Shown here in pieces: positions 1 to 64,000 of a DNA stretch of 64,000 nt. Origin of the DNA: Geosiphon pyriformis uo1 (taxonomy: Eukaryota; Fungi; Glomeromycota); contig JAAOMT010000227.1 in the NCBI GenBank assembly GCA_016748015.1, positions 183,239-247,238 on the forward strand. The letters are read 5' to 3'. A program made the translations under genes and the position numbers. How positions within the stretch are numbered: the first letter of the stretch is position 1; each line of letters opens with the position of its first letter. The notes below the pieces were generated by a model, which worked only from the letters and a program-made list of their open reading frames with translations, did not search any database and was not told where the DNA came from.

Positions 1-515
1 ATATAGTAGCTTTAATATTGAAAAAAACAATGATATTATTCAACAAGTCATAAAACAAATCATAAAAACAAGTTATTAAACAATTCATTCAACAGTTCTA
101 CTTTAATTATCTTTTAGCCTTTACTTTTAAAATAAATATTCACAAAAACCTTTAATCAAAAAAAAATAAAAAAAAATAGAAAACTAAATGATCACAACCC
201 AAAGTATTAAAAAACTTACTTGTATTATTTATTGAATAAAACTATCATTCATCAGCTAAATCTCTTGGAAGAATAATCTTTGATCAAGATTATTTATATT
301 GTTACTAATTGATAAAAGCTTTATTATGAAAATTAAGAAAAACACTAAAGGCCATTAACATTCTATGTTTTTAGATTAGAGAAACACATCAGACAATTGC
401 AAAGATAGCCTCAAAAAAAACCCTAAACAGTGGGTAGATTTCAGTTTAGCCTCTGGAAAGAAGTACATAAATACACACAACAATTAGAAATTGAGAAATA
501 ATTTACATTGTAACA
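1..515 (+). repeat. 3' part of a Gypsy-type LTR (truncated by window edge)
   Basis: Ends in TGTAACA (509-515) like the other LTRs here; contains blocks resembling the A/B LTRs (ACTAATTGAT, GATAGC). No partner in the window. Confidence 0.45.
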
Positions 516-1287
516 TTAAAAAAAAAGTTTTCAGTATAATAGTAATATTATTACACAAATAAAATTAAGGAATTCATGAAAGACTGATTGCAATTAAAAT
601 AAAATATTGGCAATTAAATATACCAAGAAAACCATTCTATAATAATATCTAGATTCAAAAAACTCTATTTCTGTTTGGTTTAGCATAACTACTTGGTTTT
701 TAAGAAACAAACTAACCACAGTTAACTGTTTGTCTTATTTCTTTGATGTGGGCTTCTTAAACTTCTATACAGCAGACTTAATTAGCAATACTAGGGATAT
801 TTTGTTAAGATCTAGTTTAGATTCTTTTAATATGTATATAAATAGTTCTATTAAAAATTTTGGTTCAACTTTGGTTAATAGTAAAGTGGCTGCATTTTAT
901 TCTGATGTTGATTTTAAAATTGAAATTAAAGTCCATAGTATTATGTTGTCAACTTTGGCCAAGCTTAAAGCTATCTTTTTTGTACTTGTTTGTGTTTCTG
1001 TAAGCAGTGGCATAACTGTTTATACAGACAGTCAGACTGCTATTTATGTTTGTATTAATAAGTCTAGATTGTTTTCACCTGACTTTAGAAAGTGTCTATA
1101 AATAGAATGATATTAGATTGTTAATATTATTAAAAAAAAATACTTGTAATGTTTTGAATTAAAATTAAAAAACATGTTAATATTGTAGATAATATGCATA
1201 TTAATAAGCTAGTCTTTGTCATTTGCTCTTTTAAGACAATCTTTTCTATTGTAGTCTGTAAGTTTTTTCTGTGTTTTGATAAGATAG

Positions 1288-2141
1288 TGTTATTTATAGA
1301 ACATAAGAAGTATATTAACATGTAAATTAGCCAATCAGAAATAGCCATAGTAAATGTGGAATTCCAGAATTTTTTTCAAGAGGAATTGCAAGATTCCAGA
1401 AATTTCAGAATTCTTGTACAAGAAATCGCAAGATTCCTGAATTCTTGGATTTCTCTCAAAAAAAATTGCAGGATTCCAGGAATTCCAGAATTTTTGGTGT
1501 GAAGAATTAAAAAATTGAGGAATCTCAATTATGTATATATAACAGTAGTATTAGAAGTAGAAAAAACAGACCTCTCAGTTTAGATTTGATCTAAGCAACC
1601 TTCCATTCACAAATATTAATAAATAATTATTCTTTATTTCCAATCTATTCTCTACTATTAACACTTCATGTTGATAGTAATTAATACTTAACCACACTGA
1701 AACAATAATTTTTGATCATAGCTATTGACAGAATACTAACTTGCAATTGCTTTTGTTTAAATTCTTTATCTTCTTTTATTTTTTATTTCTTTTGTATTTC
1801 TTTTTGGTTGACTAATTGATTAAGGATTAAAGCACTGAGTTATAAACATCATAGGGACTGGTAAAAAATCTGTGAAACAAGGGTAAAACACTCATAGATT
1901 TGAGGATAGCTTACCAAGAGAATTACCGGCCACCATACTGAGAAAGAAATTTAATGGAATTGCATTTCCAGAAGGCTACTAAAACAACTATTGAATCTCT
2001 GTCCATTATACAAAGAATTCAACCAAAACCTTCAGATACAAACAATCTTCAGATTACCAACACTGTTATCACAAATAGCTTCTGAGCACCAAGTTATGGA
2101 TTTGTTATTTGATTCAAGACCCCAAATAATCATTTGTAACA
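1288..2141 (+). repeat. 5' LTR of element A (854 bp)
   Basis: Direct repeat of 11775-12627; CCAAT at 1331, TATA-like at about 1534. Confidence 0.95.
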
Positions 2142-2143
2142 TT

Positions 2144-2160
2144 TGGTGTTTTCTATGAGG
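2144..2160 (+). promoter_or_regulatory. tRNA primer-binding site of element A
   Basis: TGGTGTTTTCTATGAGG 2 nt after the LTR; a decayed version of B's TGGTGCTCCCTGTGAGA. Confidence 0.8.
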
Positions 2161-5100
2161 TATAATCTTACAAAAAACCAGCACCAACTACACCTATCCA
2201 AAAATGGCAGAATCAGAAAAAATAGGAACAAACCATTTAGGATTTGTGAAATCTTTATTTTAACACTACTGTCAACATTTGAGATTAAACCTCAGCAAAA
2301 TCAGTCTTCAATTTCTACATCAATGAGAGAATTGTCTATCTGTTAGAGACACCAGTAAATATCAAATCAGCAAGGAATACCTTTTATAACAAATTAATTC
2401 AAAACACTAGCCTACCAACAAACCACAATTTTGCATCTATCATCACAGAAATCAATAAAAAAATTGAATATCACACCCAACAAAGATACCCAATTACATA
2501 TGCCAGTAAAGGAAAAAAAAAACTGCAAACACCAGCAGTGACAGCTCAAAAGATACAACTACTTACTTGGAAGAAAACTAGAGTTGAGTCACCAAACAAC
2601 CCATTCTACTATTATACACCTGGAAGTGCCATCAACATAACATCAGTAGACGCATCCACATCAAACGTGACATTAATATTTGGCTGACTTCCATTTCAAA
2701 GTAAACAAAATAAAGCAGAGTTATTAAGGACCTATGGCAATTATTTTGAAGGATTTAAATTACAATCAAACATCCCATCAGAATATTAATCACCACTACC
2801 CCAACCAGATTTTGGAACAGCTAATCCATAGGAGATAATGGAATCAGAAAAAGAAGAAAAAAAAGAAGCCAAAGATCAGGAATTTACTTATCAGAACCCG
2901 ATTTCAGAAAACTCAGACATTGAAACCCCAAACTTTCAGACTCAGTGAGATTCAAATTTAGAAAATCCAGAAGTCAAAACTCCAAATTTTCAAACTCAGC
3001 AAAATCAGAATGATTGAAACCCTGACATTAATAATCAATAACACTTACCTTCAGTAATCCTTATCAACCAACTACCAATTGCTCCACAACAACAGCCACT
3101 GCTACAACCCCAAATTCAATTACCACTTCAACCACTACAGCAACCAAACTTGAATCAAATGGCTTATGTTCTAATAGTGAAACTCAAAAAATTCACTGGT
3201 AAAAAAAATAATGCTCAAGTATGGCTGAATAATATAGAAAAAGTCATTGCAGCCAATAGATGGAATGATGCCAGAGCCATGCAAGTCATCCTCTATTTTC
3301 TCCAGGATACCACCAATTCATGGTACCAAAGCTTGGTTAACAAATTCCAAAATTTCAATACATTTAAGCTTGTATTTCTACAATATTTCAGTAATAATAA
3401 TAGTATCAATTAACTGGCAAACACTTTTACTACTATTAAGCAAGGAGAAAATGAAGCAGTCACTACTTATTTAGGATGCTTCCACAGAAATTTGCACTAA
3501 ATCCAGGCCATATAGGCTGATTATTTCACAGTGCCACAAATTCTAAATCAATTGATTAGAGGCCTGTATAGTAGTATCCTCTAATACATATGTCCAATAC
3601 ATTCAGCAGATCTTCAAGCTGCCATTATGAATGCCAGAGATTTTAAAGCTAACCATGTCCAAGCTGTAAATCTAGTAATGAACAGATCATCTGAATTGGA
3701 TTCTAAGTTGAAACAATTCAGTAATTCCATCAACCAAAAATTAGAGGGATACTTAGCTAACAATTAAACAGTTTATTAACCTCCACAATAATGCAATAAT
3801 TAAGGAAATACAAATTGTTTTTAGAATCAGTCATGTCCATTATTCTCAACCAATTAACAGTGGCAACAAAAGATGCATTTTTGCCATTACTGTGGTAAAC
3901 AAGAACATTTGAGAATTGACTGCAAGTTAAAAATAGAAAACCAATAATCAGAAAATCAATACTGAAACTCTGATTGTTGGTTTCAAACTCTGAAATATCA
4001 ACCCAATCCAGAAATATATCAATCAAATTACCTACCAGTGACACAGCTACCAATTTATTAACCATTGGTATATCAAGCTTCACTCTATCAACCAGCAGTA
4101 CCAGTTATTTATCAACTGCAGCCACAAGTAATATACCAACAACCACCAATTCCAACACTATTATCAAACTCAGCTCAGATGACATCAGGAAATCCCAGAT
4201 TATGAATTACCCAAAACTGGAGATCAACAATGGTTGTTCACCAACTGATTCTCAGTTTATTCAACCAGCCATTAGGATCATGACAGCGGAGTTCAGAAAC
4301 CAAGTATACTTAAAACCTGAGTTTTCAAAACTATTTAAGTCTCCTGGTTACCTCAGAAAATGCCCCATCTAACAATTCGGAGACAAACCAGAAATCACTT
4401 ACTAGCAACATACTACCAGCCACTATTATAGAAAATGAGTCACTTGTAGCTATATTTCCCTTTGAAATTGAAGAACTGTTAGCAACTTTTTTGTTCAATA
4501 GAGCCACACTCAAGGAAAAACCAATCACTACCATGTATACTGATGCCAAAGTAAATGGCCATGCTATCAAACTCATCTTTGATAGTGAGTCAGCAGACAG
4601 CATTATCACACAACAACTCATGAACCAATTAGGTTGCCGAGTTGATCATGCTACTAGTGTTAGGATAATAATGGCTGATAAAATGACCAAGACTCCTATT
4701 AACAAGATTGATAACTTTCTCTTTGAAGTAAACAGTATTGTTACTCCAATCAAAGTTTTGGTAATAGAGACTACACAGTACCAAGCACTAGTTGGTAATG
4801 ACTAGTTAGTCAAAACAAATACTGTGCTTGACTGGAACACACAAGAACTACAGCTTAGCCAGAATGACCAACACATGCGAGTACCTGCCATATGTAGACA
4901 CTTCAAACCCATCACCACGCCATTAGCCCCACTTATCAAATTTGAGGAAGAGAAAAAGAAACCTATCTGGAAAGCCTATCAAGTGTCCTGGACTGATGAA
5001 GACCACAACAAACTATCATCAATATTCTCTTAAAATGACAATAGGAAAAAAAAAATGAAAAAAAAAACTTATCTGGAATGCTAACTGAGCCTAGAAGACC

Positions 5101-6218
5101 AACAATGATTAGGATGACCTAACAACTTAGGAGTAAAAAGAAGACAATCATGAAAAGAAAGAGAAAAAAAAGGAAGAAGATTCAATACCAACTACCACTT
5201 ATTATCTATATACTTACACTCAACCATTATTATCTAATTATTGTCAACTGAAACTAGAGTGCATTAATTGTGGCAAGAAATTGTCATTAATGGGCACATA
5301 CTATGGCAATAATAAGAAATACCAAACAGCAACCAAGTTTTACTGTTGCCCATGCATCATAGAATGCTTTGAAAAACCAAAATAAGTTGGAAAATAGGAT
5401 AATAAGTCATGTTTGGCTTGTGGAGAAACTCTTCTCAATAAAAAAATGTGGAACAACATTCCTGAGAGAAGGGGAACATATGGCAAATTATGTCAGTACA
5501 TGATTTTCATAAGTAACTGGATAAGAAAAAAAATGCCCATAGATGCTGCTTGGAAATGAGCAGTCAATTGCTTGGATGAATGTCCACAAAATTTGGTGAA
5601 TAGCTCTTGCCAAAATCAAAGGAGCATCACCAGAAGAAATAAGGATGATCAAAAATAATCTTCCAGAGCCAATAGAACTTGACTGGAACCCAGAACCAGT
5701 CATAAATCTACTAGATCCAGAACAATTCCACAAACACTACCAGGAATTAGCACCTACTAGAGAAGAACAAGAGCAATGATTGGAAAAAATAAACACAAGA
5801 CTATGTGACCACTGTTTAATCTCATGTAACTTTTAGTACTGTAATGAGTGTGATCTTATTTACAATCCACCACCATGCATGATTTACACAATCCCAGAAA
5901 AAAAAAACTAATCAACAGCTGCACATCAGAATCAAAATCAATTTTCAATTCTGATTCAAACTCTGACAATGATGACAACAAAAACATTGGTTCCAGCTCT
6001 GTTCAATATAGCAATGAAAATAACAAAAATTCAAACTCTAATTCAAATCCCAAAATATATATTGCACTTCCTGATCTCTCTAAGAAGCAGAAACTCAGAT
6101 GGTTTAGCAATAATAATGAAGGTATTATGCCTAAACACACACATGATACTGATGCAGAGTTTGATCTGAGATATCTGAGAAAAGTTGCCATCAGATTGGA
6201 ACCACATTCATGCATCTA

Positions 6219-7558
6219 CAGGGAGATATAAAAAGTATTGGACACTTTTATAATATGTTATATAAAAGAACTAACTTATGAATCATTAATTTTTTTTTAT
6301 TATATTAAAATACATGTTAGTATTTTGTTTGACCCCCATTTGCTTCAAGAATAGCTTGAACTTGACATGGCATAGACTTGATCAAATTATGATAGTAATT
6401 TACAGGTATCACATCCCATTCTTTCTTAACTCACTGTTCCAATTGTACAATATTTGAGGGTTGTGAATTACGTTGATGAATTTTAACTTCAATATATGAC
6501 CAAAGATTTTCTATTGGAGTAATATCAGAACTTTGTGCTGGCCAAGGAAGTAATTCAACATTTGAAGAGGTAAGAAAAGAATGCGTGACTTTTGATGTAT
6601 GAATTGGTGCATTGTTTTCCTGAAAAAAAAACTTTTTTTTGGTTTTTTTTGCATGAAGTTTTACCATAGGAATTGCATAATTAGCCAAGGTTTTGTGGTA
6701 TATAATTCTAGTAATATGACCAACCAAAGGAACTAAAGAACCCAAACCAACCCATGAAAAACATCTCCAAAACATGTGATCAAAGCTTTTTCTAATTGTG
6801 GCTGCAATACAATTCTTATGAAACTCTTTGGAAGGTTTATGCCATACATGTCCAAATTCTGTAGTCCTAAATTGTGTATATGTAAATTCATCTGACCAAA
6901 CAACTTGTTTAAAATCTTCTACTGTCCAATTTTCATAAGTATGAGCCCATTGTAAACATTTTTCTTTATTTGATTTGGAAATTAATGACTTGAGATGAGG
7001 AATGCATGAGCTAATCCATTTCGAATAGTTTGTATAGAAATAGATTTGTTGATATCTTTAATAAAATTCAATCGTATTTGAGAAAAAGTTTGGTGGCAGG
7101 TTTTTTTATTCTCCATTATTGAATATTTGAGTTGTTCATGTGCATGTTTGTCAAGAATTTGTGGTCAGCCCATTTGTTTTTTAGGAAGTTTTTTTTAGCT
7201 TGTATGACTTCCATACATGTATTACAGAAGAATGTGAACATCCAATAGTTATTGAAATTTTACTATTTGTATATTCTAACTTTTTTGCTGAAATAATCCC
7301 TCTTTTTTGGTATTCAGAAAGTTTTTTTCTAAGACACATTTGATGTGGTAAATTTTTTCATGACAAGAATGTTTGATATTTTATAAATATGCATTTGATC
7401 CACTGTTGTGTTTTACAAGGATACAATTTATGTTGATTTGTAGATTATAACTATAAGTAATTATAAAAAAAATTATGGCTTAAATTGGTAATGGTATTAT
7501 TATATATAGCCTTTTTTATATATTATATTAAGTGTCCAATATTTTTTATATCCCTCTG
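6219..7558 (-). mobile_element. Tc1/mariner DNA transposon (1340 bp) inserted in the dUTPase of element A
   Basis: 28-bp TIRs (CAGGGAGATATAAAAAGTATTGGACACT vs reverse complement of 7531-7558, 3 mismatches), TA TSD on both sides; removing it restores the ...CIYIDFKITL frame. Confidence 0.95.
6317..7339 (-). pseudogene. Tc1-family DD34E transposase (frameshifted)
   Basis: N-terminal HTH (LSEYQKRGII...IGCSHSSV), WSDE, FQE(D>N)NAPIH, WPAQSSDITPIENLW with 34 residues between D2 and E, C-terminus ANGGQTKY*. Confidence 0.9.
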
Positions 7559-9723
7559 TATATTGATTTCAAAATAACACTGAAAATTTCAGCAACAATA
7601 ATGGTTCAATTAGTATCTAAGAATAGCTTAGCCAAAAATAGAATCAACATTAGGAAAAGAATAATTGACACAGGATATATAGAAAATATCATTGCTATGC
7701 TACAAAATAACTTAGAAAAAGCATATATTATAGATCTAAATGAAAAGATAGCACAGACAATATGTTTACCTTTGGTAAAAATAGCTCAGTTAGTGTTAGT
7801 GGGAAACAGAGAAAAATTAAGAATTACCACTAGAGAGATACAGAATTTTGGATCAATAGGTAGAATAGATGTACCAGTTAATATGGCAGAGGAAGAAATT
7901 ATTAACAAGGAAGAAATTATCTCCACCCATCAACCAATTTTCATTTCACTATATGACCAGTATATGTTAACCATAAAAAAAGAAGTAAAGGATCAAGCTC
8001 AGTTGTTTGAAACAGAAGCTACCATTTGCAAATCAGGAGAAATTGGATTCACTAATCTTTACATACCAACCAAAAGCCCCAAAAACATCAAAATTTCTAT
8101 TTACAACACAACCAGAAATGTCATCAAAATACCAAAAAGAACTATTATTGGATATTTAACCACCAAAATTGAGAATCAACTACCAAACTACATTCCAAAT
8201 TTTCCACAGCTTTGTGGATATGTGGACATTATATTACAAATCATTTACAGACAAAATAAATGTTATCTGTTCCAACCAGAACAATTGGAACAGATAAACC
8301 TGGGAAACTTAGACTTACTTCAACAGATGTAACTCAAGATATTACTCAACAATTTCAAAAATATCTTTGCCAGCAAAAACGAATTTGATAGAACTGATAT
8401 AATCTAGTATCAGATCAAGACTGGAGATGTGATGCCAATTAAACAAAGAGCATACAAAGTACCACCAGCCAGCCATGAGATTATTCATCAAGAAATCAAT
8501 TGAATGCTTGACAATAGGCTAATTCAGCCATCAATGAGTTCATAGTCATTATCAATGGTACTAGTCCAGAAAAATAATGAAAAGATCTATTTTTGTGTGG
8601 ATTATCAGAAACTAAATGGAGTAACTAAAGGTGATAGCTATTCAACTCCAAAGATTCAAGAACTTTTTGATGCTTTTGGAGGAAAGAAATGGTTTTCAAC
8701 TTTAGACTTAGACAGCAGTTACTAACAAGTAGTCATGAAACCAAAAGACAAAAAGAAAATGGCTTTTACAACTTGGGAAGAAAACTTTGAATTTGAAGTA
8801 ATGCCATTTGGCTTGATGAATGCTCCAGCCACTTTCCAGCAACTTATGGAAATTATTTATACTGAGCTACTATGGAAATCAGTAGTCATATACTTGGATA
8901 ACACCAATGTATTCTCAAAAACATTTGATGATTATCTGCATCATTTCTAACAAGTGTTTGAAAGACTAAGAAGAGCCAAATTAAAGCTAAATGCAACCAA
9001 ATGTTTCTTTGGAAAATGAAACTCAAGTTTTTGAAACATGTGGTAAGCAAAGATAGAATCAAAAGAAATTCAAACAAAATTGAGATTGTCAAGAACTTTT
9101 CAGTACCAAATAATTTCACAGAATTAAGAGCATTCTTGGGATTTGCTGAATACTACTGCCACTTTATCAAGAACTTTTCCAAAATAACTCAACCATTACA
9201 CCAATTCCAAACAAAGAATACCAAATATGAATAAACAGAAACCCAGTAAGAAGCTTTTGATACATTAAGAAGAAAGCTTATTTAGGCCCCAATACTAATT
9301 TATCCAGATCATAGCAAGCCATTCATAATCACAACTGATACATCTGGTCAAGTATTGGAAGCATTATTATCTCAGAAAGAACCAAATAGATGAAAACATC
9401 CAGTAGTTTACACAAGTAGAAGTTTAAGTCCAGCTGAAAAGAACTATGGAACTCCAGTACTGGAACACTTAGCTATTTATTGGGCTGTCATTAAATGGAA
9501 AGAATACTTGAGTCAAAAGTTTGATGTATATACTAACCACAAAGGATTGACTTCAATCCAGAAACAAAAATTTGGAGACAATTGCTATACTAGATGGAAA
9601 ATAGAACTTTTACCATTCAATTATACAGTGTATTACAAAAAAGGAAAAAAAAACAGAAATGCTGACAGTTTGTTGTGGATGAGACAAATCTAAAAACATC
9701 TCAACCCAAAAATATAACAAAAC

Positions 9724-11078
9724 ATGAATATACAAAAATACCAACAACTTTAACATTATATAAATATTCAATTGTTCAAGGAGAAATTATCTCAAAAAAA
9801 CAAAACAACATAAAAACAACAATCAAAATATTTTATCAATTACCAAAATATACTTTACTGAAAAAACAGAAAGAGTTCAGATCAACCAACCAGAGTAATC
9901 ATAGAACTAGAGAAAGAGACAATATTGTTTAACATGCACTCAGATCCAACAGCAGAATATTTCCATAAAGAAGCAACTATAGAAAGAACCAGGAAAAGAT
10001 ACTATTGGCTATTTATGTATTCAAACATCATCTAATATGTTCAAAATTGTGATGTTTGTCAAAGAAGAGAAGAAACAAAATCCAGTAAATCATTAAGACC
10101 AATTAAAGTAAGACAACCATTCGATCGCATTGGAATTGACTTAGTAGAACCATTAACAATTACCAGCAGAGGCAACAGATATATTGCAGTAGCCATGAAT
10201 TATCTCACAAAATAGCCAGAAGCAAAAGCCATTCAAAAAGCAGATGCAAAATTTATTGCTGAATTTGTTCATCAAGATTTGATCTGTTGACATGGATGTT
10301 CAAAAGAACTATTATCAGATCAAAGAACTCACTTTGTAAATAGAACATTGGCAGAATTAAGTCAAAGATTTGGGATAAAAAAACTATTATTATCACCATA
10401 CTATCTACAAACAAATGGGCTAGTAGAAAGATTTAACAGAACATTGTGTGAAGCAATTGCCAAGATCAGCCAAAAAAACCAGAATGAATGAGATTTGATC
10501 ATACCATTAGTATTATTTGCTTATTGAACAATAAAGCAAGACACTACACAAGCAACACCATTTGAATTGATATATAATAGAACAGCAATATTACCAGTTA
10601 AGATAGAAGTTAAAACATATTCAACAGAACTAATAACAGAAGAGCATATAACTTAATGGAGACATTAGAAAACACATGACAAAGAGCAGCTGATAACATT
10701 CAGAAGTCACAAAAAAAACAAAAAAAAAGACACAATAACCAACTACCAGAGAAACCAGTTGAGTTCAAAATTGGAGACAAAGTACTTCTATATTGTACCA
10801 AAATGAAAAAACAATAAAGTGGAAAATTTGACCCCAAATGGAATAGACTATTTCACATAGAAGAAATTCTTAGAAATAGAGCTTATAAACTGAGATTAAA
10901 CAACAAAATCTTAACCAAAGCAGCACATGGTAATTGACTGAAACCATATTACTATATAGCATTATTATTTACCAGTAATATTCCACAATTAAGAGTACAA
11001 TGAATATTAGTCCAACCAGATAAGATTCCATGAGATCTGAAACCAATAATAATCATTGAACCAAACATATTGAATTAA
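9724..11078 (+). pseudogene. Integrase ORF of element A (separate from RT-RH)
   Basis: Starts MNIQKYQQL after the stop at 9693; HHCC remnant, IGIDLV, NGLVERFN and GPY/F-type tail. Confidence 0.85.
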
Positions 11079-11102
11079 ACAAATAAAAGAATATAAAAAG
11101 AC

Positions 11103-11760
11103 ATGGTAGATGTGACAAAAAACATCAGAAAAATGGAAATTACCAACAACATTTATTCACTAGCACAACAACTCTTCTAATTAATCTAACAATGGGATAT
11201 GGAAATTACTATCAATTAACAAACCATTAGATACAGAGATACCAGAAAAATACCTCAATACAAAGTACAAAAGAAAATGGAAAACACTGTTAATAAAATA
11301 ATTTTAAAAGTAAAATTGGCAATAGAAGAGCCAACAAGTATTACCACATATCAAGAAGTGATTAAAAAAACTTGGATGTGGTGGATACAACAATTTCCAA
11401 GAAACTTTGTTACTTTTACTTGGGACAAAATCTGAATATTCAAAACTTATATACAGATAAAACAAAATAATTGTTCAATACAACAATACTACAACAACTT
11501 GAAAAATTTGTGGGAAAAAACAATCTAACAACACAAGCAAAAGCCATCTATTAATTACATGCTGAATTTCAAGACCAACCAAAAATCTTACTTAATCCAG
11601 TAATAGACACTATTACTATTAACCAGATGAGAAGAATAACCAATGCCCAATTCAAAAAGTTATAGAACAAGATAACACAAATAATACTTGAAAAAAAGTC
11701 CAAAAAATACTTAACAACAGAAAGTTAGAATTAGGAGATCTCGATGGAGCTCAATATTAA
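11103..11760 (+). pseudogene. ORF3 of unknown function, element A
   Basis: Homologous to 40263-40913; ends DLDGAQY* directly before the PPT. Confidence 0.7.
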
Positions 11761-11774
11761 AAAGAAGAGAATAA
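11761..11774 (+). promoter_or_regulatory. Polypurine tract of A
   Basis: AAAGAAGAGAATAA immediately before the 3' LTR. Confidence 0.8.
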
Positions 11775-12627
11775 TGTTACTTATAGAACATAAAAAGTAT
11801 ATTAGCATGTAAATTAGCCAATCAGAAGTAACTGTAGTAAATATAGAATTCCAGGATTCTTTTCAAGAGGAATTGCAGGATTCCAGAAATTTCAGGATTC
11901 TTGTACAAGAAATTGCAGGATTTCAGAATTCCAGGATTTCTCTCAAAAAAAATTGCAGGATTTCAGGAATTCTAAGATTCCTGGTGTGAAAAATTGAGGA
12001 ATTGAGAAATCTCAATTATGTATATATAGCAGTAGTATTAGAAGTAGAAAAGACAGACCTCTTAGTTTAGATTTGATCTAAGCAACTTTTCATTCACAAA
12101 TATCAATAAATAATTATTCTTTATCTCCAATCTATTCTCTACTATCAACACTTCATGTTGATAGTAATTGATACTTAACCACACTGAAACAATAATTCTT
12201 GATTATGGCTATTATTGGGATATTAATTTGCAATTGCTTTTGTTTAAATTCTTTATCTTCTTTTATTTTTTATTTCTTTTGTATTTTTTTTGGCTGACTA
12301 ATTGATTAAGGATTAAAGCACTAAGTTACAGATATCATAGGGACTGGTAAAAGACCTGTAAAACAAGGGTAGAACACTCATAGATTTGAAGATAGCTTAT
12401 CAAGAGAATTATCAGTCATCATGTTGAGAAAGAAATTCGATGGAATTGCAATTCTGGAAGACTACTGAAACAACTATTGAATCTCTGTCCATTATACAAA
12501 AAACTCAACCAAAACCTTCAGATACAAACAATCTTCAGATTACTAACACCATTATTGCAAATAACTTCTAAGCACCAAATTATGAATTTGTTATTTGATT
12601 CGAGACCCCAAATAATCATCTGTAACA
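11775..12627 (+). repeat. 3' LTR of element A (853 bp)
   Basis: Direct repeat of 1288-2141, followed by TSD ATAG. Confidence 0.95.
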
Positions 12628-12977
12628 ATAGTATTGTTCTGCAACATTTGTTACTACATTAGAAATTTCTACAGAACTTTGTGTTGAGCTAAGTAAGAAG
12701 TTGGATTCAAATTCAGAGTAAAAAGTGTTTATGATATTCATAAAATAGACTAAAAAAAAATTTCTAAAATCTGACATCTTGGTAAACATATAGTTATTGG
12801 CTTTACAAGTCACTCATCAGCTGCTTTGAATACTTATCTTTTAAAGGCTTTATATGGGCATCTATCAGTGACTGTTCAAAAACATCTGTACAATACATTT
12901 TATTTTAGTATAAAGTATGTATTTTGAAATTAATACTTCTAATCATGTTTTTGGGTGTTCTTATAATAATGCTGCAT

Positions 12978-13972
12978 TTTTATTAGTAGAATTTTAGCTA
13001 TTAATTAGCATAAAATTATCCTTATAATTTCTAACATTAACTAGTATATATTAATATTATTTCAAATTATCAATTATTATTTAATTAAATTATTGAATAT
13101 TACTATTTAATTAATAATCCAATTAGTATAATAGAAATTAGGATAATCAAATTACACAATACTTTGAACTATATAACATTTAAAAATTTGCCAAAATTTG
13201 TAAAAATTTACTAAAATAATAAATAGTTTACTGAATTAGTTAATAATTTATTGAAATAACTTGTAGTTTGTCAAAATATATCTTTAATTCATAGAAATTA
13301 TATCAAAAAGAAAAGTTTAAGTTTATAAATTAGTATTACAACAAATTATATAAAAAAAAAAGCTTTTTTTTTAAAAAAATATATTCTACTTTAGATTTAT
13401 TTTATTTAATTCAAAATTATCTTATTTTATATTAATTAACTTTATAAAAGTAATAAAAATATTAAATACTTAAAAACCAAATTCTTTAACTATTTAAACT
13501 TGAAATTTTTCTGAAACTCAATTAATATTTTGAAATTAATTAGCTACCAATTTCAGTAATCCATTAGTGATTTCAAGCCTGGACCAGAAAACAATTCTTT
13601 TACTGAAATTTTATTTCTTTTATATTTTATTTTATTTTATTTTATTTTATTTTCTTATTATAATTATTAGGATAGCTTACAAACAAGATTTTTATAGAAA
13701 AATTAACTTTTACAACAAAATAACTACATATTTTTGTAAGCTTTCAGACAAGCAATTTCTGGAAAAAAGTTGACTTTTACTATAAAGTAACTACATATAG
13801 TAACTGGCACAGAATTGGTTATTCCACTTATAAGCCCAGCAGTTTAAATTATAGAAAATAATTTGAAGATAAATTCAGTTATTGGAGGTTTAATAACTTC
13901 CAATAAACATAAATTCACAGCAAACAAGCATTAACAACATTCTAGAAAAGAAACCAAAAATTTTTAGTAACA
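12978..13972 (+). repeat. Solo LTR of the element-D family inserted in LINE0
   Basis: Reverse-complement homolog of 56924-57887; ends GTAACA; flanked by GCAT/ACAT (4-bp TSD with one G>A). Confidence 0.85.
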
Positions 13973-15010
13973 ACATGTAGTAAGATTCTTTCAGATTTTG
14001 AGAAGTAGTAAGCATTTTTGCCAAGTATTGTAGTATTGTCTTCAATAATTATTTATAATCTATCTTTATACAAGAATAATATTGGTTTGTATTCTGCTCT
14101 GGTAAAAAGTTTTGTGTTTAAAAGCTGGTACTATAAGGCTTTTGTTTTCTTGGATGATTTTAAGCTGGTAAAAGAAAGAATTATTTCTTTTATAAATGAT
14201 TTGGTATTGATATACAAATCTTTAATCTGGTGTTACAGATCTGAATATAGAGCTGATTTGAAAAAAATAAATGTATATTAGCTAATTCACTATCTTACTT
14301 AATATATTAATAATATAAATAATTTGAATGATAGAATAGTTATATTGTTTAGTGTAGAAAAGATTAAGAGTGTTTATTTTAGCATGCAATTTAAATGTAT
14401 GTTTTTTTCAGATATGAATGGTGATATAGTAGTTCTAGCAAGTTTATAATATAGTTTTGATTAGCTTAAGTGGCTAATTATATATAGCAAATATGTAAAT
14501 CATGTTTAGTTTATAATATATATATGTTGTATTTTTCTAAATAGCAATTAGACCATACTCATTAAACCAAATAAAAAAAAAACATTCTATTTCAGAAATT
14601 ATTTCAAAAAATTAGTTTGGTTAAAGAATTTTATTTAATTAATTATTAAAAAATATAATATATAATAATTTTAATTAAACAAAATAATAATAATTATATA
14701 TTTAATATAATTTTTATTTGTTATTTGAATATGTAAATAATAAAGTTGATTAATTAAATAAAAAAAAAATATATATAAAAAACACAAAAATACTTGGTAT
14801 TTTAATAAGTTATGCTATTATGTTTTAATTAATTATATTTACTATAAATATATATATGGAAAACATATAAAAAATAAAAAAAACTCTTTTTCTTGTTGAT
14901 TTCCCAACCATGATGAGAGTAATATTTTGTCGAAATTTTAATTAGTCCTATTCCTTTCTTCCCTTGTTTTCTTTCTAATTATTTCTTCTGACTTTCTTCC
15001 TCTTGTTGCG

Positions 15011-16986
15011 ATAGAACTGTTAGGCTCTTCTGCTGGTGGTTCTAGTTCCATTTTGGCTGGATTGGAGACCTAGCCTAATAATAAAAAAAAAGTGTGCATT
15101 GAGAGCATATACTCTCGTAGTCTTTTGTACAAAAAATCTAGGAATCCTAGTGCACCTGGTGGTGTAGTGGATTTGTTGGCTGGTCTTGTTCCTATTACCG
15201 TTTTGCAAACTGGCAATTTGGAGCACAAGGTATCTTGGAGTAGTGAAGTAGAGGGCAAAAATGCTAGTGTTAGTGGTGTGTCTGACTTAGAAAACATGAC
15301 CAACATGGTCGCAGAAGAGATGAGTTATGTGGGTTCTAGTGGTTCTGAAGCTGATGATATGGTAGATGATACGACTCTGAGAAAGACATAGACAAGGATA
15401 TATGTTCTAGGAAAACCATCAAGGAAACCTTCTTTCAACAATATAAGTGACATCAACAATATTTTGGAGCTCCAGTCTCCCAAGTTTCAAGACTCTAATC
15501 AGCTGCCAAATATTATGTCACATGGTCTGGAAAAAAGAAGTTTCAAGCCAGTAAAATTGTTTGCATTGGATGTTGAGTTGGCTGCCATGTCTGGAAAAAC
15601 AAATGATGATAAGTTAATTGCAATTAAAAAAATATTTTATTGAATTGATGGCTTTGAAGGAGCGTCAACTTCTTCAAAATTCCCAGAGATCATCAGAGCT
15701 TTATTTACATCTGAGTTTAGTATGAAAAAAGCAAAGGAATTGACAATCTGTAAGAAAATTCTTATTAATGATAACCTAAGAAAAGTAAACAGCCATTCAA
15801 ATTAGGAGGTGATCATCAAAGAGATCTCAGTAAATCTTTTCAAATCGGCAATTGAGTCAGTGTTCTCTAAATTTGGTCAGGTAATTTTGATTAGGATACA
15901 ACTGATTGGGCTTTGGCAAAAAGCTTTAGTGAAATTTAAGTCTTCAGATGTGGCCAGTTTGGTTGCTTCCAAATAGTCAGTGTTCATGAGAAAAAATTCT
16001 GTGCATATGGCTTTGGCAAATGAGAACAAACAGACATAAGTGTTTAAGGATCAGCATCAGGCTTTGGTTTATACTCTTCCAGTTGGTACCATGGCCCATG
16101 ATTTTTCTGTTTTGGTGGAGGCTTTTGGTGGGAAAACCTATTTTATTGGCCGTAATCCTGCGTCTTATATATAAGATAGGTGCACTGTCATTTGTTTTGA
16201 GGATAAAGCATCTATGTTGGCTGCTGTTGGTTCTGTTCCAGTTTTTAAGGGTGTAAGTTTGCACTGGGCTGGTCTTTCTTTGGCATGTTATGCCAAATGC
16301 AAACAATTTGGTCATGTTTCTGAGATGTATTCAGTTAGTGGGAATTCTGGAGTTTGTGAAAAGTGGGTAGTGACTGATTATAATTGGGTTTGCCTGGCCA
16401 ACATTTATAAAAAGAAGCAGATGCCTATTATTTGTCCAGTTTTTTTTGGTGGCAAAACTTGGGCTTAAGTTGCAGATGGTTCCTCTTTTCTTTTGAGTTC
16501 TTCATCTCTTTTGGGTACTGGTTTGTCTTCTGGCACTAAATTTTCTATTGGTGCTTGGTCTTCTTCTACTAGTGCTGATCCTCATGATGTCTCTGATTTG
16601 TTCGATCACTTGGCATCTTTGGAATGGTTTTTGGAGCTTTTAACTGATTAGGTTTCTGGTATTGTAAGAAAGTTAAGCTTTGTGGAACTGGTGTCTTTGC
16701 TGCCAGTTTCTTATAAGCTTCTTTTGGCTGTCTTTACACCCTTGGCTCCAGAAGTTAATTCAGATATGGTTTTGGATGATGTGCCAAAGCTTTTGCCCTC
16801 TTTTCTTCTGTTGTTGTTAATGATACTTCTGGTTTCAGTTCAAGTAGCTCCAAGATTCTAACCACCAAGATGGGTGGATTGGAGTCGAAAATAATGTCTT
16901 TGGAAGCCTTAATTAGTTCAGTGTTAATTAAATTGGATTATTTGTGTTCTGGTTCTGGTTCCTTATTACCTTTTTCATCCCAATAA
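15011..16986 (+). pseudogene. LINE1 ORF1 (RRM-like region plus CCHC knuckle)
   Basis: YAKCKQFGHVSEMY decayed knuckle; homologous to LINE2 ORF1; start codon decayed ATG>ATA (approximate). Confidence 0.75.
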
Positions 16987-19900
16987 GTGGTTTGGTTTGA
17001 AAATTTGCTATGTGCAATGCTCGAAGTATCAATGTTTCTGCAAAGCAGATAAATGTTGTTTGCTGGCATATAAGTTCTGGGAATATAGTTTCTTTCGTTA
17101 CTGAGACAAAGTTGAGGTCTTCCTCTGCGCTTTGGATCAAGGATAAATATGATGAAGTTCGGATTTTTACTTCTGGTTTGGATGTTGGGTATCTTGGTGC
17201 TAGTGTTGTTGTTATTATGAACAATTCTTTGGTTTGTCATGTTTCTAAAATTGAGGTGGTTCCTGGTCGAGTTATTTTGGTGTGGCTTCTGTTTAAGGGC
17301 AAACTTTCGGTGTCTGTTCTCAGTTTGTATGCTGATGCTTCTGCTGGCATTTGTTTTGAGCAAGCATCTGAGGTTAACTCTATCATTGCTAAGGCTGTTA
17401 ACACTAGCACTTTTGTGGTCTTGGGTAAAGATTTTAATGAGTGTAAGTCTGAAAGAAGTGCGAGTTTCAAGTTTTGCTCGAGTCTGGATCTGGTTAATTC
17501 ATTTAATAGCCATCATTTGGTTAAGGCTCCTACATGGTACAATTTAAAAGATGCTAAGAGGACTTTTGATTATATTTTTGTTAGTAAAAGTCTATTTTCT
17601 GCTGTTGTAAAGTGTTGAGTCAGTTCTGTTTCTGATTTTTTTGATACAGACCACAATGCTGTGGTGATATCAGTCAGTCTGGAAGGACTTCTGGATGTTC
17701 AGTTGAATGGTTTGTGTAAACAAGCTAACAAGAATTGTTGGAAGTTTAAGATCAAGGATGTGGACAGTTCTGGGTGGTCTCACTTTAGAGATTACTTCTC
17801 TATTAGGATTCTGATAATAAAGAATAGGTTTCTTGCTGCAGCTACAGGTCATGATTTAGATACTATGTGGTTGCTGCTGAAAGGGGCATTAGTGGATTCT
17901 GCAGATGAGATTTTTTTTAGGCTTTGATTCAGTAATTTTCAGTGTTTAAAAAATAAGTGGTCTTCTAAGTTTCTGGAATTGGAGTTGTTGGTTTCCAAGA
18001 TTGTCAAGAGGTTGGAATCTAATGACACTTTCAGGTTCAATTGCCTTGTTGAAAAATAGTTAACTTTGGATGCTAATAAGGCTCTTGTGTTAAGGAACAT
18101 GGTTTATGCTGGTCAAAAAATAATGGACGTTCTTAAATATTTGTCAATTGTCAGAAAAGGGTACAAGAAATCCAAAATGTATGAATCAAAATTGGTGCAG
18201 AAGGCTTCTATCAGAGCAGCTATTGAGAAACACATGGAAAAGTTTTGTTTAGACAAAGGCAATATAATCAGTAGTGTTTTGGATAGACTCTTTCGGAAAA
18301 TGGTGTTGGATCACTTAGTGGTTGATGATGAGCTGGTGTTGAATCCAGATGGGGTAAGACTAAATGTTGACAGAATTATAGAAGGTTAAACAAGTAAACA
18401 TGTGGTGCCTTCTGCACTGTCTGATCTCTGGACTTGCCAGTATGCACTTTTGGACTATGTTACAAATAATGCCTTTTCTGGTGTGATGGATGTGATTAAC
18501 ATGAGTGAGTTGCTTGTAGTTGTTGGTGGTCTGCCTAATAGTAAAGCCATTGGCTTGTCTGGCATTCCAAACAAACTTTGGAAGCATGGTGGCAAGAGTG
18601 TAATGGAGTGTTTTCTGGTGCTGTTGAATGAATGTCTTTTTGTTGGTGCAGTACCTGTCTTGTGGAAAAGAGCATGGGTTTCAATAATCCCTAAACCTTA
18701 TGATTGAAATAGAATTCTCATGAATACCTGCTCTATTGCTTTGATTGAGACAGCCAGAAAAATTTTTTCCAAGATTCTTTTTGATAGAATTTCTTTCACT
18801 TGTAGCAAGTTTGGTGTCTTCTGTGGCAACAATTTCTCAGTGTTAAAAAGTACCTCTACACAAGTTCCAGTATTTGCTGTTGGGTCTGTGGTTGAAGATG
18901 TTCTTGAGAAAAATAAGAAATTTTAGTTGATTTTGCAGAATATACATAAGGTGTATGATTCTGTTGGTTGGCACCACTTAAAGACTAGCCTATGGTGTAT
19001 CAAGATGTGTGACAGGTTTATCAAGTTTTTTGGCAGTATTCACGAGAATAGAATTAACAGGGTGATGACCAATTTTGGCCTCTCAAATGGTTATAGGGTA
19101 CATGATAGTTTGAATCAAGATGAGGTTTTTTCACCTCTTCTTTAAAGAATTTTTTATGATCCACTATTGTGTAAAATTAAAAGGCATGAGCATTTATGTG
19201 GGTATCAGATTAATACTAAGTTTGTGGCTAAATCAGGCAGAATTGAGAGTAGTGGTGGAATGTCTTCCTTTTTTGTGGCTGGGGTGTTTGTTGATAACAC
19301 CATTTGGATCGGAAATTGCCAAACATCAATGCAGTATGTCTTGGACATTGCCAGTGAATTTTTTTTGATTAATGATATTTCTATCAATAGTAAGAAGACT
19401 GTGGCCATTCCTATTAATCAGAGTGTTAAGGTTGCTTCTCTGGATATTAATGGGCAGTCGATTTCTATTGCCAAAAGAGGCAAGACACACAGATATTTGG
19501 AAATTTTTTTGTCAACTGAAGGCTTGTCTAAGTCTAGTTTGGCCAAGACTCATTCGGATGTTCGTTTTTTTACCAATGTAGTGCTCAAGAAAGCTATCAC
19601 AGATAAGCAGTTCTCATATTTAGTGTCAGCTGTTTTGCAGCCTATTGTCAACTACCATACTCAATTCAGCTTTGTTTCTTTAAATGTGTGCTGCAAGTGA
19701 GATGCCTTGATCAGAAAGGGTCTTAAGCTTAAAGCTGGTCTTCCTCATGATTTTTTTGATACAGCTTTGCATTATCTCTCATTGTATGGCCTGAAATCTT
19801 TTGAGCAGATATAGGCTAAGAGCAAATTGGCTGCTATGATCACATTTTTTAATGCTTCGGGCATTTTGGGGCATTTGTTTGATCATAGATTTCTGAATTT

Positions 19901-21614
19901 GCAGGTTCTGGGTTGGGCTCCTTTGGATCTTCTACAGTTCTCTGTTAAGTTACATGTTAGTCCTGTGAACAATTTTTTGGCTGGTATGGTTAAGATTTTT
20001 TTGGGTAATGAGCTGTCCCTGGTAAATAACCTGTCTTGTGCTTTTTGTAATCCTGGTAATTTCCCTATGTTATTGGTGCTAGGGAGTGTTTCTTACTTTG
20101 GTTCTGTTTGTTTTTTGAAGCAATTTGGTGTTGCCTTTGAGGACAGATTGCTTAATAAGAAGGATCATGTGATGGATTGAAAGACTTTTCACTAGTGGAA
20201 AAGGCTCAACCCAAGAGGCCCTGTCTTTTATTGGTTTGATTTCACATCTAGGTTTTTGCGTGATAGTGGTGCTTTATCATCTGGTCTGGCTAGAGCCAAT
20301 TGACTCTTTAGTCTGGACATTTTGGCTTCTGAGGAGTTTTCTGATTTGCATAGTAGTTTACACAAATTATAGTCTGGTTCTTTTGAAATTTTTATGAATG
20401 GTTCATTGAAAAATTTTGGCTCTTCTAGTATTGCTGGTGGTGCTGCTACATATTTTCTTGCTATTGATTGTAGTATTGGTGTTAAGGTCCATGGTTTGAT
20501 GTTTTCCACCTTGGCCAAGTTGCAGACTGTTGCTTTGGTGTTGGAATGTGTTCCATCTTCTAGTGTGGTGACATTACACTTTGATAGTCAAGCTGTCATT
20601 GATATGTGTATTTCCAAGTTGTCTCATCTGGTGTCTGATTTCCAAGTTCTGTGCTGAGTAGAGAGACATTACATTTTTGATTTGGTTAGGAAGAAAGATT
20701 TGAGCATAAGTTGGGTCAAAGTTAAAAGTCATTCTGGTGTTTGTGGCAACATTAAAGCTGATGCTGCTGCTGGTGCTATTGCATGTTCTCGGTTTTTCTT
20801 GTCCATTAGGGTGCAGAAACGGCTTTTAATTGCTGAGAATATGATTGTGTCTGGCAATGCCTGCTATTTTGTTAGGAATCTGTTTAGATCTGTGTGCTGA
20901 ACACATTAGAAGACTGGGCCTGACTGTGATGTAATTTGGAGTAGTTTAATCAAATGTGTGGACTGAAGTGTTATCTCGAGAGTGTGGCACCCTGACTCAC
21001 ACATGCTTATTGGGTCTACTAGTCAGAAGTCTTTTATGCTGCAGTCATATTTGATAAAGGCTGTGCATTGTTGACTCTTTGTGGCTATTCGAAAGAAGTT
21101 GTATGATAAGAGTTACCCTGGTGTGCTGTGCTTATTGTGTAGGGAGGTGGAGTTGCCTGATCATGCATTTTCTTGTGCCATAGATGCTGATGTCCAAAAT
21201 AAGATTATTGTTGAGGCTGCTGTGTCTTGGGTTTCTTTGGTGAGTTCTCATGTCTTGTTTTCTTCTGCTGTTTTGCAGTTTTTCAGTTATTGCTCCTCAA
21301 ATGTTGACTTGTATTTGGTTCTGTGTAAGGGATTTGTCATGAGTAATTGGTGTTCAGAGGCAGTTGAGGTTTTTAAAGTCGGGAAGATTGCTGTTGGTGT
21401 TGTTGTCAATTTTGTAAGAAATGTTGTTGAGCTACACTGTCATAGGGTCTGGCTGGTAAGATCTAGTTATAAGGTGTATATGGAGAAGGCTGGTTCAGTT
21501 GAAAATGATAGAGTAATATCAAGTTTGTCATGTTGCAAGACATCTGTATTGTCTGATGGCATGGTTCGGATGCTTGGTGTCTTGGGTTTTTTTTCTGTTA
21601 ATTTTGGCTGTCAT
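16983..21614 (+). pseudogene. LINE1 ORF2: AP endonuclease, reverse transcriptase, RNase H, C-terminal CCHC
   Basis: MCNARSIN, ETKL, GKDFN, DYIF and TDH (APE); KVYDSV and FVD(D>N)TIW (RT); MNGS and KVKSHSG..GN (RNase H); CLLC...DHAFSC. Confidence 0.9.
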
Positions 21615-22045
21615 AGTGAAATCAGTATTAAAAAACAATATAAAGCTCTTTTATGTAAAATTTGCTTTTCAAGTGTTTTTAAAAACTGCATTTTTGGTTG
21701 AGCTTATGATGTAAATTATTTATAGTTATCAAACAATTTATATAATTTTAAATTGTATCTAGTCTTCCAATTTTAATAATATTAAAAAACTAAACTGTAA
21801 ATATGATAGATTAAGTTCTTCTCTTTTACATTTACAGTTTAATTTTTTGAATTATAATATATTTTATAAAGTTATTAAAGTTTAAAATTAGCCACTTTTA
21901 TTATTAATCTTTAATTTTTGGATGCTGATCAATTAGATTTTAGCCAATCAGCAATCATTAAAGTCACATTACCACATAATAAATCATCAAAATATTATCA
22001 TTTCCAGAAAGGCTTTCAATTAATATTAATCTAATCTTTAGATGG

Positions 22046-24160
22046 TCACTTTTTCATAAAGATATAGTATCTCTCAGCCTGTGTGTTTTCTGCTGATGAC
22101 ACAGCACCATTAACCATGAATATTCTATTTACACCACCACTATATTTGGTTGTTATTATTGGGACAGAAACTCAGATATTAATATTGTTCACACCAGGTG
22201 TCAAAAGAATTATAAAAGTACTATGAGCAATTGTCGGAGAATTTGGGAATGTCATTTGTACTCTATTTGTGACCTTGTGTCCTTCTCAATAAACATTGAG
22301 AACAACTGGCTTTGGTGTTGAGAGCAGCAGATTTGAGACAAAAATTGGAATGACTGTAACATAATTGGCTGTCGGCCCAAGAGTAATACTATGGGTGAAA
22401 TGTTTGGTATTAAGAGACATTGCAAAAGATCAATCACTTGCCCCAATTCCTGTACCTTGAAACAAGGGCACGGCTCAAAATTTATGAAAAAAATTAATGC
22501 AATTAATTTTTTAATAAATGGACTCTGCAGTAAATTATAGATGACTTACCTTTTTTTAGAGCATTATATACGTAACATATGTTCTTCAATAACTGATGTT
22601 TTAAACACTTCTTTTTCATAAAATTTTAGAAATAGATTATGTTCTGTCTGATAAGAAAAATGATTAAAAGCTTAAAAATGTAAAGCATAAGAGTAGTATT
22701 CATGATTAAAAATTAACTTGATCAGATCTGAAAAAAAAAGAAACCACAAATCATTTTTGCAATCTATGAGAGGTAAAAAACAGTAAGCAACTTTGAAAAT
22801 TTTAACCAGTATTATTTTTATTATAATGTGGATATTTACTTTGAATTCACAAATAACTTTTTAATAATTATAATATTGTATTTCAAAGAATTGCTTGGAT
22901 CTAAGAGATATATGAAATTCCCTGTAATAAAGATTTCTGGTTAAATTTAATATTTGAATGATAAATTATACCAAAGAGAAATATAATGACTAAAATACCT
23001 ATTGTGTATTCGACTGAATCATGATCTAGTTTTAGAATTGGTTTTCTAGACTGTAAAAAAAATTTTAATTGTTGAATATTTTAACAACTTATTAGAATGT
23101 GATATATAATAGCTTATCACAGTAATCAAAAAACTTACATCAGTTGGTGTTAATTTAGGAGAATCAGATTGGAATTGAAAGATCTTTGGCTTTACCTTGA
23201 TTGGAAAAACTGAAGTTGTCTTAAAGCCCATAATCTTGAATAGCTCTTTTTTGTTAGTGTTGTACATTTTCTAAAGAGTTTGTTTTGATGCAAAAAATGT
23301 ATGAAACATATTAGTTCAAGTAGATAAAACCCAGATTTTTTTGTAAAGGCCTAATAAACTTTTCACTTGTAAGAATTTGGCATCTTTGAAAATGTGTGAA
23401 TCATCATTAAAATACATAGCATTTTTAAAATCAATTGCAATTTCTGATCGAATTTATAAATAGATGATATCTTTTTCAAATTTTCTACTGATGTGATATA
23501 GAAAACATATGTCAAGTATTAAGTGACCAATGAAAAAGAAGTGCATAGTACCAACCTCAATTATGTTTAAGAATCTTGGTTCTTCAATTACATCATAATA
23601 TTCTGGATATTCTTCTTTGAACAGTAAATCCATAAATAATTTGGCATATTGTTGACCACTGAATATGAAAATGAGAAGTCACAACTAGGCTGTAATACTA
23701 AAATTGAAATCTATCTCAAATATCCTTACCTATTATCTTTTTGATCAACAATCATTTGCAATAAATCTTTCATCAGCTTTGAGGAATTGGCTTTAATTTG
23801 AAAATCAGGTTTCTTTTGAATTGGTTGTTTAATTGTCAATATTAGATTTTTTTGCCCAAATTCCTTGTCATAAGTTGAAGAGGTTTTTGTGGTAACTATT
23901 TTTATTGATGTCACCTAAATTTTCAGCTCAGATAATCTCTCCAATCCCAATAAAAATTTTTTTTTGATGAATGCCAAAGGAGCTTTTTTTGATTGCTTCT
24001 TATCCAGAACTACAAAACAGAAATTAAAGTTTAAATTGGAACCAAAGAGATTTAAAGAATAGATATATACTTGAGTTAAAAATGCCATTTCCATTGTGAT
24101 ACAATTTTGTTGTACAATATTACACAGTTCAAATTCTTTAATTCTGTTCAAGCACCAATT
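22046..24160 (-). pseudogene. Intron-containing bromodomain + BAH + putative Ig-like C-terminal domain protein (RSC1/2/4 / polybromo-like), 5'-truncated pseudogene
   Basis: Splicing of GT-AG introns (23729-23659, 23555-23485, 23366-23271, 23138-23051, 22998-22922, 22839-22764, 22717-22648, 22549-~22477) gives bromodomain SGQQYAKLFMDLLFKEEYPEYYDVIEEPRFLNIIE...FKNAMYFNDDSHIFKDAKFLQ, BAH VEYTIGNFIYLLDP...FRSDQTEH...FYEKEVFKT, and C-terminal LTPGVNNINI...ERYYIFMKK*. Stops, frameshifts and an internal deletion are present. The 5' limit is approximate. Confidence 0.85.
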
Positions 24161-24193
24161 ACACACTAGATTAACATCACATCACATAAAAAA

Positions 24194-26325
24194 ATGCCAC
24201 TTCATTCTAAAGGAAAAAGAAAAGCTAAAGATTAAGTTAGAAATGCAAAAGAATCATATAAAAAAACACATCATACCACTTTAATAAATGATTATGATAT
24301 TGAAGTAAATGAATTTAACAGACTGGATGTTAGTAATAGAGAGTGGGATGACAATAATGACAGTAAATGGGATGATACAGAAGATATGGAAACTGCAATT
24401 AAAATAAATACAAAATTAAAAAAACTCAGTTTAGTATAGAAAAATGACAATCATTTAAAAAAAAAAAAGCAAAGCCCTTACATGACAAAAAAGATACCAA
24501 AGTCAACCTATTACAATAAATATAGACCAAATGGTTTATTCACCAAAACAGCAGCTGGAACTAAAAAAAATATCACTTTTTTAATATTAGTGATGCTTAA
24601 ACTACAGACTTACAATGGTCTGAATCTAATGAATCTTTAAGCAATTCAGAAAGTGAGATTGATCCGTATGCTAATCAAATAAAAAAAGGGCAAGAGTTAA
24701 AAGAACATTTAGAAAAACAACATGCTTAGTTAACTATCTTTGAATATAATTAAAAAAGAGCTATTTTTGAATATCTTACCTTGTTAAATGATAATAATAG
24801 ACATGGAAAAATTAATGCCAGTTTGAAAATTGCCCAGAAAATTTTTATTGATAGTAGTATATAGAAAGCACAAAGAATTTGATATCTTGCAAAGTATTGG
24901 TTGCTTAATAATAAGCTTCCAATATTAAAACATAGAAAACACCAAAAAACAATTAGAATAATTGATGATGAAAACATTGCAGAAAGATGTCATATTTGGA
25001 TTAGAAACTAAAACTTCAATGCCACTCCAGCCACATTTAAAAAATTCATTAAGCATGAATTGTTTCCTAATATTGGAATAATAAAAGAAAAAACTATTAG
25101 TCTTACAACTGCAGTAAGATGGCTCAAAATTCTTGGTTATTCATTCCAACAACATTATCAAGACTTATATTATGATGGACATAAAAAAAATGATGTCTTG
25201 CAATCTCGAAAAGAATTTTTAGAAAAAATATTTGAGCATAAAAAATATATGTCAAAGTATAAAGATAAATTTATGGATTAAATACGTCCTAACTTACTTA
25301 ATGAAAAGAAAGAAAAAGTTCTTGTAGTCCATGATGAATGCATTTTTTATTCAAATAATGGCAAGTGTGGCATATGGGCTGAACATAAAAATTTGCCACT
25401 AAGAAAAAAAGGAAATAGAAGATCAATCATGGTCAGTAAATTTCTAACTAAAATTGATAAACATTTACATTTACAACAAAATGATATAGAAAACAATTCT
25501 AATATACCAGAAGAGGCACAATGCTATTTGCAATCTGGTATAAATCAAGATAGTTATTGAACAGCAGACCATTTTCTTAAACAAATTAAATGTAAAGCAA
25601 TTCCAATTTTTGAGAAATTATATTCAGACTGTACAGCTGTATTTGCTTTTGATAATAGCTTTAATCATGCAGCATTTAGTAAAGATGCTTTAATTGTAAG
25701 CAGAATGAATTTAAGTCCAGGTGGAAAGCAATCATTGATATGAGATACTTTTTTTGAATTAGATAATCAATTATAATTAATAATCTTCCCAGAAACATAT
25801 TCAGACAAAAAACTTTGAGAATTGCCTAAAAGAATTAAACAAGTATTAATAGAACAAGGAAAATGGCCATCAAAAGAATTAATATTAGAATGTCAAAAAT
25901 GCAAAGAAAAAATCAAAGATTCTTCAAAAGTTTCTTGTTGTGCACATTGAGTAATATCTTTGGAATCCGATTTTTATGCTCAAAAAAATGCAATTGAAGA
26001 ATTAATCGAAAGTATGGGACATAAGTGTATTTTTTTTCCAAAATTTCATTGCAAATTAAATTTTATTAAAAGATATTGGGGAGCTGCTAAAAAATATGCA
26101 TATAACAAATGTGATTATTCATAGAAAAAATTGCAAAAAACAGTGCCTGAAAGTCTTGAATCAATATCTTTAATAACTATTAGACAATTTTCAAGAAAAT
26201 GTTGGTGTTATATGAATTTTTATAAAAAAAGTCTTAGTAGAAAATTAGTAAAATATGCTATAAAAAAGTATAAATCTCATAGAAGAATTCCAGATAATAT
26301 TTTTGAAAAATTAGACAAATTATAA
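24194..26325 (+). pseudogene. IS630/Tc1/mariner-superfamily DDE transposase with a long D-E spacer (DD138E), about 710 codons
   Basis: VHDECIFYSN (D 25333), FAFDNSFNH (D 25651), FPKFHC(E>K)LNFI(E>K)RYWG (E 26068). Element ends are not securely defined. Confidence 0.85.
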
Positions 26326-26489
26326 AATATTCAAAATTTGTAATATATAAAATTTAATAAAATTTTATTTTTTATTATAAATAATATATTAAAAACACAT
26401 GTATATTAACCAATAAAATTTAATTATATAAATAAAAACACGTGAAGATCATCATTTAAAATTTCGGACTAATCTATATTTTTGATAAT

Positions 26490-28828
26490 TATAAATAGTT
26501 TGCATTATACAAGTTTTGTTTGTTTAACCACTTTTAAAATTACCAAGTCTTTGGTAGTTTCTAAGTTTGGTTCTCTTTCTGCTGCTGTTGTATTACATAA
26601 TGTGCTTTTAGATATATCTGCTGTTAATATTAAGACAGCTTTTAGTGTGTTTGATAATATTACTTATGTTATGCTGAAGCCTGCTAGTATTTGACAATAT
26701 GTAATTGTTTATTTTAAAAAGTTGAACATTGTTGTGTTCACTTTGAATTATTGATCAGTTTTGGTGGGCAAAGATAGTATTAGGATCTTTTCTTTAATAA
26801 ATCAAAATAAGACTATTTGTCTCATAATAAGTTTAAGACCAAGTTGTTCAATTTCCCCTTTGGCTGCACAGCTTTTAAAATTAGTAATATGATTTCTCAA
26901 ATTGGTGGTTGGACATGTTTTATTCTTTGTTCTTCTAATTCTGGTTGTTATTTTTAGTTTGTTTTGGTTATATTTGGTTCTCAAGTTGATTTAAATACTG
27001 TTACAAATAATTATTTGGGTGGTTGTGATAAATAACAAACCCATAATTTGGTATTTTATAGCTGGATGATATTGATGATTCTGAAAATTTTTATAATTTG
27101 AAGATTTTGGTTAAGTTTTTTGTATAATGAACAAAGATTCAATTATGTATTTTTAATTTCCTATGTTTTTGATTCAATAATCAGTTAAATGTTTACTATT
27201 TATAGCTTTTTAGAATATATTCTATCCAATTTCTGTCTTTAGCATAGTAACTAGTTTATTCTGACAGTTATGCTTTTTTAGTAAGCTATTCTTAATTTCT
27301 GAGTTTTATATCTTTATTTTTGGGTTTTTTATCAGACTATCCATAACATTAATAATTTAACACTTAATTTTTTTAATTAAATAATACACAACAAACAATA
27401 AATAAAAAATAAAAAATAAAAAAAAGTAAAAAAAAAAAGAATTAGTATTTTGTTAATAGCTGTAATCAAGAGCTATTGTTCTAGTATAGTTAAGTATTAG
27501 ATGTTATTAACATAGAATGTTGATAATAAAAGAGTGGTTACAATTCTTAATTAAATAATAATATCATAAATTAGATAATAATAAGTATGTTTTATTTGAT
27601 ATTCTAATGAATTCACTTTGGTTAATAATAACTATCTATAAAGTAAGAGTTAATTAATAAATAAGAAAAAGAATGCTAAATTAAAACTAAATTGAATTAG
27701 AATTTTTTTTTTACTTCTAATATTACTATTATATATACATAGTTTATATTATACAAAATTCCTGGAATTATGCAATTTCTTTAGAGAAATTCTGGAATTC
27801 TGAGATTCTGAAATTCTATAATTCTTAGTAAAAAATTCTGGGATTCTGGAATTTTAGAATTCTGGAATTTTTTTAAAGAAATTTTGAAATTTCTCTGTTA
27901 TTACACCTACTTTTGATTAACTATTCTTCTAACTATAATATTCCTAATTTTTATAAATAACAATACTGTAATACTCAAGACTGATATGCTAAAAAAGTGC
28001 TGTATCTGATAGAAAACTTCTAAAAATTGGTGCTGTTTTTGGAGCCAAGATTCAGATTATTTGGCTTTAAATTATAAAATGTCTTCATTTCTCCCTCCTA
28101 AAATTCTCAAAGTGTTCATTTCTTATGTTTTTAGTAATACATTGTATGTCAAAGCTGCTGTTTTTGTGCTTCTTTTGGTTTTTGGTCTTTTAATTGGTTC
28201 AGCTTTTTTTGCTAATATAATATCTGATGATTCTATAGTCTTTTTTCAATTAACTTCTTTGAAATTGAAATTGGCCAAGCTTTTTGTTTTGATCAATTCT
28301 ATTGTTAAGTCTGTTGGTTTCATGGTGAAAGTGTTTGAACAATTTGTAAATAGTAATTTGGTTTTAAATAGTGCTCTTGGCATTAAAGTCAATAAAGTTT
28401 TAGTGTATATAAATTTCTTCAGCAAAGCTGTTGATAAGCTAAAATGTAAGATGATTGCTTTAAAAACTGAATGTGGCTATGATAATATTAATATGTTTAA
28501 CTTTTATGTAAGTTTGTTTTTTTTTAATAATAATATGTTTTTTAATTTGATATTACTTTGAGAACATAAATCTGTTGTTGTTAAAACTGATGCTTTTAAA
28601 ACGACTAAGTGGTTGGTTGGATTAGTTAATAATAGTGCTATATTATTTGAAATTATTTAGAGAATGTCTTTTTTGGGTAAATTTTTTTCCAAAGTATCAA
28701 TATAATATAGTCTGAATTGGTTTAAATAGTTAATTATATGTAGAAAATGCATAAATTATATTTAAGACTAAAATACTTAGTTTGTTCCTAATTTTTAGAT
28801 AGTGATTGGGCCATACTTGTTAAATTTT
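26490..28828 (+). mobile_element. ORF1-only LINE derivative (HAL1-like), 5'-truncated; its A-tail continues at 45754-45766
   Basis: LINE ORF1-type sequence (VVLHNVLLDIS...IKTAFSVF, decayed knuckle) stops at 28705; about 110 nt of UTR ends in the LINE 3' motif GGGCCATACTTGTTAAA; no ORF2 sequence. Confidence 0.65.
26999..27962 (-). repeat. Solo LTR of the A/B family
   Basis: Reverse-complement LTR termini, the same GGAATTCCAGGATTCC array, and 4-bp TSD ATAC (26995-26998, 27963-27966). Confidence 0.9.
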
Positions 28829-31634
28829 TTTTTTTGTTTAACGAGTGAGGTCCAAACACTACCTAGAACAATACATTATAAAAGATCTAAATTAGGCATA
28901 AATCATACATTTTTTACATGTGACCAGCCATTCAGGCCGATCAAGACAATACTAAGCATCTATAATAACTGACACAGAATCTCCAATGTCCAAAAAAAAT
29001 AAACAAGATGTATGAAAGCCAAAGCAAATACCAAAAGCCTCTGCAATATTTAACAGCTTTATCACCTCAGCAGAGAAAGCTGAAGAAAGGCCATGCATCA
29101 GATTAGAAGCCGAACTATCACCAGGTATCAGGCCACACTTTTTCATCAAAGCACGATGACTCGCACGAACCAACCAAACCTCATCTCTAAAAGCAAGACA
29201 GAAATTTCACACAAATTCCACCACCTTATGATAAGCAATTTTGAAGTCACCGAAAACTGAGACTGCTTCCTGAAAACAAAGTTTGAACATAAAACCCTTA
29301 CAAAATGCCGAACACACCAAGGTGTCAGAGACACAAGAGAGCATAAGCTGTATAAGTTATGATGATGACCAAGATAAACCAGAGAGGGCTTCCCAGATAG
29401 CTGTATATGTGTTCAACAGCTGGGTGCGGATAGCAACATCAGCACCACATGAGAAAACATGATCAGAAAATTTGACTTCACCACAAAACAAGCACAAAAT
29501 ACTGGAATAAGACCTGCTATAAAGACGTTTACAAACAGCCATAGACAGCCAATAATGTAAAGCTTTCATAAAATAAGTACGAGCACCAGCAGAATGTTTA
29601 CCAGTGAAACCAGCAGCCATGTGTATATCAGGATGTCATACAAGCAAAGACCTATACCAGTCTATGTCATCATGCAAACTGGTGACTAAGACTTTAGAAC
29701 CAGAGCCAACTTCCCATTTAGCATGATGTACACAACGGAAAATATCATGAACAAAATGTCTAGAATTCCCAGAAACAGTCACACCATCTGCCAAAATATA
29801 GTACTTATTCAAACATAAAAGAAGGAAAAAATCAGACATAGAAACAGCCGCAGCAAGAGCATCTGTTTGCTCATTACCCACAACACCAGAATGTTCTTTA
29901 ACTTTAAACCAACAGATGTTCAAATTCCTATTATGACTCAAGTTAGAAATGTAACAGCATTCTAACCAGCATCAATTTCAAAAGTCTGGAATAACCAGAC
30001 TCAGCTCAGATTTGTATGCATCCAAAGCTGCTTAACTGTCAGAAAACAAATGAACAGAACTGGAGGAAGGAACACACTCAAGAGCCAAAGCAATAGTCTA
30101 CAATTCCACCATAGTAGAAGACACCAAACCAGATACTACAACACCTAAACCCAAATCAACACCATCAAAAAAAACGGCCATACTAGCCCACATGCCAACA
30201 GTACTCAAACCGGCCAAAGAACTATCAGTAAATACTGAAATAATATTGAAACTGACATCAAGCAGATGACCACAAATTGTATTAAATTCAATTGAATTCA
30301 GGACATTTCGAGGGACAACCCCACCAACAGGAGAAGACGGAACAGAGATGAGAGCCATCATATTAAGAAAAGCAACTGAAAGATCAAACCAAGCAAAAAC
30401 TGGCCCATGTAGATCCAACCTCTTCCAACATTTAAAAGTTGCCCAAGTAAAATTAGCACCCCTGCAGTTCTAAAGCTGGTCTACAAAAGCAATACCATAA
30501 TGCCGAAGAGATGGAAAACACCTAACAAATTTAGATTCACCAAGAACAGACACTATAGGAGTTTCATTCTGAAGACAAAAAGCATTGGCTCTGATACCAC
30601 CCAGAGAAAGATTATAACCATAAAAAATATAAACCAAGCCTGCTAAATAATTATTAGAAACACCAACACCAAAATGAGTAGGAAAACTCAAGGGATGAAT
30701 TGGATGCCAACATAAAACTTGCAAGTCATGAAATCTATGAGCAAACAAATGACCCAAAACACCAACTGAATTCGCAAAACAAACAACAGATGCCACTTTG
30801 TGCTCAGCCTGGATTTGCTCAAAAGGTTTCAAGTCATAAAATAAGGGGTAATACAGTGCATCATTGGAAAAATCTAAAGGCAGACCAAATTTTAATTTCA
30901 AACCCCTACGAATCATAGTATTTCATTTGTTGCACATACTAGGAGGAACAAAGCTGAACTGAGTTCTGTAATTTACAATAGGATGCAGAACCAAAGACAC
31001 CAAATACGAAAATTGTTTATCAAAAATGGTCTTTTTTAACACAAGATTAGCAAAAAACTTTGACATCCGAGTGAGCTTTGGCCAGACTAGGTTTAGAAAG
31101 GCCCTTAGTAGATAAAAAGATACCCAAATACTGATGAGATTCTCCCCTATTGGCTACAGAGATAGGTAATCCACTTATCAAAAGAGAGGAATTCGCAACC
31201 CAGCTGTTGATAGGAATGGTCACAATCTTATTATTGTTAATTGAAATGTCATTAATCTTGAAAAATTCACTAGCAACATTTAGAATGTGTTGTGTCACCA
31301 CCTGACTATTACTGACCCAAATTGTATCATCCATAAAAGTGCCAGCAGCAAAAAAAGAAGTTAACCCAGCTTAAGATTCTACATGACTATTCTTAGAAAC
31401 AAAATGAGAATTTAACCAGTATCTACACACACTCTCCTGTCTCTTGACTTTGCACAAAAGAGGATCATAAAATATTCGCCAAAAGAGAGGTGAGAAAACC
31501 TCCTCTTGGTCCAAACCATCATACACATGATAACTACTTGTCAACCCGAAATCGGTCATAACCCGGTTGGTCCAACCACCATGAATACTCCCAAAAAACC
31601 AAATAAACTTGCTACATATTTTGATTCTAACCAG

Positions 31635-32503
31635 TGTTACTCATAGAAATATAGGAAATATATTAACATAATTATTAGCCAATCAGAAGTAAGCATAGTA
31701 AAGGTAAAATTCCAGGATTTCTCTCAGGAATTGCAGAATTTCAGGAATTTCAGAATTCCCCAATGAGGAATTACAAGATTCCAGAATTCCAGGATTTCTC
31801 TTAAAGGAATCACAGGATTCCAAGAATTCCAGGATTTCTGTTGTGAAAAATTGAGGAATTGAGGAATTCCAATTATGTATATATAGTGGTAGTATTAGAA
31901 ACAGAAAAGACAGAATCGATACCACAGAATCCTTAGCCAAGAAACAAAATCATCAAATAAATAATTATTCCATATTTCAATCCACTCTTCACTATCAACA
32001 CTTTATGTTGATAGTAATTAATACTTAACCACACTGGAACAATAGCTCTTAATCATGACTATTGACGGAATATTAATCTGCCAAACTGCCTGGGCTTATT
32101 TCTTTTTTTTCTTTATTTTTTTTTATTTCTTCTCTTTATTTTTATTTGTTTTGATTGTTGTGTATACTAATTGATTAAAAAATTGAGCACTGAGTTATTG
32201 ACATCAAGGATAGCCTGGTAAAAGACCCAGAAATAAGGATAGAATTTTATATATTATTGGATAGCTTACCAGAAGGGCACGACTGCCAGACTAAATCTGG
32301 CCACCACGCTGAGAAAAAAATTGGAAAAACTCTTGGAAAGATATATCTACTATCAACACTATTGAATCTCTGTTCATTATACAAAAGACTCTATCAAAAT
32401 CTTCAGATACAACACTTTCAGAACATCATCAACAAAAGTAGCTTTTGAGCACCAAGTTATGGGTTGTTATTTACTTCAACAGCAGAAATAATCCCCTGTA
32501 ACA
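31635..32503 (+). repeat. 5' LTR of element B
   Basis: Direct repeat of 40927-41795. Confidence 0.96.
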
Positions 32504-32505
32504 TT

Positions 32506-32522
32506 TGGTGCTCCCTGTGAGA
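32506..32522 (+). promoter_or_regulatory. tRNA primer-binding site of B
   Basis: TGGTGCTCCCTGTGAGA 2 nt after the LTR. Confidence 0.85.
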
Positions 32523-32565
32523 TATAATCTTACAGAGAACCAGCATCAACAACACCAAACCAAAA

Positions 32566-35500
32566 GTGGCAGAATCAGAAATTATAGAAGCAAATCATTT
32601 AAGATTCACAAAATCCTTATTTCAATACTATTGTCAATACTTGGGATTAAACCACAATCATATATCTGCCGAATCAGTCTTCAATTTCTACGTCAACAAA
32701 AAGATTTCCTCTTTATTAAGAACACCAATGAATACTGAATCAGCAAAAGAAACTTTCTATAAGGAATTAATTCAAAACACCAACCTACTAACAAATCATA
32801 ATTTCACATCTATCATCACTAAGATTAACAAAGAAATTGAACATCACACTCAACAAAGATATTCAATTACATACATTAGTAAAGGCAAGGGAAAATTACA
32901 AACACCAGCAGTAACACCCAGAAAAATACAGCCACCTGCTTAGAAGAAAAACAGAGTTGAATCCCCAAGCAACTCATCCTACTACTATACACCTGGAAGT
33001 GCCATCAACATATCATCAACAGATGTGTTTCCATCAACTGAGACATCAGCATTTGGATAATTCCCATTCCAAAGTAGACAAAGGAAAACAGAATTGTTAG
33101 GACTATACGGCAAATACTTTGAGGGATTTAATTCGCAATTATCAATCTCATCAGGACTTCGATCATCACTGCCTTCACTAGATTTTGGAATCTCTGATCC
33201 ATGGGAAGCAGCAGAATCAGAAAAGAAGGAAGAAGAATCAGAAGATCAAGAATTCACTTACCAGCATCTGATCACTGAAAACCCGGAAGTTGAAACCCCA
33301 AACATTCAAACTCAGCAACATTTAGAAAATCCAAAAATCAAAACTCCAAATATTCGAATGCTGCCAAATCAAAGAAATCAAAACTCCGAATTAATTAATC
33401 AGCAAAACTTACCTCCGGTAATTTTCATCAATCAACTGCCAATTAATCCCATAGCCGAACCCATACAGCAGCCACTTCAGCTACCACCTCAACAACCAGG
33501 ACAACAACAACTGCTTCAACAGCCACCACAACCACCTAACTTAGATCCAATGGCCTACACACCAATCGCAAAACTTGACAACTTTACGGGCAAAGAAGAT
33601 GATGCTCAAGTATGACTGAATGATGTAGAAAAGGCCATCACAGCCAATGGATGGAATAACGCTCGAGCAATGCAAGCATTCCCTACTTTCTCAAAGATAC
33701 TGCCAATTCATAGTACCAAAGCTTGATTAATAAACCACAAGATTTTAATGCCTTCAAAGCAGAATTCCTAAGATACTTTAGCAACAATAACAGCATCAAT
33801 CACCTAGTCAATGTATTCACCAATATAAAACAAGGAGAAACTAAAGCAGTCACCACTTACCTGGGATGCTTCCATCAAAACCTATGCCAAATTCAAGCAA
33901 TTGACACCAACTATTTCACAGCACCACAGATACTTAATCAGTTTATCTGTGGTCTGCACAGCAGCATCTTGTAACATGTATGTCTGTTGCATCCAGGTAC
34001 TTTTCAAGATGCAGTTACATGTGCCAGAGATTTTGAATCCACTTAGTCAGAAGCTAACCACACCCAAGCTGTTAATCTAGTAATGAACAGATTATCTGAA
34101 CTGGATTCCAAATTGGAGAAGTTCAGTGAATCAATTAATAAGAGATTGGAAGAATACTTAGCTGACAATCATGCCATTTATCAGTCTCCACAATGATGCA
34201 ATAATCAAGGGAACTCTAATCATGCCCAAACTCAAACATGTTCATCTGCATTAACTAATCAATAGTGACAACAGGAAACACGTATCTGCCACTATTGTGA
34301 TAAACAAAGGCATATCCAAATTGACTGTTGCCAGCATTTAAATAACCAATGATCGGGAAATCAATATTGAAACCCCGATTGCCAGTTCCAAACTCCGAAT
34401 CATTATCCAAATCAAGGTCAAGACCAATATCAAAATAATTACCTGCCAATGATGCAGCAACCAATCTATCAACCACCAGTATATCAACCTTCGATTTATC
34501 AGCCGCAGCCACAAGTAATATATCAACCACAGCCACAAATCATCTATCAACCCCAACCAATTCAAACACCACCCCAGAACCCAGCTTAAATAACATCAGA
34601 CAACCTTTGATCCAGAGTCACTCAAAACTGGAGATCGGCGATGGTTGTTTACCAACTGATTCCCAGTTCGCTAAACCCACCATCAGGATCACACACCCAG
34701 AATTTGGATACCAGTCACATTCAAAACCCAAATTCCCAACACTATTTAAGTCTCCTGGTTAATCCAGAAGACACCACATCCAACAACACGGAATTTAATC
34801 AGCACATACCTACCAACACAATTCTACTGGCAACCATCTCTAGTGACAAATGCCTAGCAGCCATCTTTCCTTTCAAATTCAAAGAAAACACACTGATACT
34901 GTTATTCAGTAGAGCCGCTCTTGAAGAGAAACCCATAACAGCAATGTACATGGATGCCAGAGTTGATGGTCACCCCATCAAACTCATCTTAGATAGTGGA
35001 TCAGCTGACAGCATAATCACAAGACAGCTCATGAATCAATTAGGTCGCCGAGTTGATTGAGCTGCCAACACTAGAATCATCACTGCTGATGGCACCACAA
35101 AAACATCTATCAGCGAGATAGATGATTTCCCTATAGAAATTAACGGCATCATAGTACTAATCAAAGTCCTAGTAATGGACGCCACCTAATACCAAGCCCT
35201 AGTCAGTAATGACTGGCTGTCCAAAACCAATGCCGTGCTCAATTGGATGACCCAAGAATTAATACTCAGCCAGAATAAAAGACACACATGAGTACCAGCA
35301 ATGTGTGGCCACTTCAAGGCTACTAACAACACAGCACCACTAATCGACTTCGACGAGAAGAAACTGAAGCCAACTTGAGAAGCCTACCAAGTATCATAGG
35401 CTGATGAAGAGCACAATAAGCTGTCGCCAATACTCTTCTGGGACGACAACAACAAGGGAAAAAGGAAACAAAAGGAAGAACTTACTTGGGAAACCGATGA

Positions 35501-38500
35501 TCTGACATGGACTGACAATGATGAGAGCAAACTGACTTCAAGCTGGGAATGGAAAGAAGACAAAGAAAATAAAGAGAAAGGAAAAGGAAAAGAGACCACC
35601 CAAACCACCACTGCTTATAACACCTACACCATACCACAATGATCTACCTATCATTGACCTAAGCTGATATGTGTCAATTGTGACAAGAAATTGTTGTCAA
35701 TGGGTGTATGCTGTAGGAACAATGAGGAATATTTAATGACAATTAGGTTCTATTGCCACCCATGTGTCCTTGAATGCTTTGGAAGACCAAAACAAGTAGG
35801 AAAATGGGACAACCAGCCATGCTTAGCTTGTGGAGAGACTCTCTTGGACAAAAAAATGTGGCATGACATTCCTGGACATGGAGAAATGTGCGACGTAGAG
35901 TGTCAATACATGATTCTGATCAGCAACTGAATTAAAAAGAGAACACCAATTGAAACTGCTTGGCAAAGAGTAGTGCAACAATTAGACAGTTGTCCACATG
36001 ATGACGACAAAATTTGGAGAATGGCAACTGCCAAAATTGAAGGTGTGTTGCCAGAAGAAATCCAGACAATTAAAAACAACCCACCAGAATCCATCGAGCT
36101 TGACTGAGACGCAGAGCCAGTCATAAATTTTCTGGAACCAGAAGAGTTCTATGAACACTACCAAAACTTGGCACCCACTAGAGAAGAGCAAGAACAATGG
36201 CTAGCACAGTTAAATACAAGACTGTATCACCATTGTTTAATTTCCAGTGACTTTGAATATTGTGACAATTGTGACCTCATTTACAATCCACCACCACACA
36301 TGATCTACTTAATTCCTGAAAAAGAAGAACCAATCAGCAGCTGTGCATCGGAATTAGAATCACTGATCAATTGTGATTCAGACTCCGACGATAATGATGA
36401 AAACACCGGTTCTAGCTTCATTCAAAATGGCAATGATGACAAAAACAATTCAGACTCAGATTCAAACCCCACTTTAAACTATGAACAATACATTGCACTA
36501 CCAGATCTCTTCAAGGAACAAGAGTTGAAATAGTATAGTGACAATGGAAAAGGTATTATGCCAGAATGTGTGCATGATACTAATGCAGGGTTTGATCTGA
36601 GGTATCCAGGAAAAGAAACCATCAAATTGGAGCCACATTCACGCATCTGCATTGATCTGAAAATAGCACTAGAAATTTCAGCAACAACAATAGTTCAATT
36701 AGCATCTAGGAGTAGTTTAGCAAAAAGAGGGATTAATATAAGAAAAGGAATAATTGATGCGGGATATGTAGGAAATATCATCGCGATATTACAAAATGAC
36801 TCAGAAAAGGCCTATATAACAGAACTCAATGAAAAGATAGCACAGACAATATTCCTGCCTCTGGTTAGAATAGCTCAGTTAGTATCAGTGAGAAAGAGGG
36901 AGGAATTAGGAATAACAGTGAGAGGAATACAGAGATTTGGATCAATGGGTAGAATAGATGTACCAGTTAATATGGCAGAGGAAAAAATTGTTGGCCAAGG
37001 AGAAATTATCTCAACCAGTCAAGCTATTCCCATTCCACCATATAGCCAGTACATGCTAACAATAGGAAGGAAAAAAAAGAAGCAAGGACAAATTTTTGAA
37101 GCTGAAGCAAATCTTTGTGCATCAGGAAAGATTGGGTTGATTAATCTCCACATACTAGCCAAAGGCTATAGCAGCATAAAAATTCTCATCTACAACAATA
37201 CTGGCAATGTCATCAACATACCAGAAGGAACCACCATCAGATATTTAACCACAGAAATAGAAGACCAACTACCAAACCTCATTCTAGACTTTCCACAACT
37301 TTGTGGATATGTTGACATCACATTACAAACAATCTATAGACGAGACAAATGTTATTTGCTCCAACCAAAACAATTGGAACAAATGAACATGGGAAACTTA
37401 GATCTACTCTAATGTATGCAGCTCAAGATGTTACTCAACAATTTCAACAACATCTTTGCCAGTGAAAATGAGTTTGGCCAAACTGACATCATCCAGCATT
37501 AGATCAAGACTGGAGATGCAATGCCAATCAAACAAAGAGCATACAGAGTGCCACCAGCCAGCCACAAGATCATTTGTCAAGAGATAAACAGAATGCTTAA
37601 CAACAGGCTAATTCAACTATCAATGAGCCCATGGTCATCACCAGTGGTATTCATCCATAAGAAAAATGGAAAAATCTGGTTTTGTGTAAACTACAGGAAA
37701 CTCAATGGTGTAACTCATGGAGACAGTTATCCAATTCCATGAATACAGGAATTATTTGATGCTTTCAGTGAGAACAAATGGTTCTCAACATTAGATTTGG
37801 ACAGTGGTTACTGACAAGTAGCCATGAATCCAGCTGACAAAGAGAAGACGGCATTTACTACTAGAGAAGAGAATTTCGAATTTGAAGTGATGTCATTTGG
37901 CTTAACCAATGCCCCAGCAACTTTTCAATGGTTAATGGAAATCATTTACACTGGCTTATTGTGGAAATCAGTAGTTGTATACTTGGATGACACCAATGTA
38001 TTCTCAAAGACATTTGATGATCATCTTCATCATCTTCAACAAGTGTTCAAAAGACTAAGAAAAGCAAGACTAAAGTTAAATACAACAAAGTGCTTCTTCA
38101 GCAAGACAGAACTAAAATTCTTGAGACACATAGTCAGCAAAGATGGCATCAAAACGGATCCAGAGAAAATAAAGATAGTAAAGAACTTTCCAGTGCTGAC
38201 CAATATGACAGAACTGAAATCATTCTTGGGATTTATCAGCTACTATTGATGTTTTATCAAGAATTTTTCCAAGATAGTGCAGTCACTCAACCAACTGCAA
38301 AACAAAGATACAAAATATGAATGGACTGAAAGTCAACAAGAAGCTTTTGATATTCTAAAAAGAAAGCTTATACAAGCTCCAATACTGATTTATTCAAATC
38401 ACAGCAAACCATTCATCATCACCACAGATGCATCCGGCCAGGCATTAGGAACAGTACTATCTCAGAGAGGACCAGACGGCAGAAAACATCCAGTGGCATA

Positions 38501-38783
38501 TGCCAGCAGAGGTTTAACACTGGCTGAAAAGAACTATGGAACACTGCAAAAAGAACACTTAGCAATATACTGGTCAGTCATAAAATGGAAAGAATATTTG
38601 AGCCAGAAGTTTGAAGTGTACACAGATTACAAAAGATTAACATTACTTCAAAAACAAGAATTTGGAAATGGAAGACAGTCAAGATGGAAAATGTCACTTG
38701 CATCATATAAGTATACTATACATTATAAAAAAGGAAAAGACAATGAAAATGTGAACAGTTTATCGTGAATAAAACAAATCTAA
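32566..38783 (+). pseudogene. Gag-zinc knuckle-protease-Cys-rich-dUTPase-RT-RNase H polyprotein of B
   Basis: One reading frame apart from a 1-nt deletion near 33678; CHYCDKQRHIQIDC knuckle, LILDSGSADSII protease, VYLDDT RT, TTDASG RNase H; ends KQI-TAA. Confidence 0.93.
36558..36950 (+). pseudogene. dut: dUTPase domain within the B polyprotein
   Basis: All five trimeric dUTPase motifs: AGFDL, SRSSLA, GIIDAGYVG, KIAQ, RGIQRFGSMG. Confidence 0.92.
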
Positions 38784-38846
38784 GAACATTTCAACCCAAA
38801 AATATAACAAAACCAGAACAATACCAACAGAAAAATACAACAAAAG

Positions 38847-40229
38847 ATGAACATACAAAAATATTAACAATTGCAACATTATTTAAACACTCAACAGTTC
38901 AAGGAGAATTTATCTCAAACAGAACGAAAGAGTATCAAACAACAATCAAAATATATTATTACTCACCAAAATATACTTTATTAGAAAAATAAAAGGGATC
39001 CAAATCAACCAACCAGAGTAATTACAGAGCCAGAAAAAGAGACAATATTATTCAACATGCACTCAAATCCAACAGCAGGACATTTTCACAAAGAAACAAC
39101 CATGGAAAGAACTAGAAAGAGATACTATTGGCCATCAATGTACCCAGATATTATTCAATATGTTCAAAATTGTGATGCTTGTCAGCGAAGAGGAGAAACA
39201 AAACCCAGTGAACCATTAAGACCAATCAAAGTGGGACAACCATTTGACCATATTGGAATTGATTTAGTCGGACCATTAACAATTACCAGCAGAGGAAACA
39301 GATACATAGCAGTAGCCATGGACTATCTCACTAAATGGCCAAAGACGAAAGCAATTCAAAGAGTGGATGCAGAATCCATTGCTAAATTCATTCATCAGGA
39401 TTTGATTTGTCGACATAGATGTCTAAAAGAATTATTATCAGACCAAGGAACTTATTTTGTGAACAAAACATTAACAGAATTGAGCCAAAGATTCGGAATC
39501 AAGAGACTATTATCATTATCATACCATCCACAAATCAATGGATTAGTAGAAAGATTCAATAAAACACTGTGTGAAGCAATAGCTAAGCTCAGCCAAGAAA
39601 ACCAGAACAATTGGGATTTGTTTATACCATCAGTACTATTTGCTTATTAGACAATGAAACAAGATACTACACAAGCAACACCATTTGAATTAGTATATGG
39701 AAGAACAGCAATGTTACCAGTAGAGAGAGAAATTAATACATATCCAGTTGAACCAATAACAGAAGAGAATTTCAAAGATACATTGTTGAAAAAAACATAT
39801 GACTTAATGGAAACATTGGAAAACAACTAAAGAAGAGCAGCTGATAATATTCAAAAGTCACAAGAAAAACAGAAAAAAAGACACAATAATCAACTACCAG
39901 ACAAACCAGTTGAATTCAAGATTGGAGACAAAGTATTACTACATCGTACCAAAGCGGAAAAACAATGGAGTGGAAAATTTGACCCCAAATGGGACGGACC
40001 ATTTCACATAAAAGAAATTCTAGGAAATGGAGCTTACAAATTAAGACTGGATAACAAAATTTTAACCAAAGCAGCACATGGAGATTAACTGAAGCCATAT
40101 TATGACATTACACTACTATCTACCAGTAATATTCCACAATTAGGAGTACAGAGAATACTAGTCCGACCAGATGAGATTCCACGAGATCTAGAACCAATTG
40201 TTATTATCAACAACAACACGTTAAATTAA
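38847..40229 (+). pseudogene. Integrase ORF of element B (460 codons, own ATG)
   Basis: MNIQKY start; H-x5-GH...CDAC zinc finger; IGIDLVGP, LSDQG and NGLVERFN (DDE); WDGPFHI GPY/F module; no chromodomain seen. Confidence 0.9.
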
Positions 40230-40262
40230 TCAATCAAAAGAATATATAAAGACAGAGTAGAC

Positions 40263-40913
40263 ATGACAGAAAATATCAGAAAAATGGAAATTACAGACAA
40301 CATTCACACACTAGCACAACAACTCTTTCAATTAATCCAACACCAGGAAATGGAGATTACAATCAATCAACAAACCATTCGATATCAAAATACTAGAAAG
40401 ACATTGCAACTCAGAACACCAAAGAAAACTGAAAATACAGTAGACAAAATCATGGCAAAAGTAAAATTAGCAATAAAAGAATTGACAAAAGAGTCACTAT
40501 ATTAAGAGTTGACTAATAAAACTTGGAATTGGTGGATACAACAATTTCTATGAAACTATTGTTATTTTTACTTGGGACAACACATAAATATCCAGAATCT
40601 ATATACAGATAAAACAAAGCAATTATTCGACAAAAGAATACTACAACAATTAGAACATTTTGTGGGAAAAAACAACTTATCTACACAAGCCTGAGCCATA
40701 TACTGAATACACACCGCATTTCAGAATAAACCAGAAATATTGCTCAACAGAGCAATAGATATGGTTACCAGTAATCAATTGGGAAAAATCACCAATGCTC
40801 AATTTGAAGAATTACAGACCCAAATAACACAAGTAATTCTTGAAAACGAAATCCAGGAAATACTTTAAAAAGAGGAATTACATGAGTTGGATTTCGACAG
40901 AGCTCAATATTAA
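40263..40913 (+). pseudogene. ORF3 of unknown function, element B (about 216 aa)
   Basis: Single frame with point stops; homologous in A, C and D; ends DFDRAQY* at the PPT. Confidence 0.75.
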
Positions 40914-40926
40914 AAGAAGAGAATAA
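40912..40926 (+). promoter_or_regulatory. Polypurine tract of B
   Basis: AAAAGAAGAGAATAA before the 3' LTR. Confidence 0.8.
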
Positions 40927-41795
40927 TGTTACTCATAGAAATATAGGAAATATATTAGCATAATTATTAGCCAATCAGAAGTAAACATAGTAAAAGTGGA
41001 ATTCTAGGATTCCTCTCAGAAATTGCAGGATTCCAGAAATTTCAGAATTCCCCGATGAGGAATTGCAGGATTCCAGAATTCCAGGATTTCTTTCAAAGGA
41101 ATCGCAAGATTCCAGGAATTCCAGGATTCCTGTCATGAAGAATCGAAGAATTGAGGAATCTCAATTATGTATATATAATGGTAGTATTAGAAACAGAAAA
41201 AACAGAATCGATACCACAGAATCCTTAGCCAAGAAACAAAATCATTAAATAAATAATTATTCTATATCTCAATCCACTTTCCACTATCAACACTTTATGT
41301 TAATAGTAATTGATACTTAACCATACTGGAACAATAGCTCTTGATCATGGCTATTGACAGAATACTAATCTGCCAAACTGTCAGTACTTATTTTTTTTTT
41401 TTCTTTATTTTCTTTTATTTCTTCTCTTTATTTTTATTTGTTTTGATTGTTGTGTATACTAATTGATTAAAAGATTGAGCACTGAGTTATTGACATCAAG
41501 AATAGCCTGATAAAAGACCCAGAAATAAGGGTAGGATTTTATATATTATCGGATAGCTTACTAGAAGGGCACGACTACCAGACTAAATCTGGCCACCATG
41601 CTGAGAAAGAAATTGGAAAAACTCTTGGAAAGATATATCTACTATTGACACTATTGAATCTCTGTCCATTATACAAAGAACTCCATCAAAACCTTCAGAT
41701 ACAACACCTTCAGAACATCATCAACGGAAGTAGCTTTTGAGTACCAAGTTACAGGTTATTATTTACTTCAACAGCAGAAATAATTCTCTGTAACA
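40927..41795 (+). repeat. 3' LTR of element B
   Basis: Direct repeat of 31635-32503, followed by TSD CCAG. Confidence 0.96.
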
Positions 41796-43802
41796 CCAGA
41801 TTATTCCTAAGATGGTCTCAACCAACAGAATTGTAAGCCTTTCACATGTCCTGCAAAACCAGCCAGAGCTTACAGTTCTTCTCTATGGCATTTTCAATTA
41901 TTGAACCAACTGCAAAAATGGGGGACTGAGTCGTAGTGCCCTTTAAAACTGAAAAATTGTCACCATGAAGAATGTTATGCTTGCTGCATACAAGTGAAAT
42001 CTTGTCAGAAAGAATCTTGGATAGAATTTTGCGAGCTGTCTTAATTAGAGCAATAGGACAAGTGTTAGTGAACACACTTTCTCATTCATAAGGCTTTGGA
42101 ATCATCAACACCCAAGCCTCTTTTCAAGCACCAAGAACAGATTCATTAGAAATACAAGAATTGATGAGCACCAAGAGCATATCAAGAGCCGAACTGTCAT
42201 AATGCTTCCAGAATTTGTTGGAAATGTTTGAGAGGCCAACAGCCTTCCCATCAGGCAGATTTGAGACCACACCAAATAATTCAACAAAATTAACACAGTC
42301 CATAATATTAACAAAGGCACCATCAAAAACATGTTCCAAAGACTGATACTGACAGGACCAATCCTCAGGCACATCAAGAACCACACCTTGCTTTCGTGTC
42401 CAACCCTCTATTATCTCATCTACTTTAATCTTAACAAGATCAGGCTCCAAGAACAACTCCTTACCCACCACCAAATGATCTAAAATGACTTTGCGAAAGG
42501 GACATTCCAAGACACTTCTAATAGTGTGACCTTTGTCAGACCCAAAGTTCTCTATCCTTCTATTGATAGCAGATCTGATACAAGATTTCTCAGCACGTTT
42601 TGAATCTAATAACTTGGCAGCATGATAAAATTTCCTGATCTTCAAAAGAACAGACTGTATATCATTTAATGGGGAGCCAGAGCAAAACAAAGATCCTACC
42701 AACAAAGCATTAACTGAGTCAAGCCAAATCCAAGTATCTAACAGCAAAGTAAACTCATCACAATTAATCAACTGGGAAGCTTTAACCAATTTAGACACCA
42801 GGAGCTCCAATCTATGAAACCTAGATGAGGTTTTGGTAAAGACACCATCATATTCCTTAAACCATTTTTTTTTGAAAACTACATTCGCCAAAAAACACAA
42901 GGTTTTGCGAATAGCATCCCACATAGCATCCAAATTCGAACACCTTTTGACATCCAAGAACTCATCAGAGAACATGGCAGCATTAGCCACTATCTCTTCC
43001 TAAAACTTTGACTACAAAGCACCACCAGCATTATTATAATTGTATTTCCAACAATCCTTATTGGCCTATTTGCGAATAAAACACAAATGAGTGTCCAAGA
43101 GACCACCCAAACCAACTGACACAGAAACAGCTTGGTGATTAGTATCAAAGAACTCAACCACATTCAGAATATTGCAATCCAAAATAGCATTGACCAAATT
43201 AGGAGACACAAAAAGAAAATCAATAGTTTTTGTTACACCCTGAGAATTACTCCATGTTGGAACTTTTAAAAGTGGACTGCCAACAAGAGAGTTAACCAGA
43301 CCTAAGTTACCACACTTTTTGAAACTGGCACTTCTACGCAAACCATCTTCATTGAAGTCACCTCTTAAAATTAAGAAGGAAGATTCATTTACAGCTTTAG
43401 CAATTAATACATTTACATCATCGGCCTGAGAGAAGCATACTGAAACTGATGTGCCAGCATACAAACCCAAGATAGAAACCGAGAGCTTATTCTTAAAAAG
43501 TAACTTGACAGAAATAAGACAACCAGGGACTTCGGAGACTTTACACACATGCTTGGCCAGAGCATTGTCCATAATGATAGCCACACCTGAACCAAGATAA
43601 CCTAAATCTGAACCAGAAATAAAAACCCTAACACCAGCAAACTTATTAGCAATCCACAGACAAACTTTACTCTTTAACTTTGTCTCTATAATTATTGAAA
43701 CCATATTGTTCATGCTCATATGCCAACAAATAACGTCGGCTTACTTAAAAAGATTATTTATTCTTCTAACATTGCACATAGCTATTTTCCACACAAAACT
43801 GC

Positions 43803-45601
43803 TCATTGAGAAGAGGATAAAAGAGATGCAACACCAGTTGAACTCAAACCATCCAAATGAGCTGTGAGGCTCATCACTGAAGCAGAAAGTCCTGCAAAAA
43901 TAGATTCCAATTTTTTCACTCCAAGAGAGACAGACAAATCAGGCTTCGGAGCAGCCTTACCACTAGTGGTCTCACTTGAACCCTCTCCTATCACTACATC
44001 ATCCACATAATCCTGTAATGGGGGAATCACCGGTGGCTGACATCCAGGGCTAGGCTGGGAAACCACCAGCCTAAGTGAATCTAACCTCTAAGCCAACTCA
44101 CCAATTTGTTCTGCAAGGCTAGTGAGACTGTTTTCAATATTCTTCAAACAGTTTTCCAATTCACCATTAACAGTCGGGAGAGGTTTACCATAAGATATGG
44201 AACCAGATTGAGCTGAACCACCAAAAAACACTATTGGGAGTGGTTTACCAACCACGGAGGCCCAAGTTTTTCTACTGAAAGCCAAAGGACGAGAAACAGA
44301 GGCAGATTTTTTTTCATATATCTTTGCCAGATGGAACTGATTCTAAGCTGAAAGAGAAGCTTTCTTGCTTCTAGGACTTGAGGACACACCAGCAGTATGA
44401 CAAATGAGAGAAGTATGACCAGAATTTTTGCAAATCGAGCACAGTGCAGCAGTTAAACAAGACCATCAGAGACCAACACCTTTTATAACAGAAGTGTTTG
44501 CCATTGTCTGAATAAGGCTACCCTCAGAATCAAAGCACACAATGGCACAGCATGTCTAGACATAACTGACAGAACTGTGTTCAATAACACATGTTTTCCC
44601 ACCGACTAAACCAATGAAGTCTCAAAGATTATAAGCATTGGTGCCCATGAGAAGAGTATAAAGCAAAGCTCTAAACTCATCTCTGGCATCCCACGTTTGT
44701 TTGTCAACATCAGCCTGGGCCACACGCACCACATCTTTCCCAATAAAGATAGACCACTCAGCTGCCAAGAGATCAGCCTAATTTTGATTCTTCAATTCGA
44801 TGATCACTTTTTGCCATAAATTTACCAACTGCATCTTGATCGACTTAATAAACCCAAATTCAGAAATGGCTGCACGCACTGCTTCAATAGAAGTTCTCAC
44901 AAGAATTTCTTTCAACACAATTGCCTGATTTATACAATTGTTAATGGGGCACTTAAGATTAGTATTTATCACAACACTACAATCATTTGCCAATTGTGCA
45001 GCTGCCATCATTGCCTTTTCAGAAGTAAAAGATGTCCGGATGATTCCACCAAATTTTAAGAGATAGAGGCCCTCCCAAAACCATTTACACCTGAAAAGAT
45101 TTTTTTGACAAAATTGACTTTTTTCTGAGAGGATTTTCCAGCCACTGCTACAAGATCAATATCTAAAGCAAAGGATTTGTAAACAGGCACTTAAACGGAT
45201 GGTTTGATTGGAAGAGAGGGTGGAAGAAAAAAAAAATCATCCAACATATCATCTTCTGCATTGACAGTATCATAATCAATCATACCCAGTGGCTTTCCTA
45301 ACACTTTTTTGGTCTTTACATGCAAACCCTTTGGTGTTTGATCAGGATCCTCTCCCGTGAAAGTACCATTATCATCATAGTCTATACTGGTTTCTTCAAC
45401 CAAGCATTCTTCCTCTATGTTAATACTCTCAGATTCCGTAGTGTCACCAGTCTCAGAACCTCATGAACAAGCACCAAGAGCTTTGGCAGCAACCTCTTTA
45501 TTATCAATATTCTCTTTCAACACACCTCTCTTCCTCTTCTTCCTTGATGCAACAGTCTTGAAACCACCCTCAGAACCAGAAGCTTTAATGGTCTTCTTCA
45601 T
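43803..45601 (-). pseudogene. LINE2 ORF1 (RRM-like region plus CCHC knuckle)
   Basis: Starts MKKTIKASGSEGG; perfect CX2CX4HX4C (CSICKNSGHTSLIC); its stop overlaps the ORF2 start (ATGA, 43803-43806). Confidence 0.85.
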
Positions 45602-46154
45602 AACAGCAATAACAAAGCCAACAGTGGCTTCGTAATCAAAAAATGGTTTTAATTTATCGTACTAAATGGTAAAAAACTTCTTTCGAAAAAACTTTAGACT
45701 CTTTTTTGGGAATTTTGGACGAAAAAGTGAAAGAAAGTTTGTTGTTAAATTTTAATAAAAAAAAAATTTTATTTAGATGATTTTTTGTTAATTTTTAACT
45801 TATAAAATAATAAATATTTACAATTATATTATTGTTTTTTTGTTTATTATTATACTATTAAATAAGTATTATTTAAATATAAAATTTTATAATTTTTAAA
45901 TATATTATTATTTTAAAATAATAATAACAAATAATACTATAAAATATGTTGAAAATATATATAAAGTTTTTAAATATTTTTTTATTAATTTTAAAAGAAG
46001 TTATTTGATATTATATAAATTTTTAACAAATTTATTTGTTATATTAGTATTAAAATTTTAAAAATATTAAAATATTAAACTTATTCAAATAATTTTAAAT
46101 ATTTATATTAAATTTATAATTTTTTAAAAATAAAATTAATAATTAAAATAATAC

Positions 46155-47020
46155 TATTACTTATAAAAAAAGAATACAAAAAAGAAATAAAAAAACAGAT
46201 TATAAGAATAAACCAATAAAAAAATAGTATTTAATATGTAAACATATTTTCAAGAATATGTACATTCACAAAAAATAAACATATTTTTAAAAAATTATAA
46301 CACATTGCTTAGAAATAAACACAGTTTTAGAAAGTAATATAAAAAAAAATAGGAATATATAAGCTTTTATATAACAAAAAATAGATATATATAGCAGTAG
46401 TATCAAAAATGAAAAAAAGCAGACAAATTTAGATTTAGACAAGTTCTTAATTAATTAACAATAAATATTTATAACATATCTTTTCCTTTAAAAAATAGTT
46501 TTATATATCTTAAAATAAAATTATCCAAATATTAAATAAAATCATTGTTTTATCATCTAATTTATATTATTTTTTTATTAGATTAAAATTATTATTTTTT
46601 GATTAACAACTTATGCTAATAATATCTGTTACTTAATTATATAACAATAATTTTTAATTATAGCTATTAATGAGATATTAATTTTTTTTTTTGTTTTTTT
46701 TGTTTTTGTGTTATATACTAATTAATTAAAAAATTAAGTACTAAAATATTGACATCAAAAATAGCTTAGTAAAAGATCTGTAAAACAAGAGTAAAAACTT
46801 AAGAATAGCTTACTAAAAAAGCATAATTGTTAAATTAAACCAGTCTTTATATTGAAAAAAAAATTTGAAAAAACAACTATTAAGTAAATTTCTGTCTATT
46901 ATATAAAAAACTCAAAATCTTTAGATTTAAAAACCTTCAGAATTACCAACAATATTAGTTATTAAGCATCAAGTTATAAGTTTGTTATTTATTTTAACAC
47001 CCAAATAATTACCTATAATA
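46155..47020 (+). repeat. 5' LTR of element E
   Basis: Decayed termini (TATTAC...TATAATA); the 3' half aligns with the A/B LTRs. Confidence 0.7.
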
Positions 47021-47493
47021 TTTAGTGCTTTTTGTAAAATATAATCTAATAAAGAATAAGTATTAGTATTAACCATTTTAAAAAGTGACAAACTCAAAAG
47101 TTATAAGAGCAAATCATTTGGGATTTGCAAAATTTTTATTTTAACAATATTAACAATAGTTAAGATTAATCAATAATTATTTCTTAGCCAAATTAGTTTT
47201 CAATTTTTATGTTAATGAAAAGATTATATATTTTTTAAAAAGACAAACAAATTCTGAATTAATAAAAGAAAATTTTTATAATAAATTACTTTAACATACT
47301 AACTTACTACAAAATTATAATTTTGCTCTAATTATTATTAAAATAAATTACAAAATTGAAAGATATACTTAATAAAAGTTTTTATATTTGTGAATAAAGA
47401 CAAAAACAAAATAAAAATACCAACAAGTACACCTAAACCAATACAATTACATAATTAGAAAAAATCCAGAATCATTTTTCTATTACATACTAT

Positions 47494-48144
47494 TGTTATA
47501 ATTAAAACTCATAGTTTTTATTAGTAACAATATATATTAGTCACTAATATTATATAATTAGCCATTTTATTTTTAAATAATAATTATTGACTTGATCATT
47601 GACCATTTTTAATAGCTATATAAGTAATAAGTTTTTTAAATATAGAAAAACATATAACAATAAATATAACAATTAATTAAGAATAAATAAAATAACAACT
47701 ATTATTTTAATTCTTCTCTTATTACTTATTCTTTTTTTTTTATCTTCAAGTATATAAACATCTTAAAATAAAAAATTACTTGTTAGTATTTATCTACTTT
47801 TTTTCTGACTTATATAATTGTAGTATTTGAAAATTATTGAATAAAATATAACTAAAAAGTATATTTAATATCTGATATCAAATTTTAAGAATGCCAATAT
47901 AAAACATAGAATTATATTAGTGTGTTATTATTTGTTAATAATATGAACTATTCTTCTATCTTCAAATTTTTCAGTTATTTTTTAAAAAAAATAACAACTA
48001 AAATATTTTATGAGACTGATCTTACATATTAAATCTATACTCATTCAATTTGCTTCTTGAAATTGAATCCTCTTTGATTAATTTTATCATCCTACAATTT
48101 TGTTTTTTTTACTATCTATTGGCTTATTATTCCAGTTTGTAACA
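47494..48144 (+). repeat. 5' LTR of element C
   Basis: TGTTATA...TGTAACA; direct repeat of 54439-55087. Confidence 0.9.
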
Positions 48145-48259
48145 TAAAAGTAGTGTTTTCTGTAAGATTGTTAAATATTAATTTGTTTTTTATTGTATAA
48201 GTAATTATTCATACTTGTTATAATAATCAAAAGAATATTTTGCAGTACACAACAAAAAT

Positions 48260-51200
48260 GACTTAAATTTTATTGAAATCAATTCTTTGTTCTCTTGCTT
48301 GATCTGTTTTTCTGTTAAAAAACAATCTAGTAGACAATTCTAAAATTTTTGGAATTGGTTTCTAAACAAACATTCAGCTAAAACTTATACTGTCTATACA
48401 ATCTGTTTTTTTGATCAAGCTTACTTTGAAGAAGCCTTTAAAGAAAAAAATAACAATATCAATCAGCTTTTATATTCAACAATCTTTAAATAACAACTCT
48501 CTGATTTTGAATATTTGAATTACTAAATTTACATCTGGATTGCTACTTATCAGTTAGCTAAAACTCCCTTTAAAACAAAAGAAGAAAGTTATTAAACTGC
48601 TTTTATTTTTGATTTTTTTTAAGTAAATAAAACTCTTTTATTTAAATAGCTACTCTTGAATCAATAGCTGTTAACTCCATATAAGCAAACATTCTGGCTG
48701 TTCTTCAAAATTTACAAATTGCTTTAGGGTGAAAAAACAATACTCTATTATTATTATTTAAAACAATACACAAAATTCAATTAAATAGTTGAATAACTTT
48801 AAGAAAGCTATTACAACCAACCAATATAATGATAAGTACAAGTTTTAAATCATTGGTGGCTATTTTCAAGGTTCTTTTATTATCTGGTTTTTACAAAAAA
48901 CTGATGCTAATATCTTTTAAAAAATTATTAGATGAACACTAACCAATACTAAAGAAACAAATATTTCTTTTATTATCCAGTTTGAAACCAAATTTAGAAT
49001 TCCAATCTTAATATTCAAATAGCATATAGAACTATAAAAAAAAACTCAAGATCCTAGTAAAGTTGTAATTAAATATGCCAAAACAATTAGAAAATTAATT
49101 AAATAAGTAGATTTTAAAAAAAACTAAACAAAAAGCAAAAGATTTATTTTTTTACAAAAAAATTGAAAACTGATTTTTTATATGCTCTTTGGTTTTTTTT
49201 GGTCTTGATAAATAATCTCACAATAGATATAACCATTAAGCTTGCACAAAAAATTAAAGACAATCAAAAAATACACTTAGGATTTACACTTTTAGTTTTC
49301 ACTTCTGCTCTTATTTTGGCTTCTGTTTTTTAAATAACTGCTATTTTTTTCACTGTCCAAATCCAAAATTCTAATAAACAATTAATAGATAGACTTACAG
49401 CCAATCTTGCTTAATTATTGGAACTCTTAGCCCAAGCAGTTAAAAAAAATTAACAACTTTAAAGATCTAGATTTGAATTCTGTTTTAATTAACCTTAGCA
49501 ACCACTTTATCAAAAACAGCAAAATTGTGGCCCACTTTTATGTTATTACTATAGACTAATTGAATATTTTTCAAAAAATTACAATGATTCTTCCTTGCAT
49601 TCTTCAGTTTCTAAAAACAATAAAACTCAAAACAACAAACTCAACAACAATAATGTCTCTAATTAAAGATTTAATTAGACCAACATCAATTTTTTTAAAA
49701 AGAATTTCTTAGTTAAAGCCACTATTTATTAGCTTTTAAACTAGTAAGTACACTTCAAAAGAGTAAAAATATAAGCCAATCAGAAGAAAACCTCTTTTAT
49801 GTCTTTAACTTAATTAATAATAATCATAATATAAATAAACTGACTATTAACTTCTTTAACTTAACAAAAAAAAATAAAGATTGATTTTGTCTTAGATTTT
49901 AATAAAGCTTTCATATTAACTGTTAATAATAATAAACTACCAAAAGCAAAAATTTTCAAAAATTTTTCAAAGCTAAGACTTTCAGAAATTGTACAAAAAT
50001 CTGGTTCCTATTTTGTTGTCAAAAATTTTATAGAAACACCAGTTTATATTATCTTTGGCCAGTTAATAACCCATCTGCAGTTCAGAAAAAATCTTTGCAA
50101 ATCCTTAATCTTAAAAAAAAAACACCAAAAACCAACAAATGTTTTCATCAAGCTAGATTTGTTAACAACAGCAATGCTATATCCCTAATTTACAAAGCCC
50201 AAGTGGCTGAATATTTTATTGACTTGATTCTAGACAGTAGATTATTTGTTAGTGTTATTGCCAAACACTTTCTTGAAATTATTGGCAAAAAGATAAATGA
50301 ATTTTTAACCAAATCTATAACTAATATACATGGTAACAAAAAAAGACTTGGTATTACTAATGCTGTTTCTGTTTGCATTAATAACATTAGCATTAAAACT
50401 AATATAGAAGTATCTGAAACAAAAAAATACACTATAATTGTTGGTAATAAATGGCTTAAAAAAGCAAAAGCTTTGCTTGATTATAAATTTTATAAACTAA
50501 TTATTAGATATAATAAAAAACTTATTATAGTTAAGTATTACTATTGGACAATTTCTTTAATACCCAAGCAGAACCAAAAAAAAAATAATTAGATAAATTA
50601 GATGATAAAAAAAGCAATGAAAAAAAAAAATAAAAAGAACAAAAAAAAGCTACTAAACTCACTTATACTACTTTTACCAGCAATGACAAGTTACTAAATA
50701 ATATTAAAACTGACAAAAAAAATATTATTGTAAATAGCAAACTAATTTGTTAGTCTTATTATAACATGTTTAGAAAAATTTTTGACAGAAAGTTTGATAA
50801 GAAAGCCAAATACAATTATTGGTAATATGGTCCTTGCATTCAGTATTGGTGTGACAAACCCTTGTATTCTTTTAGCAATAAATTTATATCCTGTCTAATC
50901 TATTACAAAGATTAGAAATTTATTAACTTGATACTTAGAAAAAAAAATAAAAAAAGTACAGAAGTCTTTTGAAAATAAATTACTATAAATACAGTTACTA
51001 ATAGTAGAACAAAAAAACTCTCTTTTAAAGAAAAAAAAATTGATATTAAAAATCTGCTGGCTAAAAACAGCTTAGTTATTTTAAAAGAAAGTAATACTCC
51101 TAAACATATCCATATAATAAAACATATTATTACCATTAGAAAAACTCACATTATTCATTTAACGTCTTATTAATCTAATTACTACAATAATAAATTCATC

Positions 51201-52395
51201 AAAAAAGAAATAAACCAAATAAAAAATCTTAGATTTATACAAAAAACCAAAAGTAAATAGGCATTTCCAGTTATAGTAGTATTTAAAAAAAATAAAACTT
51301 TATGTTTTTGTATTGATTACTAATAACTAAATGCCATTATTGAAAGAGACATGTACTTATTTTCCAAAATTGATGGAATGTTAAATCAATTCAATAGTGC
51401 TGCTTTCTTTTTAATTATTGATTTAATTATTGGATTTTGACAAGTAAAAATAGATCCAAAAAGTCGAAAAAAAACTGTCTTTATCACCAAGTATAACATT
51501 TATAAATTTACAGTTATGCTTTTTGGTCTTACCAATATTTGATGGACAAAATATTCAAATCAGTAAAAGAAAAATTTGTTTTAGTTTACTTGGACAATAT
51601 AATAGTATACTCAAAAACCTAAGATAAACATCTTAAACACTTGCAAAAAGTTTTTGATCTTTTTAAAAATACTAGTCTTAAGATTAATTCAATCAAGTCT
51701 TTTTTTAGATGACAATTTTCACAGTTTTTTAATTATCTTATTACAAAAAATAAAATCTTTTTTAATCCAGCCAAGATTAAAAAAGTTCAGAATATTAAGC
51801 AATTAATGAATGTTTATAAATTATACTTTTTTTTTGGTTTGGCCTTTTATTATTGCAAATTTGTTAAAGATTTCTCCAAAATTGCTTTTTTTTTTAATTA
51901 GCTATTTAAGAAAAATATCAATTATTACTAAGATATATATTAACAAAAAGCATTTAAAATTTTAAAGAAAAAATTAGTTACAAATCTTATTCTTATACTA
52001 CCTAATCTGGATCAATCTTTTATCTTTTATACTGATATATTCAGCTATAAATTTGGTGCTGTTCTTTTACAGAAAGATAAAAATAACAAGAAACATGTGA
52101 TAACATATGCCAGTAAAACACTTTTACTTGCAGAACAAACTATTTAATTATTAAACAGAAATGTTTAGCAGTAGTTTGGGCTACCAGTTACTAGGATAAA
52201 TATCTTTTTGGTGTAAAATTTTTAATAATAATAGATTATCAAGCTTTGGTTTGACTATACAACAAAAAAAAACTGGAACACAAAAAAATAACTTACTAAA
52301 TACTCCATTTAGATAAATTCAACTACAATATATAACATCATAAAAAAGCTAATTATTAAAACACTAATGTTTTTTTTAGACTTACCATTCAATAA
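48260..52395 (+). pseudogene. Gag-PR-RT-RNase H of element C (start approximate)
   Basis: Protease LILDSRLFVSVI, RT (FCIDY, MLFGLTN, VYLDNI), RNase H (LYTDIF); ends RLTIQ-TAA-TAG. Confidence 0.75.
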
Positions 52396-52460
52396 TAGTA
52401 CAAATTTTTCAGATTAAACCAACTTAATTATTAGTAATTTCTTCTTAAACAAACACAATA

Positions 52461-53755
52461 ATAGACTTGGACAACTATTTTATATTAATAGAATATTTGG
52501 GTAAAAAACAATACCTATTAGATTACACTTAACAGCAAAAAAGAAATTTGTGCAAACAATCAAATTTCTATTTGATTTGCCAAAACCAACTTTACAAAAA
52601 AAATAGAAAAGATTCTAATCACTTCCAAAAAGTCATCAGATTTGAAGAAAAAGAAATTGTAATTTATAATATATATACTAATCTATTAGCTAGACACTTT
52701 GAAAAAACAAAAACAATTCAGAAAATCTTAGCTTACTATAATTGGCCTACTTTGGAAAAAAGCATTGTTGAATATATTAAAATTTGTAATACCTACCAAA
52801 GAAGAAGAAAATCCAATTACAAAAAAAATATCTATTCAATTTTTGTTAGTTAATTATTTAACAGAATTGGTATAGATGTTGTTAAATCTTTAACAATAAT
52901 TCTTGATAATAACAGATATATTATTACAACTATTGACTATTTTACAAAGTGTGTAAAAACAAAAACTACTCCTAATTAAATAGCAGTTTCTATTGCCAAT
53001 TTCATTTATGAAGATATAATTTGTTATCATAACTGTTTTAAAAAATTTTTATCTGACAGAAAAAGAGCTTTTTTTAGTAAACTGGTTGAAAAACTTTGTA
53101 GAAAAATAAAAATACATTATAAACTCTCTTTCTCTTATCACTTTTAGACAAATGACTTAATAGAATGTTTTAATAAAACTTTATGTAAAATTTTAACCAA
53201 AACCACTAAAGAAACAAACTTATAAAACAAAGTACTGTCTTTAACTTTATTTGCTTATAGAACTGTGAATTATAACATAACAAATTATAAATCCTTTTAT
53301 TTATTCTATGAATGAATAACAACTTTACTAATAAAAACCAATATTAAGACAATATTTTTTAAAAAAATAACAATAAAAGATTACAAAGACATTTTGCAAA
53401 GAAGACTTGGTACTATTCTTAACTCCTTGATAAAAGTACAAATAATTGTCTTTGAAAAAATAAAACAGTTCCAAAAAAAGCTTAAGAAGAAAAAAATTTA
53501 TAAAATACTTTTCTTAAGTATTGGTAACTTAATTTTGAAATATTGCTTAAACAGAGATAATATCTATGGTAATAAATTTTCTAATTGGTAAAAAAAATCT
53601 TTTTTAATCAACAAAGTTTTGAAAAATAGTTCATATATTTTACAAGATCAATATAGAACAATCTTTAATAATTGCTTTGTTTATGATACATAATTCAAGA
53701 AATATTACAAATAACTTAATTTATTTGTTATAATAATATTGATCCAAATAATTAG
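52461..53755 (+). pseudogene. Integrase ORF of element C
   Basis: (ATG>ATA)DLDNYFILIEYL start, out of frame with RNase H; RIGIDVV, IDYFTK and LSDR motifs. Confidence 0.7.
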
Positions 53756-53775
53756 CAAAAATTAGATATAAATAA

Positions 53776-54429
53776 ATGCACTATTTTCAAAACAGAGGTA
53801 TTTTTAATTAACATGAACAACTGTTTTCTGGATTAAAACATTCAAAACACTTTCTATACTCTTCATAAGTATTGGATCAAAAATTATCCAAATACTATTT
53901 TGACTATTAGAAAACAAATCATCATAACTAATAACAATAAAATACATATTGTCATTAAACCAAAAAAAACCACTACCAGAAAGAAAAAAATTGATAATAA
54001 AATGGATAAGTATCTGTGAAAAAGTATAACAACAGTAATACTTACATCTTTTATCACAATTAAAAAAATAATTAAAAAAATTTTGCCTATAAACAAAAAC
54101 TTGTCATATAGAAAACAACTAAAATTCTATAACCATCTTGGTAAAATCATAGAAAATATAAAGTTTATAAAGAAAACAACTTTAGAAATACAAATAGAAA
54201 TTTTGAACATTATATAATTAGATATCTCAAGAATTTTATTTATTATAAAAAAAGCCAAAACTCTTATACAAAAATTTAGTCTTTTGAATACAAAGCTTAT
54301 TTTATTTCAAGTACTATATATTCTATTCACAAAAGACTTCAACAAACTAATTAATTTTGAGTTAGATAAAGTCTTTTAAATAGAATATTCTATAAATAAT
54401 TTAATTTTGTCAGAGTTCAATCTTTTTGA
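53776..54429 (+). pseudogene. ORF3 of element C (decayed)
   Basis: Lies between IN and the PPT; FYNHLGK and terminal NFVRVQSF* resemble ORF3 of A/B/D. Confidence 0.5.
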
Positions 54430-54438
54430 AAAAGATAA

Positions 54439-55087
54439 TATTATAGTTAAAACTTATAGTTTTTACTAGTAACAACATATATTAGCCACTAATATTATAT
54501 AATTAGCCATCTTATTTTTAGATAGTGATTATTAATCTAATTATTAACTACTTTAAATAGCTATATAAGTAATGAATCTTTTAGATATAAAAAAGCATAT
54601 AGCAATAAATGTAGCAATTAATCAAAAATAAATAAAATAACAACTATTATCTTAATTTTTTTTTATTGCTTATTTTTTTTTCTTACTTTTAAGTATCTGA
54701 ATATCTTGAGATAAAAAATTACTTGTTGGCATTTACCTACCTTTTTTCTGACTCATATAATTATAGCATTTAAAAATTATTGAATAAAATGTGACTAAAG
54801 AATACATCTAATATCTAATATTAAATTCTAAAAGTGTCAACATAAGGCATAAAACTATACTAGTGTGTTATTATTTGTTAACAATATAGACTATTTTTCT
54901 ACTTTTAGATTTTTCAATTATCTTTTAAAAAAAATAGCAACTAAGATATTTTATAAGACTAATTTTGTATATTAAATTTATACTTATTTAATTTATTTTT
55001 TAAAATTAAATCTCTTTAATTAATTCTATTATCTTACAATTTTGTTTTCTTTTGCTATTTGTTAACTTGTTATTTCAATTTATAATA
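54439..55087 (+). repeat. 3' LTR of element C
   Basis: Direct repeat of 47494-48144, followed by TSD CTAT. Confidence 0.9.
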
Positions 55088-56923
55088 CTATTATATACCA
55101 AGAAGTATTATCAACATACTATTAGAATTCATGTTATTATTGACATTAAAACTAATTGTTATAAGAGTTTTATTTTAAAACAATCAAGAAAAATCCAAAT
55201 TGCTAAAAACCTATAACAATTACTTTGAAAAATTTAAGTTATAATTAACAATACTATTAGAACTTTAATTATTATTATCTTAACCAAATTTCAGATTTAT
55301 TAATAATTAGATAAATATTAAATTAAAAAAAAAACAGCAATTAGAAAAATAATAAGCAAAACCTAATTTCAAATAAACCAAAAATCCAAACTTTAATTGT
55401 TTAAACTTAAAAAATCCAAACAATCCAAATTTTACTCTTATTGTTAACAACAATTTATTTTTAATTATTTAGATTAATCCTTTAGTTGTATTAATAGCCA
55501 CTTTTTAATAATCACAACAATAATTACTAATATTAAGGCTTATGTTCCAATTGTAAAACTAAACAAATTTACTAATAAAAAAGACAACATTCAAGTTTGG
55601 CCAAATAATATTATAAAAACTATTATAGCCAATAGCTGAAACAATACCAAAACACTTTAAGCTATTTTATACTTCTTTCAGAATACTGATAACTTGTAGT
55701 ATTAGAGCTTAATCAATAGGCCCCAAATCTTTAACACATTTAAACAAAATTTTTTGCAGTATTTTAATAATTATAACAACATTAATTGTCTATTAACTAA
55801 TTTTACTATTATTAAACAAGATAATATTAAAGCAGTTATCACATACTTGGAATGTTTTTATCAAAACTTATGTTAAATTCAGACTATTAATGCTAACTAT
55901 TTTACAGTATTACAAATTTTAAATTAGTTTATTTACAGACTATATAACAGCTTTTTATGACAAATATGCTTATTATATTCAAATACATTTTAAGACACAG
56001 TTATTTATGTCAAAAATTTTGAATTAGCCAAACTTAAAATTAACTATGCTTAAGCCATAAATCTAGTAATAAATAGATCATTTGAATTGAATATCAAATT
56101 AAAACAATTTGATAAAGCAATTAACCAAAAGATTGAGAAATACTTAGTTAACAACTTTGCAATTTATCAATCTCTACAACATTGTAATTAACAAGAAAAT
56201 TTTAATCAATTTCAGAATTAATTATGTCTTTTATTTTTATTAATCTTATTAACAAATCAATTATAGCAACAAAAAATGTAAATTTGCTACTATTGCCATA
56301 AACAAAAACATCTAAAAATAGACTGTCAAACCAAATTAAATAATCTATAATCAAAAAATTAATATAAAAATTTTGATTGCAGATTTCAAATCTTGAATTA
56401 TGTCAATAATCCATTTTTAAACTATTATTAGTATTAGCCTTATTACTTTTAAATAACACAGTCTATATATGTTTCTCTTATTTATTAAGCATTACAGTTA
56501 CAAATAATATATTAATTACTGTAGTTATAAATAGTTTACTAATCTTAACTAATTCAAATACTATCATAAAATTTAGCTTAAATACCAACTAAAAGCCAGA
56601 AACTGAGAATTATGCATATACAACAAAACTGAAAATTAACAATAATTATGTATTAACTAATTTCTAATACTTTAAACCAACTATTAGAATTATGCCAATA
56701 AAGTTAAAGAAATAAGTACACCCAAAACCTAAATTTTCAGAACTATTTAAGTCTTTTAACTACCCCAAAAAACAATTCATCTAATAACTTAGAAATTCAG
56801 AAACCACTTACTAACAATATTCTACTAGCCATTATTACAAAAAACCAATTACTTGTTGTTATTTTTTTTTGAATTTAAAGATTCAGTAAAAAGTTTATTA
56901 TTTAGTAGAATTATTCTTAATGC

Positions 56924-57887
56924 TATTACCAAAGGTTTTTGGTCTCTTTTCTTGAATGCTGTTAATGTTTGTTTGTTGCTAATTTCACATTTTCTGAAAG
57001 CAGTTAAACCTCCAATAACTAATTTATTTTCAAATTATCTTCTATAATTTGAACTGCTGGGCTTATAAATAAAATAACCAATTTTATGCCAGTTGTTTTG
57101 TGTAGTTATGTTGTAGTAAACGTCAACTTTTTCCCAAGAATTGCTTGTCTGAAAGCTCATTAAAATTGTGTAGTTACTTTACTGTGAAAGTCAACTCTTC
57201 TACAAAAATCTGGTCTGTAGGCTATCCTAATGATTATAATAAGAAAAATATAAAAAAATATAAAAAATATAAAATTTTATTAAGGGAAACGTTTTCTATT
57301 CAGGCTTGGAGTTACTAACAGATTACTGAAATTAGTAGTTAATCAATTTCAAAATGTTAGTTGTGTTGAGAAAATTTCAAGTGTAATAATTTAAAGGATT
57401 TGGTTTTCAATTATTTAATTTTTATTTGAAATATGTGAAAAGTAATTTGTTCTAATTAAAATATTTAAAGTAAGATACTATAGTAAGATATTATAAGAAG
57501 ATACATTTTTTTGAAGAGAAAAGTTCTTCTTTTATACAACTTGTTGTAGTACTAGTCTTTGAACTTGTACTTTTTTCTTTGCTATAATTTGGGTAAATTA
57601 AAGATACATTTCGGTAAATTACAAGTTATTTCACTGAACTATTAATTATTTCGGCCAATTTTCATTAATTTCGGCAAATTTTGACTATATTAAATGGTTT
57701 AGAGTATTGTATAATTTAATTATCTTAATTTTTATTGTACAAATCAAATTATTGATTAAGTAATAATATTTAATAATTTGATTAAATAATAAGTGATAAT
57801 CAAAATGATAATAATATATGCTAGTTAATAATAAGAATTATGAGAGTAATTTTATGCTAATTAATAACTAAAATTTTATTGGTAACA
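56924..57887 (-). repeat. 3' LTR of element D (964 bp)
   Basis: Starts TGTTACC right after the PPT; homologous to the solo LTR at 12978-13972. Confidence 0.88.
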
Positions 57888-57898
57888 TAATCTCCTCC

Positions 57899-58575
57899 TC
57901 AAGACTGAGCTCTATTGAAGTCCAAGTACTATTTATAATGTCAAAATAATGGTCCAATATAATTGAAGTAATTTGGTCTGAAAATTGTTGAAATTTCAGT
58001 TCTGTGAGCTTTCCAATGTATTGAATCTTCATTGGCTGAAGTATTAGATTTTGTAAGATATTTTCACAAGTATTGAATAAATTATAGAGTCTAAATGCTG
58101 CTCTAAGTTTGTAGCAAGTGTTTGTTGGTCCAGCTGCTGTCTTGAATTTATTGTGAATTTGTTTTTGAGTAACTTCAAAAATAATGTGTATTGCTTTAAG
58201 TTTCAGTTTTTGATCATAAAATGTTTTTCCAATATGAAAATATTTATAGATAAAGGTATGTTTATTGTTTTGTTCATTAAGAAATAATAGAAGTTTTTGT
58301 TAAATTGTGGCATTTGGTGAAATGTCAATAGGGGCAAATAAAAGGTTTTCTTTTAGTGCTTGCTTTAAAAGTTTTGGTAATTGAATTTCAGAATAACCTC
58401 TTGTTTTTTTTCTATAGGGGTAATAATTCTGAGAATTATTTACTATTGGGGCTGTGGTTTTTTTCTAAATATAATTAATTTGACTTTTATTAATCGTTAT
58501 GGATAAGTCAAGAAGTGTTTTTAAGGCTAACATTAATTTTTGGGATATTTGTTAAATATTTTAAGGAATAATCAT
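57899..58575 (-). pseudogene. ORF3 of element D
   Basis: MIIP...SITINK...YFHIGK...AFRLYNLF...IGKLTELKFQ...DFNRAQS*; aligns in outline with ORF3 of B. Confidence 0.7.
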
Positions 58576-58750
58576 GATAAAATAACTAATTAATAAGTAA
58601 ATTTAAAAAGAATAAAAAAAATTATTTTATAGAGTTTTTATTTGTTTTTGGATTTAAATGTTTTTTGTAATTATTTATTATTTTTGTTTTATGTTTTGTG
58701 TATTTAAAAGAGTTTTTTGTAAAAATATTAAATTAATTGTTCAAGTTTGG

Positions 58751-60115
58751 TTATTGTTCTATTATAACTATTGGTTCTAAATTTCGAAGAACATCTTTAG
58801 GATTAATTAAAAAGAAATATGTACTAATTTGTGGAATTAATAATTCAGAATTGTTTCTGAAATGATAGTGTTTCAATCTATTTTCATGTACAACTTTTGC
58901 CAATACTTTGTTATCAAGTCTTAACTTATATAATTCATTGTCTAGAATTTCGTGAATATAAAATAGTCCATCCCATTTATGTTCAAATTTTCTACTCTAT
59001 TGTTTTTTAGCCTTAGTTCTGTATAAGAGAACTTTATTTCCAATTTTAAATTTGTTAGTGACTAGTAGTTTGTTGTCATGTCTTTCTTTTTGTTGAGCTT
59101 GAAAGTGTTTAATATAAGTTACTGCTATCTGTCTTTTTTTTTTCAGTGTATTAAGAAAAGTATAGACTCTTTTTTAAAGTGTTTCTTGAAAATTTTTTTC
59201 ATTGATTGGTTGTACTAAGTATGTTTTTACTGTGAAGTTAATTGGTAGTATTACTGTCTTTCCATAAGTAAGATCAAATAGTGTGTGCTTTATAGTATCT
59301 TGTTTTAGTGTTTTATATACTAGTAACACTAATGAAATAAAGATATCTCATTTCTGCTCAAAATCTGTTGAGACTTTGGCTAAAAATTTACATAATGTTT
59401 TGTTGAAATGTTCTACAAGTCTATTTGTTTAAGGGTGATAAGGTAATAATAGAGGTCTTTTGACATTGAATCGTTCACAAATTTCTTGTATCAAGTTGTT
59501 TACAAAATGTGTTTCTTGATTAGATAAGAGTTTAATTGGGCATCTATGTCTACAAATAATGTTTTTATAGATGAAATTTACTACTGATTTTACATCTGTT
59601 TTTTGGATAGCTCTAGTTTTAAGCCATTTGGTAAGATAATCTACTGCAACTGCAATATAACAATTTCCTTGGGTTGTGATAGGTAATGGTCCAACTAAAT
59701 CAATTCCAACTCTGTTAAAAAGTTGTTCAACTTTGATTGGATTTAAAAGTTCTGTGGAGCATATTTTTTCTCTTCTTTGACAACTATCACAAGATTCTAC
59801 ATATTGTCGAATGTTTTTTTGCATGTGAGGCCAAAAATAATATTCAAGTATTCTTTAAATTGTTCTATCTCTTCCCAAATGTGCTGAAAAAAGATCTGTG
59901 TGCATGTTGTATAAGATTGTTTTTTTATTATTTTTTTGTATTAATCTGAGTGGTTGGTTTGGGTTTTTGCAATTTTTGTAATAAATTTTGTTGTGGTGTA
60001 TAAAATATTGTTTGAATTGTTTTTGTAATCGATGTTTTTCACTTGGAGACCAATTTTTTGGTATGATAAGAGTCTTCAAATAGTTTTTAAGATTGTTGTA
60101 ATTTCTGGGATCCAT
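58751..60115 (-). pseudogene. Integrase ORF of element D (own ATG)
   Basis: MDPRNYNNLKNYL start, out of frame with RNase H; CDSC, VGIDLVGP and GPY/F tail. Confidence 0.88.
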
Positions 60116-60171
60116 TGTTGTTTTGTTATTTGTTGGTAGGTTGGTAAGTTGTAGTAGATTTGTTGGTGTTA

Positions 60172-63100
60172 TTAATCTTGTCTTATTCTTGAGAGGCTAT
60201 TAACATTGGTGTGTAATTTTCTTGGTTTGTGGTATACAATATATTTGTAATCTGCTAGGAAATTATTCCATCAAGACTGTTTGGCACTTTGTTTAGTTTT
60301 CTTCTTATTAAGCCATTTGAGACCAATATTATCAGTTATGATGTTAAATTCTTTTCCATTCTTCAAATATTGTTGAAAATGTTTAAGAGCCCAAATGACT
60401 GTAGCAGCTTCTAATTCAGTTGAGCCATATTTGAGTTCTGTTGACTTGAGTGTTCTATTGGCATAGACAATGACTTGTTCCTGGCTATTTTCATCTAATT
60501 GTGATAGGATGGCACCAAATGCTATATGTGAAGCATCAATAGCTAGTTGAAATCGTTTGTTGAAATCTGAATAAGCAAGAACTGGGACTGTTGTTAATTT
60601 TGTTTTAAGGATTTTAAAAGCTTTTTGTTGTTCTTCAGTCTATTGGTATAACATATTTTTGTTAGTAAGATAGTTGAGTGGTTTGGCAATTTCTGAGAAT
60701 TCTTTTATGAATTTTTGATAATAGGAGGCTAATCTTACAAATTCTTATAGTTCTGTGGTATTTCTGGGTGTTTAAAAGTTTTTGACAGCATTAATTGTTC
60801 CAGGATTTGGTTTGATTCTATCTTTGCTAACAATGTGTCTAAGAAAAATTAAACTTGTTTTTCCAAAGTAACATTTCTTAATATTCAACTTTAATCTTGC
60901 TTTTTGTAATCATTGAAAAACTTTTCACAGGTGAATAAGATGAGCTTTAAAGTTTGGTGAATACACATTAGTGTCATCAAGATAAACAACTACTGATTGC
61001 CACAAAAGTCTTTCATATACAACATCTATGAGTTATTGAAATGTTGCTGGTGCATTGTAAAATTCAAAAGACATAACATTAAATTCATAGTTTTCTTCTT
61101 GAGTAGTAAATGCTGTTTTGGGTCTATCTTTTGGGTCTATTTCGACTTGCCAGTATTCACTTTCCAAGTCTAAAGTTGAAAAGAACTTGGCTTTTCCTAG
61201 AGCATCCAGCATGTCATTAATTCTTGAAAGAGGATAAGCATTTCCAATTGTCACACTGTTGAGCTGACAATAATCTACACAGAATTTGATTTTTCCATTT
61301 TTCTTTTTAACAAAAACTATTGGTGAGGCCCAAGGACTTCTTAATAGTTGAATCAATCTATTATTGAGCATTTTCTGCACTTTTTCTCTGATAAATTGGT
61401 GGCTAACAGATAGAATTTGATAGGCTTGTTGTTATTTTGGTGAAGCATCTCCTGTGTGGATTTGATGTTAAACAATATCAGTTTTTCCAAGGTCATTGTT
61501 GTCTTTTGCAAATATATCTGCAAATTCAGCTATCAGTTGTTTCAATTGTTTTTGTTGTTGGAATTCTAAAAGACCCATATTGATTTGAGAAAGTTTTTTT
61601 TCCAACAGGTAATAGTTTTCAGTAGTAGAGGTGATGTTTGAATTTGGGAGTAGAGTATGTCTTATAATTTCGATGAAATTAGAGACAATTTGAGAGTTTT
61701 CATCTTGGAAGATATTGCTGTGTATGATTTCAATCTCTAATTTATTCAATAAGACAATAGAATAATTATTGGGGTTGTAGAATATAACTCAAAATTTTTT
61801 CATTTTTTTGGGAATATAAATATTTGAGATTGAGATTTCATACTTTAAACAGATTTGTTTATTGGATTCAAAGATTTGTTGAATATTGGTGGGTTTTGAG
61901 CAAGTGTAAATTTCGTGATGTTCTTCAAAAAGTAAAATGATAATTGGTTGGGGAAGTTGAAGAATCTGGTAAGATTCATTTTGTGCATTGATAGCTATAT
62001 TTACTGGCACTGTAAATTATCTAGTTAAACCAAAACTTTGAGTTCTTCTTTCACTTTTTCCCAATTGTTCTCTGTTGTTTACTGATTGTAAACCCAAAAT
62101 GTTAATTAAGAGTAGGTAAATTGCTTGGGCAATCTTTTCAGCATATTCAATCCTGAATAGTTTGTTTGTTTTATTCTGTAATATAATGATAATGTCTTCA
62201 GTATATCTTGCATTTATAACTCCTCCTTTAACATTAATTTTTTTGCTTGCCAATGATGATCGAGAAGCAATTTGTACCATTGCTCTTGGTGGTATTTCCA
62301 AAACAATTTTGAGATTGATTTTGGTTAAGAATTTTGGTTGAAGAACCAAAGTATCTTTGCCAAGATATCTTAGGTCATATTCTGCATCAATTTTGTGAGC
62401 TTTTTTTGGTTTTATTTCTTTTCCATTGTTGTTAAAGTATTTGAGTTGTATAGCAAGCTAGTTTTCAGTAAGATAGATTGGTGTGGTTGCAATTTTTTCT
62501 TTTGTTTTTGGTTTTCCAAATTCAATTTCTTTCTGGTCATTTTCACTAAGTAAGGAGATGCTAAGAGCATAGCATTCTGAACACTATTTGTTATCACAAG
62601 ACATGATGTATTCTTCACACAATTGAATGTTCATTTGCTCTAATCATTGAATTTAAGCTTCTTGGGTTGGATATGTGTGGCTTGCAATTTGGTAGTATGT
62701 CTCTACCTTATCTTCATAGTTGAATCCAGCTAATTCTATTGTATATTTAATATATTCAGCTTCTTTCATTTGGTGGACATCTTCTTGGGTAGCTCTATTG
62801 ATTAATGTCATTGCTAAGTCAAAAATTATTTTTGCATCATGAAGATAGTGGTAGAGTTTGTTGAGAGCACTGTTGTATGCTGCATCAAAAGATGTTCCTT
62901 ATTTAACTTTTTTCGAAATTGATAGAGCATATTAACAGGTTTAGTCACATATTTTTTCTCTTATTGCAACATCAATCCAGTTGTATTCTTCTGGTAGCAT
63001 ATCTCCACATGTGAAGCAAGAAGTGTTATCCCATTTTCCACTTCTTTTTGGAGATCCAAATCATTTTTTATAGCATGCTTTGTAAAAGTAGCAGATGCAA

Positions 63101-64000
63101 GTTTCATATTTCTTTTCTGGAGAAATACATGCTCCCATTGATAAAAGTTTCTTGTTGCAATCTTTGTATTTGAATAGAATATAGGGTGGTTTTTTTTGTG
63201 GTTCTGGTGTGGAATACTGAACCTTCTTCTATCCTCTGATTTCTTCAAAAATTTTTTGTTCTGTTTCCTCAGCCCAATTGGATGTTGATCCAAGAGTCAT
63301 TTAGGGTTTCAGTAAGTGGCATTTCTTTTTTCTCCTCAAATTCGAATGCTGGGGCTTTTTCTGATCATTTGTTGAAAGTACTACAAGTAGCAAATACTAT
63401 GGTATATTGTCTTTAATATGAGATTTTCAATTCCTGGGTTTTCCAATCTAAATTTGCATTGGTCTTAAGAAGCCAATTATTTCCAACAAGTGCTTAGTAT
63501 TGTGGTATATCTATGACTAGAACTTTGACTGGAATGGTAATTCCATTAATAATGAATAGAAAATTGTCAATTTTTCTTACTGGTGTCTTTTTTATATCAT
63601 CTGCAGTGACAATTACAGTTTGGGCTGGTTTGTTAACAGTTTTTTGAAGCTGTTTTATTAATTGGTAGGTGATAATACTTCCAGCTAATCTACTGTCTAA
63701 AATTAACCAAATGGGTTTTCCTTTAACTTCAGCTTCAGTATACATTGCTGTAATTGCTTTTTGTTCATTAACTGTTGCATTGCTAAGCAAGAAAGATGAT
63801 TCATTGGCTTCAAATTCGAATGGAAAGATATTTGAAAGATTGGCATTTTGGGCAATTTGGGCTAATAAAATGGTGTTGTTGGAAGAGTTTGATTTTGGTG
63901 CTGCAATTTCACCTTTAGAAAGTGCAAGTTGTTGAAAATCCGATCCTTCAGGCATTGTAAGATAACTGGGTTGAGTGTGATAGTGATTGGGTCTTTGTTA
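60172..64000 (-). pseudogene. PR-Cys-rich-dUTPase-RT-RNase H polyprotein of D (partial)
   Basis: LILDSRLAGSII, KKLLSMGAC, ASRSSLA/GGVINARY/KIAQ (62017-62410), FCVDY, VYLDDT, AIDAS; ends SRIRQD-TAA-TAA. Confidence 0.9.

Follow-up and report, generated by a model that had tools for sequence, protein, structure and literature searches.

The window, by which we mean the whole analysed stretch of 64,000 nucleotides, contains four decayed Ty3/Gypsy retrotransposons (A to D; Table 1), in each of which the frame that ends with RNase H (RH) is closed by a stop and the integrase (IN) follows after a spacer. A and B, members of one family, are full LTR elements. Their termini read TGTTA...TAACA, and both have a site resembling a primer-binding site (PBS), a polypurine tract (PPT) and 4-bp target duplications. 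In B, Pfam places dUTPase, reverse transcriptase (RT) and RNase H 5' of the stop and Integrase_H2C2, rve and SH3 3' of it. A Cys-rich X region separates protease (PR) and dUTPase in B and A, and the one ORF scanned from it had no Pfam match. Several other repeats are present. A Tc1/mariner-type DDE_3 transposon remnant interrupts A, and B sits within the minus-strand member of two related LINE-like remnants, both with weak endonuclease matches. An extra Gag fragment resembling A and B lies 3' of C, and the window also holds inverted LTR-like remnants and a 1-kb repeat that is probably a solo LTR of family D.

Table 1 Features of the window and of selected related loci (locus:position)
Feature	Position	Strand	Remarks
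Element A, same family as B	1288..12627	+	LTRs 1288-2141 and 11775-12627; target duplication ATAG
Tc1/mariner-type DDE_3 remnant	~6221-7561	-	within A
A junction	9691..9726	+	stop 9691, 30-nt spacer, ATG 9724
A integrase end	~11078
A ORF3 start	~11103
1-kb repeat	12987-13989		related to 56907-57878
LINE-like remnant	16900-21700	+
Inverted LTR-like remnants	27072-27758		near 27 kb
LINE-like remnant	30100-31630 and 41800-45150	-	surrounds B
B target duplication	31631-31634 and 41796-41799		CCAG
B 5' LTR	31635..32503	+	TGTTA...TAACA ends, 91.6% identity with 3' LTR
B PBS-like stretch (TGGTGC...)	32505..32522	+	candidate PBS, 3' of 5' LTR
B Gag-PR-X-dUTPase-RT-RNase H frame	33560..38783	+	decayed; 5' limit approximate
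B protease	~34920-35300
B X region	35600-36500		Cys-rich; also in A
B dUTPase	36558-36923
B RT	37653-38123
B RNase H	38322-38708
B stop	38781-38783
B RH-IN spacer	38784..38846	+	63 nt, 60% A, no ATG
B stand-alone integrase ORF	38847..40229	+	460 codons, 5 decay stops; N-terminal extension, HHCC, DDE core, GPF/SH3
B ORF3	40263..40913	+	begins 33 nt past IN stop
B polypurine tract	40912..40926	+
B 3' LTR	40927..41795	+
Low-GC region	46000-56000		GC down to 15-23%
Element C	47496..55085	+	strongly decayed; LTRs 47496-48142 and 54441-55085
C junction	52393, 52461		stop 52393; IN frame from ATA 52461, out of frame
Extra Gag fragment	55505-56881		3' of C
Element D	57850..64000	-	continues beyond window edge; PR-dUTPase-RT-RH present
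D junction	60174, 60115	-	stop 60174; ATG 60115, out of frame
D integrase end	~58800
D ORF3 remnant	58272-57880
TGA-CTA sites	L006:2882, L022:870, L035:3290, L040:902, L056:3358, L072:1585		end of Gag-protease
37-nt motif, example	L017:4464-4500
Pol tail with Cys/His domain, example	L010:4750-5163
NUDIX hydrolase ORF	L016:1945-2889		after integrase
Two unannotated ORFs	L058:2945-5367		197 and 608 aa, after integrase
RH-IN spacer of L056	L056:6703-7435		727 nt, with repeated CTCTCGAAAG

All four junctions lie where the original prediction had placed them. RNase H ends in RQI-TAA in A and in KQI-TAA in B, and the integrase follows in frame after 30 and 63 nt, respectively. In C, TIQ-TAA is succeeded by TAG, and an ATA heads the integrase N-terminus 65 nt from the first stop, out of frame; in D, on the minus strand, RQD-TAA and a further TAA are followed after 56 nt by an ATG that is also out of frame. 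ATG is absent from all four spacers, and those of A and D are without any G.

The window copies are all dead, with stops making up about 1% of codons (in B, 6 of 749 codons in dUTPase-RT-RH and 5 of 460 in the integrase). In the 5' part of the A and B integrases, one of the two copies has TAA at 3 of 20 CAA positions. The earlier argument that decay is an unlikely cause of the stops holds for C and D, where indels would be needed as well, and is weaker for A and B, which belong to one family and have the integrase in frame, so that decay could mimic their layout. Since the copies are heavily C>T decayed, the window alone is suggestive and not decisive, and the proof rests on intact relatives. 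As for the decay itself, 82 of 86, 71 of 73 and 104 of 106 differences within three window LTR pairs are transitions; this share of 95-98%, spread over CpA, CpT and CpC, points to strong C>T hypermutation beyond CpG.

Integrase as a separate gene in related elements

Relatives were collected by a metagenome scan with integrase-core patterns, which is blind to fusion, and the best 80 of 544 loci were kept. Both an RNase H end and an integrase are present in 38 of these best 80, and the contigs of the other 42 have no RNase H. None of the 38 junctions is fused, in keeping with the prediction that throughout the lineage the integrase ORF stands alone and has a separate start codon, and the uninterrupted RH-IN frame that had been named as a refutation was not seen in any of them. 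The distance from stop to ATG ranges from -20 to +727 nt and includes nine overlaps (-20 to -1, one of them TAATG), one junction at +2, 21 at 24-97 nt and seven at 158-727 nt; distances in L014 and L031 were adjusted for a premature stop within the Pol tail, and the ATG was placed manually or as the first Met in L023, L029, L043 and L053. All three reading frames of the integrase relative to Pol occur (10, 16 and 12 junctions). Spacer and frame thus vary, whereas the integrase Met is conserved among relatives at about 45-50% protein identity, which is the pattern that had been proposed as a check. Some contigs are intact across the entire coding region, such as L010 with three open ORFs of 1612, 424 and 143 aa. 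We conclude that the Gag-protease-RT-RNase H frame almost certainly ends at a stop and that a gene of its own, located downstream and starting at a conserved ATG, encodes the whole integrase.

Protein searches from both sides of the junction gave the same picture. Among the 120 listed of 5614 long proteins matching the RT-RNase H of B, integrase domains are absent from all 17 with at least 48% identity, of which 12 end 1-30 aa past the RNase H end motif, two have long tails and three end at or just past a variant or incomplete motif, as judged from the protein records. At 47% identity, integrase is present in three of the seven listed proteins. A few fused relatives fall within or beside the split group (P0125, P0144 and P0192), and P0125 is a true fusion. 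The integrase of B matched 963 proteins of 253-805 aa, and the 120 listed are 392-453 aa long with 43-51% identity; in 99 of these the initial Met lies 69-80 residues before the first zinc His, and most others begin at a Met about 17 residues later. Because a search confined to 253-805 aa cannot reveal fused forms, longer proteins were searched as well (120 listed of 1214), and few of those listed score like the split-integrase family. In viral contigs a single distant locus was found. The structure predicted for one stand-alone homologue (pLDDT 82.5) aligns with the whole PFV and Ty3 integrases over 421-434 columns (E about 1e-22 to 1e-23), so that the beginning of the ORF coincides with that of the enzyme. 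The ORF thus encodes a whole Ty3/foamy-type integrase with a complete predicted fold from Met1.

It is very improbable that splicing, frameshifting or readthrough restores a canonical Pol-IN fusion. The NCBI gene models P0123 and P0124 connect RNase H with integrase, but both delete the conserved RNase H end motif; P0126, an R. irregularis gene model with unverified exon structure, also continues from RNase H into integrase. An in-frame RH-IN splice, the other proposed refutation, was sought on the DNA as GT-AG introns of at least 45 nt that join RNase H in frame to integrase with both ends kept (L052 was unscored). Of the 27 short-tail junctions, 24 admit no such intron, whereas one can be drawn in 9 of 10 long-tail junctions, where chance is expected to supply such pairs across hundreds of bases. 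Restored fusion is also at odds with the occurrence of all three frames before an invariant Met, and the 10 in-frame junctions have no common leaky stop context. That the split arose from CAA>TAA substitutions together with indels in inactive copies, or from assembly errors, is extremely improbable despite the very high C>T/G>A load of the window, and is refuted by the identical break in intact relatives of 28-51% GC whose other ORFs are open; R. irregularis moreover has multi-copy integrase proteins of 407-430 aa. The split is a real, lineage-wide Ty3/Gypsy variant.

The predicted order of Gag-PR-X-dUTPase-RT-RH, integrase and ORF3 was recovered in intact relatives, with the qualification that ORF3 was detected 3' of the integrase in 20 of 31 loci with sufficient 3' sequence and that dUTPase and X are family-specific (L062 has a dUTPase, as do the window copies). 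The tricistronic arrangement is common, not universal. The ORF3 start sometimes overlaps or abuts the integrase stop. ORF3 is a conserved family in many members, with 535 clusters, and most of the 150 listed are about 140 aa long and stand alone; the ORF3 of B is likely a distant member of it (HHalign probability 54%, E 1.3e-4). No Pfam family is common to at least two of 103 members and no solved sequence matched, and an Atlas search gave feature matches of 0.93-0.94 with fewer than 150 shared features and no common family. The predicted fold is all-helical (pLDDT 95.5) and had no clear match in Foldseek searches (PDB and viral; VIA best Z 5.1), which is not evidence of a new fold. After the integrase, L016 carries a NUDIX hydrolase ORF and L058 two unannotated ORFs.

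Translation of the integrase and an RNA motif before its start

In one branch a further stop interrupts the upstream frame. An in-frame TGA followed by CTA ends Gag-protease in six of six loci, and RT goes on in frame; two other in-frame stops (L029 and L031) have contexts that differ from TGA-CTA. UGA CUA G is known to give high readthrough, as described in the accessible part of PMC12233894, and TGA-CTA is likely a site of programmed readthrough after Gag-protease, judged by its sequence. This readthrough-type stop is new here for these elements. Loci of the readthrough branch with sufficient 3' sequence have no ORF3 match beside the integrase, and ORF3 is therefore probably unnecessary for the split.

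We give slightly better than even chances to termination-coupled reinitiation, by which ribosomes terminating at the Pol stop would restart at the integrase ATG on the genomic RNA; ORF3 would probably be reached by a second reinitiation, and branches may differ in mechanism. The integrase ATG has a purine at -3, a strong start context, in 34 of 38 junctions. Spacers of up to 170 nt contain eight ATGs, against 21.6 expected in base shuffles (reached in 0 of 2000) and 15.7 in dinucleotide shuffles (2 of 500). With four near-duplicate junctions removed, spacers of 24-97 nt hold four ATGs in 1168 nt, and ATG density is about 25/kb in RT-RH and 10.5/kb in the final 60 nt before the Pol stop, a dip confounded by codon usage at the conserved RNase H end motif. 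It stays at about 30/kb up to the integrase ATG in the nine non-redundant overlapping or abutting junctions, and in 8 of all 10 such junctions a further ATG lies within 40 nt upstream of the integrase ATG. Because these upstream ATGs are kept, a capped mRNA scanned from inside RNase H fits poorly, and an ATG-poor zone anchored on the stop is better explained by termination and short scanning than by an mRNA of that kind.

Other observations argue against reinitiation. Ribosomes that have translated a very long ORF normally reinitiate inefficiently. The spacers of L022, L043 and L056, which measure 365-727 nt, carry 7-12 ATGs, which plain post-termination scanning explains badly. In the TGA-CTA elements only readthrough ribosomes would reach the RNase H stop, so that integrase output would be very low, and fused relatives exist, P0125 being nested among the split rows. 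The core of the TURBS element is UGGGA, complementary to 18S rRNA and located upstream of the stop; TGGGA is not enriched here (2 of 36, against 19 of 157 background windows). Stop and start overlap or adjoin in 10 of 38 relatives and in none of the four window copies. Such overlaps (UAAUG/AUGA) are known in viruses, and reinitiation in the SART1 retrotransposon needs RNA structure downstream of the ORF1 stop (both from the portion of PMC10275272 available), while CHV1 is a precedent in a fungus (PMC2699510, in part). The elements resemble SART1, CHV1, caliciviruses and influenza B in stop-start overlaps, including TAATG, and in RNA structure near the junction (PMC10275272, same portion). They differ from these non-LTR elements and RNA viruses in having no TURBS core and far more variable spacers.

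One branch carries a 37-nt motif that ends 0-32 nt, mostly 3 nt, upstream of the integrase ATG (L008, L010, L013, L014, L017, L018, L019, L025, L027, L031, L036, L038, L039, L042, L045, L048, L060, L061 and L065). A model from 14 loci, run on 81 loci plus the window, gave 19 strong matches and a weak one, with no locus matching more than once and every match immediately preceding the integrase start; L013, L048 and L065 matched though outside the training set, and the motif was absent from the window and most branches. In an alignment of 16 sequences made without structure, 99.4% of cells pair, and both-sided changes occur at 6 of 10 pairs, with 22 such cells against 4.8 in shuffles. Since the rows are related and the structure was derived from them, this covariation supports the putative base pairing, short of proof. 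The loop has an invariant UG..A, which we take to resemble a T-loop. Rfam searches of seven motif-bearing loci to E 5 gave two chance matches elsewhere and none on the motif, and none in the window or 12 further loci; the exact pattern was absent from the viral and prokaryotic contigs searched. The apparently covarying motif before the integrase ATG is new here. Pol of the same branch extends 200-350 aa past RNase H and has a conserved Cys/His domain without a Pfam match, found near the Pol end in 15 loci (eight of them profile seeds), 14 of which also carry the motif; in the six motif loci without the domain, upstream sequence is at most 226 nt. Both features mark one clade, so their co-occurrence does not demonstrate binding. 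The motif may help to start integrase translation, or may bind the integrase or the Cys/His domain.

A subgenomic RNA starting near the Pol stop, which might arise from an internal promoter, by splicing from the 5' LTR or through trimming by a nuclease that the structured motif brings to a stop, is a somewhat unlikely source of integrase and ORF3. It would account for the long spacers with many ATGs, suits the strong start context, and has a parallel in foamy virus, where Pol has its own spliced mRNA (PMC3705302, partial text). A/T-rich tracts upstream of the 37-nt motif would also fit; those rich in T could equally be promoter DNA, which counts against reinitiation. Against such an RNA speak the background ATG density up to the integrase ATG in overlap junctions and the tight stop-start coupling in 10 of 38 junctions, which would then serve nothing except compactness. 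Nor is there a conserved AG before the ATG, as had been noted for the window: the A and D spacers are G-free, and L008 and L042 have CGG in place of the CAG of the motif, together with a change on the paired side.

Internal ribosome entry through structured RNA in the spacer, with no need for termination upstream, is a distinctly unlikely account. It is favoured by the covarying motif that precedes the ATG by 0-32 nt in 19 loci and by short repeated elements in the 727-nt L056 spacer, but the motif is only 37 nt long and limited to one branch, most spacers are A/C-rich without a common motif, and the L056 spacer has no Rfam match and no better folding than shuffled sequences (z +1.65). Over 13 nt that spacer is identical to the 3' part of the L017 motif, and it also contains a short hairpin resembling a T-loop.

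Packaging, descent and occurrence

Polyprotein fusion is the textbook route for dosing and packaging integrase in LTR retroelements and retroviruses. A large and apparently successful lineage without it makes testable how integrase unfused to Gag or RT is delivered to cDNA, as well as how a eukaryotic ribosome restarts after a very long ORF. Free integrase would likely enter particles by binding element RNA or Gag, and integrase translated from an RNA that is being packaged could bind that RNA in cis. We infer by analogy that packaging may be bridged by RNA or Gag, as for foamy virus Pol. According to the available text of PMC3705302, foamy virus Pol is packaged without Gag fusion via genomic-RNA signals, and the integrase C-terminus is required. 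The likeness lies in an enzyme not fused to Gag, packaging through RNA signals and a need for integrase, and foamy virus integrase is also the best structural match of the predicted integrase model. However, foamy Pol is a PR-RT-IN precursor made from a spliced mRNA, and the precursor alone is packaged (same text), whereas here only integrase is split off and RT stays with Gag.

The elements are Gypsy by descent and non-canonical in layout. They share with canonical Ty3/Gypsy elements (Metaviridae) TG..CA LTRs, a PBS-like site, a PPT, a CCHC Gag, the order PR-(dUT)-RT-RH-IN and an HHCC-DDE-GPY/F integrase, and their RT and integrase are of Gypsy type by sequence, by GPY/F-SH3 and by fold. Fungal elements such as Tmt1 likewise carry a dUTPase, whose position between protease and RT is known in fungi (PMC6431247, available part). 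In canonical elements, as described in the available parts of PMC3248453 and PMC4974528, integrase lies inside the pol ORF; in the split elements it lies outside, the ORF3 family is additional, and A and B have 4-bp target duplications. In an RT tree of Gypsy rows, built with no Copia or BEL outgroup, 23 locus and window rows are excluded from a clade of 92 rows that consists of fused elements (SH-aLRT 94). The integrase tree has 33 split rows, of which 32 cluster with three fused ones; P0125 sits inside the split rows (SH-aLRT 99), the Met that P0144 retains at the homologous site hints at re-fusion, and monophyly of the split rows is neither rejected nor demonstrated (AU p 0.41).

The start Met of three Ginger1-like proteins (P0129, P0209 and P0228), which carry OTU, Ulp1 or PHD domains, aligns with the integrase Met. 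This apparent alignment of the integrase start with that of a Ginger1-like transposase is new here. As described in the portion of PMC2836005 available, Ginger1 has a YPYY region and 4-bp duplications, and its route from Gypsy is unknown. Its likeness to the split elements consists in a stand-alone Gypsy-type integrase that starts with a YPYY-type N-terminal region (matched here by eye and by profile position), in TGTNR termini and in 4-bp duplications (same portion). Unlike Ginger1, the split-integrase elements have Gag, RT and direct LTRs in place of TIRs; they have no OTU/Ulp1 tail by Pfam, and their duplications are ATAG and CCAG, compared with a CCGG/CCGT target (same portion). Ginger1-like rows lie outside the split and fused Tat-like rows in the integrase tree and adjoin them. 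The tree does not make Ginger1-like and split rows sisters, and the link is best regarded as a lead. The split lineage suggests a plausible way in which Gypsy integrase could have given rise to Ginger1 transposases, a transition called unclear in that part of PMC2836005.

Named integrase homologues come from Rhizophagus irregularis, the longer-protein search added R. clarus and Cetraspora, and a cluster look-up of 10 integrase proteins added Entrophospora and one bacterial MAG label. Since the named relatives belong there, we infer that the hosts are Glomeromycota; loci at 28-51% GC suggest a wider host range, and the lineage is likely a large one of root-symbiotic fungi. More ambitiously, an old and widespread fungal Gypsy lineage might form a polycistronic virus-like operon (Gag-protease, RT by readthrough in one branch, integrase and ORF3, each by recoding) in which a new 37-nt RNA switch, bound by the Cys/His domain at the Pol end, activates or packages free integrase, with a Met-initiated YPYY integrase of the kind of intermediate ancestral to Ginger1; this whole picture is speculative and unlikely to hold in full.

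A Gypsy element with separately encoded integrase was not found in the literature searched, and Repbase, GyDB, supplements and subscription journals may hold such families. The available parts of PMC6839031, PMC5751038, PMC6431247, PMC3248453, PMC4974528 and 10.1101/2021.03.30.436303 describe none, and the word integrase is absent from the accessible text of two papers on transposons of arbuscular mycorrhizal fungi (PMC11952901 and PMC11075540). In the R. irregularis annotation, such integrases appear as separate genes or in intron-joined models, so that mycorrhizal genomes may contain intact elements that are wrongly counted as broken.
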